Notes: generated from the letters alone by a model not told the origin. DNA of 64,000 nucleotides from an uncultured Planctomycetota bacterium (GCA_963787325.1 CAWBCK010000005.1:1520333-1584332), one strand, 5' to 3'; shown: positions 1 to 64,000, numbered from the stretch's first letter. Program-made: numbers and translations.

Positions 1-1905
1 GCCTTCAATTCTTCCGGCATCTACGCAGAGTTGGGAATTAGGCCCGTGTTCACCAATAATTGTGTCTATGGTAATGCTGCCTATGATTACTATGGTACTG
101 ACGACCCTACAGGTACCAACAGCAATATCTCGCTGGACCCTAACCTTGTCGACCCAGCAAATAGTGATTTCCATATTCAGCCTACGTCGCCCTGCGTTGA
201 TGCCGGGGATGACGCTGTCCTGCAAAGCGACTGGCTCGATATAGACGGTCAGACTCGGATACAGGGGTCTCATGTGGACATCGGGGCAGATGAATCTGAT
301 GGGACGGTCTGGCCCGGGCCACCAGCGGTCATCCATGTGAGCGAGAACGGGAGCGACGACAACAACGGCTTAACCTGGGCAGCTGCCAAACGAACACTGC
401 AAGAGGGGATCAATGCGTCGGGCGCCGGCACGCAGGTATGGGTAGCGGCCGGTACTTATGTTGAAAACGTCGTGCTCATAACGGGAGTGGCTCTTTATGG
501 TGGCTTTGCGGGCACGGAAACCGATATTTCCCAACGCGACTGGGATGCCAACGTAACGATCCTGGATGGCAACCGATCAGGCAGCGTCGTATGGGCGCCT
601 CCAAACGCTATTCAAACCACACGGATAGATGGGTTCACAATCCGCAACGGCACCGGAACGTCTGACGCTTTGGCCATAATGCCTGCATGCGGTGGTGCTG
701 TCTGCTGCGATGCCTCCTCATCACCCACGATCGCAAATGACACCATTATCAACAACAATGCGTACTATGGAGGCGGCATTTATTGCGGTGAATGCAGTTC
801 CGCCACAATTATGAGCAGCACATTCATTAGCAACAAATCGTGCTTGGGCGGAGGAATATACTGCGAGTATCCCATTTGGCAGACGGTCGCTACCGCTACG
901 ATCTCGAACAACAGGATCGTCACCAATTCTGCATACTGTGGCGGAGGAATCTATAGCCGCAGCACTTTCACTGTAGTTGCCAATAACGTGATCAGTGACA
1001 ACACGGCCTTTAATACTGGCGGCGGTATGGACATACGTAATTCAACCATCATCAACAACAGCATCACAGGTAATGATGCAAGTTGCGGTGGCGGAATCTA
1101 CAGCAACGGTCAGTCCTCCTCACTCACCTACAATATGATCGCTGGCAATAGTGCATACTATGGTGCTGGTGTTTACTGCTCGCTCTCTCCTACGATTTGC
1201 AGCAACACGATTTGCGGAAATACAGCATGCAAAGGCGGTGGAGGGCTGTTCTGCGACAGTGGTTCACGTCCCACGGTCACGGGCAACACAATCACAGCGA
1301 ACGACGCGGACGAAGACGGCGGGGGCATCTATAGTGATGAAGGCTCGCTGCCCTACGTCTCGGACACGATCATCGCCTTCAATTCTAGCGGCTTCTACTA
1401 TGGCGGAGGAACACTATCTGTTGGATATTGCTGCCTTTTCGGCAACACGGCCTATGACTACGTTGGCCTTACGGAACCAACAGGAACAGATGGCAACGTG
1501 CTAGCAGATCCACGGTTCGTACAGGCGCCCAATTCGGGTCCTGATAACACGTGGGGCACCAGCGACGATGATCCCGGTGACTTGCACCTCCAGTACGGTT
1601 CCCCATGCATCAATGCGGGTGATCCTGCTTTCGCTTCCGCTCCTGAACAGACGGATAAGGATGGCCTGCCTCGTGTGCTCTCGGGCAGGATTGATATCGG
1701 CTCGTATGAGTTTCGGCTTGTCGGCGATGTGAATGGCGACAATTACGTTAATGTCGCCGATCTACAGGGCATCTTGGTGGCATGGGGTAGCAGCGATCAG
1801 GACAACTACTGGAACTGGAATCCAGCCTGCGATCTCAACACCGACAACTGCATCAACGTCGCCGACCTCCAGATTCTTGCAACGAATTGGGGCCGGTCGT
1901 TATAA
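1..1905 (+). CDS. Secreted right-handed beta-helix protein (choice-of-anchor Q-like) with C-terminal dockerin-like domain; 5' end outside window
   Basis: Frame is open from base 1. Repeated N..GGGIYC motifs, DLHLQYGSPCINAG, IDIGSYE, and a GDVNGDNYVNVADLQ / DLNTDNCINVADLQ EF-hand pair. Confidence 0.85.
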   Translation, partial: AFNSSGIYAELGIRPVFTNNCVYGNAAYDYYGTDDPTGTNSNISLDPNLVDPANSDFHIQPTSPCVDAGDDAVLQSDWLDIDGQTRIQGSHVDIGADESDGTVWPGPPAVIHVSENGSDDNNGLTWAAAKRTLQEGINASGAGTQVWVAAGTYVENVVLITGVALYGGFAGTETDISQRDWDANVTILDGNRSGSVVWAPPNAIQTTRIDGFTIRNGTGTSDALAIMPACGGAVCCDASSSPTIANDTIINNNAYYGGGIYCGECSSATIMSSTFISNKSCLGGGIYCEYPIWQTVATATISNNRIVTNSAYCGGGIYSRSTFTVVANNVISDNTAFNTGGGMDIRNSTIINNSITGNDASCGGGIYSNGQSSSLTYNMIAGNSAYYGAGVYCSLSPTICSNTICGNTACKGGGGLFCDSGSRPTVTGNTITANDADEDGGGIYSDEGSLPYVSDTIIAFNSSGFYYGGGTLSVGYCCLFGNTAYDYVGLTEPTGTDGNVLADPRFVQAPNSGPDNTWGTSDDDPGDLHLQYGSPCINAGDPAFASAPEQTDKDGLPRVLSGRIDIGSYEFRLVGDVNGDNYVNVADLQGILVAWGSSDQDNYWNWNPACDLNTDNCINVADLQILATNWGRSL

Positions 1906-2771
1906 GCAGCAGCGCCATACGCCTGTTGTTTTCCAGGCAGGGCTGGACGACAGCAACCTGACGAACTTGCCGTCTCTGTGATATAGGTCCGGCAGCATCG
2001 TGCAGGAATGTCAGAATCTACGCAGATACCGTTCTATTGCGCCATGCATGACAGGTCATTTTGCTGGAACGGCTCGACACCTGAAGACGAAACTGGTTCA
2101 GACATTCGTCACTTTGTGCAGTAACATCTTTACAGGACGGTTGTTATGGTCGGTCGAGACACAACACTCTACAGGACACACCTCAGGCTCTAGTGTTTTT
2201 CTTTGCTTTGGCGTTGCAATATCTTCTTGTCTGATCCACAATGTCGCCGGAGGAAGGCAGACTCACTTCACACCTTCCAGAGATTTACTAGATGCGGAGG
2301 TAGGGCTATGTCGAAGCTTAGCCGTCCGTTGCAGGGCGTACATCATGACGTCGTAAGCTTTCTAATGCGGCCTGTCCTGGGAATACTTATCATCCTGCCG
2401 CTGACTGCAACACCGGTATGGGCAAGTGAACGGGCGGTCCCTTGGGGCCGGTGCGTCGTATCTGATATGACCGTCGACACAGGGCCTTGCGTTTCCCGGG
2501 TTGCGCTGGCCTTGGCATCGAGTATAGCAGCACGGAAGTGTCGCTAGGTGGCATCTACGTCTTTGCGGTATGCGCTGGCCGATCCTATCAGAGAAGTGTC
2601 AGGACGGCAGATTGGTTCGAACTGCCCGCACAGCGCGGCCGGCCGCGCGTCAGACTCATATGTCCGTTGCGCCATATGCCTTCGCCGAACGAACAGATAC
2701 TACGCTAGTCTCAACAGATGTTGGCGCAGCCCGGACGACATTCTTGGGAATAGCTTGGGAGAACACTGGAC

Positions 2772-3590
2772 ATGTGTCATATCTACGCAGTGATTGCAGG
2801 GTCAATTCTCTTTGCAGGTCCATGGGCGAATGCAGAGAAGGCTCCTGTGTCGGGCAATAGTGCGAAACACACCGCGGCGCAGGTCGTTTCATCGCGGGAC
2901 ATGGCTGGTATCTCATATCCGTCCAGTCAGACCTCTGCAGATCCGGGTAGAGTAACACCCAGGACGGCGTGGTCGGCCCACCCCCGACAGCTGCTCATGA
3001 TCCAACCTTGCCGCTTCGACCGCGAGGGCATCTACATCTGGCGGGATGTAGAAGGGGTCTGGCAGCTACAGGCCGTTTCACAGCGAGGGATTACCGTGAC
3101 AGGCCGCTTGCAGGCGGCTCAGGCACTCGTGCCTGAGAGGGTACAGAACAGTGCCCAGGGCGGACTGGTTCGGGATTGTCTAGAACCCGGCATTGCCACC
3201 GTTTCGATAGCCAGCACTGGCGAGGACAAGCCGCCGCCTATCCGCTTCAAGGCGCAGGGAGAGTTCATCGAATTCGACCTGAAGATCGAAGGAGAAGTTG
3301 ACCCGGGTCGGATCTATATTGGGGTACGGGGTAGCAGTCCTGCTGCTGTACCGTTTCGGATCGTGAACCGCCCTGTGGATGTGCCGAAACCTAGAACTTC
3401 CGAGCCGAGAGAGCCAAGGAGTGTGCTCGGGCCGACGCTTCAGGTAGGAACCTTACAGGTTGTCGCCTCGGACGACCCACAGACCGTCAGTTGCCCTAGG
3501 GCTTCGGGCCAGGGCGGCGAGCATCTCGGCATCAAATCTCCGGGGACAAATCGAACGGGAGAGCACCGACATGGCAGTGCCGCACGCTAG
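2772..3590 (+). CDS. Secreted hypothetical protein
   Basis: Signal-like N-terminus (AVIAGSILFAGPWANA) and a globular GIYIWRD...FDLKIEG...IYIG...PFRI domain. Confidence 0.6.
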   Translation: MCHIYAVIAGSILFAGPWANAEKAPVSGNSAKHTAAQVVSSRDMAGISYPSSQTSADPGRVTPRTAWSAHPRQLLMIQPCRFDREGIYIWRDVEGVWQLQAVSQRGITVTGRLQAAQALVPERVQNSAQGGLVRDCLEPGIATVSIASTGEDKPPPIRFKAQGEFIEFDLKIEGEVDPGRIYIGVRGSSPAAVPFRIVNRPVDVPKPRTSEPREPRSVLGPTLQVGTLQVVASDDPQTVSCPRASGQGGEHLGIKSPGTNRTGEHRHGSAAR

Positions 3591-3621
3591 GGCACGCGTC
3601 TCTAGTCTTCAGGAGGTTCAC

Positions 3622-4808
3622 ATGAAATTGTGGTATATTCCCTCTTTAGTATGCCTATCTATCGCTTGGTCCCAGCTTCCAGCCGCGGCGGACAACCGGA
3701 TCGCGACTTTGCGCCTGGCTCCCCCGCCTCCCAGAATGTGTCCACACCCAGTAAGACTGCAGAGATTGCGTATGAAAGCAGCTCACCAGCATTAATGGAT
3801 GCGGAAGGGGTAGGCATGCTAGCACCTGATGGATCAATCAAACGCCTCGAACGCAGTGCAAAGATATTGGTGTCTCGCAGCCCTCTAGCAAGAATAGCGA
3901 TATCGCGAAGCCGCAGCGAGGCGCATTCCCGGTTGTCCGCGTTTAACGCCCATGGGATGCAGGTTGCGGCGTTTGACGTAGAACCCTTGGCACGCGTGAC
4001 CTCCAACGAAGCCGGGACTCGGTTCGTCCTATACGGAGAGAAACTTAGGAGAGAGCCTTGGTCGACATCGGTCTACATGTACGACGCCAGCGGGAAACTC
4101 TTGTACCAGGATAGTTCCGGGGCTCTGGCCCGTGAATGCTGCACAGCAGTCGATGGCACGGGGCACTTGTACGTCCTGGCCTCACGGAAGGGCTCTTCCC
4201 GGCCGTTGCTTACGGCTCTGGCTCCTCCTGGAGATGCCTCCCTGTGGTCAACATCAGGCGTGTCCGGTCAGCTACCTGACGTGCTTGCTTGCAGCGGCGA
4301 CGATTCGGTTGTTGTGCTGGGAACATTTCCGAGAGATCCTCGCGAACGAGGACACCTGAAGTTCCTGTCTCGGCTGGGTGATACGATCGGCGAGTACCTA
4401 GCACCGCCCGGCATCTACGCCAAGAAAGTCGCACTGAGTGGCGATGGAAGCGTATGTGCCATGGTGGGTGGCAACCATCTCGCAGCAATCCAGCTCAAGC
4501 CAGAATTCGAGGTGCTGTTTGAGAAAGACTACGTCGAGCGACAGAACTATTGGTATCGCTCAGTATGCCTTCTCCCCGGCAGTAGTTCCATCCTTGCCTC
4601 ACTGTCAGATCATCTCAGCGAGCGGGGGGGCAGACTTGTGCAGCGGTACAACCTTTCTGGACGGATTGTGAGTCGAGAAGAGTTTCCACAGGAGCTGTTT
4701 TTGTCTGATCGAGGTCCTGATATTGTCGTTGGCGACAATCCCTCCTTGTACTTCGTGGAGACCGCGTCCACTGTCGAGATTCTTGCTGTCCGTCCGGAGG
4801 ATAAGTAA
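3622..4808 (+). CDS. Secreted hypothetical protein, possibly beta-propeller (frameshift near 3720)
   Basis: AGGAGG RBS at 3611. ATG 3622 gives the signal peptide MKLWYIPSLVCLSIAWSQLPAAA, then joins ORF 3630..4808. Stop abuts the next gene. Confidence 0.6.
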
Positions 4809-7800
4809 GTGAAGATACCCATGGGTGCAAATGCGATACGGCTTGCTGTATCCGCAGCTTGCATGTTGACATACATTGCGCAGGCGAATGGACAGAGAGT
4901 CTGGCCAATTCCCGGCTACGAGAACACGTGCGGGAATTTTGGGTCGATGGAATCGGACAGCACCACTTCTCAGAGTCAGCATGCAGGAATCGACATTCAT
5001 GCACCTAAAGGGACTCCCGTTGTCGCCGCCAATGATCAAACCCTTGTATACATCTGGGACTCAGGTGGCGATGTGTACCAGGTTGAAGCGGAAGGGGATG
5101 CCGACGATCAGGTGAACGGGAACATCGTTACCTACATCTATGCGCACTTACGCGGCGTGACAGCAGAGTTTAACGATATTGGGGAGCGAGTTACCTCGGG
5201 TACCCAATTCGCGGCTGTTCGCGGATCCTCGAGTTTCGACCCGCACGGGGGTACATTCGACCACGTCCATTTCAACATAGAGACGTTGGGGCAGGCCCTC
5301 AACCCGCTATTGCACCTACCCAACTCAGACCCAATCGGAAGCGCCGGATACAGCTGGCCGGATCTGGGGCCTGTTTTTGTCAAGAGCGTAGATACGGGTC
5401 AGTACATTGACTGGACACAGCAGAGCATCTCCGGTCAGGTGGACATTATCGCTGAGATACGCGATGACCAGGGCTACCAGGCAAACGTGGGGTTGCGCGA
5501 ACTTGATGGTCGCTTCGACGGAATCGTCTCCTCAGTATATGAGGTCTCCTACTGGATTGAAGGTCCTGATGGCGCAGGGGTGGGTTCATCCTCGAATCCC
5601 CGCCTGCTCGTACGCTTCGACCGCGCCAAGTTTACCAGCCAGCAGGTGAGTGTCATTTACGATATTGGCAAGAAGGTGAACGTACGCTGGGACATTGACC
5701 CGAACGGCCTTTACTATAATTATTGCTTTATTCTGACACACACCGACAATGACGGAACAGTCGAGGCTGCCGATGCCAATGAGCACTGGGACACACGCCA
5801 GTGCCCGAATGGTGAGTATACTGTTCATATAATAACTCGTGACATCGCTGGCAACAACGCACACGGAACCGTCACCCTCTCTGTCCATAATGAGGACAAG
5901 ACTATTCCCACCGTGCTCGGTCATCGAGAGCAAACAACGCCAAGCACAAACATTGTCGTGACATTTAGTGAAGCGATGACCGAGTCGACCTTGACAACAT
6001 CGAATATCGCGGTCTTAGGCTCCGTGAGCGGTAGTCACGCCTGCGCCCTCAGCTTTGACCATTCAACCTATCAGCTCACGATCAACCCGAACACTGACTT
6101 CCAGTACAGTGAGCGAGTTACGGTCACGATTGGTACGGGAGTGAAGGATTTGGGCGGCAACGCCCTCGCGACTCCCTACCAGTTCGCCTTCAACATCATG
6201 GATGAACCGACTCAACCGCCAACGTCCATCTCGGTTGACGCGCAGTCATCCAATACCTCGATTGACCCGTACCAGCAGATCACGATCTCTGGCTCTGCCA
6301 AATACAATACGGGACTTGGCGTCACCGGAACCGCAACTATTAACGCAGGGAGCGGAACCTATACAGCGGCCGTCACAGGCGGGTTGTTTTCGCGGTCAGT
6401 CACAGGGCCTTCATCATCTGGATATATAACCGTAAATGTATCAGATGGGACTCTAAGCGGGAGTGATAGCGTTTACATCAGCGTGACTCCCAATGGAGGA
6501 ACTCCGACTACGATCTCGATACTTACGTTATCTACGACTACACCGATCTGGGCGACGGCTACGTGGAGTACTGGTACAAGGATGCGTTTCGCACGACTGA
6601 TGAATATGTGTCATTGATAGCCGTGATAACTAATGCGAGCCTGACGTCGAATCTGAACTTTCAGTGGAAGTACTACTATCCAGACGGAACACAGTATGGC
6701 AGCACACTCGACTGGCCGAACGCCTTCAGTCGCGATTGGGAATGGGGCTGGGGCGAGTGGGGATACCTGATCAGTGGAAACTCCATGGCGTATACTCCGG
6801 GCAAATACAAGGTCAGGTTCTACGTCAATGGTGATCGCAAGGCGACTCACTCCTTCGTGGTAGGTTGGGACTTCACTCAGCATTTCATGTGCAGGGACTA
6901 TGACGCTAGCTGGCAACCGATCGGGCAGACGAACGTGTTTAGTCCGACTGACCAAAAGGCGGTTGCCTTGCACCATTTCGAGTACCGTGCACAGGGACTA
7001 GACGTGAAGACAGAGTTCTTCGGTCCGGGTGGTACACTCTATTCCTCGAGTGAGGACTCTTTCACTGACGATCTCGGACCGAATGAATGGTATGACTGGT
7101 CTCGGCATGCATCGTGGATTTGGATAAGCGGGACGCCAGCCCAATACATGTGTGGCACATGGACAGTCAAGTTCTACGTAAAGAACCCGTCGAGTGGAGG
7201 CTGGGAGCAGAAGTACACTGACTACTTCCGTATAGAGGAACACACAGCCCCGACGATGGGTTCGATATCCGTGTCCCCGGTGTCTCCGATTGAAACACAA
7301 GTCATCACTTTGGCCGCATCGGCGTCCGATGATAATCATCTGGACCGGATCGATCTGTACTGGCAGGAAGATGGCGGTCCCGTGCAGACGCAGTCCTGGA
7401 CTGCCATCAACGCCGCAAGCCGGAGCGTTTCCTACAGCATCGGGGCCAAGGTTGCGGGGGCGGTCATCACCTTCTGGCGCAAGCCTGGGACGAATCAGGA
7501 AATCGCACGGAGAGCGAGCATCGGACGTTTACGATCCAGCCAGAGACGGTAACTATGCCGAGTATGCCCTCTGGACCCAGTGCTCTGAGAATCGGTCAAT
7601 GGGGCGGCTATAGTACCGGGGGTTCTACTAGCAGCCTGGAAGATCCGATACAGTACCAGTTTGACTGGGGTGATGGCACGATCTTGACGTGGGGGGCAAA
7701 GGAACAGAATCACTCATGGTCAACGGGTGGGCAATACTTGATCAAGGTGAAGGCCCGGTGCCAGGTCCATACCAACCGCGAATCGCAATGGTCTGACGTT

Positions 7801-9916
7801 CTGTCGGTGCTTGTCGATGGAACGAACCCGACGGTCACTATCAATAGCCCTACCACCGACGCCATATACACGACCGACCATACAACAATCGATATCGGCG
7901 GCTCTGCCTCAGACGATGCTGGTGTTATGCAGGTTCTTTGGTCAAATGATTGCGGAGGATCGGGTACGTGCGAGAGCAATGCGCCGGGGGGGACGATCAG
8001 TTGGGCTGCCTCCGGCATTCTCCTTCAACCTGGCCAGAACGTCATCACCGTTACTGCGCACGATGCTGACAACAATGTGGGCTCCGATACGCTCACCGTC
8101 ACACGACTCCTTCCGGCTCCGATCATCACCACAGAGAGTCCGTTACCCCCCGGCACAGTGGGAAGGCCTTATAGTGAGACGCTGGCAGCCATAGCAGGTA
8201 CGACGCCATACTCATGGTCTCTTGCATCGGGTCGTCTTCCCTCGGGTCTCAGTCTCAGTGACGGCGGTGTGATCAGCGGCACGCCTGGCGCAACGACACT
8301 CGCTAGCTTCACTGTGCAGGTTGCAGGCGCTGACGGCCTATCGTCAACATGCGAATTCCTCTTGGCTATCAATGAATCGAGCATATTCCATGTTTCCACA
8401 ACTGGGAACGATGCGTGGGATGGCTTGCGCTCGACCTGGGACGGCACACACGGGCCGAAGGCAACGATCCAGGCAGCCATAGACGTTGCCTTACCGGGTG
8501 GCGACGAGGTGATTGTACGCGCCCGGTAACTACACGGGAAGCGGTAATCGTGATATCGACTTCCGGGGGAAGGCCATCGTAGTGCGTAGTACAGATCCAG
8601 AGGATCCTGCTGTTGTTGGGGCTACTGTAGTTGACTGTGACGCTTCTGAGGCCGATCCACACCGTGGGTTCAGGTTTCATTCCGGGGAAACCCGCGACTC
8701 GGTTCTCGCCGGGCTGACTATCAAGAATGGGTATGGACCGATGGAGATAGTTATCGACTGGTCCGAATCGATTGGCGGCGGCATTGTCTGTATTGCATCC
8801 AGCCCGACCATCGAGCGTTGTGTTGTGAGTAGCAACACTGCAGGTTTCGTTGGTGGCGGGATCTACTGTGGTGGGATCTGGGCCGGCCCCTCTTGCGATC
8901 CTGCGATCGTGAACAACACGATCGCCCACAACAACGCTGAGGGAGGTGGTGGGATCTATTACGAGTTCTGTTGCCCGAGGATTGTCAGCAACACGATTAC
9001 AGGAAACGTGGCGATGCCCGGTGGAGGCATTTTCTGCTATGAGTCGTCAGGCGCCATGATTACAGACAACATGATTGCAGGCAACAGTGACGCAGGGATC
9101 TGGTGTGGTAGCGGTGAGTCGCCAACGATCATGAATAACACGATCGTGCACAACGGTACGGGGATCTGGTGTGAGGGCGGCGGGTCGTCTCCCGTGATCA
9201 TCAACAACATGATTATATGTAGCGGTACAGGGATCTATTGCTGTCAAAGCGCTTCGACAACAATCGTGAATAACACAATTGCGTACAACAGCAAGGGGAT
9301 TTGCCTTGAAGGTTCATCGCCTTCGCAAGTCATCAACACAATCATTGCCTTTAACTCGTTTGGCATCGACGACTCTGACACGCCAGTATCTCTTAGATGC
9401 AACTGCGTCTATGGAAACTCCGACTCCGATTATTCCGGTCTAGTCGACTTCACGGGCACCGATGGCAACATCTCCGCCGATCCAGGTTTTGTGCGAGCAC
9501 CAGTTCGGGCACGGACGGCGAGTGGGGTACAGCCGATGATGACCTAGGCGATCTGCACCTGCTGAGCTGGCTCCCGATGCATCAATACCGGCAGCAATCT
9601 TGATGTACCGGCAGACACGGCTGACCTTGATGGTGATAATGACACCGTCGAGCCACTGCCATTTGACATGGCAGGTCAGATGCGGCAGATCGGCGGCTGT
9701 GTTGACATCGGGGCTTATGAGTATGCAGTGCAAGGCGACATCGATGGCGATGGTTGCGTCAACGTGGGCGACCTTCAAGCGTTAGCCGCAGCGTGGAGTA
9801 GTCAAGGTGGGGTTTCCCCCGGTGACAACTGGAACGCTGCTGCCGATCTCAACTCCGATGGGTACGTGAACATAGGCGACCTGCAGATCCTGATCGCGAA
9901 TTGGGCCGGTCATTGA
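4809..9916 (+). CDS. Large secreted multidomain protein: M23-like peptidase, Ig-like/PKD domains, beta-helix, dockerin-like tail (several frameshifts)
   Basis: M23 motifs HAGIDIH, YAHL, HVHF; Big_5-like IVVTFSEAM; PKD YQFDWGDG; He_PIG-like LPSGLSL; GGGIYC repeats; GDIDGDGCVNVGDLQ tail. ORFs 4809, 6563, 7555, 8513 and 9668 join end to end. Confidence 0.75.
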
Positions 9917-10022
9917 ACTGACAGATCATTGACGAGGTATCAGAGGCAAGACTGGCTTGTATTCTGGCTTACACCCAGTAGTTAACAGGCAGCGACACAA
10001 AGATCAGTCGCCACCTGAAGCG

Positions 10023-10649
10023 TTAAGCGCCAGTTGCTGATTTGCCGGCAGGTTGTGAGGCCGTGACAGTTGTTTGCTGCCATCGAATGTCTACTGTCCA
10101 GCCAATGGCACCGAAGAACTTGGTGATGACATCGGTTGTGCGTTCACGTGCCTGGTCCAGTATCGCCGGTGTAGTACCTGCTTTGCCCACCAGCCGCTGA
10201 GCATGTGACATGGCTCGGTTGACCAGGTCTGTTTCTGCGCCTCCACCGGGCAGAACCCACAGACCACTTCGATCGATCCGGTAAAGCTGTGTATGCTCAT
10301 GATCTACTCGTGGCCTTCTCGGGGCAGGTATAGTCAGCAACAGAACAGCATGGCGCTGCTCAGGATCAATCGTTTCAAACCGACCTGCTGAAAGATCCGT
10401 CGCGATTTCCACATCACCCTTGACGACCAGTATCGCCTCGATGCCACCGGTATAGCCTTCCATCTGATAGATCTTCACATCGGCTACCGGCACACGAAGC
10501 ACCGCCAGAGACGCCAGTTGCTGGATCTGTTCAATCGATGGACAGCTGGTTGGTTGACAATTCCGGTCGCTGGCGCCGTTGTTGTGTAGAAGCCAACCAC
10601 CGGCAATACCGACGCACAATACGAGTAGAAGGGCGGCTGTGTTGTTCAT
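10023..10649 (-). CDS. DUF4230-like membrane-anchored protein
   Basis: N-terminal hydrophobic anchor, IEQIQQLASL, VKGDVEIATDLS, ILDQARERT. Start overlaps the stop of the E1 gene. Confidence 0.7.
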   Translation of the reverse strand: MNNTAALLLVLCVGIAGGWLLHNNGASDRNCQPTSCPSIEQIQQLASLAVLRVPVADVKIYQMEGYTGGIEAILVVKGDVEIATDLSAGRFETIDPEQRHAVLLLTIPAPRRPRVDHEHTQLYRIDRSGLWVLPGGGAETDLVNRAMSHAQRLVGKAGTTPAILDQARERTTDVITKFFGAIGWTVDIRWQQTTVTASQPAGKSATGA

Positions 10650-11327
10650 TACGCTGCTCCTTGTAGTTGTGCTACGCCGATTGACAGTTCATCGGTCAGC
10701 AGATTCATGGTGATATCCGGCTCCAATGGAAACCGTCTTAGCCACCGCGTTAGTCTCGATATCATCAGTCCAGCGGCGATATTGGCCGTATAGATGGTAG
10801 ACCGTGCTGTACAGGTACCCACATAAGCCTGCTCCGATGAAAACAATGTGCTTGGGTAGTATTGAGTCGACACTTGATCAGAGACGGTTAGTATACGCAC
10901 GACCTCAGCCGCCATCCGACCGTCAATGAACAGTGAGTCTGTAATCGCGGACAGCGTTCCAGATGATCTTTCTTGTGGCAATGCTATCGACGCAGCAAAA
11001 GACGATATTGCCGATCACCAGGCTGCGACGGAACCGCTCAGGCACGATCTGGATGCCGATATTTCTGTTGAGATGGCGACATAAATCCCCCGTGGCTTCT
11101 ACCTTTAGCCTACCCAGATCGGCCTCCATATAGCCCTGTGGACCCAGATTGACTGGCTCCACGAGGTCGAAATCCACCAGTTGCAGCCATGGTATACCTA
11201 TCGCCGACAGTTGCAGCGCTACTTGCCGGCCAATAGCACCGACGCCAATGACTGTACAGCGACAAACAGCAAGTCTATCCGGCGGTACAATATCTCGCTG
11301 GCGTAGATCACGGTCTTGTATGGTCAT
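10649..11327 (-). CDS. ThiF/E1-like adenylyltransferase (frameshift near 10950)
   Basis: GVGAIG, DFDLVEPVNLGPQG, GRLKVEA, FCCVDS, then in the next frame FIDGRMAAE and CTARST...AAGLM. Confidence 0.85.
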
Positions 11328-11740
11328 GAGCATTCTCCTTCCGATTGGGGATAGTTGTCATCTGGTAACAGTATGGTTCGGACAGGCTCACCGGTATCAC
11401 CTGGTCCGTAGAGCACCTTCAGACGGATCTTGTGCACCTGCTCATCATCCAGGCGAATCGATACTTCAAACAGGTACTGGCGGGCCTTCGGTATTCCGTC
11501 GCCGATCGCGGCATACAAGGCCAGCAGGATCGCCACAGCCCGGCCCTGCTCGTACTCTCTATACAGGGCTCGCAGGCCGACGTTGGGCACGATGTAGCGG
11601 TTCCAAACGGCAGCCGAACAGGCGACCGGCTTCTTGAAGTGACACCACGTGGCCCAAAGGCCCAGATCGACCAGATGACCTTCGGCAATAGCACGGGCGC
11701 GCGTAAGCGGCAGATTCTCCGATTGCTGCAACGTCGTCAT
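11324..11740 (-). CDS. DUF6573-like protein
   Basis: [44 protein letters not shown] overlaps on both sides. Confidence 0.7.
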
Positions 11741-12463
11741 AGCCACGACTCGGGCTCGGAAAGACCACATTCCCTGAGCTGCCAGTCCTCCAGATCCTCA
11801 AAGCCCAGCTCTTGTTCCTGGAGACCGAAGGCATCAGCAGGGCCCAGACCGAATGCATTGACCATGGCCGGCAGCTCCGCTTGAACGTTGGCCGTATATT
11901 CCTGCTTCCATGCCTCATGATCACTGGCCGCGAAAGGTTGCTGATAGTCGACCTCCACGGGGATCTGCATGTGGCCGCCGGGACCGGTGTTGAACCGCAG
12001 ACGGGCGTATGTCTTGCCGCTTTTGGCCAGGATGAACATCACCGCCCAGTCAGACCTGCCGAAGACACGCGCAAAGGTCTCTTCGTCCGTACTGCTCGGA
12101 TGGGCCGAGTCGCCGGGATGGGTGTGGATCCAGACGTCGCATGAACTGCTGGGGTTTGAGGCCGGCGTCGATCTGCTGGTCCAGGAAATCCGCCACGGCA
12201 TCGTCGTCAAAGCGTACACTGACCACGGTAACCTGCTGGCGGACCGTGACGAACTCGGCAACCAGCAGCAGATCTTTGGCCGGAGAGATCGCAAAGCCGC
12301 CGACCTCCAGTGGTCGCCGGTCGCGCATGTAGAGCAGCTTGGCCCAGGCAGTCGGGTTGAACCGCAGGACCGGTTGTGCCGGCAGGTTGATCCGGACAGG
12401 TTCGGGTGGCTCAGCTATCCGTGATGGACGCTTCTGCAGCTTGTTGTTCTTGTTCTTGTTCAC
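11737..12463 (-). CDS. JAB/MPN metallo-isopeptidase (frameshift near 12140)
   Basis: GTG start with AAAGGA RBS; EVGGF...[16 protein letters not shown] matches the E...HxH...S..D JAMM motif. Confidence 0.85.
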
Positions 12464-13431
12464 GTTCGATCCTTTCTTGCTCGTCTTTACAGGTTGGACA
12501 AAGACCATCTTCCAAACACGACACGCAACAGTCGTCATGACAATCGCTGCACTGCTCCATGCAGCCCTGGCAATAGTGGTCGTGGCAGTGTGGGCATTCA
12601 ACGAGGCAGTCTCGACAGACGCTCTGATCACACTTGCGGCAGTAGCTGATGCACTGCTCGCAGAAGTCGTGGTTGCAGGATTCACAGTAGTAGGTGTCGC
12701 CGTCGCCAAGGATGTAGCCGCAGTCCTCACAAGGAGTGCCGGACCAGTTATCGAGGGACACGTACGGGCTGTGGGGGTTGTAGGTCTGCAGTACCGAACG
12801 GACCAGCAGGAAGAAGTCGCAGATACGGCCTTCCTGCAATCGCCATTCGGATTGGCGCCGCGGCGTCGCCTTCGCACAGCCGGCCGTGGCTGATATGTGG
12901 ATGCGTGACCTCGTTGTCGGATGCGGCCGGATTGGGCTCCAGGGCCTCAATCGTGTAGACCTCGGCACTACCCGGACAAGCCAGAGAAGGCAGGCGCAAT
13001 TGGATCTCGAACGGTCCTAATCCAATGTTCTGCAGCTCGATCGGTTCGGTGGTGACGCTCAGCAACTGGCATTTACGGTCATACTGGTAGCCGTCAAACT
13101 CATCACGCAACTGCTGGAGATCACTAACCAGGTCACGCAGGCTGGGTAATGCAGGTTGCCGCTGCTTCTGGATGCGTTGCACGTGCTCGATCTCGTAGGC
13201 AATGTCCGGCAGTTGTTGCATCGCGGTTACCTGCAGACGTGAAATCGGCGATTGCTTGTGATGGATCTGGCACAAAGTAAGTTTTCGGCATACCTGCAGC
13301 AGTTGACGCATCCGCTCCGCCAGACAGTTCAGGTGATCCGGCCAGCCAAGGATCTGTCTTTGATGCATGGCCACAAGCTGATCATGAATGACGCCTGCCA
13401 GATGTATCTTGTCACGGTCGTTGCGGTTCAC
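12411..13431 (-). CDS. Prokaryotic E2-like protein with C-terminal poly-CxxC zinc-binding tail (frameshift near 12835)
   Basis: GTG start with [22 protein letters not shown] resembles the E2 HPN...G.ICL active-site motif. Followed by 10 CxxC pairs. Confidence 0.7.
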
Positions 13432-13523
13432 TGTTTGATCTCCTTGTAGGTGTAGACAAAGAAGGCACCCACCCGACCTCAGATGGCCAGGCAGGTGCCT
13501 CAAGATGGACGGCTGAATTCCTG

Positions 13524-13751
13524 CTAGACGCGGGCTCCTTCAATTTTCGTTGCCGTGATCGTGATCCGGTCATTCGGCTGCAGGACATAATCGCGGGCCA
13601 CAGGTTGGCGATTGACGCGGATCAGGTAGTCCTCTGCCTGGCAATCCGGCATGTGCTCGGCAAAGAACTTCTCAACGGTCGTGTTCTCGGCGATTTCCAC
13701 GAAGTCCGCAAAACCGCCTCCGTGATTGTTCAGGAACAATACCTTCATCAT
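13524..13751 (-). CDS. Ubiquitin-like beta-grasp protein (ThiS/MoaD-like), 75 aa
   Basis: AAGGAG RBS; ENTTVEKFF...YLIRVNRQPVARDYVLQPNDRITITATKIEGARV. Confidence 0.8.
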   Translation of the reverse strand: MMKVLFLNNHGGGFADFVEIAENTTVEKFFAEHMPDCQAEDYLIRVNRQPVARDYVLQPNDRITITATKIEGARV

Positions 13752-13935
13752 GGTCTCCTTTTTGTTCTTGACCTGTTTTACTGGTTGAGACTGTCTGTCG
13801 ATCATGAGTCGTCTGGGCGAAGATGCGCAGGCGGTCCTCGGGCAAGGTATTGAGCTTGCATGGCAAAGTCCTCTGGATTGTGTCAATCGATTGAACGGTC
13901 GGCGTGAACTGGGGGGTCTATGACGACGGGGAGCG

Positions 13936-14724
13936 TTACTTCGCGGCATTCTGTCTTTCGAACAACACCGGCGCAATCTGCTCCAGCGGCGTCGGCTTCC
14001 AGTGCAGGTCTCGCTCGATCGGCAGGCCCAGGGGCCCCCGAACGGCCAGTAGCTCGGTCAGGCTGAAATAGCCGAGTTCTCTGTAATGGCCATCGACCAG
14101 CCCGAAAAGGGTGTCGTCGCCATCGAACTCGGTCGCCAGCCAGGTCCACGACGAATCCGGCGTAAAGTACTTGACGTAGGCGATCGCCTTGCCACCTTTG
14201 CTCTCCTGGGCATAGAGCCGCGGCAACTGCTTTCGCACCTCCTCGGGCATCAGCTGGTGACCTGGATGACTTGTCCTGGGCTGATCCCGCCTGGTACCGA
14301 CAGTCGTGACCTGCTGTTGCGGAATCGCGTTAGCCGGCACCGTGGGTTGGGCTTCTGGGCTCGGTTCGGCCTCTGGAGATGACGTGGGCGAGCTGATCAG
14401 TTGGACCTCATGGCCTCGTAAATCCAACACTACGCGACCGTTCTCAGTGCTCTGCCATTCGACACAGTCAGTGTTCATACCGCTGACCGTACCTGTTTGA
14501 TGTGCAGCAAAGGCGACCATGTATATGTCGGCACTCTGATCATCAACAGGACAAAAGCCTCTGAGATGCAGTTTGGACCCACGGATATCCGGATCAAAGT
14601 CGCCGGTCAGGTCCAGCGATACTTTCTGCTGTATGCCGGCAAGTTGCAGCCATCCTGAGACCTTGCCGGGCTGCGTATTGTCGAGTTCACCTTCAATCAA
14701 ATGCCTCGATACAGTCCAAGCCAT
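13936..14724 (-). CDS. DUF2958-containing protein with an N-terminal IEGELDNT domain; alternative in-frame start at 14904
   Basis: VKYFTPDSSWTWLATEFDG...LFGLVD...ELGYFSLTEL...GLPIERDLHW. AAAGGAG RBS before ATG 14724. Confidence 0.75.
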   Translation of the reverse strand: MAWTVSRHLIEGELDNTQPGKVSGWLQLAGIQQKVSLDLTGDFDPDIRGSKLHLRGFCPVDDQSADIYMVAFAAHQTGTVSGMNTDCVEWQSTENGRVVLDLRGHEVQLISSPTSSPEAEPSPEAQPTVPANAIPQQQVTTVGTRRDQPRTSHPGHQLMPEEVRKQLPRLYAQESKGGKAIAYVKYFTPDSSWTWLATEFDGDDTLFGLVDGHYRELGYFSLTELLAVRGPLGLPIERDLHWKPTPLEQIAPVLFERQNAAK

Positions 14725-15454
14725 GTCATGTGACTCCTTTCTGGGTTGGCCGCCTGATTTGGCAGATGACTGGCGATCCTTGGGCGGCACTTTAGGACCG
14801 GCAGCAGTAGGTTCAATCTGGGCTGCATGATGCTGATCACAACGCACAATCAGCACCAGCATTACCAGCAGCACGAACACACCAATCGCTATCTTGGCAT
14901 CCATAGGCTCTCCTTGTGTTTGCGTTATTGGGTATCGCCGTGGGGCATGTTAGTTACTTTGGGCGACAGACGATATTCGCAGGCCCTACAGATAATTATT
15001 ACAGATAGGAGGCGGGAATTAATGTAGTTGGTGCCCTGGCTCTATCGGGATAGTACTGGACTAATCGATAGGCTGAAGATGAATGAACTACCATGGCTAC
15101 GTCGACATTACCTGACAAACCACCCATCGTCACAAAGAGGTAGTTCTGCTTGGCATAGGCTCTACTGTTCGGTATCAGAAATGGCAGGAGTGTCAGGTGT
15201 CTCCGATAAACACCGGCTAGCCGTGCAATCGCGCCAGAGGCCGTGTTGCACCCGTCTAAACAAGCGATCTACAGGGCACCCTTTACCAAGAGAGTCGGTT
15301 ATGACATCAGATGACGTACAGCAGATCTACCCTTGGTACGATACCGATCGGTGGCTGCGCGAGCGACACTCTGGCAGCTAAGATCAGGAACGACCCCTCT
15401 TGGCCCTGTGAAAGTACCGGCCGCATGTGCATCCTGTAAGTACCCAGTTCTCGC

Positions 15455-18308
15455 TCAGTTCAGCGACCGGCTCCAGTGTGCCGCCAGGACCTGTAGGTCG
15501 GCTACGTTAATACAACCGTCGTCATTCAGATCGGCGTACTGATTCCAATTCGGCCACCCACCAACGCTGTCACTACCCCATGCTGCAATAACGGCTTGCA
15601 GATCACCTACATTGACGTAACCGTCGCCGTTGATATCGCCTATGGGGGCACATCGGACAATCACAGAGGCGTTGGTGGAGGAGTAATTCCCGGCGTTGTC
15701 CGCGCTACGAGCTTCGATTGTGTTGCTGCCGGGGGTCAATGCCACCTGGCAGGCCCAGCTACTCCAATCGTTCGTGCTGCTGGCGCTCTGCCAGGGACCG
15801 CCGTTTACCCGGACTTCTACCAGGGCCACCCCGCTGTTGCCGGCCCCCGGATCGGAAGCGCTCCCGCTTACGGTGATGGGTGAGGCGCTGATTGCCTGAC
15901 CATTGACCGGGGTGGTGATGGATACGGTTGGCGGTGACGTATCGGGGAGAGCGTATTTTGCGCTTATCGTGGCAATCGCCGACCAATTCCCGCCCCAGTC
16001 GAAGCCCTTAGCATTGATCGTATTGGTACCGGTCGATAGCTCCACTGGACAGCTCCAGCTGTCTGTACCGGTCGCGAGCTGCCACGGACCGTTGTTCACC
16101 TGGACGTACACCTTCAATATTCCGTAGGCTGGGACTACCTGGATCAGCAGCAGTGCCAAACACCGTAATGGACGGGCTCACAAACTCCTGCCCGCCGGCC
16201 GGATACGTAATTGATACGGTCGGAGGCACTGTGTCAGGCGCTGGCGTCTGAAAATATCTGAAGGAGGAAGGATCACCCATCACATCATCAGAATTGCGGG
16301 TTGTTACCCACCAGCAAAACGCATGCTCGTTCGGGAGCCAGTTCGGGTACCAGCCAGCGACAATATCGCAGCTTGTCGTCCCAGTTATTGGCCCCGCACT
16401 GGTGAAGGACCCGTCAGTCATATCTCGTATGAATAGGGTGTAGCTCGCCGCTCCAGGCACTGGTGTCCATGAGAACAGGGGGTTTCTATTCGGGATTACC
16501 GGCCCCGGCCCGGATGTCGCACCTGGGGAAGCGGGAGCAGGTGGCGGCAATACTGCGGAATTGTCTACTGTGAATGAGTTGGTATCTGTCGGCGATCCGG
16601 AGCCCCCCACGTCCGTAGGGGTGATTCGAATCCGTACGTTGGCGTTATTCACATAGCCCAAATCGGCTATGCTATCCCAAAGGTAGTACGTATTGTAAGC
16701 GAGGTTGGAACTCAATCCTGATGTGCCGCAGCTGCCCATAAAGTACTCTGTCGCTGCATGCCATGTAGCGCCACCGTTGCCGCTGTACTGTACTTGGATA
16801 CTACACACATCTGATTCGTGGTCGTATAGTTGAAACCCAACATATACCCCTCCGTTCTGCCCCTGCGGTGTGACCACAGACACTTGCGGCTCATAGTTAT
16901 TGTTTGCCTTGACCGTGAAGTAATACGTCGTCGATATCTGGCTTGAGATGCTATTGGTGAATGCATACATGTTCCACCAGTAGGAGTGACCAAGGGTGAG
17001 GTTGTAGAGGGTGTAGTTCGTGGTTGGTCCACTAGAGATCGTGTAAGTCGTTATCCCCGTGCCCGCTGTCACGTCTTTAACCTGGAGCAGGTAGCTAGTG
17101 GCATTGGTCACCTGATACCACAAAAGACTCTGGGTGGTTCCCATTATTGTCGGGCCGGGACTGCTGCTCCCCCCCGGGGCAATCAGGACTGGAGCCGATG
17201 GGGCCGGCGATTGGATCGTAAAATAATACGTCGCTGAAAGCGGGCTTGAAACACCACCGTTGAAAGCATACATGTTCCACCAGTAGGCGTGGCCAGCTTT
17301 TAGGGTAAGCGAGTCGACTCGTTGTCGATCCACTGGGGATCGTGTAGGTCGTTATCCCCGTAGCGGCCGTTATGTCCTTCACTTGCAGCAGGTAGCTGGT
17401 GGCATTCGTCACCTGATACCATTGGAACGTCTGACTGATACTGCCGATCGTTGGTCCGGGGCTCGTGCTGTTGCCTGGCGCGATCAGAACCGGAGCTGAA
17501 ACCCCCGTTGCGGTACGCGACAGGAAATCTTCGGCCGACCAACCGCTCCCGATGCCCCCGTCCCAGCTAATGTACCACCAGACGTAGGCGTACGTTCCAG
17601 TACCGACGGTGGCAACAACAGGCCCATTTAAGACTGTGCCTGCGGCGCCCACATTCACTGTGGGGGCAGTGGATCCGCCCCCTCCCGGAGTTGGACGGAC
17701 ACGTACGCCATCGTACAAGCATGTAACCCGATCGTTTGCTCCTCGGATGACGGTAGAGTCAATTCCCTGCGCCGCAGCGCGAGCCGTAGTCAACCAGCTT
17801 GTGAAGGCGCCATTATTGAAGGTGGACCACGGAATCCAGTTGCCCGGGGGCAAACCGTACGGATCGGCCGCAATGAAAACGTCGTGGGCAGCCGAGGCAT
17901 TGTAAGATGCACTGCTGAGGAGTTGCTGGACACTGTACGAAGGGTGCGCGTATACGTTTATCTGCCACAGACCGCATGAGTGCTCGTTCGCATTCCAAAC
18001 CTCTGCATCCAAGCGGAACGAGGACTCGGCACCGGCGACCGCTACCGCGTTGACGAGGGCACCCCCGCTAAATCCCGCGTCGTGTGCCGCCTGGCCTACC
18101 TGGCCCGCAGTCAGATATGTTGCCGTCAACGGCCCCGAAATCGCGTCACTCTCTTGGACAGGCAACACGCTGCTGGTAGCGTCCGCCAGGTCTGCATTGG
18201 CTAGACCCAGAGGCGCCCTCCTCGCGCAATGCCCGCACTTAGCGCTAACCCCGTGAGAACCGCCAACAGATAATGAGCCCGACAGGTTCGATAGGCCAAT
18301 GCACACAT
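15455..18308 (-). CDS. Large secreted protein: lysozyme/SLT-like domain, SH3-like domain, repeated Ig/FN3-like modules, dockerin-like tail (frameshifts near 18220, 17315, 16125)
   Basis: GAGGAG RBS and signal peptide MCALAYRTCRAHYLLAVLTGLALSAG; AVAVAGAESS...GLWQIN...WIPWSTF; GVRVRPTPG...WWYI...GWSAEDFL; GDINGDGYVNVGDLQ tail. Confidence 0.75.
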
Positions 18309-18839
18309 TGGATTGATCTCCTCACCCTTGATCCGACTTCGTTCGACTGTGCTGGTGACACATGCATGGGCATTGTACAGCGTGCCGTCCGGTTGCGCCC
18401 ATCCCCATTGACGAGCTTTCTGGAGTATATATTGCTAGCGACAGGCTGAGCATAACATTCTGCTCTTAATGCCCGGTTACTTGATGCACGCGCCGAAAAC
18501 TCCTATCTCATGATGTGGCAGCCACTTCCACGTAGAGCATTTGCTGCGCTTTTGCGGGTGGAGCCACTGCTTACGCTCGTCGGTAACCATTCCTGTCATC
18601 GGTCTGAAAAACGCGTGTCAGACGTATCAGCGTGTCAGACGACTTTGACATCTACATCTAAGTACCTAAGGTATAGAGCATAGGTAAAGGTGCGAATCAA
18701 CGCACTGATACCGGCGAGTAGGATGCCCGCACCGGGCTCTTGCCTTGGAACAGACGCAGAGACGTTGGTTAGGGTACGGTATCTGTGTTACCGAAAGGAT
18801 AGCAGCGGCTTATTCCGACAAGGACGCAACTGCCCTCTT

Positions 18840-19010
18840 TCATCTCATTGATGAATTGGCGGCATTGGAATAGTCGATAGGCTCATTGAACAGCTCGGTT
18901 CTGGTATAAGGACCGAAATCAGCAAGAGGAACAGCAACCAGTTCAGCAACGGCCGGCGAAGCAAGGAGCAGACCCGATACCACAGCAATAATAAGTACCA
19001 GTGTTTTCAT
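18840..19010 (-). CDS. Short secreted peptide or truncated gene remnant
   Basis: Clear signal peptide MKTLVLIIAVVSGLLLASPAVA, but only 56 aa long. Confidence 0.35.
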   Translation of the reverse strand: MKTLVLIIAVVSGLLLASPAVAELVAVPLADFGPYTRTELFNEPIDYSNAANSSMR

Positions 19011-19134
19011 CGCTGCCGTCCTTTTCAACAGGCACGTGACAGATGCTATCGTAATCCGAATCGGGCGTGGGCTCAAGGCCATTATCGGGGAACAGCCAAG
19101 GCTAAGCGGTCACATATATCTAAGTCCTTATTAC

Positions 19135-19172
19135 TGTGAACGATAGCGTCCACTAAGCTGAACTACGCCCGT
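19135..19172 (-). pseudogene. Degenerate tRNA-like 5' half (Val, CAC-like)
   Basis: Minus strand reads ACGGGCG-TA-GTTC-AGCTTAGT-GGAC-GCTATCG-TT-CAC-A. The D-stem pairs; no 3' half follows. Confidence 0.35.
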
Positions 19173-19177
19173 ATTAC

Positions 19178-19254
19178 CTGACAAATCTGCCATTGAGCAG
19201 CCGTCTTGGTACAGGCCTTGTGGCTTGGACCACAGAAATGTCAGGAATGTCATG
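19178..19254. repeat. CTGACA/TGTCAG 9-bp-period repeat cluster
   Basis: CTGACAAATCTG and CAGAAATGTCAGG, both identical to sequences within 23724-23776. Confidence 0.6.
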
Positions 19255-19901
19255 TTGTTCTAACAGTAACAGCTTGTAGAAGTATCGGTGACAAGTCCAA
19301 TGACTCTGGCCTGCTTCTGTCAAACGCGGCGCCGTCTAACGATCAGTACGCCGCCTAGGGCCAGTAGCGAGAGCGTTGCGGGTTCCGGGACATAGATGAA
19401 GCTGGCGGATCCAGTCAGGGACTCAGGAAAGCCAGTGACGCCGAATGAGGCGAGCGCCCGTCAATGCGTCCTTGCTGCAATAATTTGTGCCGTTATTATG
19501 CAGAGTTAAGTCCTCCGCTTTGACCGCCGAGCAGAGCCATAGCCTGACGCATCATAGCCGGCAAGTCGGAACAGATGACCACCTGCCAAAGGTTGTGATG
19601 CATGGTCCAACGATCAATGACGCAGGTAAGCGCCACCAAGGGAGGGTTCGACGCTATCAACATTATGATAGTAAAGGGCTTCGATATCGACCGAGGAGCA
19701 GTTGTGTTGCCTCGGACAATGAGTTGCGTATGCATGGAAAGAAGGGCCAATGACAGTCGGTAAGCGAGTCCTGCGAAGATGCTGCCACTATGGCGATAGC
19801 TGTGTGGCACGTGCGCTACTGACAGTCTTTCTAGCCACTCCGCTGTATGGGCACATTGTTTACGGTCCTGCCACACGACCCGTTGTCAAGCCGGCTGCTA
19901 G

Positions 19902-21501
19902 GAGACCGTCTGAGTATACACCCAAACCCCCATCTCTTTTCGGTTTGGGGGGGTACTCGGCGGTCTTACTTGTAGCTATTGCGCCCGGACATGCGGCCGC
20001 CGAAGCAAAAACTCTCGTTTCAGGCCGGTGCGGCCCCACCTGACGCGATTGCCGGTCGCCGTTTCACCCGGCTGACCATAGTTTCCTCAGATTGCAGGCC
20101 ATACAGACCAGACGCCACTCGCTACGCATCCGCTCCATGCCGTTCAACAAAAACTGCCGGAAGCCCAACCCTCGCTTGATCCAGCCGAAGATCGGCTCGA
20201 CGATCCATTTCCGCTGGGCATACGTTTCCCGCCCGCGCTTCGTTCGCAACTTGCGGGCCATCCGCTCCTTCGTCGTCAGCCCCGCCGGCGGCCGACCTCG
20301 CGGACTGGCTGGCATCCTTTCGCCATGCTTGAGCCGGCCCGTGGCGATGTACGCATCCAGAAGGTTCCGCTCGGCCCACTGCACGTTCTGCTCACTGAAG
20401 TAGCCGCTGTCCGAAGATATCTTCCCAATCCGATGCCCTCGCCCCACATTCGTGCGAGCCTGTTGGGCCATCGGCTGGAACTGTTGCTTGTCGTTCGCCT
20501 CGTTCGTCACATCCGCCGCCACGATGATCTGGTGTTGGCGATCCACCACCGCCTGCGCGTTGCCGCACTGGTCGAACCCCTTGTTGCTGACCTTCATGAT
20601 TTTCGTCGTCGGATCCGTGAAGCTGTACTGGGCCTTCGCGGGCGGTACTGCCTGGGCCGGCCCGATCCGACGGCCACCCTTGGGCTTGTCGCCTGGCTTG
20701 TCAGGCTCTTCTTCCTGACGCTTGCATTCCTCTTCGGCGGCAGCCTTGGCCTGTGCTTCCAGCGCCTTCGCGCCTCCCGGATCTTCGCCAGGCGGCTCTG
20801 CCGCCGGGCCAGGGCCTCCGGCAGTTCGTCCCCGCGACGATCCACCCCGTAGGCCCGATCTTCCGCCTCATCCGCAGATTTGGCCTGCGACAGCAACTGA
20901 CGGATCTCCTTGCGCAGCCGAGCCTCTTCCTCTTTCATCCTTCCGTAACTCATCGCCTTGTGTCGCGAGGCATTCGCCCGGATCTTCGTGCCATCCAATG
21001 CCACGTGCCCCAGCTTCACCAGCCCCGCCTGCTGGCACAGTCGCAGCACCTGTACGAACAGCCCTTCCAGTTCTGTCAGGTGCTGCTTGCGAAAGTCGCT
21101 GATCGTCCGGAAGTCCGGCACATCCTCCTGCACGATCACCCGCCAGGCCGCATCTCGCTGACACCGCTGCATGATTCGTCGCGAACTGAATACGCCCTGC
21201 GTGTAACTGTACAGCAGCAGCGTGGTCATCATCCGCGGGTGGTACGGCGGATAGCCGCGCTGCTCTCGCTCGTACTTGCCGAAAATGGCTGACAGATCCA
21301 GTTCCTTGACCACGTCCAGCACGAAAAAGACAAGGTCGTTTTCCGGCAGCCACTCTCGCGGCGATGGCGGCAATAGCCAACTTTGATCCGGATTCCAGGG
21401 GCGGTAGGTCTTACTCATCCTTAAGCCTCGATCTGAAAGGATCTCTCCTTACCTGAACCGCCCATTATAACATATCTGTCAACTGTTACTCGGACAGTCT
21501 C
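19902..21501 (-). mobile_element. IS1182-family insertion sequence, 1600 bp
   Basis: Terminal IRs GAGACCGTCTGAGTA and GAGACTGTCCGAGTA (reverse complement). CTAG duplicated at 19898-19901 and 21502-21505. Confidence 0.9.
20064..21418 (-). CDS. IS1182-family DDE transposase (frameshift near 20765)
   Basis: DUF772-like PYHPRMM...GVFSSRRI...PDFRTISDFRK; ALDGTKIRANAS; DSGYFS; RKWIVEPIFGWIK. Confidence 0.9.
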
Positions 21502-22335
21502 CTAGTGATGGCGGCATCAGCGTCTACTTCTCCCCCCGCGGCGGGTGCACAGAGGCCGTTGTAGCGGAACTCGCTAAAGCCAAAAAGACAGTGCATGTGC
21601 AGGCCTATTCATTCACTTCGGTTCCGATTGCCAAAGCCATTTTAAATGCCTACAAACGCGGCGTGAAGGTAATTGCCGTTCTCGACAAAAGCCAGCGAAC
21701 GACCAAATACAACGGCGCAACCTTTCTTTATAATGCAGGCATACCTGTACTAATCGATCAGAAGCATGCAATCGCGCACAACAAGATTATCGTCATCGAC
21801 GGCGAGACTGTTATCACCGGATCCTTCAACTTCACAAGAGTCTGCAGAGGAATCCAATGCCGAGAATCTGCTAATCATCAAACACCATCCTGCACTAGCT
21901 GCCGCTTTTGAGCATAACTTTCAGCTGCACTGGCGTCATTCGACTAGTTACGTAGGCTTGCATGTCGAAGATCCACGGCATTACGCCAAAAAGCAGATCG
22001 CGCTCAATGAGAAACCAGATGTAACCGTATTCGTCACAGAGTCTGGCAGCAAATACCACCGCCTTGGCTGTCCCTACCTTGCCAAAAGCAACATCCCCAT
22101 CAAACTGTCGGATGCGAAGGCCAAGGGGTACACGGCCAGCGCGAAGAAGACCCAGCAACGGCGGAAGAAGACAGGTCCACATAACGAGGGGAAGAAGACC
22201 CAGCCGAAGAAGACTACATTTTCAAACCGGCGGGATTACTGCACTTTCAGAACGGCGATGACAACTTCTGTCAACTCCATTTTCGGCTTGACGTACTGCA
22301 CTGTCTGCGCGGGGCGGACCCGCTCGCCTGCCGGA

Positions 22336-23031
22336 TCACCTGGCTTGTGGCCTGATCGCCCCTTGAGCCGATAACTCTTGACGGCAGGATAAGCCCGTAA
22401 GGTAAACAGAGGCGGATATCAGTGGCCGGTTCTGAAGTGATAGGCGATATGTACCTGTTACTCCTTCTCCGCAACCCATTTCAGCGTCTGGTTGCAGCTG
22501 AGGGCAATGCCATGTCTTTCCGACTGATACTGCCCGACCAAGTCTGTGTTTACCGCAGAGAGGGCACCTACCCTTCACGTGCCAGAAAAATGCGTAGAAG
22601 GATCTCTGTGCCAGGAATGCGCCGATTATCACCAACCAGAGAAAAGCAAATATCCCCAAGAAGACAATCACACGCGTCACGGGGCCGCCGATAGGCGCGG
22701 GTACAAATTCAACTGCGACAATTCCAATGCCTGAGGTAGCGCATATCAAGGCTATACCGGCGGGAATTAGCGACCATCGGCAGGCGCGCCTATAGCCATA
22801 TGTACCGATGGCGAATACGACAAGAGGTAAGGCCTCGACGCTAAGAGGTGACTTCATATCCCAAGTGCTTTGAGTTCCGCACAAAGCGGCAATGCTGGCG
22901 ATGAGGAACCCCACTGTGTACAGCAGAGTAGCCAAGTACAGCCAAGCACCAATGTGGAAGTAGCCCGAAGGAACAGGCACCATGTGTTCGACATCATTCG
23001 ATTGCGCTATATCAGACTGGCTTGCACTCAT
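22336..23031 (-). CDS. Membrane protein with C-terminal zinc-ribbon-like motif; 3' end uncertain
   Basis: About four hydrophobic segments, then CPLC...HCP. Confidence 0.55.
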   Translation of the reverse strand: MSASQSDIAQSNDVEHMVPVPSGYFHIGAWLYLATLLYTVGFLIASIAALCGTQSTWDMKSPLSVEALPLVVFAIGTYGYRRACRWSLIPAGIALICATSGIGIVAVEFVPAPIGGPVTRVIVFLGIFAFLWLVIIGAFLAQRSFYAFFWHVKGRCPLCGKHRLGRAVSVGKTWHCPQLQPDAEMGCGEGVTGTYRLSLQNRPLISASVYLTGLSCRQELSAQGAIRPQAR

Positions 23032-23387
23032 GATTCTGGCTCCTCGATAAGGCGTGCCTCATTTCAGGTGGGCCGGTGAGTCGCGGTCCGCAATTCCTAC
23101 AGACTCAATTGACTCTTCGCGAGATCGCAATTCACTACCTGTGGGCGACCACTGGTTGTCTGCTCCAAAAGGTCCACATCGTTGAGACAAGCAACAACAG
23201 CAAAATGACTAATGAAGGCTCGGAAGGACGCCTTGCCCACCAATGACGCGCTCAGTGCGCCTGCTTATACAAATGCCGCCTTGCCATACAGATTCAGGCA
23301 GATAGGCTGGCGGCAATGCGGTGGAAGGCAGGATTGAAATTGCCCCACCACCTATCCCGTCGCGTTACGTGGTCTCTAAGCATATGA

Positions 23388-23428
23388 CACTTATCGACGG
23401 TCCACTTATAGCATGTAGACCCTTAGTC
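23388..23428 (+). promoter_or_regulatory. C-box-like operator array
   Basis: CACTTATCGAC-ggtc-CACTTATAGCA-TGTA-GACCCTTAGTC at a 15-bp period, resembling the PvuII-type GACTnnnAGTC-TGTA-GACTnnnAGTC site. Confidence 0.55.
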
Positions 23429-23452
23429 GTCCAGTCTCTTCACTTCTTTTCC

Positions 23453-23692
23453 ATGGACGATCTGCAGCTGAGAGCCAGTATCGGAAAAGTGATAAGAGCC
23501 CACCGATCGAGCCTAGGCTTTAGCCAGGAATCGTTCGCTGATGAGGTCCGTATTCACCGTACCTACATGGGTGACGTGGAGCGAGGGGAACGGAACCTGA
23601 GCCTTCGAAACCTGGTCCGTATCTCTAACGCGCTACACATGAAGTTGTCTGATCTGATTGCTGAAGCTGAAAAAGCGGCAACAGGCAAGTAG
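23453..23692 (+). CDS. XRE-family HTH regulator, restriction-modification controller (C protein)-like
   Basis: SQESFA...IHRTYMGDVERGERNLSLRNLVRISNAL, with C-boxes just upstream. Confidence 0.85.
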   Translation: MDDLQLRASIGKVIRAHRSSLGFSQESFADEVRIHRTYMGDVERGERNLSLRNLVRISNALHMKLSDLIAEAEKAATGK

Positions 23693-23723
23693 GTACAATA
23701 CTCACATACTGGCCTATGGATCA

Positions 23724-23776
23724 CTGACAAATCTGACGTTTTGGACGCGTTGCTGACAATGTCAGAAATGTCAGGT
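23724..23776. repeat. CTGACA/TGTCAG 9-bp-period repeat cluster in both orientations
   Basis: CTGACAAAT-CTGACGTTT ... CTGACA-ATGTCAGAA-ATGTCAGGT. Confidence 0.6.
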
Positions 23777-24100
23777 CTCTACGAAATACTGGCCGCCAAA
23801 TACGCTTGTATCTAATGATGTGTGGCGACACCGAGTATCCCCTGCAAGATTCTGATCGCCGCTAGATCATCAATCGTATTAGCCTGAGCATTACCCCAGC
23901 AGGCCTACCGTCATTTCACCGTCGGTTATTGCGGACAAGACTAGGCATGACCGATTTGACGCTATCAACCGGGCAGTTTTCTAATGGCTATGGTCAACCG
24001 TCTCACTGGGTAAGCGAAGAGTCGCCAATACCCTCTACAAGTGGCGATCACCGTATGGCACACCTCCGTTTGGCTCCTGGCATTACCTTAAAGACGGCAT

Positions 24101-26806
24101 TCATAGATCCTTTGCTAGCATCTCGTATCGAGCAGCCAGCCCTGCCAGCGTCATCTGGTCCTTTATCTGGTCATGCGGAATCAGGAGGTAATGCCAAGGC
24201 TTGCCGCCATTGGCCTGGGCGTGTTCCGTCGCATGCTTGCACCAGGTTACCGCTGCTGCCGCCTTGGCTAGAACGACCTCGTCGGTCATCTCACTGGCCT
24301 GCTTCGGCTCACACAGCCACTTTGCCGTCTTGGTCTCCACGACGAAGTCCGGCTCGTAAGAATTCTCGTGTCTGTAATCAATCTGGAAGTCGCCTTTGGC
24401 TGGCTTGAACCATTTGAGAACGTCCCCGTCATTTTCGAGAATCACAGCAAATCGACGTTCAGGATCTGTATCGAACTTCTGAATCGGATACAAGCACCTG
24501 CTGAAGCCTCCGAAGACCATGGATCTGATCTGATTTCGTTGACCCTCAGGGATGGCCACTCGAAAACCCCGCACGTCTTCGCCTGCGCCGGCTGAGTAGT
24601 TGTTCGCCCGCAGCGTAATGAATCCCCGCGTAACAATGGCCTCGTAGCCAGCTTGTGACTCGACAAAATGCTGCTGCATCTGCGAATGGATCAGATTCAC
24701 CAGCGGCTGTTGATGATATTGCAGCACATTGATTACGTCCCCTTCGTCCGTCAGATATTCCCGCAATCGGCAAACAACCTGCCCTGCCAGTTTGTAGAGC
24801 AAGGTCGCGTGTTCATCGTAGCAAACATCATTGAAATCAATCAGCCCTCGTACCAGGTAATCCTCGGGGCGCTTCTCCCGGATAATGCCAGAACCGTCCT
24901 GCAGCCGATATCGCTGGTTTTCGTGAAGGTGCTGAATCAGGATGTCCTGGGCAACAGGCTGAAGGTTTATATTGCGCACATCCAGGTCGAAGTCTTCATA
25001 ACCGCAGGTTACCTTGCCCTTAGGCACCACAATGATCTTCGGCACGTCGATCGACAGTTCCTGATACAGGGCCGTCGTCTTCCGCACGACCTCCGGTACA
25101 TTCACCGGCGTCACGACGCCCTCAATCACACCCTGAGCGGGTCTGACGATCTCTTCAACCTTTCGAACAATCTCCTGCTGGACGTCTGCCTCTTGCAGTT
25201 GATCGCTTCCCCTGAGGCGTTCATACTGCTTGATCACTTCGTAAGTTGCCTTGGCCACTGCCTGCTCTTCGGGGTGCTCAAACAGTTTTCCTTGCGTCCC
25301 GACAGGCTGACCCGCCACCGCTGGACGCGTCACAGGTACAACACCGGATATCATCTGCTCAAAGGCGGTCTTTACCTCCACAGCCTTCCTGCCTGCCTCC
25401 GGGATATCCCGGCCGATCACCACACCTGCACGAATGATTGAATCGGGGTCATTGGCATGATCGACGATCTCCTGGAACTTGTCGTGCGATACGATGGTCA
25501 GCCGATCCACAGCCGGCACACCCACCCGCTTGCCGTATGGCAGACGCAGGCCGCGACCGATGGACTGCTCCACCAAGGTCTTCGAATTAGCGGCACGCAG
25601 CGGGACGATCGTGTACAGGTTCGTCACGTCCCACCCTTCTTTGAGCATGTTGACGTGGATAACGATCTCGACCGGATTGTCAGGGTGTTCAACCGTCAGC
25701 AGCTGCTGGACCACATCGTCCTTCTCCTCGCCGCGCAGGTTGGAGTGAACCTGGATCACCTTGCCCTTATACCGACCCTCGAAGAAGTCGTCTCCCTCGA
25801 TGACCTGCTGTAGCGTGTTGGCATGCGCAGTATCAGCCGCCACGACCAGCATGAAGGGTTTGACTATCGGCTTGTCGTTGTTACGGGCATAAACCTCCAG
25901 CTCGACCTTCGTGTTTTCGTGAATCCGCACCCCGTCTTCGAGTTTGATCTTTTCCAGGCCTTCAGGCGTGTACGCCTTGGGATCAAAGTTCTCACGCGTA
26001 GCGACCGCCGGCTCTTTCACGAAGCCATCCGTCATGGCTGAGGCCAGCGGGTAACTATAGATCACATTCCTGAACGATACGTTCTTGCTGCCATTCTCAA
26101 CCTGAGGCGTTGCCGTCAGCTCCAACCCCAGGATCGGTTTGAGCTCGTTGATGGCCCTTACGCCTGCTGTCGCTCGGTACCGATGGCTCTCGTCCATCAG
26201 CATCACCAGGTCATCCAGGCCAGCCAGGTAGTCAAAGTAGCTCTGCCCGATGTATTCGCTTAGCCGTTTGATGCGGGGGGCCTTGCCGCCTCTGACCTCG
26301 CTGTTGATCTTCGAGATGTTGAAGATGTTAATATGGCAGTCGTCGGGATTGTCGAAGAGCTGCCCTCTTGCCGCCCCTGCAGATTCGTATGTATCACCAG
26401 TGATCACGACGGGTTGGTTCGTCGCGAACTCGCCGATTCCCTTGAACACGTACTTCGCCGTGTTAGGGGTGAAATCCGCGATCAGTTTGTTATAGATCGT
26501 CAGGTTCGGAGCAAGCACGAAGAAGTTACGGATGCCTTCCGCCTGGTACAGGTATGCAATGAACGCGCCCATAAGTCGTGTCTTGCCGACGCCTGTGGCC
26601 AGGGCAAAGCATAGCGACGGAAACTCCCGCTCGAAATCCTCGACCGCAGCAAATTCCGCTTTGATCGCCTCCAACGCTACAGCGGAATCACCATCCTTCG
26701 CCAGTGATACGATCTCGCAGACCCGGCTCAGAATTTCCAACGAATCCCGTTGCGGCGGCCGAAGACTCAGGCGATTGCTGATGGCATTAATGTGCTGAAT
26801 CGCCAT
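24101..26806 (-). CDS. res: Type III restriction endonuclease Res subunit
   Basis: ATGVGKT, DESH, LTATP, LKEGWDV, QSIGRGLRLP; C-terminal YEPDFVVET...CEPK nuclease motif. Confidence 0.9.
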   Translation of the reverse strand: MAIQHINAISNRLSLRPPQRDSLEILSRVCEIVSLAKDGDSAVALEAIKAEFAAVEDFEREFPSLCFALATGVGKTRLMGAFIAYLYQAEGIRNFFVLAPNLTIYNKLIADFTPNTAKYVFKGIGEFATNQPVVITGDTYESAGAARGQLFDNPDDCHINIFNISKINSEVRGGKAPRIKRLSEYIGQSYFDYLAGLDDLVMLMDESHRYRATAGVRAINELKPILGLELTATPQVENGSKNVSFRNVIYSYPLASAMTDGFVKEPAVATRENFDPKAYTPEGLEKIKLEDGVRIHENTKVELEVYARNNDKPIVKPFMLVVAADTAHANTLQQVIEGDDFFEGRYKGKVIQVHSNLRGEEKDDVVQQLLTVEHPDNPVEIVIHVNMLKEGWDVTNLYTIVPLRAANSKTLVEQSIGRGLRLPYGKRVGVPAVDRLTIVSHDKFQEIVDHANDPDSIIRAGVVIGRDIPEAGRKAVEVKTAFEQMISGVVPVTRPAVAGQPVGTQGKLFEHPEEQAVAKATYEVIKQYERLRGSDQLQEADVQQEIVRKVEEIVRPAQGVIEGVVTPVNVPEVVRKTTALYQELSIDVPKIIVVPKGKVTCGYEDFDLDVRNINLQPVAQDILIQHLHENQRYRLQDGSGIIREKRPEDYLVRGLIDFNDVCYDEHATLLYKLAGQVVCRLREYLTDEGDVINVLQYHQQPLVNLIHSQMQQHFVESQAGYEAIVTRGFITLRANNYSAGAGEDVRGFRVAIPEGQRNQIRSMVFGGFSRCLYPIQKFDTDPERRFAVILENDGDVLKWFKPAKGDFQIDYRHENSYEPDFVVETKTAKWLCEPKQASEMTDEVVLAKAAAAVTWCKHATEHAQANGGKPWHYLLIPHDQIKDQMTLAGLAARYEMLAKDL

Positions 26807-26808
26807 GA

Positions 26809-27862
26809 TTACTTATCCCCCTTCTTCCTATCGATGCGCTTGCGCTGGCTTTCTATTCGCTTGACATCCTTGACGGTTTTCAGGAAGTCCTTCTCGACGC
26901 GGGATGGCGCAGCCAGGGTCTGCTGGCGGTACTTCTCATACTCCTGCCTGGCCTTCTCCAGCGCCTGCTCATGGCTGACCGTGCCGGCGTGCTTAAGGAT
27001 CTCACGACCGCTCATCTGCAGGAAATCGTCCAACCTGGCCACCCAGTCTCTCATGTACATCGGCTGCCGATTCAGGGCCTGTAATTCCGCCAATTCAAGA
27101 TACGCCGTCACCATGCGATTCAGCACTTCGAGTTCATCCCGCCGGAGATAGTTCTTGGCGACTTCGGCGTCAGCCTTGTGAATGGATCCGCCGGGCCAGT
27201 TGGTCATGCCCATATTGGGCTGACTGGCATCCGCCCGTTCGGCAATGATCTCCGCAGCGGTATGGCCGTGGGAAGCCCAGTGCATCTTGTTCTGCACAAC
27301 CTTGAAAAAGCTCCTGCGAGATATCCGCCCGCGGATCGTAGTCAATGCTGGTAGCATATATATCCAGGACCTTCCGCCAGAACACCTTCTCCGACGAGCG
27401 GATATCGCGAATTCGTGCCAGGAGTTCGTCGAAGTAGTTACCGCCCCCGGCCTCCTTGAGACGCCTGTCGTCCAGGGCGAAGCCCTTGATGAGATATTCG
27501 CGAAGCCGCTGGGTAGCCCAGATGCGGAACTGTGTACCCCGCAGGCTGTTGACTCGGTAACCTACCGAGATAATCGCATCGAGGTTGTAGTGTTCGACGT
27601 CCCGCACTACCTGGCGACTGCCTTCCTTTTGAACTGTTGCAAATCTTGCAACGGTTGCCTCTGGTGCAAGCTCTTGCGATTCATAAATGTTCTTCAGATG
27701 GCGACTTATACCGGATTTATCCACCTGGAACAGTTCAGCCATCTGCTGCTGCGTCAGCCATAAGGTATCGCCCTGAAACCGGCACTGAATACGGGTCTGG
27801 CCGTCTTCGGTCTGATAGAGCAGGAACTCGCCCTGGGGGCCCTGGGGGACAAGACCAGTCAT
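26809..27862 (-). CDS. RhuM-family protein (frameshift near 27320)
   Basis: WLTQQQMAELF, YNLDAIISVGYRVNSLRGTQFRIWAT, RIRDIRSSEK, VQNKMHWA, AKNYL. Confidence 0.9.
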
Positions 27863-29673
27863 CGCTGTCTGCCTCCCTTGGAGTCGGCATCTTCCATGTC
27901 GAACAGCATCTGCCCACCGTTGCTGTCCTTGCCGAACTTCCGCGTAGGCTTCCTTGGGCAGGCCTGCTCCGCTTCCTGCAGCTCAATCGCTTGCGGTGGG
28001 GGCTCGGGAAGGTTCTCGATCTCCAGGGAGTAATCGTCGTGACCCCATTCGCACTTTTTCAGGACGGCCTTGGGGATCTTCTTGACTGTCAGGTTTTCGA
28101 ACTGACTTACGTCGCACCGGAACGCGCTGCAGCAAATCAGGAGGCTGCGATTGGCGCCGACCTCCTCACTCAGTCTGCACAGCATCGCCTTCGTCATCAT
28201 CTGCGTGGTCACGTAGATAAAGTCAGTTTCCGAGCTTCTGCCCTGTTGCCAATAGACATCAGCGTTCGGATCGAACGTGAAGCCCTCCAGTTTGCACATC
28301 GCTTCAGCCAGCATCGCCGGGTTGAACTCAGGATTGATGACGGGATTGCCCCATTCATCCTTAACGATCAAGGATGGCCCCAGGCGGTAGTATCGGAAAC
28401 CACCCCCGCCCTTCCAGTTGACAGACTTGCTAATTCCGCTCTGGTCCTCACCGTCGATCACTTTCTTCATACGCGGAATGATGTGCGTGTGACAATGGTC
28501 GCCCAGTTCGACCATGATCCAACGGCGTCCCATCTTGTGTGCGACCGCACCAGTTGTGCCAGAGCCGGCGAAGGAATCCAGAACCCAATCGCCGGAATTG
28601 GTTGCAAGGTCGAATACGCGTTTGATTAGGGCTTCCGGTTTCTTACCCTTGGGAAACCTGACCCCACCCTCATTATGGAGGTTATTCGACAATATGTCAT
28701 CCCACAGCGTCGTCAACGGCTCTCCGGCCACGTACTCTCCGTCCACCATCTTAAGCTTGTCAGAGTAGAACAGAAGTCGTTCGCCGTTCCGAAAAAACAT
28801 GTCTGAGTGATCTTCACGCTCAAGCCTCAGAATGCGGCCCGGTTCCTTCTTCGAGGCATCGATCATTGCCCTTGCAGCTGCACTCACGCCTTTGTAATCA
28901 GGCCGTGCAGTACGAATGACATTGCGTGCATTGTTGACGACAAAACCATCAACGCGCCCAGGCTCATCCTTGGCAATTGCACGCACTTCTTTCTCCGTGA
29001 ACCCTGTGTCAACCGCAAAAGCCTTCATCAGAGGCACGATGTCCCACTGCTCGAAGGGAGCATCGATATTCACAATAAACTGGCTGTACCGCTTGTCACG
29101 TTCGCGGCAGGTAAACAACCGGTGTGGCTTCCATGCGGCCTTATTCTTGGCATAGATCAGAATGTAGTTCGTCGTGTTTACACACCCCGGGTTTATCGAC
29201 TTGTGACCCGTCGCCGATCCTTGCTTAAACGTTACGGTGTAAACGCGGTTCGGTCGCCCAAACACCTCATCCAACAGAACGATAAGATAGCCCAACTCGT
29301 TGTCATCGATATGCACGAACATCGTGCCCTCTCTGTCTAGCAGTTGATGCAGTATCTCCAGCCGGTCGCGCATCCTTGTTAACCAAATGGAATGCTCGAC
29401 ACCGTCGTCATAATTGTCCATCATCTCACCGGTGTTGAACGGCGGGTCAATGTAGATGCACTTGATCATGCCAGTAAACTCCTGCTCTAGCGCCTTAAGC
29501 GCGAGCAGGTTGTCGCCGAAGATCAGCCGGTTGTCGAAGATGTCTTTGTCGTTGACTCGGTGGGCAGCGTGATACGCCTTCACTGAGTCCTCAATCAGGA
29601 TCCGCGGCTCCAGCTTTGGCCGATTCTCCTTGCCGATCCAAGTAAGTTCCAACCTTGCGTTCTGCCGACTCAT
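27859..29673 (-). CDS. mod: Type III R-M Mod DNA methyltransferase
   Basis: GDNLLALK, IYIDPPFNTG, KKPEALI, LDSFAGSGTTG. Confidence 0.92.
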   Translation of the reverse strand: MSRQNARLELTWIGKENRPKLEPRILIEDSVKAYHAAHRVNDKDIFDNRLIFGDNLLALKALEQEFTGMIKCIYIDPPFNTGEMMDNYDDGVEHSIWLTRMRDRLEILHQLLDREGTMFVHIDDNELGYLIVLLDEVFGRPNRVYTVTFKQGSATGHKSINPGCVNTTNYILIYAKNKAAWKPHRLFTCRERDKRYSQFIVNIDAPFEQWDIVPLMKAFAVDTGFTEKEVRAIAKDEPGRVDGFVVNNARNVIRTARPDYKGVSAAARAMIDASKKEPGRILRLEREDHSDMFFRNGERLLFYSDKLKMVDGEYVAGEPLTTLWDDILSNNLHNEGGVRFPKGKKPEALIKRVFDLATNSGDWVLDSFAGSGTTGAVAHKMGRRWIMVELGDHCHTHIIPRMKKVIDGEDQSGISKSVNWKGGGGFRYYRLGPSLIVKDEWGNPVINPEFNPAMLAEAMCKLEGFTFDPNADVYWQQGRSSETDFIYVTTQMMTKAMLCRLSEEVGANRSLLICCSAFRCDVSQFENLTVKKIPKAVLKKCEWGHDDYSLEIENLPEPPPQAIELQEAEQACPRKPTRKFGKDSNGGQMLFDMEDADSKGGRQR

Positions 29674-31688
29674 GGCTTCACCCTCGTCGGCAAACCTAGT
29701 TTCTCGAAGAATGCCGCGTTCCGCTTTTTGGCGTCAGTAACCATTTTGCTGTACGACACAACCTCCACATAGGCATTGTACTGGCGTTTGTAGCCGAAGA
29801 ACCCTTGGCCATCAGGCGATCTTGTCAACTCGAAATCATAAGCCAACTGCTCTAATCGCGGGGCGATATCCGCCACCAGGTAGCAGTAGAACGGTACGTC
29901 GTGACCGATTACGGGAATGTCACGCCCCGATGGCGTACGCGCCTTGCCGTCACGAATATCTGTGATATAGCCACGCATCTGGACGAACGGGTTCTCATCG
30001 TCGTCGTTGAAGTCCTTCCGCATGGGCCGCTTAAACTCAATGATCGTAACAGCGGAATACGGGGGATCGCCTGTGGCGAAAGCACACGCTTTGTCAAACA
30101 CGAGGATATCGGGCTCCTTGCTACTAACGATGCCGATGTTTGGAGTCGTTCTTAGTGGCTTGTCTGACGCGAGAAAGGCGTGGTAGACCAGCTTCTCGTC
30201 AAGCAGCCACAGGTTGTGCTCTTCAAATAGCACGTCGTCAGATGTCTTCCGCATGGGGAAGATAATCTGGTGGACCCGATCCTCACGACGGTACTTCCCG
30301 TCATCTTCAACTGAAAGCTGGCGCTGAAGGAAATCGAGCACGGCCCGACGATGGCAAACATATCGTGCGAGATCGGATTTATTGATGTCGCCAATCTTAT
30401 CGAAGTACTCCTGCAACTGGCTGATATATTCATCCCACTCCTCGTCCTTCGCATCCTTCTGCAGGAGCACCTGGCCTTCCGCTCGCAGAGCGACCTGCAG
30501 ATCGTGATATGCTGCGTACAGCCGAAGATCGAGTGCGTCGTCGTTTATTTCGGGGTCAATAAGATCAATCGTGGCGTCAACGTATTTCAGGATCGGCCTG
30601 TACATGGGGCCATCACTTGCGACGAATCTATCGATGCGTAGATTCTTCCGCTCGCGGACAGGTTCTGTATAGGGCTTAAGGAATACGCGGCAATTGTCAA
30701 ACAGTGCCTCCCGGATTGCCTGCCATGTAATGTCCTTAACAAGGAGATCCGAGGCATCCTCCATAATGGAAAACTCGGTCCGTTCCGCGTTTACCGCGCC
30801 ATCGAGTACGTTGCTATCCACATATGCCGCATAGACGAAGTCCCGACCTTCCTCGTCCTGGAGCCGACGGGCCAGGTTAGGTAGCCTGCCGAGCAGCTTT
30901 TCCGACTTCACGACGCGGCTGTTAGCACAGAAGTGGATCAGATGCTCCGTAAAATGCGATGAGCGCAGCCGTACATGCAACACCTCGAACTGCTGGCCCT
31001 CAACGCAAACACGGTCTCGCTTAGAAAGGCTTGCCATCTCCTGCTCGAATCGCTCATTCAGATCGAGCCGTTCCTCGGTGCTGGAATCCTCTAGGACAAT
31101 TGCCGGGCAATCCGCCCGGATAAAAAACTCCAGGCAGTGCTCGATCAGATGCGTTCCAATAGTGTCGAGCCGCTTGGGGCACTGCTGCTGGTACTTAGCC
31201 CGAAAGCCAGTCAGCCGGACAGTCGTGGACCGTCCAGGTCGCTGGGCATCGACAACCGTCATATCTTTGACACCGTCGCCCTCTGGCACAAAAGTGAATC
31301 GTCGGAGCTGCATCTTTCGGCCGTGTTTTGTGTGGCTCGCAACTTGCACGCATTCGAACGCTACGAGCCACAAGAAGCGGCCAACACCTTTGCCGCCGCG
31401 TCCAGCCTTGTACGTAGTGTCCGCCGTCTCGAACGCTCGGTAGTTGTCCTCATTGAAGCCAATGCCGTTGTCCGTTATCTCGAAGCCAGTGATATCGCCG
31501 AGCTCAGGGGCCTGCCCCTCGAACAAGTGCTTCCTGTCGCGCAGGACTGATATCTTGATGTTGCCCTGCTTCTCGTTGGCATCCTCAATTGCCTGTATTG
31601 AGTTGACCACAGCTTCGTACAAAGGCAGTAACGGCTTGCTTGCCGCCAAGGATGTATTTCGTACGCGACCTGCAACGTCTGTCTTCAT
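29670..31688 (-). CDS. GHKL/MORC-like ATPase with C-terminal PD-(D/E)xK-like nuclease
   Basis: LYEAVVNSIQA, DNGIGF, GGKGVGR; C-terminal EPDILVF...IIEFKRP. Start MKTDV at 31688. Confidence 0.8.
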   Translation of the reverse strand: MKTDVAGRVRNTSLAASKPLLPLYEAVVNSIQAIEDANEKQGNIKISVLRDRKHLFEGQAPELGDITGFEITDNGIGFNEDNYRAFETADTTYKAGRGGKGVGRFLWLVAFECVQVASHTKHGRKMQLRRFTFVPEGDGVKDMTVVDAQRPGRSTTVRLTGFRAKYQQQCPKRLDTIGTHLIEHCLEFFIRADCPAIVLEDSSTEERLDLNERFEQEMASLSKRDRVCVEGQQFEVLHVRLRSSHFTEHLIHFCANSRVVKSEKLLGRLPNLARRLQDEEGRDFVYAAYVDSNVLDGAVNAERTEFSIMEDASDLLVKDITWQAIREALFDNCRVFLKPYTEPVRERKNLRIDRFVASDGPMYRPILKYVDATIDLIDPEINDDALDLRLYAAYHDLQVALRAEGQVLLQKDAKDEEWDEYISQLQEYFDKIGDINKSDLARYVCHRRAVLDFLQRQLSVEDDGKYRREDRVHQIIFPMRKTSDDVLFEEHNLWLLDEKLVYHAFLASDKPLRTTPNIGIVSSKEPDILVFDKACAFATGDPPYSAVTIIEFKRPMRKDFNDDDENPFVQMRGYITDIRDGKARTPSGRDIPVIGHDVPFYCYLVADIAPRLEQLAYDFELTRSPDGQGFFGYKRQYNAYVEVVSYSKMVTDAKKRNAAFFEKLGLPTRVKP

Positions 31689-31698
31689 GACTCTCCAC

Positions 31699-33438
31699 CT
31701 ACGCTCGGTTTTGGCGACGCATGTTCTCAACCGCCTTCTTGAAGTCCGGAGCTTCGGGTTTCTTGCTCCATTCATCCCAGAACTCGATGGTGGCGCTCAG
31801 TGGCTTCTGGCTTGGTGCATGAATACGAATCCTGCTAGGTAATAGCACTGCGTCGCCAACGACCAACGCCTCGCCGATATCCAGAATCGGGAGGGTATCC
31901 ATCAATCCCTCAAGGCTCTCCGGCATAAGGCGCTTGACAGTTGCCTGGTCATCGCCATTCGTAAGGCGCAAAGCGATGACGTTGTTGCACTGACTCAGGA
32001 TGGTGGCGCTGACATCGGAAGGTCTCTGACTGACGATCAACAGGGCTACGCCATACTTGCGGCCCTCCTTGGCAATCTTCTCGAAGTTCTCAATCGCGCG
32101 TTGCTCAACCGGGTTCTTCCCATCCTTCTTGGGCAGGTACAGGTGCGCCTCGTCGCAGACAAGGGCCATCGGGCGACGCTTCTGCCTGTCCGTCCAAAAC
32201 TGGACCTGGTAAATGATGCGTGCAACCAGCCCTACGATTACCGGGAGAATGTCTGCGGGAACCTCCGAAAAGTCGATGACCTTGATCTGTGCCTTTGCCG
32301 TAGAGTAGTCCAGCAAGCGGGTTACCATCGCAGCCATCGCGTCGTATTGATGCTCAGCGTCTGGGGCTTGAAACAGGAATCCGTACCTCTTGTCGCTGAC
32401 CTTGCTATTGAGCCTCACAAGAAGGCGGCTGAACTGTCCATAGAATGGCCCCTGCTTGTCCTTCCCACTTGAGCCAGGCACCATTTCCGTGTTCAGGCGA
32501 TCCAATTCCTTGAGCACATTGGCCACCTGAAAGGGGATGGGGCTATCGAGCGTGAAGGCGTTGAGTACTTCAGTCTTCTTCAACGACTGAAGGGTGTTCT
32601 TCTTCTCTGCAACTACGGTGTCCTGGAAGGCCATGACCTGGTTGTGAGCGTTGAACTCACTTCGGTCTATGAACATTGCTTGAAGCTCTTCGGCGTTGAG
32701 CAACCAATACGGCAGAAACAACAGCGAATCGTCCGTCTTGCCTAGCTCTTCGGGACCGGGGATGCGAAGATGTCGTGCATACGTCAACTCCCGGTACTCC
32801 CCATGAAGGTCAAACACAATAAGGTTGGCCGATGGAAGTTTCGCTGCCTGCTCCAGGACTGACGCAACCGACCATGACTTGCCCGACCCCGTACTTCCCA
32901 AGAGTGAGGCGTGACGCTGAAAGAGTTTGTTGCCGTCGAGATAGGCTTTCGCCGTCTCGTCGATGGTGTAGCGACCTATCTCCAACGAGTGCTCCGTCTT
33001 GCTTTCGGCTGACAGCAGACGCATGAACGTCTGAAGTTGAGCATCGCGCAGTATGTGACAGGTTCCATCGATTTCCGGCACTTGAACGAGTGAACGTGAA
33101 AACCTGGTCTTGTTGCCCGTGGCTAAGCCAACAGTACCCACCAGCGTCAGTTGAACCGTGTTGAGAACACACTCTCTGGGCAAGGCCGTAGCCGCAGTTT
33201 CGCCAGCGCCCTGCTCTTCGACTGTAGGCTGTTCTTCCATTACGGGGGTCTTGATGACCTTCTCTATGATGCCGATTAGCCATTCCTCAACTGCCCCAGG
33301 AAGAGAAAGCGCGACAAGTTGACCGACGCGTGCCTTACGAAGGTCCTCGTCGGTACTTACCTGAACCTTGACCCTGCGAGTGTCAACCGCTCTAACCTTG
33401 CCAAGCATATGCGATGTGTCGAACGTGAAGATCGCCAT
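31699..33438 (-). CDS. HerA/DUF87 ATPase
   Basis: GSTGSGKS, FDLHGEY, VCDEAH, IAKEGRKYG, VSQRP. Start MAIFTF at 33438. Confidence 0.9.
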   Translation of the reverse strand: MAIFTFDTSHMLGKVRAVDTRRVKVQVSTDEDLRKARVGQLVALSLPGAVEEWLIGIIEKVIKTPVMEEQPTVEEQGAGETAATALPRECVLNTVQLTLVGTVGLATGNKTRFSRSLVQVPEIDGTCHILRDAQLQTFMRLLSAESKTEHSLEIGRYTIDETAKAYLDGNKLFQRHASLLGSTGSGKSWSVASVLEQAAKLPSANLIVFDLHGEYRELTYARHLRIPGPEELGKTDDSLLFLPYWLLNAEELQAMFIDRSEFNAHNQVMAFQDTVVAEKKNTLQSLKKTEVLNAFTLDSPIPFQVANVLKELDRLNTEMVPGSSGKDKQGPFYGQFSRLLVRLNSKVSDKRYGFLFQAPDAEHQYDAMAAMVTRLLDYSTAKAQIKVIDFSEVPADILPVIVGLVARIIYQVQFWTDRQKRRPMALVCDEAHLYLPKKDGKNPVEQRAIENFEKIAKEGRKYGVALLIVSQRPSDVSATILSQCNNVIALRLTNGDDQATVKRLMPESLEGLMDTLPILDIGEALVVGDAVLLPSRIRIHAPSQKPLSATIEFWDEWSKKPEAPDFKKAVENMRRQNRA

Positions 33439-33440
33439 AC

Positions 33441-34571
33441 CTATTCTCCGAGAATCTGGGTGGTAAACTCGCCGATATTCCACATGGCTGACCCTGGTAG
33501 CGTCAGCCAATCTGCGTACTGCCTGTTGTAAACGCGCGAGCCTTCTGCCGTATTGTCTGGCGTCTTGCAGACCAGCCACAGGTTGTCCGACTGGGCGAGC
33601 AGCGATTCAATGCGGCAGTTTGAGTCTCTTGTAACAATGACCCCGTGGCATGCCTGCGTGACAAGTTTCCTCTTGATGTACTCCTCAAGATGACCATCAT
33701 TGAACCCGTATCCGAGGAACAAGAAGTGTGTGGCCTTATCGATCGCGGCGTCAGCAGACTGAAGCAGCTCTTGTCTATACCGCTGAAGTGTTTGGTACTT
33801 CGACAGCCCTGGCGTGATCATCACTCGTTCGGCGAACTCCGGGGGCGTCCACATCCATGCGTTGTTTTCCACGAGCGTGTTGCGATGAAAGAAGTAGTTC
33901 AGGGAACCGTGGACTTTGTAGAGTCGAACATGCTTCTTCCGTCGATAGATGGTCTTCATTGTGCGACCGTGGCAAATCTGCTCAGGTTCCAGCAAGGCGC
34001 GGTCAATCGCCTGCCAGTCCCGTCTTCGCTCGACACCGCCGAAGAGGCCGTTTGTATAGACAATACCCGCGAAATCACAGGAGTATTCAAATAGCATGTC
34101 GTAGTTCGGTGTAAGCACATGAAGGGTGCGGTTGCCTTCAGGAAGCGTATCGACAAGTCTCTTCAACAGTCGGCTCGCTGGCCATTCTGCCGTTCCCCCC
34201 GCTATCTGATAGGCAAATGCCCTGTCTAGGCTGGCGACAAACGTTCCCGTGATACCGGTGAGGATCTTAAGCAAGTCCTGCTCATTCACGCTATTGAGGG
34301 CGGTCTCCAAATCCGTTCCTACCTGAAGTGAGTGCTCGACAGTCTCCCATTCTGCTTTCTGTGCTTCTGTCAGTTGGTGGCTTTGGATGCCAGCCTGAAG
34401 AGCACCCGTCAAGGCAGACATCCCGAACCCGGCATCCAAGGCACACGACATCCCCGTTCCGAAGAAGACCAAGGGCGTATTCCGAAAGAATGCCCGCATA
34501 GCCTCAAGAGCCATATCTGGTGTCAATGAGGGTAGCGGGGTCCGCTCGCCGTTTCCTGCCATGTCGTTCAT
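33441..34571 (-). CDS. SIR2-like (SIR2_2) NADase
   Basis: FFGTGMS, TPNYD, LYKVHGS, FLGYGFNDGHL. Confidence 0.85.
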   Translation of the reverse strand: MNDMAGNGERTPLPSLTPDMALEAMRAFFRNTPLVFFGTGMSCALDAGFGMSALTGALQAGIQSHQLTEAQKAEWETVEHSLQVGTDLETALNSVNEQDLLKILTGITGTFVASLDRAFAYQIAGGTAEWPASRLLKRLVDTLPEGNRTLHVLTPNYDMLFEYSCDFAGIVYTNGLFGGVERRRDWQAIDRALLEPEQICHGRTMKTIYRRKKHVRLYKVHGSLNYFFHRNTLVENNAWMWTPPEFAERVMITPGLSKYQTLQRYRQELLQSADAAIDKATHFLFLGYGFNDGHLEEYIKRKLVTQACHGVIVTRDSNCRIESLLAQSDNLWLVCKTPDNTAEGSRVYNRQYADWLTLPGSAMWNIGEFTTQILGE

Positions 34572-37421
34572 TTGACCCTCCAGCGCAACGAGAAGATCGT
34601 CTGTAGGCTGCTGGTATGCTTCAACTGCTTCTCGATCTTGCCGATCAGGTCTTCCCTCTGATGGTCGATGGCGTCCTGGGCGTCGAACAGTTCGCGGCGT
34701 TTGCCGTTGCGGCGACGTTCGATGTCACGCAGTTCCTTCTGGTGGGTCAGTTTGTCCTGCAAGGACTGAGCAAGGGCAGCCGTACGGCGAAGCTCGCGTA
34801 TCTGCTTGTCCAGTTCCTTGATCTCATGCTCCAGGGAAAGTTTCAGATCCTCGCTCCAACGGTCGAGTTTCAGAACCTCCTCGTCAAAGAAGCGGCCGTT
34901 TCGCAGGTCGATCTCAGCCTAGCCTGGCATCGACCTCGGCCTGACGCAAGCCCGATAGATCCGGTATCGCGCCAATCTGCGTGCCTACAGCGCCCGAAAG
35001 CGACAGCAATTTCCGGCAGACTTCCTCATCCAAAGGCTTATTGTGATCAGTTCTGGCGGCAAATACCAGGAACTCATCCGTGTCAACCGCCGAGACGGTC
35101 AGTTTCGACACCTCCAGCCAGCCTGATTGCCCGACCAGCGGCTCGATCACGCTGATCTTCGATCGATGGTGGGTGTAATCGAACGTCACTTCTGCCACGG
35201 GTAGTTGTCTGCCTATGGCCCGCTCGATCAGCCGGATGGCTAACGGATGGTCTGGACGATAAAAGTGGTCGTCTGCCGCCTCCGCTGTCTTCCAGTCAAG
35301 GTCGTACCAGCCGCACTTGGCATCGGGACCGTTGTAGTAGAACCGTGGCATCTGGGGGTCGAACCGCGCCTGGCCATCCAGTTCGACCTTCGTCAGATCC
35401 AGGAGCCATCGTTCCCGCTGGGAAAGGCATTCAAGCGTCTTTTCACGGCTGATCTTCAGTCGGGATCGCACGTCCTCGTCAAAGTGTTCCAACAGCATCT
35501 GTCGAGTTGCAGCCAGGCGGGCCTGTATCTTCGCATCCAGTTCTGCCTGCAATGCGTCGAACGCCGCCTGTATCTCATCATTGGTGCGGCAGGTTTGGTA
35601 TACCTCGGCGATTCGTCGCTCAATGTCGACGCCGGATTCCAACGCCCCGAGAACCTCGTCGGAAGCACCGAACACGCCGTCAAAGAGTCGGAACTTCTCG
35701 CTGAGCAGCTCATAGACCCGCTTATCCGCCTCGTTTCGGCGATTCAGGAAGTTAACCACAACCACGTCATGTTTCTGGCCGTAGCGGTGACACCGACCGA
35801 TTCGCTGCTCGATCCGCTGGGGGTTCCACGGCAGATCAAAGTTGACGACCAGCGAACAGAACTGAAGATTGACACCCTCTGCGGCGGCTTCCGTCGCAAT
35901 CAGGATTGTGGCTTCATCCCGGAAATGCTCGACAATTGCAGCCTTGATGTCGATGTCACGGGAGCCGGTGACTCGATCCGTTCCGGTGTGTTTTGCCAGC
36001 CATTGTTCATAGATCTCGGCATGGTGGGGATGCTTGTTTGTGCCGTTGATAGTAACGACGTGCCCGTCGTATCCGTTCGTTGTCAGGAGGTCGTACAAAT
36101 AAGACTGAGTCTCCCGCGACTCGGTGAAGATGACCGCCTTTCGGGCTGCTCCAAGCTCGTCGGCCCTGGCAAAGGCGATCTTGAGGGCGGGCAGTAGTTT
36201 GTCACCTTTGGCGTTGTGGCCGATGCGGGCGGCAAACTCGGCGTATCGCCGCAAATCCACTAACTCGCCTTTCAGTTGTTCGGGATCGATGGGCGCGTCA
36301 GCGGTATCCTCTGCATCTTCCTCGTATTCGTCGGCGAGTTCTTCGATTCCTTCAAGGTCTTCGTCGTCCAGGATTTCGAGGCTGTCTTTCAAGTGTTCCA
36401 ATCGATCAGCGAGGCGGCGCAAGGTGCGAGCAATGGCGAAGGTCGACGATGCCAGCAGTTTCCGCAACACCATCGTGATCAGCTGTCGCTGGCTGGCGGG
36501 CAGTGCGTAGAGAACTTCCCTTTGGAGATAGTTGGTGATCTCATCGTACAGAGCCTGCTCCTGGTCGGTTGGCAGGAACTCCTGGGTGATCGGAACGCGA
36601 TTCGTGAAGGGAATGTACTCGGAAACCTGCTTTCGCAATGCCCGCGTGCATACGGGCGAGATTCGCTGCTTAAGCAGCAGATTGCGGCTGACCTCATCGC
36701 CATTATTAACAAACTGTTCGCGGAAGGAAGCGATGTCGCCAAATACATGAGCGTCGATAACGCTTACCAGGCTGAACAGCTCAAGCAGTGAGTTCTGTAG
36801 CGGGGTGGCGGTAAGCAGCAGCTTGGGCGTGTTGCCGATCGCTTCGGCTATGCGGTGGGCCATCGTCTTACGGGCTGCGGGGTTGTTGGCAAGCCTTGTA
36901 CGCGAGCGGTAGACGTTGCGAAGCCGATGTGCTTCGTCGATTACCACCGTGTCCCAAGGGATTTGTGCGATTGCTGAGGCCCTGGCGGATGCGAAGTTGT
37001 ATGAGCAGATGACCGTCTTATCCTTCTGATCGAACGGGTTGGTTCGCCCGTTCCTCTGAAGGCGACCAGCTACCTGGGAGTCCAGCACCATTGCCGGCAG
37101 AAAGAACTTCTCGCTGAGTTCCTGCTGCCACTGCTTACGCAGCATCGCCGGCGTAATGATAAGAATGCGTCGGCGACGTTCAGCCCATTTCTGAGAAAGC
37201 ACGATGCCGGCCTCGACGGTCTTACCCAAACCGACCTCGTCAGCCAGGATTGCCCCTTTTGTGAAGGGAGACCGCAAAGCGAAAAGGGCGGCATCAATCT
37301 GGTGCGGATTCAGGTCGACCCGTGCGTTAGCGATGGACCGTGACAGCGCAGCAATGTCACCCCCCGATCCGCGAAGGGTCAAGGCGTGTGCCCAATACTG
37401 GCTGTGGTAAGCGGTACTCAT
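34568..37421 (-). CDS. SNF2-family helicase (frameshift near 34918)
   Basis: LADEVGLGKT, DEAH, LTATPLQN, EGVNLQ, EQRIGRCHRYGQ. Coiled-coil tail continues in the frame of ORF 34568..34762. Confidence 0.9.
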
Positions 37422-37744
37422 TTGTCGTCCATTTGCACGATCAGGCGAAGAGGCATGCCCGTTCCGCCCTTCAACTGCTTCATCGGCTATTGCGATCCCG
37501 CTTGTCGCCGTTGGTCGGCTCATAGAGCCCGAATCAAATCGGCGTTGCCAGCTTCGCTCTTAAGACGGATGCGAGTGAGGTGAGGACCGCCGTAGGGCAG
37601 TTCGAGCTGCACGCACCCAATACGTGATCACGTCCATCGCAGATTATCCGGTTATATGCGGCTTGCTGCAAGATAGAGACGCCATTTCATCGGGCCGGAC
37701 GATCCTATCACGGGAAATACCCAGCCACTGTGTATTGAGCAATA

Positions 37745-38216
37745 CCTGACATTCCTGACGTTTCTGACATATCCGACACGCCCCACGCAATACCTCGGCC
37801 GCAGTTGGCAAGAGCCGGCACAAAGCATCAATCAAGGTCGGCAAGAAACAGTCACTGGATCAAGGTTTCCATATACCGGATTTACACTCACGCCAATACC
37901 AGATCCAGGCTCAAAGGCGCCGTTCCTTGTCATCTTCTGTTCCTGGCAACCCACTCCCCTTTGCCAGCAATACTTCGTAGCCAATGGTATGGTCTTCCGG
38001 CGGTCAATATTGGTGAGCCCTGCGTTATCTGGCGGCTACCCATATCGTGATACCTGTAGCGGCTGCAAATCACACCCACCCCTTGTTCACGATCGCTGGT
38101 CTGCTGTCGACCTGAGCATCTTCAGCCTTCACTCGGTCCTTGCTCACAAATGACAAGAGCCGAGTCTACCTGTCATGCTTCTACCTGCCGACCCGCTGCT
38201 GTCAGAACTGTCAGGT
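37745..38216. repeat. CTGACA 9-bp-period arrays, one direct and one inverted
   Basis: CCTGACATT-CCTGACGTT-TCTGACATA-TCCGACACG at 37745-37780; CTGTCAGAA-CTGTCAGGT at 38199-38216. Confidence 0.6.
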
Positions 38217-38515
38217 TTCTAGGATAAGGCCCGAGGCAGGCACTATCGTCTGGAACCAGCTACTTTCTGCTACGTCAAGACCAGCAAAGCACATGGCTTC
38301 ATCAACACGTCAGTGCTGTCAAACCGCTCTATTAACCGCCATATATCGTGCATTCCTTCACGATAAGATAGGTCGATATCAAGATGGACACCTGATATTC
38401 GTCGAGATTATGCTGGTGGCCGTTCTAGTTCTCTGTCTATGGCTCTTATTGCTGTCGATCGCTGGCATCCGTCACTGTGATCAACACAATTATTTTAGTT
38501 TTATATACTTTTGGC

Positions 38516-38563
38516 TTGACACGGCATATTCTGTCGCTATAGTACTTACCATTAGTACTTACC
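38516..38563 (+). promoter_or_regulatory. Sigma70-like promoter with overlapping direct-repeat operator
   Basis: TTGACA-N16-TATAGT after an AT-rich tract. TAGTACTTACC occurs at 38540 and 38553. Confidence 0.6.
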
Positions 38564-38608
38564 GACGATGGTCGTGGTGATCATCTGGTGTAAGACAGGA
38601 GATATCAT

Positions 38609-39292
38609 ATGAATTATGATACAAATAGCGCCTGCAATGATCAGGCATTAGGTATTATAAAGAATAGTGATGAGGCGCGGTCTGACGCGGTCAACGCCGG
38701 CAGGATCGAGCCAGCCAATTGTAACGTTCAACCGGCTGATCGAACAAGCATCAGTCAAGGGCGATTACTGCGACCCAACATCCGGCATATATATAGTAAA
38801 ATTGCCGGCGTAAGTTTTGCCAATGACGATGGTGTGTCGCGGCAGCAGATCATAGAGCAGGCATGTCGGCAATACGCATGCCTGCGGATTGTACCGGAAT
38901 GTGATAATCCGAGAGATCCAAACGCATTGGCAGTACTGACTGCAAGCGGTGCCCGGATCGGCTATATCCGCAAAGGCCTGAGACAGGAACTGCTCGGCTA
39001 CATACTGGGAGGCTATGTAGTTCTCTGCTTGTGTACAGCAGTGACTGGCGGCCAGGGCAAAATGCTCGGCGTGAACATAGCGATTGTGATTGCCGATCAT
39101 GATGTGTCGGCTGACGAATTCAGCGACTACATGCAGCAGACGTTGTTGCCAGAGATCAAAACAAACAGACAGAACCGCTTGAAAAGGCAAATGTTTACAA
39201 ATAACACAATGGATCCGAACGGTCATGACTCGTACTGTTCGGTACGACGGGAAACGGAATCCGTAGGAGTTAGAAAGGATGCAAATAGATGA
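38609..39292 (+). CDS. HIRAN-domain protein
   Basis: KIAGVSF...PECDNPRDPNALAV...IGYIRK. Confidence 0.8.
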   Translation: MNYDTNSACNDQALGIIKNSDEARSDAVNAGRIEPANCNVQPADRTSISQGRLLRPNIRHIYSKIAGVSFANDDGVSRQQIIEQACRQYACLRIVPECDNPRDPNALAVLTASGARIGYIRKGLRQELLGYILGGYVVLCLCTAVTGGQGKMLGVNIAIVIADHDVSADEFSDYMQQTLLPEIKTNRQNRLKRQMFTNNTMDPNGHDSYCSVRRETESVGVRKDANR

Positions 39293-41808
39293 AATAACTG
39301 ACGTTGTTATCAATACGGCATTAACGGGCCGTACGACAAGTATAGAAGACGCGGCTGTATGGTACACAGATCTGGGGTGGTCGGTATTACCGGTTCACGG
39401 TTTGAATGACTCTGGGTCTTGCACATGCGGCAAGACGAACTGTCCCTCGCCCGCTAAGCACCCGTCTATTGCTGACTGGCCCAATAAGGCAACATGTGAT
39501 GTTGACACGATTCAGACATGGTTCCTGTTGCAGCCTCATGCAAATATCGGCATCCGCACAGGCGGCGATACAGGCCTCGTGGTAATCGATGTAGATGTCA
39601 AGAACCAGGTCGACGGCATGGAAAGCCTGGCGAAAATGAAGCAGAAGCTCGGGGACTTGCCGCAGACAGTTACGGCCAATACGCCTAGCGGGGGACTGCA
39701 TTATTATTACAGGGTGCCGGGGCCAGTATCATTGAAAACTGCTACCCGTGTGCTCGGCTATCCTGGGGTCGATATCAGGGCCCAGGGCGGGATGGTTGTT
39801 GCGCCACCGAGCAGGAATGCCACTGGACAATATGAATGGCAGGCAGGCCTGAGCCCGGATGACGCAGCTGTTGCTGATCTTCCGCAGGCGTGGCTCGAGG
39901 CCCTGCCAAAGGCCGATCAAACGAACCAGACCGCAACGGGTAATCTTGGGTATGAAGACAAGATCAGCCAAGGCGGCAGGAACAATACACTGACCTCGAT
40001 CGCAGGTTGTTTTCGGCGTAATGGCTTATCCGAGGCGGTGATCGAGAGCGCTCTCCATGTGGTCAACCAAAAGCAGTGCGATCCGCCTTTGGGAGACCAG
40101 GAGATCAAAAGCATTGCGGCGAGTATTTCCCGATATCCATCCAGCCAAGCGCCTGAGTTGCCGACGGTTATTCTGCCTGGTCCAGGGCGCATTGTGGACA
40201 CCGTGAGTCGGTTGGCGCCGCTGGTTAGGGAAACCGGAGTATACTACCAACGGGGGGGCACGCCGGTGAGGTTACATAAAGCGGCCGGCGACCGGTTTGA
40301 GTTAGAGGCAATCAAGGACGAAGAATGGCCTACAATCTTCGAGCAAGTGGCCAGATTATACAAGCTAATCGGCGGGAAGAATGGGCCGGAGCACAAGCCG
40401 ACCATCTGTTCAATCGCAACGGCCAGGCTGATTGTACATGCGGCAACATTCCGCCAGGCACTACCGCCGATTAATCTCATCAGCCGTTGCCCGGTATTGG
40501 TTGAGAAAGCCAATGAGCTCAGGTTCATCAGCGGTTATGATCCTGAAACCGGCATCCTGGCCGGTGGAACCGAGCTGCCAGAACTATCACTTGACCAGGC
40601 GGTTGCATTGTTGACCGGTGCTTTGACCGACTTTGAGTTTGCGACCCCTGGCGATCGTTCCAGGGCAATCGCTGCGATCATTACTCCGGCGATGAAACTG
40701 GGCGGCTTGATTCCAGGCCCGTCGGCAGTGGATTTCGGCGAGGCTAATGAGGCTCAGACCGGCAAGGGCTACAGAAACAAGATCACGGCCGCCATCTATA
40801 ACGATGAGGTGCACAACGTCACTCGATGTAAAGGCGCTGGTGGCTTGGACGAATCGTTCGCCGCTGCCGTACTGAGGGGATCGTGCTTCATCTGCCTGGA
40901 CAATCTTCGTGGTACGGCTGAGAGCCAGATGCTAGAGTCGTTTCTTACAGAGGATACCGCGACTCTTCGGATTCCGTATCAGCCTCCCGTAATGGTGGAT
41001 CCGCGCCGTACGATCGTAATGATGACGAGCAACCAGGCGGAATTGGGTGACGATCTGGCCAAGCGGTGCAGCATCGTGCGTATCCGCAAACAACCTGAGG
41101 ATCATGAGTGGGCACAATACCTGGAAGGCGATGTTCTTTCACACATAAGGGCTAACCAGCCACTGTACTTTGCCGCCGTTGTAGCCGTCGTAAAGGCTTG
41201 GCACGATGCAGGCAAGCCCAGGTTACAGGCATTGGGCCATGACTTCAGGGCCTGGGCCGGCATCATGGATTGGATCGTTACAAACATCTTCAAGGCGGAG
41301 TCGTTACTTGAAGGCCATAAGGACATCCAGAAAAGAGCTATCACACCACACCTGGGTTGGTTACGGCAGTTGGCCTTTGCGGTGCTGCAAGACGGTCAGA
41401 ACGACCAGTGGTTAAGAACCTACCAACTTCATGATACACTCCAAACGCACGAAATCGAGATACCTGGTCCGGCAACCGGCCTAGACGCAGACTACAGAGG
41501 CAAGCCAGAAACAAGCCCTTCAACAGATTGGCCGGCGTCTAGGAAAATGTTTCGGTGCCTCGGACAAAAAGACGATCGACGACATCACGATTAAGAGGCA
41601 GTCTGTACGTGATCCCTGTTCTGGCAAGGACTACAAAAAGTACTTGTTCACCAAAGATGCCGAAACACCAGCAAACCAGACCGCCCAGAACTTGCCGCCG
41701 GAACCAGTCGATAGCGTCCCAGTTGAAGAGCCCAGATGTTTCAATAGCAAGGCAGATCAGCCAATAGTAGATGACATTCGCAGGTATATTGCGGCCACAC
41801 CTGGCTGA
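39279..41808 (+). CDS. Bifunctional primase-polymerase with PriCT-1 and P-loop/helicase-like domains (frameshift near 41490)
   Basis: CTCGKTNCPSPAKHP, NIGIRTG, VIDVD, TPSGGLHYYY, DIRAQGGMVVAPPS; GGRNNTL...CDPPL; QTGKGY, CLDNL, TSN. Confidence 0.85.
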
Positions 41809-42096
41809 AGGCGATAGTCCCGACCGTTTTCTAACAACGATATGGGCACGAGGTCATCCGCCCGAGAAGGAGCAGTTGACCGTAGCACGTAAACACTGTG
41901 GCGGTCGCTGCTCGTCCGGGCCTTAGTGCGAATCATCGTCTGGGATACGGCATCAGCACCTACCCACCACGTTTTGGTAAACAAACGAATTCCTGTACCG
42001 GGCCATGTACGTCCATGGCTGTATATCGGCGGACGATGCCACAGATGATCCTTTGCCTTCTTGCCGACTGCCAGAATGCACTCAAATAGTCACTTG

Positions 42097-42412
42097 CCTT
42101 GATTCCTCCTGATCCCCGCTGATGGAGCCATGGCAAAAACCTGATTTAAACGCAATCCTCCTGATCCGCCTGATACTGCTGCAAACTATTCATAATAATC
42201 TATACTGATATACAACCCCTATAGCCATGAGCAAATCGTTGTGAAAAAGTTAAGTTACATCAGGAGAATCAGGAGAAATCAGGAGAAATACAGGTTTTAG
42301 TGCATTCTACGCTTTTTGTACCTGGTAGCATCAGGCGGAATGCATTGAAATGGCCATTTTGGTGCATTTTGCGTATTTGCGAGCCAAAACTATCAGGCGG
42401 AATCAGGGGAAA
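42097..42412. repeat. Iteron-like inverted repeat arrays around an AT-rich core (putative origin)
   Basis: About 6 CCTGAT-type units at 42097-42174, an AT-rich stretch at 42180-42258, and about 7 ATCAGG(A/C)G units at 42259-42412. Confidence 0.7.
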
Positions 42413-42842
42413 CTGGCATTTGGACGCATTGTAGGTATTGTTGTCTTCTATAGTCTGTACATATACCTAGCAGTTTGGACCCAACGGCAGTAGACCAGTG
42501 GTATCCGACAAGGCGAGGCGTATATGGCAGTGTCACTTGGCGAGAAGAATCGGCCAAGCTGTAGGCACTGATGGCCGCCATTGGTAATCCAGATGGTCCG
42601 AATCTATGTGAAGCCGGATCTTGGGTTCTGTTACAGGCTGCCAATCGTCTCTATGGGCCCCTGGGCAGATCGATTCCCTTGTGGCCTCGAATTCCGACGC
42701 CGTGCATTTGTTCACCATATCTGAAGCTATGGGGCATGTAGCAGGGTCGCAGCCAGCCAAAACCCGGTTGAATCTTTTCAGGTACAAGCCAAACTATCGT
42801 CACAGGAGAGGGCAATCGGGGGAGTAAGACAGGAGATGGCGG

Positions 42843-44038
42843 ATGTCGCTAGCATCGTACTTGAACGAGGATGAACAGATCGCACTCTTGGAAATCGATA
42901 GGCTGGTAGTGCAGATCCAGCCAAGCGGACATTACTATACGCTTCAAGACAGTGTGGTTCCGAAACGTCTGGTAAGAATTGCGCTTGCCAGCAACAATGA
43001 TTACATGGCTGAGGAGACAGAGAGGCAGGAATCCTTCTTCAAAGCGGTTCCTCGCCTTCAAACGTTGGGCCTGCTCGACAAGGATGCCAGTCTTAGTGCG
43101 GGTGATGTGCCGCAGCCGGTGGACATTACGGTAGACAGCGGCGCAAGAGTAACGATATGTCGCGGCTATGTTCTCGGTGGCAACATGCCCACACATGCCC
43201 ACGTACCCGATGACGAACTGAAGAAGGCTTTACCTCTGACCGATCCTTCCGGCTTTACATTTCTGCCATGGGATACGGGAAAGGAGGTCTGCATTTCTGT
43301 CTTCGGGGATGACCAGGAGGAGCCAATTAACGCTTCGGCTAGGGATTACTGGATCAGCTGGCAGTTGACCGCCGAGGGGGCAAAGACGGCCTCTGAAATC
43401 CGCCGTATTCGCAAGCAAGGCAGCTCCCGAGCACAAGACTACCCGGCCTCAGCAGAAGCCGCTTCTTCCAGCAAGGATACCGCCGTGTTCTGCAAAGAGG
43501 GCCAAATGTGGCGTATTTGCTATAATGGCAAGCAGACATTCTTGAGCGACTGCAAAGGTCTTCAGATCATCCAACGCCTTCTTCGGTACCCGGACCCACA
43601 AGTGCCATTAGCGGCCACCGATCTGCAAGGCATAGATGCGGCGCGGATCACGTCATTCGGCGGGGACGAAGCGACGGACAAGGAGGCCCTGGAGGCTGCT
43701 AGCAGGAAACGCGAGAGACTGTCGTGCGGCATTCTGGACGCCGACGAGAAGGCCGATTGCGCTACCGTTCAAAAGACGATGGAGCAAATAGAGGACTACG
43801 AGAAGCGCAGCACCACTCCCACCGGTAGACCTCGTCTTCTTGGGAAGTCAGACCCGAAAGAGGCGCCCGTACGGCGGCGAAGAAAAGCATGAGTCGTGCC
43901 ATCGGCAGGATACGTGCGGAAGGTCTCTCTGACTTAGCCGATCACCTCCACGCTGGAATCATGACAGAAGGTGCCGCGTATGCGTACAGGCCTGGAAAAG
44001 CCGCACCTCCCTGGAAGCTTAGATTAGGCCATTCATAG
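42843..44038 (+). CDS. Hypothetical protein with regulator-like C-terminal domain (frameshift near 43860)
   Basis: VFCKEGQMWRICYNG...KGLQIIQRLLRYP, then ARTAAKKSMSRAI...LADHL...YRP...PPW in the next frame. Confidence 0.55.
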
Positions 44039-44260
44039 GGGTAGCCATTGGCGCGCCTAGACCGTCCCTAATAGATTACGCTCTGGCTTCTGTATAGACG
44101 CCGCACCGCCTGCAACCTTTGTGCGTCTTTTCATTTTGCCAGCGCAACTTACCTGCTGAGCCGCCGGTTCCCTGCTGACACCTGTGACGACCTGCTCTTA
44201 CGCCCACGATCTATTGCCGTATCAAGCGATTTTTCTCAGCCGTCCACAAAAAAAACCGGC

Positions 44261-44334
44261 CTGTGACGCCCAATGTCACGCTGTGACGCGGGAAGTTCGC
44301 CGTTAACGGTGGACACCATCACCGTGATGGTGTC
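44261..44334. promoter_or_regulatory. Operator-like repeat and palindrome cluster
   Basis: CTGTGACGC at 44261 and 44281; CCGTTAACGG at 44300; perfect GACACCATCAC-C-GTGATGGTGTC at 44312-44334. Confidence 0.5.
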
Positions 44335-44620
44335 AGAAAGCCTGGCCATCAGAGATTGGCCGCTACTCTCGGTAGTATCGAAAGCGAGCAGGCCAGCCCG
44401 CGTTCCCTGCGAGTGTACGCAGGCGATAGGATAGCCGATAGCGTGTGGCAGGAAAAGGTGAATGTATGGTTTCAGTCGACGGAAAATGCTGGCAAAAGGA
44501 TGTGTCTACGAGTCCACAACGGCTCGTTGTCGCCAATCAGGGGGAGGCAAAAGTTACTGCTCGTCCTGACGCGGTTGGCTGCAATTATTCGCATATCGTA
44601 GCCCTGCAAGGGAGTAATTC

Positions 44621-45036
44621 ATGAGTACAGAAGGTCGCGATGTCGACAATGTAAACAACAGTTCCCCTGACCAAAAAATCCAGACATTGGAGAGTGTCCA
44701 GATCCCGTCGTGTCCAGAGGAAAGGAAGATGATTATCACGTTGAAATGCAGGCGGGCAAGAGCTGGAGGACGGTACGTGGAAATACAGGCACGCGTAGCC
44801 AACCACCAATCGTATCCGGACAGACTGCAGGCCGTGCAGCAAGAGATCACGGCAGAGCTGACATCAGGGGCTTGCGAGATGCATTTCCTGATCTCTCCAT
44901 CGACGGCCGTGATGTAGACAGGTGTTTATGGTCGATAGCCGAGCGTCTGTGCAATCATCCTGATGATCTGTGCCTAGAATGCGAATTTCAGGCGATCCTG
45001 GCCACCGACCCTGACGGCGACGACGACGCTGCCTAG
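44621..45036 (+). CDS. Small hypothetical protein, probably frameshifted
   Basis: GGGAG RBS before ATG 44621; overlapping ORFs 44621..44917 and 44710..45036. Confidence 0.35.
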
Positions 45037-45140
45037 TAGTGACGAGCAAACACACAGCGCAGAGCGGAGGTCAATGACGCCGCTCTGCGCTGCAGCAAGC
45101 TCTTGGTTTTAAAGAGGTTATGAACAGAGGAAACACATAT

Positions 45141-46769
45141 ATGCCGACAGATAAGCAAAGAGAAGCCGGACTGATCGACCTCTGCAAAGGATTTCATAAG
45201 TTTCACACGCCGGATAACAAGCCTTACATGGTAGTAAAGGACGATAATTGTTCCAGCGTAATGCCTATTCAGTACCAACGGGGCCGCATTGACACACGTC
45301 TTTCGGCATGGGTTAAGCATAGGTATTATCGTGTCCACAAGCTGCCAGTCACGCTGAAGGATCTTGGCGGGGCGATCGAGATCTGGGCCGCTGAGGCTCT
45401 TTACGACGGGCCCTGTGAACCTGTGTACCTCCGATTCGGCAAGCATGAGAACAGCTGCTGGGTCTTTCTGAACGATTCTGCTGGCCGTGCCGTCAAGATT
45501 GCTCCGGAAAACTGGTCGATCGAAAATGATCTTCCTGTTCGTTTTTGCCCGACCAATGGCATGCTGTCGCTGCCGATCCCAGAACGAGTTGACGTGGCTG
45601 AAGTCCAGCGGCTCCGACGGTTCATCAATCTGGAGGGTGACGAGTACGATGCTGAATGGCTGCTATCGCTCGTCTGGCTGCTTTGGTCGATGCTGCCGGA
45701 AGGCCCTTACCCTTTGCTGATCATCGTTGGAGGTCAGGGACAGGGTAAATCATATATGTCCGGAATCTTTCGCAGGGTGATTGACCCTAACACAGCATTG
45801 CTGAGCAGCCTGCCAAAAAGCATCGACGATCTTCTGGTCGCAGGACTGAATTGCCCGGTTCTTGCATTTGACAACGTAAGCAAAATCACGCCCGGGATGT
45901 CTGATGCATTATGCAGAATAGCAACCGGCGCAGGTCTTCAGAAACGGCAACTCTACACCAACACGGACCTAGTCAGCATCAACCTGAGACGGCCTATCAT
46001 CGCCAATGGCATCACGGAGTTTGTTGAGCGGCCGGACCTAATTGACCGATCGATATTCGTGAACATGCCACCTATCAAGCCAGAGCAGCGAAAACTCGAA
46101 ACCGTCCTGGAACACGATTTTGCTCAGGACCATCCGAAAATACTGGGTGGGCTATTGACCCTGCTTTCTGCCGCACTGAAAACGCTGCGGGATGTTAAGG
46201 ATGTTAAACTGGCGAGGATGGCCGACTTCCATCGCTTCGGTATTGCGGTTGAGCGGGCAATGAACTTTGAAAAAGGCACTTTTACGACAGCATACGAGGC
46301 TAATCGCCGGGTCGGTGCTTTGATCGCCCTGGATGCTGACCCAATAGCCCCAGCCCTGCATAAGTTCCTGCGGACCAAACCATCTGAACAATTCACTGTT
46401 ACCGATATCATGAACATCTTACGGCGCACTGAATACGCAAGCGAAACACATAGCACATATCTGCCCAGAAATGCAGCCGATATGGCCGCTCACCTCAGGC
46501 GCCTAGAGCCAGTCTTCACTGAGTTTTTTGGCTTCTGCTTGACCCGTGCTGGCGCCGTGCGCAGCCATACGCGGAAGTGGGTCTATACGGAGGCGTCGGA
46601 GACCGCAGAAAGTCGCCCAGAAGAATCCGACACGACAGGTCCCGCTACGGGAATGACCGAGGAACTGGAACCAACCACCTTGGACGTGCCACCGAAAACA
46701 ATGGAAGAAGACATGATGCAGCAGACGGTAATAGATGTCGAACCCTTACAACCCTCTACAACCGGATGA
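45141..46769 (+). CDS. Mobile-element P-loop ATPase (primase-associated helicase-like)
   Basis: IIVGGQGQGKS, LAFDNVS, DALCRIATG, RQLYTN, IIANGI...RPDLIDRS. Confidence 0.75.
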   Translation: MPTDKQREAGLIDLCKGFHKFHTPDNKPYMVVKDDNCSSVMPIQYQRGRIDTRLSAWVKHRYYRVHKLPVTLKDLGGAIEIWAAEALYDGPCEPVYLRFGKHENSCWVFLNDSAGRAVKIAPENWSIENDLPVRFCPTNGMLSLPIPERVDVAEVQRLRRFINLEGDEYDAEWLLSLVWLLWSMLPEGPYPLLIIVGGQGQGKSYMSGIFRRVIDPNTALLSSLPKSIDDLLVAGLNCPVLAFDNVSKITPGMSDALCRIATGAGLQKRQLYTNTDLVSINLRRPIIANGITEFVERPDLIDRSIFVNMPPIKPEQRKLETVLEHDFAQDHPKILGGLLTLLSAALKTLRDVKDVKLARMADFHRFGIAVERAMNFEKGTFTTAYEANRRVGALIALDADPIAPALHKFLRTKPSEQFTVTDIMNILRRTEYASETHSTYLPRNAADMAAHLRRLEPVFTEFFGFCLTRAGAVRSHTRKWVYTEASETAESRPEESDTTGPATGMTEELEPTTLDVPPKTMEEDMMQQTVIDVEPLQPSTTG

Positions 46770-46907
46770 AGCAAAAACCCCGGTTTTTGGCCTGAAAACA
46801 AAGGTAATGGTTGTAGATTCGAGGTAAGTTTTAGAGACCATGAAATGCAAGCAAATGGCCGTTTGGATACGTTTGGTTGGGGTTTAGAGGAGTTCGTTTG
46901 CCTTGAA

Positions 46908-46945
46908 TTAGCAATCCGGCGTTTCAGCCGCTCAGCCACCTCTCC
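46908..46945 (-). tRNA. 5' half of tRNA-Ser(GCT), cut after the anticodon loop; probable att site
   Basis: GGAGAGG-TG-GCTGAGCGGCTGAAACG-CCGGA-TTGCTAA followed by TTCAAGG instead of the pairing TCCGG. No T arm or acceptor 3' strand. Confidence 0.8.
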
Positions 46946-46981
46946 AGCCGCCTTGTGCCCTCCGGCACGGGCGAATATGCT

Positions 46982-47011
46982 ATTCTTAAACGCTAATGCC
47001 CCCGGAATCAA
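46982..47011 (-). promoter_or_regulatory. Sigma70-like promoter of the tRNA-Ser fragment
   Basis: TTGATT-N17-TAAGAAT on the minus strand, 36 nt upstream of the tRNA 5' end. Confidence 0.5.
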
Positions 47012-47139
47012 GTCCCGGCGAGACGCAACATCCCTGCCAGGCTCGATTTCCGCCGCCATCGCGGCTCTTCCCAACCATTGGCCAGATCCTGTGTTACAAC
47101 ATGCTGCCCGGACAGTCCCGGCCGCCGCTGCTGCCTCGG

Positions 47140-48361
47140 TCACGCCAGGCTGCTGACCACGTCGCGGACGCTTCGCCCGCTCGGCAGCCCCACCGGACAG
47201 ATGCCTGTGCACACGGTGCAGCCATCGCAAGCCGACAGCGAGGCCGTACGAACGCCCAAGCCGGCCAGCTCGTCGCTCGCATGGCGCGTCATGTGATAGT
47301 GGTCCCGGTACATCCTTATCCGCATGAGGTCGGCGACCGGTAGACCCGCCGGGCACGCGCCGGTGCACTCGCCGCACATCATGCACGGCCAGCCGTCCGC
47401 CTGCCAGTGCTTCCGCCACAGGGCGGCGTCAGCAGCCGTCGGCCCGAGCTTGTCCAGTCCGGCCTTCATCGCTGTCTCGATCGTCGCGACGGACGCGAAA
47501 CTGGTGATCACCGAGTCAACACCGGCAGCCGACAGCATCCGCATGTGTGCGCCATAGGCCGCCGGACCGCGTGTCACGACCTTGCTGGCACCCGATTTCA
47601 TCGAGATGATGCCCACGCCTGCCGCCGCGAGCCTCTTAAGCGCTTCAGCGTACTTTTTGCTCTGTTCCGCCGTCGCCTTGCCGCCCTCATCGGAAGGCCG
47701 CAGCGGCGCCGTACTGATCAGGCAGCAGTCGTAGCCTTTTGGTGCCTTCGCCAGTACCAGCTCGATGACCTCGGTCATGTTCTGGTGCGAGGTAAAGCCG
47801 CCGAAGCGAATCTTGCCTTTTTTCTTGAGCTTGTCGAGGGCGGCGACCGCGTCTTCCATCATTGCCTGATCGGGCTTCTGCAACTGCGGCAGGTACACAT
47901 CGGCATAGTCGGTATTGAGATTCTTGAGATCGGCGTCGAGCCGCTCTTCGCTGACCTGCGGATTCTCCTTCACGCAAAGCACGATCTTCTCACGAACACC
48001 CTTGTTCTGCTGGAGAAACCGGCCGATCGATGCGATGGACTTGCCCCGGGTATAGCCGCGGGCGGTGTGGATCAGGTTGACCCCGCCTTCGACGGCCATG
48101 GTCAGCAGCCGCGCCCGACGATCGGATCCTGCAGCCGGATCGCGCCAAAGCCGACGAGCGTCACTGCGACCCCGGTCTTGCCGAACGGCTTCCTGGCCAG
48201 CCCCGCCTTCTGACTGGCCGGCGCCGGAGAGGCCGCGGGCTCTGCAGCTTGCCTTCGCCGAAGGCGGTCATCCGTGTGACGGCCAGGGCGGCAGCGGCTG
48301 TGCCGGCCGCAGCCAGGAGGTCGCGTCGTGTGAGTTTCGAATCTGACGAGTCCTGCATCAC
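47140..48361 (-). CDS. Aldo/keto reductase with Tat-like leader and C-terminal 4Fe-4S motifs (frameshifted)
   Basis: LTRRDLL; FGKTGVAVTLVGFG; IHTARGY; GKIRFGGFTSH; CMMCGECTGACP and CDGCTVCTGICP. Confidence 0.85.
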
Positions 48362-48863
48362 TCATCTCCCTCGCAAATCGAAAATGGATTTTCGGGACAA
48401 CATTCGCCGGCGTGCGACATCCGGTTGCATGCCGGCTTCACTGCCATTGCCGATACCGCTTGTGCCTTGGGGCGATCTCCCAAATTGTCCTGTTCTGCGA
48501 GGGCCATTCTACCGCCCGGTCGTACCTGCCGCGAGACTGTATAAACTTTGATTTTGCCGGGATGCGCGCTTAACTGGGACAGGCAAGCGCTCTGGCGACC
48601 ATGGCCTTCACAGGCGGCCGTGCTTCCGTGACGGCACCTGTGCGTCGCCGGTCAACTATGCGATATGGGATGGCCGATAACGGTTGGTATCCGGCCTGCC
48701 GCCGTGGCCTTCCATGGCCAGGCGAGGTGGGGCCGGTCACCGCGAAATCCGCCTGTCTGTGGCGGGGGCCGGGCAAGTGGTGTAGCATGGGAAGTTGGGG
48801 GAGCGAGGCGCAGGGGTGTACCTGACAGGAACGGTCGGCTGACTGCGGGTGTCGGCGGAAAAC

Positions 48864-49933
48864 ATGATCCAGCTACCATCTGAGCTGATGCAGGGCACGG
48901 CGATCTGGCAGTTTATCTTGCGCAACTGGGCCCTGCTGAGCATCCTGACAACGATCGGGGCACTGGTGATGGTGCCCGTGATGATCCTGCGCAAGTACGT
49001 GCTCCTGACGTTCAATATCATTCGCGATACCCCCCCGCCGCTTTCCCGGGGCCCCCGCGATTTCGAACCGATCCAGGGCGAGATCCTTCATTTCCGGGCG
49101 ATGGACGGCCTGAGCCTGCAGGGGATGTTCCTTTACGGGCGCAATGTCCGCCGCAAAGGGACGATCCTGTTCCTGCACGAATACGCCAGCGATATGTACT
49201 CCTGTGCCCGCTATTGCCGGCCGCTCATCGACGCGGGTTACGATGTCTTCACGTTCGACTTCCGAGAGCACGGCCGCAGCAGCGGCGACGGCAGTTACAC
49301 GCCGCGGCAGTGGGCGACGAACCATGAGACGGCGGACGTGCTCGGGGCGATCGCCTTCGTCGAGGACTGGCTGGAGGAGCATCGCCTGCCGACAGAGATC
49401 GGCCTGTTCGGAATCTCGCGGGGGGCATGCGTGGCGGTGCTGGCGGCGGCGGAGTACCCGCGCGTGGCATGCATCGTGGCGGACGGGCTGTTCAGCACGG
49501 ACCGGATCCTCGAATACCTGATGAAACGCTGGGCCTCGATCTTTGCCAAGGTAAAGTTCGTCTACGAGAATCATCCGCCGGCCTTCTGGCGGTTTCTGCG
49601 ATATCTGTTGTTGCGATACTCCAGCCGGAAGCTCAATTGCCTGTTCCCTTCCGTACACAAGGGCATGCGGCGGATGGATGCCCGGCCGATCCTGATGATC
49701 CACGGCCAGCGCGACGAGCTACCTGCCGCTCGAGCAGGCGCAGTCTGCTGTACGATGCAGCCAAACAGCCGAAGGAACTATGGGTGGTGGCCGGCGCGAA
49801 GCATAACCAGGCCGTGACAGTCCTGCCGGACGAATACGCCCGGCGGACCCTGGAATTCTTCGACCGGCATCTGGCAGGGCTGGCGGGAAGGATCGAGGGG
49901 ACGGGGCACAGGGTACAGAGCACAGCCGGCTAA
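48864..49933 (+). CDS. Alpha/beta hydrolase with N-terminal TM helix (frameshift near 49720)
   Basis: FDFREHGRS, GISRGA nucleophile elbow, IHGQRD, GAKHN. Confidence 0.85.
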
Positions 49934-49998
49934 GCAAGCGGATCGTACACTTCTGAGGCGACGACTGCGGCATTCCCCGGGATTCAAAACGAGTTGGT

Positions 49999-50721
49999 CT
50001 AACGCCTGGCATACATCGGGACGTCGAGGCGGTGGTAAAGATCGGCCAGCGAGAAGTATCGGCCGGGGCAGCGGGTCCTTCCCGTGATACCGCCGTGGGT
50101 GTAGATCTGGTCGGGGCCAAAGCCGCTTTGGGCCTCCAGGAACATGACCAGGTGGGCAAGCGTCCGCAACTGACGTTCGGTGGGTGGGTGCTCGTCGAGA
50201 TTGCCGATCAGACAGATGCCAATGCCGTGTTCGTTGTAGTAATTGCCGGGTACCTTGCAGTGCGCACCGTGCTTCTGCTTGGTCCAGCGCGAGCCGACAA
50301 ATACCTGCCCGTCCGGATAGCCGATTCCATTGCCGATTACGAAGTGATAGCCCAACTCATCCCATCCTCGCTGGCGATGGGCACGGTCCATCGATTCGGG
50401 TGTGGCGCGGTCGCTGGCCGAGTGATGGATGACCAGGCAGGTCCATCGGCTGCTGATGCCGATGGCGGGGACCCAGCCGGCCTCGCCCAAGGATGCTGTG
50501 CGAACCGGCGTGATTGGCTGAAACGGCTGGACAAGCGGCGAGACGATCGGCGTTCGATGTTGCCAGGCCGCATAGCGACAATTGATGGTGTTCGTCGGGG
50601 AGAACCTGTCTCTCCTGACAGCCGGGTCGGGCAGCGAGTTCAGGACGGTCTGGGGTTGTTGACACCCTGCCGTCACAAACAGGACGAGCCCTGCGCTGGC
50701 GACCAGGATTCTTGAAAACAT
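49999..50721 (-). CDS. N-acetylmuramoyl-L-alanine amidase (Amidase_2), lipoprotein
   Basis: VTAGC lipobox; VIHHSA, GYHFVIGNG, GAHC, GIGICLIGN, TRCPG. Confidence 0.9.
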   Translation of the reverse strand: MFSRILVASAGLVLFVTAGCQQPQTVLNSLPDPAVRRDRFSPTNTINCRYAAWQHRTPIVSPLVQPFQPITPVRTASLGEAGWVPAIGISSRWTCLVIHHSASDRATPESMDRAHRQRGWDELGYHFVIGNGIGYPDGQVFVGSRWTKQKHGAHCKVPGNYYNEHGIGICLIGNLDEHPPTERQLRTLAHLVMFLEAQSGFGPDQIYTHGGITGRTRCPGRYFSLADLYHRLDVPMYARR

Positions 50722-50909
50722 GCCTCCACCTCTCTCGCGGCCGTGCAAACAGATCATTATAGCCCGTGCCGGCGGAAATTCCGTCACCGTCATGATGAGA
50801 ATCGTCGGCATTATACAGGTCAAAAAAGAAGGTCGCTCGCCTGGCTGGGCGGAGCGACCTTATCACATCTGTATCGGTATTACGCGCCGAAGCGTGTCTT
50901 GTTCGAGGT

Positions 50910-51973
50910 TCAGTTCCTCAGGGCCGCCGTCTCGGCGTTGGATGCCTGGTCGACGGAGATACCGCCGCCGGCGGACATCGCGGCCGACGAATGCGCTTCG
51001 CCGTTGGCCCGCGGATGGGCTGATTCATAGGCGTCACGCAGGCGGTCGGTCGTCAGATGCGTGTAGATCTGAGTAGTTGACAGCGACTGATGGCCGAGCA
51101 ATTCCTGGACGCTGCGCAGGTCCGCTCCGTTGTTGAGCATGTGCGTGGCAAAGGTGTGGCGGAGGGTGTGCGGGCTGACGTCCGGGTCCAGGCCGGCTTC
51201 GATCAGATACTTGTCGAGCTTGCGGCGGACGCTACGGGTGCTCAGACGCTTGCCGTGCTTGTTGACGAACAGCGCCCTCGGATCGAACGAGCCGCTCTTG
51301 GGATTGGCCTGGCGCAGACGCAGGTAGTGCTGGATGGCCTCAACGACCCCGGGGCCGATCGGCGAGATCCGCTCTTTCTTGCCCTTGCCGCGGACATGAA
51401 TGATGCCGCCGGCCAGGTCGACGTCCTCAAGATTCAGATCGACCAGCTCGCTGACGCGCACGCCGGTCGAATAGAGTGTCTGGAGCATCGCACAGTCCCG
51501 CATCCCCAGCAGCGTGCCGTCGTTGGGAGCAGCCAGGAGCTTGCGGATGTCATCGACGGTCAGGCACTTGGGAAGCCGCTTTTCCTGCTTCGGCGTGCGG
51601 ATCGGGGCGACCGGGTTGGCCTCCACGTGCCCGCGCCGCATCAGGAACTTGTAGAACGACCGAAGCGTCGCCAGTTTGCGGGCCATCGTTGCCCGGCTGT
51701 ACTGCCGCTCGGACAGGCACGCCAGGTACCGGCGGATCTCAAAGGTATCCATCTTGACCAGCGCTTCATTCAGGTCCCTGCCGGGCTCCTGGCCGTCCGA
51801 AACCTGGCCGTTGCCTTCGGCGGCCTGGGCACCGTCCTGCGACTCGCCTCCACGGAGGAACTCGCAGAACTGCTGGAGGTCCTGCGCCGTAACACTTGGC
51901 TGTATGATCACTGAAGTGCCGTTCAAACTGCAGATAGACTCAGAAACTGCTCGATCAGTTCAGGGTTTTTCAT
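50910..51973 (-). CDS. xerC: Tyrosine recombinase XerC (N-terminal frameshifts)
   Basis: ERHFSDHTAKCY, ARKLATLRSFYKF, LYSTGVRVSEL, RGKGKKER, SPHTLRHTFATH, VQELLGH, TTQIY. Confidence 0.85.
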
Positions 51974-52084
51974 GACAATTACTCAGTCCAGCGGCGAATC
52001 CGTTATCTTGTTGGTCATGCATCCTGCCCGTTGCGGCCGGCACACCTCGTGTGTGCCGTTTGCGGCGATTCCGCGCGGTGTTAT

Positions 52085-52316
52085 CTAGTCGGCGCGGCGC
52101 AGCTGCTCGACCTCGGTCTCGATCCGGCGGCCCATCTGATAAGCTCAGAACAGCCGCGTCAAACCAGTCGAAGTCACTGGCCGGGTCACTGGCCATCGTT
52201 GCCAGGGCGTCGACCAGTTCCTCTTCACAGCCAGTCCGGTAGCGAAACAGGTAGCGGTGCTTGCCCTTGATCAGCGACAGTTGCCGGGTCACGTCCATAA
52301 GGCTCTCCGTTTCCAC
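52085..52316 (-). CDS. Small hypothetical protein (frameshift near 52140)
   Basis: RQLSLIKG...YLFRY...FDWFDAAVLS, continuing YQMGRR in another frame. In an operon with xerC. Confidence 0.55.
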
Positions 52317-52335
52317 TGCGGTTTGCAGTGCAACT

Positions 52336-53043
52336 TTATCCTCGCCCGTCCCCGTCCCATGCCGCAGCGCCGGTCATCTCCAGAACCGTGCGCCAACTGC
52401 AATATCGCAAGAACTGCTTCTGGCTACGCAGGTATTCCGTCCAGTCGCGTTTGCCGGGCGGATCCCGCAGGGCGGCGTACTGGCGGATCTTTTCCTGCTC
52501 GGCCTTGCTCGCCGCCTCGAATATCCTCTGTACCTGCCGCGTCGGGCCCGCCAGGGTCGGCCGGCTGGTTACCGGCACAGGCGATCGCTCGACATCCTCG
52601 CCCGCCAGGTTGCTTGCCTGCTTTCGCGGGCCCACCAGGTACATCTCGGCGATCAGCCCGAGCCGCGGCGGGTCGTACGGGTCGTATTCGCTCACCGCCA
52701 CCACGACCAGGCCATCGGCATCCAGCAGCCTGGCCAGTTGCCTGGCCTGCTGCGGCGAACTCACCGTCCGCCATCCCTGGCCGTACATGACGGCCAGCGT
52801 CTGGTTCACCGGCACGACCGAAACCTGCGGCAGCCGGGTCAACTCGCTTGCGAAGATGTCGGTGAAGGCAAGGGCGTTCAGCCGGCCGGTCCCGGTCAGG
52901 TCATGAACCGGGGCTACCGCCAAGGTAACTGGCCTGCCCATCAGCCCGAAGGCGGTCGGCATCAGGTCATCCCTGGGCCGCTCGCACCCGCAGGCCGCTA
53001 CACAAAGCCCTGCCAGAAAAATCCACCGTATACCGCGGATCAT
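52336..53043 (-). CDS. Lipoprotein, hypothetical
   Basis: Lipobox-like AACGC; LAVAPV...VSEYDPYDPPRLG. Confidence 0.7.
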   Translation of the reverse strand: MIRGIRWIFLAGLCVAACGCERPRDDLMPTAFGLMGRPVTLAVAPVHDLTGTGRLNALAFTDIFASELTRLPQVSVVPVNQTLAVMYGQGWRTVSSPQQARQLARLLDADGLVVVAVSEYDPYDPPRLGLIAEMYLVGPRKQASNLAGEDVERSPVPVTSRPTLAGPTRQVQRIFEAASKAEQEKIRQYAALRDPPGKRDWTEYLRSQKQFLRYCSWRTVLEMTGAAAWDGDGRG

Positions 53044-53208
53044 CCCTGATCCCTGTTTGGTTTGGCCGCCTCCGGCGACCTGAATTCTCCGAATCTTGCG
53101 TTCTGCTGTATGACTTATCGGCCTGAAGAGGGCTTGGGATGAGTTCCTTTTATCGCCTGATGTACGCCCTTTGATACTTTGTCACTTTGTTACTTTGTCA
53201 TGGCCGGC

Positions 53209-54496
53209 TTATTCCCTGCTGGCCAGGTCGGGTTCGGCTGGCGTGGCTGCCCGGAAACTCCAGATCCGCTCGCGACCGTCCCGGTCGGCCGAGAAATACA
53301 GGCGTCCCTTGTTCGACCAGCACGGGCTGAAGCTTGCCCCGCCATCCGTCAGTTGTTGTCGTTCGGCACCATCGATGCCGACGACGAAGAGGTCCGCCAG
53401 CCCCGGTTTGACGCTGTCGCCGCCCACGCCACTGGCGAGTTTCACAGCCGGCACGCGACAGTAGGCAATCTTCCTGCCGTCAGGGGACCAGACCGGGCAG
53501 ATCAGTGCGGCATCCGGTTCGGCGGCCACCTCCGTCGGCCAGCCCGGTTCGCCGTTGGTCAGCTGAACCGTCCAGATGGAGAAGAGCCGGCCGTCACGCT
53601 GGCGCGGCCGCTGGAATGCGATACGGGAGCCGTCCGGCGAGAACCGCGGCATCAGGCCCTGGCCGATGAATCGCTCGGTGCCGTCTTCCAGTGAGGCGGT
53701 CCACAGTTCCCAGTCGCCCGAGGTCGAAGACAGGCGGCAGTAAGCCAGCCATTTGCCATCGGGGGACCAGGCCGGGGCGATTTCATGATCATTATTATGA
53801 GTTACCTGGGTGGTGGCCCGCTGCTGGAGATCAAGAATGTAGATATCCCACTGGCCGGCGCGATCCGAGGCGAAGGCGATCTTCTTGCCGTCCGGCGAAA
53901 ATCGCGGCTGGATCTCGCTGGCCGGATCGTCCGTCAACTGGGCGACAGCGCGTCCCTTGATGGCCTGCATGTAGAGGTTGGGCCGGGCGCGTGTGCCGGG
54001 TCGAGGCAAAGACGACGTTTTTGCCGGCAGAGTCGACATCCGGGTCGAAATCGCGGCCGACCTCGGTAAAGGTCTGTTGCTGGAGAGCGATGCTGAGGTG
54101 GCGGGCCATGGTCAGGTGCTGGGCGGTGGCCGGCTCGGCATGGCTCGTCTGTGCTAACTGGGCATGGTTGGCCTGGGCCGGTTCGGTGCGGTGTGCCCTG
54201 GTCGGTTCTGTGTGCGACCGGCTGCCTGTCCCGCGTGACGTTCGGCGGGCTGATGCGGCTGGGCGCCGGCGAGCTGCTCGGACGGATCGGCGCCGAAGAG
54301 GATCAGGTCGGGGTCGGTGATTGGCGGCCGGGCATTTTCAGGCGCGGCCGCCGCGCTTGGCCGCCTGTGCATGCGTGTTATCGGACGCGGCCGGGGACTG
54401 GCCTGGCCATCGAAACGTGCTGCATCCGGCCAGCAGGGCAGGGCCAAGAACGCACAATACCGACACGTATGCTCGTACCGTCGAACGGGTTGCCAT
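53209..54496 (-). CDS. TolB-like PD40 beta-propeller lipoprotein (frameshifted)
   Basis: MATRSTV...ALLAGC leader; repeated P.(F/W)SPDG motifs. Confidence 0.8.
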
Positions 54497-54828
54497 ATAG
54501 CCCTCGCATGTGCAGTTGCGCAGCGGGGCTTATCCTGTCGCCGACCGCCCGTCCTGGGCACCGCCTTCGCCTTTGATATCGGGTCAGCTTGCCTTATCTG
54601 AATAGTTAATCTTGGGTAGGGGATCGGCGGGACCAGGGAGGTCTGCCTGAACAAACCTGCTTGCTGGCACGTCCGATAAACGTTCGTTCATTGTTCCAGT
54701 GCTGGTAGACCTTAATGGATAGATCTGTCGGTGCGCTTGGGACTTAACAGCCGTGGAAAGGATGAAGACCTGATGGTGCTACCTGGCGGCTTTGGCGGGC
54801 TGCGCGAGGGTTGTTGGCTGCGTGGTGG

Positions 54829-55296
54829 TCATTCTGGCGATCTGGGTCTGCAGCCAGATGATCGAGCCTGTTCCGGCCTGGGGACGCCGTTAAGGCGGCT
54901 TATCTCCGTGCCCTGCGGGGTAAGGAGGACGAGCGTTGGGGTCGAATTAACGTGGTATTTCCTTGTCAGGTCGGGGAACCAGCCTTGCTCCAGGGGGACG
55001 ACGATGACGTGGCGACTTTCGGCGATGACCTGCGGGTCATTCCAGACTTCCGAGTCCATCCGGCTGCGGTCGATGCTGAGCCAGTCCCAGAAATAGAGGA
55101 GAACGGGGCGGCCGTCCTGCTTGCTGATGCGCTGGGCCTGGTTGTAATCGAAGTCCCAGCGTACGCCCGCACAACCCGTCATGCCAGTGACCAGTACGGC
55201 CAGCAGTGCGACCGCGAGGGATTTCGGCACGAATCGACCGGCAAACCAATCACTCACTCTATGCACAGCTTGCGTTCTCCTGCCTGCTGCCATCAT
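54829..55296 (-). CDS. Thioredoxin-fold lipoprotein without CxxC; ends uncertain
   Basis: MTGC lipobox; RPVLLYFWDW, YHVNSTPTLVLLTPQG. Confidence 0.6.
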   Translation of the reverse strand: MMAAGRRTQAVHRVSDWFAGRFVPKSLAVALLAVLVTGMTGCAGVRWDFDYNQAQRISKQDGRPVLLYFWDWLSIDRSRMDSEVWNDPQVIAESRHVIVVPLEQGWFPDLTRKYHVNSTPTLVLLTPQGTEISRLNGVPRPEQARSSGCRPRSPE

Positions 55297-55481
55297 GCAT
55301 CATAACGGGCCAACATGGTAGCGGGCCGAGAGGGATACCGCCAGTGCGGGACGCTTGCTGATACGGACAGTCAATAGGGTGTATGAGAGCCGCTTGAGTG
55401 GCTCTGCGTGTGTCCTGCGGGGGATTGCAGCGTGCAACTGCAGTCTGGGGTCCAATGGCTTCGACGGGCGTGTGTCGCGCC

Positions 55482-55531
55482 GAGATCCTTCGTGTCGCTC
55501 AGGACGACTGGTCGGCTGCTCAGGATGACAG
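55482..55531. repeat. REP-like intergenic element
   Basis: GAGATCCTTCG...GCTCAGGACGAC...GCTCAGGATGACA. Confidence 0.4.
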
Positions 55532-55571
55532 TCGGGGGCCTGCGATAGCGGCCCGGCGTTTTCCGGCAGCG

Positions 55572-57684
55572 TCAGTTCGATTGACCTATGGTCAGGCTGT
55601 TCAGGTAATCGGCTAAGGCCTTCTGCAGGTCTTCGACCTTTTTGTTTTGCGCGGTCAGGTCCTGCTGGAGATCGTCGAGTTTGTTTTCTATGGCCATGAG
55701 CTTCTTCTCGTAGGTCTTGTAGGCCTGGCCCGTTCGGTCGAGGGCGTTCATTACCGGGGGCAGACTGGGCACGCTCGTCCTGCTGGGCACTGATGCGGGC
55801 GCGGATGGCGGCGGCCTTGCTTTGGGCGTCGGCCAGATCGTTCTTGCGTTTGGCGGCTTCGGTCAGTGCGTCACGCACCTTCGACGGGATTTCCTTGTTT
55901 GAGGCGTACGCCATTATGGTGCCGACATCGCACGGGAGGATCTCGAACCGTTCGCCGTGGATTCGTTCCTCAATCACAGTGAACTTGCCTTCGGCGGCCT
56001 TGTCCTTTTCCGCGGCGGGCACCTGGACTTCGAAGCGATAGAGCGAGGGCGTTTCCTCGGCGGGTTTGGCTGGTGTGAGCAGTTTTCGGCTGTTGTCGCG
56101 CGGATGTTCGATGATGACCGTTCGGGGCTGCTCCGCCTTGTTCTGGAGGGCGTAGACCTGGGTGTATTCATCGCGCCGCGTGGTATGCAGGACGCCTCGG
56201 ACGATGCGGGCTGAGACGATCTTCTGCGTCGATCGGCTGGTTGGATCGACAGTGACTTCCAGGTCGATGGCGTAGCTGAGCAGGCGCTTCTCGCCGGGGG
56301 CCAGGTTGTCGAGGCGGGCGTCGCCGGCGTAGGTGCCGCCGTCGAAGACCGTCACGGGGCCGGCCAGCAGCGAGAGCTTCGTATCGTTGGTCAGCCAGAC
56401 GCCGTTGAGGGGGTTCCTGGCGAGGACGGCCTGGTTGTAGATGCTGACCTTGCGGGCCTGCACATCCTGATTGACGATCGGCAGCATGGCGCGTCTTACG
56501 CCGGGCGAGCGTTACCGGCGTGTTGATATGGTAGCTGAAGAGCTCGCCGACCGAGCCGCCCGAGGCGATCGCCTCGATGCCCTGCATCAGGGCCTCTTTG
56601 TCACGAGCAGTCTGGGCCTGGTAGCCAATTCTATCCATTGCCACGCCGGCAGCTGCTCGCGGCGCGGCAGGGGCTGGACTGGCCAGCGACATGGCCTTGC
56701 GAGCCTCTGGAAATATCAGCTGGGCAGCTCGGCAAGGTTCCTGGCCTGTTCGCTCATGCCTTCCTCGTACATCTGGGGCTTCAGCGAGGTGTACAATTCC
56801 GGTTTGACTTCCGGCCGGGGGACGTAGAGCGGTGTATAGAGATCCTGGACGAACGAGATCGGCCGGCCGGCTACGAGCGTCAGGTCGACGTTGTCCCAGT
56901 CGAAGTCGCTGGTGTTTTCGAGGATCGCCCAACCTTGCAGGCGTGAGGCGGCGGCCTTGTGCGCTTCGGCTTGTGACTCCGGCTTGTCGCCGAGGACAAG
57001 GCGGTAGCTGGTCTTCCAGATCGGTGCCTCGGTGACATAGGCGATCCGCACGGGTCGCTCGCCTTTGCCCTCGAAGTCGACCTGGACGCTCTTGCGGTCG
57101 GTGTCGCGGCTGTCGACCAGCAGGGCCAGGGCCTTGGACAGCTCCTCGTTGAGCTTCGGATCGTTCAGGTGGATCGCCGAGACGGATTCCAAGGGGATCG
57201 AGCGGATGCCTTCGCCCGTCATGATGTTCAGGTATTCCTTCTCGACCAGCACGTCAGCGGGAAGGATGTTCTGCTTGTGTTTTTCGACACCGAGGATCTT
57301 GCCGGTGACCTTGTCCGGTGCGGTCAGGGTGACTTCCGCCCCGCGCACCTGGTCCAGCAGTGCGCCGAGCGACGGGTTGCCGCTGATATCCACGCTGAAG
57401 CTTTTGAGGGCGCGGGCGAGCGGTTCCTGCGAGGCGTAGGAGACGCTGGCGGTGCCGCTGCCGGACAAGTCCAGCAATACCAGGGATTTGAGGATGTCGT
57501 TCATCTGGCTGGTCTTGAACTTCAGCAGGATCTCGGCGTTGCCGTCGACGGTGCCGTTGTGTTCGTAGCAGGCGACGCCGGAGTTGAAGCATGTGACCCT
57601 GGTGACGGGCAGATTGACCTCGGCTGCCATCGTTGGCAAAGCCGCTACCACGACGAACGACAAGACAAGCGCAAGTGTCCGCAT
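55572..57684 (-). CDS. DUF4139-domain secreted protein (frameshifted)
   Basis: Signal peptide; NDILKSL, PIWKTSYRL, QGWAILENTS..DW, GELFSY, GPVTVFD, LLSYAIDL. Confidence 0.8.
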
Positions 57685-58081
57685 CTGGCTTTCTCCTGAA
57701 ACGGTCGACCGCGTTTCGTTCCTCTCGATTAGACGCGGCAAGCGTGCTTATGTTCCCTTTGGCTTCGAGATCGGCACCATGCCAAGAGAAAGCACGCAGG
57801 ATGAAGGTCACAAAGAACAGCAATTCCTTCATCGGATTCGTCTGCCGACGTCGACCATCGTTTGTTGGACTCCCAGGATTCTACACGGTGTCCGCTCGAC
57901 GGTGACAGGTGCAGCCGTGGATTCTGCCGACTCTAGCTGTTAGGCATTCAAGATGTTGAGTTCGTGCGACGGCCCATGCGGTGTCGGTGCGGTGGACCGC
58001 ACGGTGTCAGCCCGCTAGGATGCCGATCTTTGAGCCGGATCTCGGCGATGGCGCGACTGACGCCCTGTCGCCACGACTACC

Positions 58082-59623
58082 ATGGCGATCGGAGTTGTGA
58101 TGGGTTGTCTGCCTGCCGAGAGCGCTGCTGTACTGCCGCCGTGTGCCGCCCTGCTCATCGACCCTCCTGCGTATGAGGCACCCGCCCGCCAATGGACGGG
58201 GGTGCGATCTCAGTCGCTGGCCCTTTGTGTGACGGGGGCTGCGTCCGGTCTGCTGATGGCTGGTTGCTTCTGGCCGGTGAACTTACCCTGGCTGGCATGG
58301 ATTGCGCTGGTGCCGTTGCTTGTGATGCTGTGTTGCGCATTGGCGCGTCAGGCCTGGCTTGGCGGTACGGTGCTGGCAGTGACATTTTATGGCGTTGGCC
58401 TGGCATGGTTCCTTGATGTCGACGTGGTTCTCGGGGCCGGGCTTGTCATTGCCCTGTCGCTATGGATGGGGCTCGGGTTTTGTGTGACGCGATTGCTGAT
58501 GGATCGCCTCAGGCCCTGGGCGATGCTGTGGGCGCTGCCGCTGGTGGTGGTGGGGCAGGAGGTGCTGCGCTGCGAGGGGCTTGCGCGTCTGCGGTTTCCC
58601 TTCCTTGCCTGGGGCTACAGTCAGTCGCACAATCTGTGGCTGGCCCAGATCGCCAGTCTGACTGGCGTGTATGGCATCACATTTCTGATCGTGCTGGTCA
58701 ATGCGTGTCTTGCCTGGGCGGTTGTCCGCCGATCGTGGAAGGGGATTGTCCCGGCTGCGGGGTCGGTCGGGCTGGTGCTGTTACTTGCCGTCGTTGCGCA
58801 GCCGGCCGACTACACTCATCAGCCGCGTATTCCGGCGGCCTCGATCCAGGTGACCGGTCAGCATCCTGAGCTGATACGCGATCTGACGCGGCAGGCTGCT
58901 ACGGACCATTCCGCCCCCGGCTGCTGGTGCTGCCGGAGCATATCGCGACGCAGTTCGCCACGAGGGATCGTTCGCTGATGGCGTCGCTGGAGGGTCTGGC
59001 CAGGGCGTGCAGTGCGATCATATGCGTGGGCGCACACGTCAGTCCGCCGGTCGGTGCGGCGTGCGCAGTTCAGCAACGTGGCCGTGCTGATCGGACCGAA
59101 CGGGCGGATCCTTGGCGAGCAGGCGAAGATGGTGCCGCTGCCATTCTTTGACGACGGCGAGCCGGGCCGGCGCCAGACGGTCATCCATACAAAGTACGGG
59201 GTCGTTGGTACGTACGTCTGTTATGACGGTCTGTTTACGGACATGCCGCGGCACGTGGTTCAAGACGGTGCGCAGATTCTGCTCGTGCCGAACATGGACG
59301 CGCAGGGATGGCCTGCCCAGGAGCGCTGGCAGCATGCGGACATGGCCCCTTTTCGTTCGATCGAACTGCGCCGCTGTGCCGTTCGCGCCAACGGTGCGGG
59401 CATCTCGCAGATCATCGACGCGACCGGCCGAGTTACTGCCAGACGAACCGGTGAGGCGGGCTCGGGTGTCGTCCTCGGCGACGTATACCTGTTGTCGCAA
59501 CAGACGCCGTTTGTTCGGGGAGGATACCTGCTCCCGCCGGCGGCCGGGGTGATCTTCATCCTGCTGCTCATCTGGATGATCATCTGGCAATTCGTGCGGC
59601 GACGCGAGGCAATATCGCGATAA
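58082..59623 (+). CDS. lnt: Apolipoprotein N-acyltransferase (frameshifted)
   Basis: WLAWIALVP, WGYSQ, QIASLTGVYG, LPE, KMVPLPF, VCYD, RSIELRR...ANGAGISQIID. Confidence 0.8.
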
Positions 59624-59714
59624 GCGAGGATGATCGTGGCGGGCTGCAAGGCTTTGCACGGGCAGGCAAGTTGCCAGTGGCACCCGCAAGACGCAGAGTG
59701 TCACAAACGTCTGA

Positions 59715-61175
59715 TCAGATGCGCCTTGCGGCGGCAGATACGACCGCATCGATCGCCTTGATCTGATCGGTATCCAGGATCGGCTCGACGGGCTCATTCC
59801 ACAGGCTTTGCGCTATATCCATGGCCTTGGCTTCGATGCCGGGACTGGGCGCGCCTCGCGCGGCCTGCCACGGTTGGGTCCTGAACATCTGGCTGAGGAA
59901 CAATTCCTCCCGGAAGTGCTCGGCGGTATGGGCCTCGGCCAGGTAGTTGCCGCCGGGGCCGACCTGGCGGACGACGTCGAGGGCGAGCGTTTCGTCATTG
60001 ACTTCTACAGGTTTGAGAGACGTGCGTATTCCGCGGACGAGTTCGTTGTCGATGACCAGCTGCTGCGGGCTGAATGCGACCGCGTTTTCGATGTGGCCGA
60101 CCGTGCCGATGCCTACCGCCCCGGCCAGCACGGGCATCATCATGCTGAGGGCCTTTTCGGCGCCGGCCTGAAGGTCGACGAAGCGGCTGTCCGTCTTGCC
60201 GCCGTGCACGCCGCTGGGGCAGCCGTAGTATTCGCTGATCATCTGCACGCGCACGACAAGCAATCGCAGGCGGTCCATGTTTCCATAGTGGAAGATGCCG
60301 GACTGCATGTCGCAGCAACCGGGGATCATGTCGACGCCCACGACCGCCTCGTCATCGACGGCATAGCCAAGCACAAGCCCCGCCAGCGTCTCGGCGGTGC
60401 CGAGCGCCAGTGTTCCCGCGGCGGTCATCGGCGCGGTCGCGCCGCCATTGGGCATCGTATCGAGCGTCTGGGGCAGGCCGCGCCGGATATACTCGATGAA
60501 GATGTCCGCCATGTTGCCGTCGAGACAGAGGGGCGACCTCGCTTCGCCGTAGCCGACCAGGATCGGTTCGGCCTTGAGGGCTTCGATGCTGCCCTTGATG
60601 ATCGTGCCGATCTCGATGAGGTAGGGGATGTCCTCGTGGCGGAAGGTTTCCACGCCGCCGAACTTTGTTGTGTGCTTGGCCAGTTCGGCGGCCATCTTTA
60701 CCGGGCGCAAGGCGATCGGCGTGGTTTGATCCGCGACCGGCAGGCCGGTGTAGGTGATCTCGTCGAGGGCGTTGACCATGTGGATGGAGCGGTGGACGTC
60801 GTCGAGTGTGGCCGGCCGGCGCTGTCCGTCGAGGTCGTAGATGAAGCAGCTGAACCCGCCGGCGTTGACGGTGAAGTCGGGATGGATGCGATGCGGCTCC
60901 GCCCCGAAACGGATGTGTGAATAGCGGACCGCCATGCGCCGGCCGTCCCGCCTGGCGGCGTAGTCCGCCCGCATCTTATCGACGTATCGCTGGACCAGGC
61001 TTCGATCGAATCGGACGATCCGTGAGGCGTCATCGATGTTGGCGCCGACCTTTCGCACATACTTCAGTGCCCGCTCGCTGTCGATCTTCATGCCGACGTC
61101 GTGAAGGATCGTCAGGGCGGCCTGGTGAATGCGTTCCATATCGTCGGCGGCAAGAACGCGGATCGGCTCAAGCAT
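59715..61175 (-). CDS. Trimethylamine methyltransferase (MttB) family, non-pyrrolysine
   Basis: IHQAALTIL, SPL, GGATAPMTAAGTL, DLQAGAEK, QLVIDNE, VGPGGNYL. No in-frame amber codon. Confidence 0.85.
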   Translation of the reverse strand: MLEPIRVLAADDMERIHQAALTILHDVGMKIDSERALKYVRKVGANIDDASRIVRFDRSLVQRYVDKMRADYAARRDGRRMAVRYSHIRFGAEPHRIHPDFTVNAGGFSCFIYDLDGQRRPATLDDVHRSIHMVNALDEITYTGLPVADQTTPIALRPVKMAAELAKHTTKFGGVETFRHEDIPYLIEIGTIIKGSIEALKAEPILVGYGEARSPLCLDGNMADIFIEYIRRGLPQTLDTMPNGGATAPMTAAGTLALGTAETLAGLVLGYAVDDEAVVGVDMIPGCCDMQSGIFHYGNMDRLRLLVVRVQMISEYYGCPSGVHGGKTDSRFVDLQAGAEKALSMMMPVLAGAVGIGTVGHIENAVAFSPQQLVIDNELVRGIRTSLKPVEVNDETLALDVVRQVGPGGNYLAEAHTAEHFREELFLSQMFRTQPWQAARGAPSPGIEAKAMDIAQSLWNEPVEPILDTDQIKAIDAVVSAAARRI

Positions 61176-61179
61176 CGGT

Positions 61180-61932
61180 TCAGACCTTACATGGTGGCTC
61201 GCCGTGTACGCTTTGGATCGACTCGCTTGCCGCATCGACCTGTTCCGGCTGGCCTGTTACGCTGATCCACAGGCAGCCTTCGGCGCCGTAGATGCCGCCG
61301 CTGGCGACGAGCCTGGCGGTCGCGCCGGTCAGGTGATTGATCGCGTCGAGTTCGGTGAACACCATACCCGGCAGCGGCAGCAGGCGCGGACCGGTTGCGT
61401 CCGGTGCGTTCAGTTCGTCGGCCAGCATGTCGATATCGTCCAATACCCGTTTTTCCAGCCCGATCGGAACGATCAGCTTGACACGCCGGCCGATGGCTGC
61501 GCGAATCGCCGCGCCGGCTGTGCCGGTCTGCGGATCAGCGATCAGCACGGCAGCCCGGTTGCTGAGCACGTCGACGGCATTGCCACCTTTGAGGATGACG
61601 TCGCCGGATTGAAGCGTGTCGGCCACGTCGAAGATTGTGCGGCCCTGTTGCCACTTGCCGTCGACCAGCACGACGTCCCCGGGAAAGTCGCTGGCCACCA
61701 CCCTGGGGTCAAACCCGGGCGGGAACACCGTTCCCCGTCGGAAGCCCGTCCGTGCGAAGCCGGCTGCCTGGCCGGTCGCCTTGAGGATCTCTTCCGCGAC
61801 ATAGCCGTTGGTGGTGCCGGCGACGATGACCAGGGTCCCCTTCTTGAGGATCGCCTGGATGGCTGGATGTGCGGCCATGCCTTTGCCGATGAGCCGCTTT
61901 CCCATGGCGGGCGTAATGACGAACTGTCTCAT
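61180..61932 (-). CDS. Conserved hypothetical protein
   Basis: GKRLIGKG, VAGTTNGYVAEE, LKGGNA, IPIGLEK, GGIYGAEG. Confidence 0.75.
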   Translation of the reverse strand: MRQFVITPAMGKRLIGKGMAAHPAIQAILKKGTLVIVAGTTNGYVAEEILKATGQAAGFARTGFRRGTVFPPGFDPRVVASDFPGDVVLVDGKWQQGRTIFDVADTLQSGDVILKGGNAVDVLSNRAAVLIADPQTGTAGAAIRAAIGRRVKLIVPIGLEKRVLDDIDMLADELNAPDATGPRLLPLPGMVFTELDAINHLTGATARLVASGGIYGAEGCLWISVTGQPEQVDAASESIQSVHGEPPCKV

Positions 61933-62122
61933 GTAGAGTCTTCCTGTCCTGTGAGACGACCGCGTTTCTCGTCAGCGTCGGAGTGACATATGTAGTGATA
62001 CATCGGTGGGCGGCGACGGTCAATGATCGGTTTGCCTGGGCACTTGCCTGATACAGACTCACCCCCTCACGCCGACTGTCCGGCAGGGCAGCCAGATCTT
62101 TCGGGGTTCATATGCTCACGGC

Positions 62123-62150
62123 CGTGGCCCCGCAACGGCGCGGGGCCACG
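62123..62150. terminator. GC-rich hairpin downstream of the YbaK-family gene
   Basis: CGTGGCCCCGC-AACGGC-GCGGGGCCACG, an 11-bp stem without a clear U-tract. Confidence 0.5.
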
Positions 62151-62167
62151 ATCAGGTAAAGCAAGGC

Positions 62168-62629
62168 TTACGTGGCGATATGCGCCACCTTGGGGTGTAC
62201 GAGTTCCTCGAAGTCGCGGTACGCAAGCCGGACGATCTCGGTGTGGCTGCCGGCATTGAAGGATATCTGCTCGTCCTCCTGCAGCTTGTCGGCCACGATC
62301 GTGTCCAGTCCGTACAGGTTGCCGAACGGCGGTTCGGCCCCGGGCTGGCAGTCCGGGAACACGTCGGCGAACTCCTGTTCGTTCGCCAGTTCCACCCGCT
62401 CCGTGCCGACCTCCTTCTTGAACTCCTGCAGGTCCAGTCGCCTCGGGGCCGGCAGTACCGCCATTGCGAGTTTGCCGTCGATCTTGACCATTACCGCCTT
62501 GGCGACGTCCTTGCCCGGTACGTGGGCCGCGGCGGCTACGCCCTGGGCGGTATAAGCAAGCGGGTGATTGACTACGTCATACTTGATGTGATGACTGTCA
62601 AGATACTCCATCAGACGCTTGGCTGGCAT
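62168..62629 (-). CDS. YbaK/EbsC aminoacyl-tRNA deacylase family protein
   Basis: HPLAYTAQ, VAKAVMVK, FPDCQPGAEPPFG, FNAGSH. Confidence 0.9.
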   Translation of the reverse strand: MPAKRLMEYLDSHHIKYDVVNHPLAYTAQGVAAAAHVPGKDVAKAVMVKIDGKLAMAVLPAPRRLDLQEFKKEVGTERVELANEQEFADVFPDCQPGAEPPFGNLYGLDTIVADKLQEDEQISFNAGSHTEIVRLAYRDFEELVHPKVAHIAT

Positions 62630-62911
62630 GACACGCTCCTTTTTTGAAATGAACCGTGTAGTCCGGCTTGTCGAGCTGCGGCAAACAACCCGGCGCCGGC
62701 AGGCGAGGGTCTTGCCAGCAGATCCATCCGATATCCAAGCCTCTTCCTAATTGAGCTTAACCCGCCGAGCGGCCGGGTCAACTGGCTGATATGCCTGTCC
62801 GGCAGCCGAAACGTGATCAGGTTCCCGCAGTTGCGTCACAAAAGACAGCCGAGGGGGAACCCTTTGCAGGAGCCCGCCTCGGCTGAAGTTGTTCGCGTCT
62901 TCGCGTTCTCG

Positions 62912-63691
62912 TTATATAAGCGTCATAGGCCCATGGACTTGAGGTTGCGATAGACTGATCGCCAGCGACTCGAACGGGCTGCGGTCGTAGCACTGGTCCT
63001 GCTCGACCAGGGCCCATTGCACGCCGCTTTCGCGGGCGGCCTGCAGGATCGCCTGCCAGTTGAGGTTGCCCTCGCCGATCTCTGCGAACCGTTGCTGGCG
63101 GTCCGGCATGATGGCCATGTCCTTGAGATGCAGCAGGGGCTGCCTGCCGAACAACCGCCGGACCCAGGCCGCCGGGTCGCCGCCGCCGGCGGTGATCCAG
63201 TAGGTATCGATCTCGGCCTTGAGGATCTTCGGGCTCGCCTGCTCGTAGAGCATCGTCAGCCAGGTCTTCTCGCCGTAGCGGACGAGTTCGTGATTGTGGT
63301 TGTGATAGGAGAAATCCATGCCTGCGGCCGCGAGTTTCTCGGACACCGGGCCGAGCTCGTCAATGAACCGCTTGAGACCGTCAACGCTGAAGTATTCCTT
63401 CGGCAGACCGCCGATGGCCGGATGGGGGCAGTCCCACATCTTGTGCTCTTCGATGACGGCATCGAGTTCCTTGAGAAACCGTGGCCAGCCGACGTGCGTG
63501 GCGGCACAGACCAGCCCGGTGTCCTTGAGCACTTTGGCGACTTCCTTGGGGTCGACCGGCCCGAATCCCGAGATCTGCACGCCGGGATAGCCGATAGCGG
63601 CTATCTTCTTGAGCGTTTCGGCGATATCCGGGATGGTCTGGCAGTGGTCCCGCACGGTATACAGTTGTGCGCCAATTATCAGGCTCGACAT
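62912..63691 (-). CDS. Sugar phosphate isomerase/epimerase (xylose isomerase-like TIM barrel)
   Basis: GAQLYTVRD, YHNHNHE, EIDTYW, LHLKD, EIGEG, VEQD. Confidence 0.88.
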   Translation of the reverse strand: MSSLIIGAQLYTVRDHCQTIPDIAETLKKIAAIGYPGVQISGFGPVDPKEVAKVLKDTGLVCAATHVGWPRFLKELDAVIEEHKMWDCPHPAIGGLPKEYFSVDGLKRFIDELGPVSEKLAAAGMDFSYHNHNHELVRYGEKTWLTMLYEQASPKILKAEIDTYWITAGGGDPAAWVRRLFGRQPLLHLKDMAIMPDRQQRFAEIGEGNLNWQAILQAARESGVQWALVEQDQCYDRSPFESLAISLSQPQVHGPMTLI

Positions 63692-64000
63692 CTTTCTCTC
63701 CTCTGGGATCGTCATCTGTTCCAGGTCCGCGCCACCACTTCAAAAAGGCAACAGAAACAGCCTACCGCAAAATAGACGCCGTGCAACGCTGAGGGACTTG
63801 GCGACGCATAACGGCAGAGGTCAGGAGCGAAAGCCGATCCTGTCAGCCCGGATTTGCCCGGGGGCCCGGTCTTGCCTTAGAATCTGCCGCACCGGCTGGA
63901 GGTCTGAGCCGCTCCCACAATCTGACGTGACTACCTGCGTCCAACCTGGCTGACGAGGTGCAATGAACGCGCGAAAGACACTGACATTCCTGATCCTGGC

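Follow-up and report, generated by a model that had tools for sequence, protein, structure and literature searches.

A window of 64,000 nucleotides from an uncultured Planctomycetota bacterium carries what is probably a complete conjugation and deconjugation cassette for a ubiquitin-like protein (Ubl), a representative of a large unnamed family on integrated mobile elements of Planctomycetota. The distinctive set of features comprises (i) a tag ending in Gly-Ala, (ii) an E1 of 222-232 aa, (iii) an E2 with ten CxxC pairs, (iv) an Rpn11-like JAB peptidase, and (v) a hairpin. The sequence-only reading had proposed a self-contained Ubl/E1/E2/JAB protein-tagging cassette with its own architecture, and this core claim is supported, having held in every computational test run (folds, invariant residues, and synteny).

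All six co-oriented genes announced for 10023-13751 are present on the minus strand, in the order Ubl, E2-like, JAB, DUF6573, ThiF/E1, and DUF4230; directly upstream lies a DUF2958 gene:

13936..14904, minus strand: membrane-anchored DUF2958 protein, 322 aa (Pfam DUF2958, E 1.1e-16, residues 219-305)
13524..13751, minus strand: Ubl, 75 aa (beta-grasp model and family alignment)
13462..13501, minus strand: GC-rich 17-bp hairpin followed by CTTTGT (scan and folding, z -2.1)
12411..13431, minus strand: E2-like protein with a GTG start (frames read, fold search, invariant HPH...C)
12489..12731, minus strand: Cys-rich tail of the E2 with ten CxxC pairs (53-sequence alignment)
11737..12463, minus strand: JAB/JAMM metallopeptidase (Pfam Prok-JAB, E 8.9e-7)
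11324..11740, minus strand: DUF6573 protein, 138 aa (Pfam, E 4.5e-13)
10649..11333, minus strand: minimal ThiF-type E1 (Pfam ThiF, E 4.8e-19)
10023..10649, minus strand: DUF4230 protein, 208 aa, the last operon gene here (Pfam, E 5.2e-11)

The last five genes do overlap: E2 and JAB share 53 nt, the JAB/DUF6573 and DUF6573/E1 junctions are each a shared ATGA, and E1 and DUF4230 share 1 nt. The hairpin separates the Ubl gene from these five. The JAB gene starts with GTG at 12463 and has AAAGGA upstream. The DUF4230 protein has an N-terminal hydrophobic anchor, and a hydrophobic N-terminus is seen in the translation of the DUF2958 protein. As had been stated, no thiamine, Moco, or cysteine-synthase genes were matched among the window ORFs scanned.

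The four core proteins

The Ubl has a core of 72 aa that ends in ...TKIEGA and is followed by the two-residue extension RV. Its AF2 model, based on a 45-sequence alignment, has a pLDDT of 91.5. Foldseek matches the model, always with a probability of 1.00, to RnfH, Caldiarchaeum ubiquitin, a B. fragilis ubiquitin-like protein, SUMO2, ubiquitin, and ThiS; Caldiarchaeum ubiquitin is within the top three matches (E 3e-4), and TtuB, like ThiS, is among the fold matches. Model and fold search thereby agree with the beta-grasp fold first read from the 75-aa sequence. A Gly-Ala end is carried by 56/57 Ubl ORFs of the family, as the exact C-terminus in 10 of the 57 and with 1-12 further variable residues in 46. 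G71-A72 is invariant, and 0/57 Ubl ORFs end at G. The GA end with its variable extensions is a predicted precursor signature. A conjugated Ubl with a Gly-Ala end is unusual, which counts against a conjugation reading.

The hairpin behind the Ubl gene recurs in the family. It was seen in 5/5 Ubl-E2 spacers folded, and a stem unbroken over 8 bp or more is found in 29 of 47 such spacers versus 5, 7, and 2 of 47 coding controls. The element is terminator- or attenuator-like.

The E1 is the stand-alone ThiF-type enzyme that had been described. It matches Pfam ThiF and consists of one complete adenylation domain (232 aa in the intact paralogue) with every adenylation-site residue and one invariant cysteine, C174, in the crossover loop. 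The residues invariant in 48 sequences are R11, Q12, G30xG32xxG35-R36, D54, D56, K77, D116, R139, and C174. A confident model of the E1-Ubl complex places the Ubl tail in the nucleotide site with a score of 0.89, the best of 3 controls reaching 0.02. The mark applied to this score is attained by 58/80 solved complexes and 2/110 mismatched pairs, and passing it may stem from likeness to the solved MoeB-MoaD and ThiF-ThiS complexes. In the model, Ubl residues 63 and 65-72 contact E1 residues 30, 32-35, 114-118, and 164-178; the runs share at least 88% of contacts, with a partner pLDDT of at least 91.

In the E2-like protein, a UBC-type core stands between a three-helix N-terminal domain and a zinc-finger tail. 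The UBC fold on which the sequence-only reading had staked the 12411-13431 protein was recovered as a UBC-type core by fold search, together with an invariant HPH...C. Across 53 sequences, H177, P178, H179, C186, and G188 are invariant; the HPH codons lie at 12895-12903 and the Cys codon at 12874-12876. Eukaryotic E2s carry an HPN motif, to which the HPH here corresponds. The AF2 model has a pLDDT of 95.7, and 36 of the 47 Foldseek matches listed are E2/UEV entries (probability up to 0.98, E 0.018-0.17), the best among those listed being eukaryotic E2/UEV chains. These E-values are weak: no match among those listed has E ≤0.001, and the target-normalised TM is about 0.5. The UQ_con/UBC and Prok-E2 Pfam profiles match 0/53 members at E up to 1. 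An intact paralogue of the E2 lies at L003:10195-11208.

The CxxC pairs of the E2 tail are spaced at a 15-residue period, and 18 of its 20 cysteines are kept in all 53 sequences or in no fewer than 90% of them. In the last pair C311 is invariant, while full conservation of C314 is limited to the 8-sequence alignment. A PDB profile search with the E2 matches the Cys-rich tail only, to the TFIIH p44 RING-like domain (9e-4), the MID1 B-box (1e-3), and FYVE fingers; Pfam Siva matches 8/53 members and B-box-type models 4/53. The tail is predicted to form a multi-zinc array.

The JAB protein bears out the JAMM-motif claim, with a Pfam Prok-JAB match and the full motif at 12085-12126. Residues E41, H101, H103, S111, and D114 do not vary across 21 sequences, and among solved structures the profile search places the Caldiarchaeum Rpn11-like protein nearest (E 0.001).

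Family spread and comparison with named systems

The gene order Ubl-E2-JAB-E1 is kept in 40/49 loci with enough flank, nearly all from Planctomycetota, and in both cassette copies of this genome. Because the order recurs so widely, the arrangement of the four core genes is not a matter of chance, and the synteny on which the tagging claim had been made to depend is present. Per gene, Ubl is found in 52/59, JAB in 60/63, and E1 in 50/57 assessable loci. The family comprises 1101 cluster representatives whose members are annotated only as "hypothetical protein", and no model for Ubl or E2 was found in Pfam, NCBIfam, PADLOC, or PHROG. It seems to be a large family neither named nor tested before.

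The six-gene set with DUF6573 and DUF4230 built in holds for this locus; across the family, both are accessory. DUF6573, which sits here between JAB and E1, occurs in 6/57 assessable loci. DUF4230 lies downstream of E1 in 2/52 assessable loci and upstream in some others; in the second copy of this genome and in L031 it is upstream of DUF2958. Of the 36 loci whose upstream flank reaches 6 kb or more, 18 have a DUF2958 gene upstream on the same strand. All three are variable add-ons outside the family core.

Membership in Bil, Bub, CBASS, or PRTRC was rejected by the tests run (profiles, E1 size, tag end, and fusions), a correction to the comparison with Bil/Bub-type and PRTRC-type systems in the sequence-only reading. 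BilABCD has the same four functions in the same order, and a separate E3 gene is absent in both. The Bil E2 is proposed to choose the target itself, according to PMC11601596 and PMC10557695. Unlike Bil, the cassette has a single-domain E1 (26 bits to PADLOC BilD, over positions 197-318 of 453), an E2 that keeps the HPN-like HPH and has both a head of three helices and ten CxxC pairs in its tail, and a tag that ends in Gly-Ala rather than Gly. PADLOC gave 0 matches for Ubl and E2 and, for JAB, only generic CBASS-type "JAB" models at E up to 0.1, in a model set that includes BilD and may lack BilA-C.

The Caldiarchaeum/Asgard-type ubiquitin operon consists of Ub, E1, E2, a small RING finger protein, and Rpn11. 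The cassette resembles it in that the JAB is nearest to an Rpn11-like protein, the Ubl is near Caldiarchaeum ubiquitin, the E2 fold is like that of eukaryote-type E2s, and a zinc-finger module accompanies the E2. A further likeness is a predicted precursor tag with an extension that a JAMM peptidase would cut; Caldiarchaeum-type ubiquitin is described as such a precursor, with a C-terminal extension for JAMM peptidase removal, in PMC5654768. However, the cassette tag is GA, not GG (GA in 56/57 ORFs), no UBC profile matches its E2 (0/53), and its zinc module is an E2-fused CxxC array, weakly B-box/RING-like (E about 1e-3), with no separate small RING E3 gene. Its E1 is minimal and its setting is that of bacterial mobile elements.

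PRTRC (ParB-related, ThiF-related cassette) belongs to proteobacterial conjugative elements and combines a ThiF-type enzyme with small partner proteins. Both systems have such an enzyme and small partners on integrative/conjugative elements beside plasmid-type genes, and the cassette neighbour DUF2958 adjoins ParB and ArdC-like zincin genes on pCHQ1. In contrast, the cassette E1 scores 36.8 and 28.8 bits versus a PRTRC_ThiF (TIGR03736) cut-off of 144.75, and the NCBIfam PRTRC protein models (A, C, D, E, F) match none of Ubl, E2, and JAB, the JAB having only a 16-bit Cap3 match in NCBIfam. No ParB-related genes lie beside the cassette in 9 loci scanned.

Type II CBASS (Cap2/Cap3) uses an E1-E2 fusion with a CD-NTase as the "tag". 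The cassette E1 matches PADLOC Cap2 models, up to E 2e-15, in the adenylation part only, whereas its E2 is encoded on its own and does not match Cap2, and no CD-NTase family was matched near the cassette in the window ORFs scanned. Bub (6E/DUF6527) shares the E1 adenylation domain through BubCD (E 8e-7). As summarised in PMC11601596, Bub proteins are fused, a DUF6527 serine protease is included, and the intermediates are oxyesters formed without a catalytic Cys; the cassette proteins are separate, C174 (E1) and C186 (E2) are invariant, and no operon ORF matches DUF6527. The ThiS/MoaD-ThiF/MoeB pathways differ in that the cassette has a fixed E2 and JAB and lacks biosynthetic partner genes in the ORFs scanned.

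Mobile-element setting and possible roles

The cassette sits at the edges of integrated elements. Phage_integrase lies within 8 kb of it in 6/9 loci scanned, where other neighbours include a serine recombinase, a T4 coupling protein, TraG/HerA-type ATPases, and Cdc6-like ATPases. In the complete genome G344, an integrase is ~2 kb from the cassette, with chromosomal genes beyond. Distribution is patchy (16/401 genomes of the phylum, 12/20 in one family), and a single genome has as many as 5 matches; the present genome has two cassette copies, one beside IS fragments.

The element is proposed to carry the cassette as a module for conflict or establishment. A role alongside DUF2958 and DUF6573 in establishing the element or in anti-defence is tentatively placed first, slightly ahead of a Bil-like defence; its leads are the position of DUF2958 upstream of the cassette in 18/36 loci and the plasmid contexts of the two proteins. 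DUF2958 is found on 199 plasmids, 132 of them conjugative, and its context was examined on three: among these, it adjoins MobC/relaxase on pPla86_1 and lies between an ArdC-like zincin and ParB on pCHQ1. DUF6573 occurs on 12 plasmids of other phyla without any Ubl genes, in arrays with ssb or radC. Evidence against establishment is that the 9 loci scanned showed no relaxase within 8 kb and that the E2 was found on 0 of 72,556 plasmids; absence of the E2 from the phage collections and IMG/VR searched carries no weight either way. Control of the element's own proteins takes whatever probability the roles weighed here leave over.

A Bil-like defence, protecting host and element as a pair from phages or rival elements, is possible, with the cassette tagging a phage structural or replication protein and merely travelling on integrative elements as cargo. 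The gene order is that of BilABCD, and the bacterial Ubl/E1/E2 systems tested so far are all described as antiphage or stress-related in PMC11601603, PMC11601596, and PMC10557695. Element ends are the usual position of cargo, and defence genes are found nearby: AbiE in L009, ThsB-TIR and SLOG in L043, and Dam with PD-(D/E)XK in L020. G344 has a type I RM with TIR as well as ThsB-TIR, and the window carries a type III RM, SIR2 with HerA, and SNF2 at 24-37.5 kb. However, those in the window are at least 10 kb off, beyond an IS element, and the commonest companion, DUF2958, is a conjugative-plasmid gene rather than a defence gene. PADLOC models match neither Ubl nor E2; there is no BilA/BilB/BilC-type match, and the 26 bits of the E1 to BilD cover the active adenylation part. 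No recognised regulator family (e.g. WYL domain) was found in the ORFs scanned, a scan that did not specifically cover CapH/CapP.

Frame breaks and proposed mechanism

The three frameshifts reported for the window are real features of the assembly, with one extra base at each of three sites relative to the genome's second copy: about 12841 (E2), 12135 (JAB), and 10940 (E1). They could mean that the operon is a decaying relic, with all breaks true mutations and both copies dead. In line with this, all four single-base indels fall outside homopolymer runs, and IS fragments flank the second copy. Yet that copy, 83% identical, reads through all three window break sites and has one frame break of its own; the break sites differ, and each copy is intact at the other's sites. 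In the same assembly, rpoB spans 3.8 kb in seven pieces, rpoC is in about ten, RhuM is split mid-domain, and lnt has an in-frame TGA, so the background indel rate is equal to or higher than that of the operon. Away from the breaks, each protein keeps all of its invariant residues. A relic is therefore improbable, and because rpoB and rpoC are also fragmented and the second copy reads through, errors of assembly are the likeliest source of the three frameshifts; polishing thus matters for the record, not for the biology. Taken as they stand, the breaks (three in the window copy, one in the other) leave the cassette only putatively functional in this strain.

A sulfur-carrier or cofactor pathway, in which the ThiF-type enzyme would only adenylate and thiocarboxylate the Ubl as for ThiS/MoaD, without conjugation, fits the small ThiF/MoeB-like E1 with its crossover-loop Cys, its best NCBIfam matches (ThiF/MoeB models, all far under cut-offs, e.g. 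65.7 versus 275 bits), and ThiS and TtuB among the Ubl fold matches, but is highly improbable given an invariant-Cys UBC-type protein and JAB as fixed partners (60/63 and 50/57 loci), a GA end with removable extensions instead of GG, no ThiG, MoaE, rhodanese, or cysteine-desulfurase in the window or neighbour ORFs scanned, and a mobile-element-borne, multi-copy cassette.

For the conjugation cassette, the following mechanism is proposed. Ubl transcripts would be made in excess because the hairpin would end part of transcription after the Ubl gene. The Ubl would be synthesised as a precursor from which the Rpn11-like JAB trims the variable residues after the invariant Gly-Ala end. The homodimeric, minimal ThiF-type E1 would then take the Ubl tail into its ATP site and adenylate it. 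Cys174 in the crossover loop may hold the Ubl before it is handed, as a putative thioester, to the UBC-type E2 at its invariant Cys186. The zinc-finger tail and three-helix head of the E2 would stand in for a separate E3 and pick the target, which would be tagged on lysine; the JAB may also be able to undo the tag.

An integrative/conjugative element might use such tagging offensively on cell entry, securing its establishment by tagging its own early proteins or those of the host, for example defence or degradation factors. This version is unlikely; if true, the cassette would be the first bacterial mobile-element Ubl system that acts for the element and not as host immunity. Planctomycetota are often discussed for eukaryote-like traits, and the cassette would add to this phylum a new, tractable relative of the eukaryotic E2/RING arrangement.

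Layout and frame integrity of the cassette

Among bacterial ubiquitin-like conjugation systems, the Ubl-E2-JAB-E1 cassette represents an apparently new architecture; it is widely distributed within a single phylum, travels on mobile elements, and has escaped annotation. Folds, invariant residues, and synteny support the core of the sequence-only reading, a protein-tagging system with its own architecture, and the molecular mechanism proposed for the cassette, which rests on the same three lines, is probably correct. The six genes named in that reading all lie on the minus strand, and the last five overlap as described, by 53 nt (E2/JAB), an ATGA (JAB/DUF6573 and DUF6573/E1), and one base (E1/DUF4230). 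These five genes (E2, JAB, DUF6573, E1, and DUF4230) are translationally coupled.

Features of the operon
13936-14904, minus strand: membrane-anchored DUF2958 protein (Pfam E 1.1e-16), a seventh co-oriented gene 185 nt upstream
13524-13751, minus strand: Ubl, no Pfam match
13462-13501: hairpin between the Ubl and E2 genes, a 17-bp GC-rich stem followed by CTTTGT
12411-13431, minus strand: E2-like protein, in two pieces, neither with a Pfam match
11737-12463, minus strand: JAB (Pfam Prok-JAB E 8.9e-7), GTG start at 12463 with AAAGGA upstream
11324-11740, minus strand: DUF6573 protein (Pfam E 4.5e-13)
10649-11333, minus strand: ThiF/E1 (Pfam ThiF E 4.8e-19)
10023-10649, minus strand: DUF4230 protein (Pfam E 5.2e-11)

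NCBIfam and PADLOC returned only generic ThiF/MoeB, Cap2-type "E1-E2", and Cap3-type "JAB" models for the operon, all far under their curated cut-offs. Sigma-70-type promoter matches were no more frequent than chance (2 found, 3.0 expected). Large proteins of secreted type, several of them frame-split, adjoin the operon: on one side an SLT_3 lysozyme-like domain with repeats, Big_7, and dockerin (15458-18321, minus strand), and on the opposite flank (4809-9916, plus strand) an M23 peptidase with Big_5 and a beta-helix-like repeat protein with a dockerin-like end.

A second copy of the cassette in the same genome (L003) has the gene order DUF4230, DUF2958, Ubl, E2, JAB, DUF6573, E1, followed by IS fragments; its E2 head (G000:C5:86194-86787 of the assembly) is 94% identical, and it is collinear with window positions 13760-10676 at 83% DNA identity. 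Relative to L003, the window carries extra single bases at ~12841 (E2), ~12135 (JAB), and ~10940 (E1), while L003 has one extra base, located at the E2 stop; the breaks of either copy are read through by the other. The same kind of damage affects housekeeping genes. The rpoB model matches in seven separate pieces (G000:C3:61197-65017) and the rpoC model in about ten (G000:C3:56762-60944), both in alternating frames and below the cut-off. This fragmentation shows an assembly full of single-base indel errors and also explains its completeness estimate of 79.5%. Because the essential 3.8-kb rpoB has at least six frame changes, the background indel rate is equal to or higher than the three breaks per 3.7 kb of the operon. 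Pseudogene decay was rejected as the main reading on this background rate and on the different positions of the breaks in the two copies; the frame breaks are very probably assembly errors. In the window, the RhuM gene is frame-split mid-domain, and lnt (apolipoprotein N-acyltransferase; LNT_N then CN_hydrolase; 58061-59620, plus strand) contains an in-frame TGA at 58976-58978 that is probably another assembly error.

Components of the proposed conjugation set

The Ubl family (57 ORFs) shares a 72-aa core with a mean column identity of 75% that ends in K-I-E-G-A in 56 of 57 members, the exception being locus L007. Ten ORFs stop exactly at GA and 46 have 1-12 more variable residues; the window copy ends in GA-RV and the second copy in GA. 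Known modifiers end in Gly-Gly or Gly rather than in Gly-Ala. When compared with the PDB by sequence only, the Ubl profile gave nothing usable (designed repeat proteins, and MoaD at E 1). The AlphaFold2 model (pLDDT 91.5) is matched by Foldseek to RnfH, Caldiarchaeum ubiquitin, a B. fragilis ubiquitin-like protein, SUMO2, ubiquitin, ThiS, and TtuB, all with a probability of 1.00 and TM of 0.6-0.75. Ubl is thus modeled with a beta-grasp fold, and its variable C-terminal extensions bear the mark of a precursor that undergoes processing.

The Ubl-E2 spacer is constant in length (76-144 nt). All five spacers that were folded form a hairpin (z -2.1 to -4.0), three with a clear U-run, and 29 of 47 spacers contain a stem of 8 bp or more without interruption, versus 5, 7, and 2 of 47 same-length coding controls. 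Partial termination or 3′-end protection at this hairpin could yield more tag than enzymes. Variant arrangements include a tandem double Ubl (L017:5190-5690) and, at locus L021, a Ubl that is terminal in a 465-aa ORF and a JAB within an ORF of ~780 aa (L021:6488-7882 and 8527-10875).

The E2-like protein belongs to a large family. A full HMMER scan of its head (201 aa) against 1.84 billion representatives (clustered at 50% identity) retrieved 1101 proteins at E ≤ 1e-3 and 740 at E ≤ 1e-10, mostly 320-370 aa long. When the intact 338-aa paralogue served as query in a word-indexed search, 1082 clusters (90% identity) were retrieved at E ≤ 1e-10. All 120 cluster matches listed for E2 lack a precomputed Pfam domain and are named just "hypothetical protein"; in the ESM Atlas, E2 falls in an unnamed cluster of 2546 members, mainly Planctomycetota. 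No match to E2 was found among 72,556 plasmids or 50,697 phage records, nor in IMG/VR with two peptide patterns. One family protein of 733 aa (P0007) consists of two complete E2 units in tandem.

Seven residues are invariant in the 53-sequence E2 alignment (T128, G139, H177, P178, H179, C186, and G188); Y217-N218 and S221 are nearly so, and P219 is invariant in the 8-sequence alignment only. The HPH…C and YNPxSP motifs presumably correspond, at the motif level, to the eukaryotic HPN…C and PNPxxP. The tail carries ten CxxC pairs between Cys 234 and 314, which would be expected to hold about five zinc ions per chain. UQ_con and the Prok-E2 models match no member of the alignment (0/53) at E ≤ 1, and tails match Siva (8/53) or B-box-type models (4/53) in Pfam. 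A profile search of PDB sequences matched the tail alone, to the TFIIH p44 RING-like domain (9e-4), the MID1 B-box (1e-3), and FYVE fingers.

The AlphaFold2 model built on the 53 sequences (pLDDT 95.7) comprises three long helices (residues 3-89), a region of helix, beta-meander, HPH loop, Cys186, and two helices (98-215), and a ladder of short hairpins (247-302) before a terminal helix. Of the 47 Foldseek rows listed against the PDB, 36 are, by title, entries centred on E2 or UEV proteins (Ubc13, UBE2A, UBE2L3, UbcH5, UbcH10); probabilities range from 0.63 to 0.98 and E from 0.018 to 0.17, none ≤ 0.001, with a target-normalized TM of 0.42-0.53 over ~135 columns. These fold matches and the HPH…C motif argue for the E2-like assignment of the 12411-13431 protein, whose predicted UBC-type core is flanked by two extra modules.

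E1 is 222-232 aa long and, to our knowledge, the smallest so far paired with an E2. Across 48 sequences it conserves R11, Q12, G30xG32xxG35-R36, D54, D56, K77, D116, and R139, and a single invariant cysteine, Cys174, in the crossover region. Its nearest solved sequences span the superfamily: the UBA7 active domain (3e-10), BubCD (8e-7), PaaA, MccB, TcdA, and MoeB. In PHROGs, the only matches are three families of unknown function, for E1. The complex prediction for two E1 chains and one Ubl passed with a score of 0.89 (best of three controls, 0.02); of 80 solved complexes, 58 reach the pass mark, as do 2 of 110 mismatched pairs. The runs share at least 88% of their contacts, the partner pLDDT is at least 91, and the predicted contacts place Ubl residues 63 and 65-72 against E1 residues 30, 32-35, 114-118, and 164-178, beside Cys174. 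Since MoeB-MoaD and ThiF-ThiS complexes have been solved, this pass shows likeness to them and is not proof of binding. JAB (~230-250 aa) keeps E41, H101, H103, S111, and D114. Profile comparison ranks the Caldiarchaeum Rpn11-like protein (E 0.001) first among its solved relatives, ahead of Rpn11 and CSN5.

Spread, accessory genes, and element setting

A pattern derived from the 8-sequence E2 alignment, scanned over one genome per species, located 70 loci, nearly all in Planctomycetota MAGs (Phycisphaerae, Pirellulales, Planctomycetaceae), with single records labeled Victivallales, Actinomycetes, Thermodesulfobacteriota, and "archaeon". E2 occurs in 16 of 401 sampled genomes of the phylum (14/243 high-quality) and in 12 of 20 genomes of one family, with up to five matches per genome. 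With HMMs built from this genome's own proteins and only loci with sufficient flank counted, the genes are syntenic in other genomes: the order Ubl-E2-JAB-E1 holds at 40 of 49 loci, and Ubl (52/59), JAB (60/63), and E1 (50/57) are the usual partners. L051 missed the full-order count solely through overlapping stop-to-stop ORFs.

The proposal that DUF6573 and DUF4230 are built into the system did not hold, and both were ruled out as core parts. DUF6573 is present at 6 of 57 assessable loci (8/70 over all loci, plus both copies of this genome), and DUF4230 lies downstream at 2 of 52 and upstream at 0 of 36 (L031 has it upstream within a shorter flank); DUF4230-like ORFs form one BLAST cluster across 9 loci. 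DUF2958 lies upstream at 18 of 36 assessable loci, in every case in the orientation of the cassette. The interval between the DUF2958 and Ubl genes holds two additional unnamed ORF families (22 and 12 loci), and a DUF6745 gene lies directly upstream of Ubl at L015:6396-7499, L042:4076-5176, and L065:6458-7519. In a Planctomycetia subgroup (G156, G344, L050, L054, L063; sites L081:15018-17594 and L080:1825-4297), the cassette has companions on either side, a classical AAA ATPase (PF00004, ~500 aa) and a gene of ~340 aa with no known function; an AAA ATPase so close to a ubiquitin-like system could point to a Cdc48-like role.

The accessory domains also occur on plasmids. DUF6573 is found on 12 (Bacillota, Actinomycetota, Pseudomonadota), all without Ubl genes, in small-gene arrays with ssb (pALVIN01) or radC (pTHECO01). 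The DUF2958 domain is found on 199, of which 132 are typed conjugative: it is divergent from MobC/relaxase in the planctomycete plasmid pPla86_1, flanked by an ArdC-like zincin gene and a ParB gene in pCHQ1, and among small unknown genes in a Nostoc plasmid. As a lead, not a test, the contexts on these three plasmids point towards a role in early entry or establishment.

The GC content of the window is 0.51-0.58 up to ~48 kb and 0.61-0.64 beyond, and the window has no tRNA gene to mark an integration site. A run of defence-type genes spans 24104-37559 on the minus strand, from ResIII through SNF2.

Mobile-element and defence features of the window
20067-21448, minus strand: IS element/DDE transposase (DUF772 + DDE_Tnp_1), frame-split, low-GC part
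24104-26812, minus strand: ResIII (type III restriction), low-GC part
27862-29733, minus strand: N6_N4 methylase (type III RM), with a frame-split RhuM between it and ResIII
29673-31796, minus strand: HATPase protein
31702-33606, minus strand: HerA, with SIR2
33444-34724, minus strand: SIR2
34917-37559, minus strand: SNF2 helicase
39267-41591, plus strand: PrimPol/PriCT/VapE-like replication protein, low-GC part
50913-51959: tyrosine integrase, high-GC part

Pfam neighbors were surveyed over ±8 kb at nine related loci. A tyrosine integrase is present at six (L009, L020, L033, L037, L043, L065), with a serine recombinase and type IV coupling protein also at L020, HerA/TraG-type ATPases at L009, L043, and L065, and Cdc6-like ATPases at L043 and L065. 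Defence-type neighbors are AbiE (L009), ThsB-TIR and SLOG (L043), and Dam with PD-(D/E)XK (L020). Within ~1.5 kb of E1, six of the nine loci run into an integrase or ordinary chromosomal genes, and the complete genome G344 reads type I RM/TIR, IS66, AAA ATPase, Ubl-E2-JAB-E1, one ORF, integrase, chromosomal genes. These arrangements place the cassette at the boundary of integrated elements. The copies in single-contig genomes such as G344 and G156 are intact.

Relation to known systems and significance

Work on bacterial ubiquitin-like conjugation has lately gathered pace with CBASS Cap2, Bil, and Bub, which come from proteobacteria-rich data sets and have been framed as antiphage immunity. 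The cassette would be a fourth architecture beside these three.

The closest system, judged by its components, is the Caldiarchaeum-type operon (PMC5654768). Both have a tag in precursor form, a protease resembling Rpn11, an E2 with a eukaryote-like fold, and a zinc-finger partner; the cassette differs in its GA end, fused zinc array, minimal E1, and mobile-element setting. The gene order is identical to that of BilABCD (PMC10557695, PMC11601596), whose E1 has tandem domains and a Cys domain, both absent from the cassette E1. Bil membership was rejected on this E1 domain make-up, a score of only 26 bits for the cassette E1 against the PADLOC BilD model, and the GA tag end. Ubl and E2 have no match among the PADLOC or NCBIfam models. 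PRTRC was rejected on the E1 score (36.8 bits; cut-off 144.75), Bub on the separate proteins, the unmatched DUF6527, and the presence of both cysteines, and CBASS on the absence of an E1-E2 fusion and a CD-NTase. A sulfur-carrier role was considered and rejected.

Element establishment or anti-defence is a tentative role for the cassette, and Bil-like defence is only slightly less likely. None of the classes 6a-6e of Iyer et al. 2006 comes from Planctomycetes. Literature searches returned nothing on DUF6573, nothing pairing ubiquitin-like proteins with DUF2958 (only irrelevant papers for DUF2958 by itself), and nothing on Planctomycetota ubiquitin-like/ThiF/JAB mobile-element systems, Burroughs, Iyer and Aravind 2011 (prokaryotic RING fingers) and the Bil/Bub supplements lying outside the search. 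The leading-region paper PMC11541004 does not mention ubiquitin, JAB, RadC, or DUF.

The distinctive features of the cassette are the Gly-Ala tag end, the Rpn11-like protease, and an E2 that keeps a eukaryotic HPN-like motif. The long zinc-finger array fused to E2 could serve as an in-cis E3, and the built-in transcriptional device should give tag in excess of enzymes. Neither Ubl nor E2 is recognized by Pfam, NCBIfam, PADLOC, or PHROGs, so that the annotation and defence-finder pipelines now in use will overlook the family. Lying at the element edge with neighbors characteristic of conjugative plasmids, the cassette may let the element use protein tagging for its own establishment, a question that is approachable in the few genetically tractable planctomycetes.
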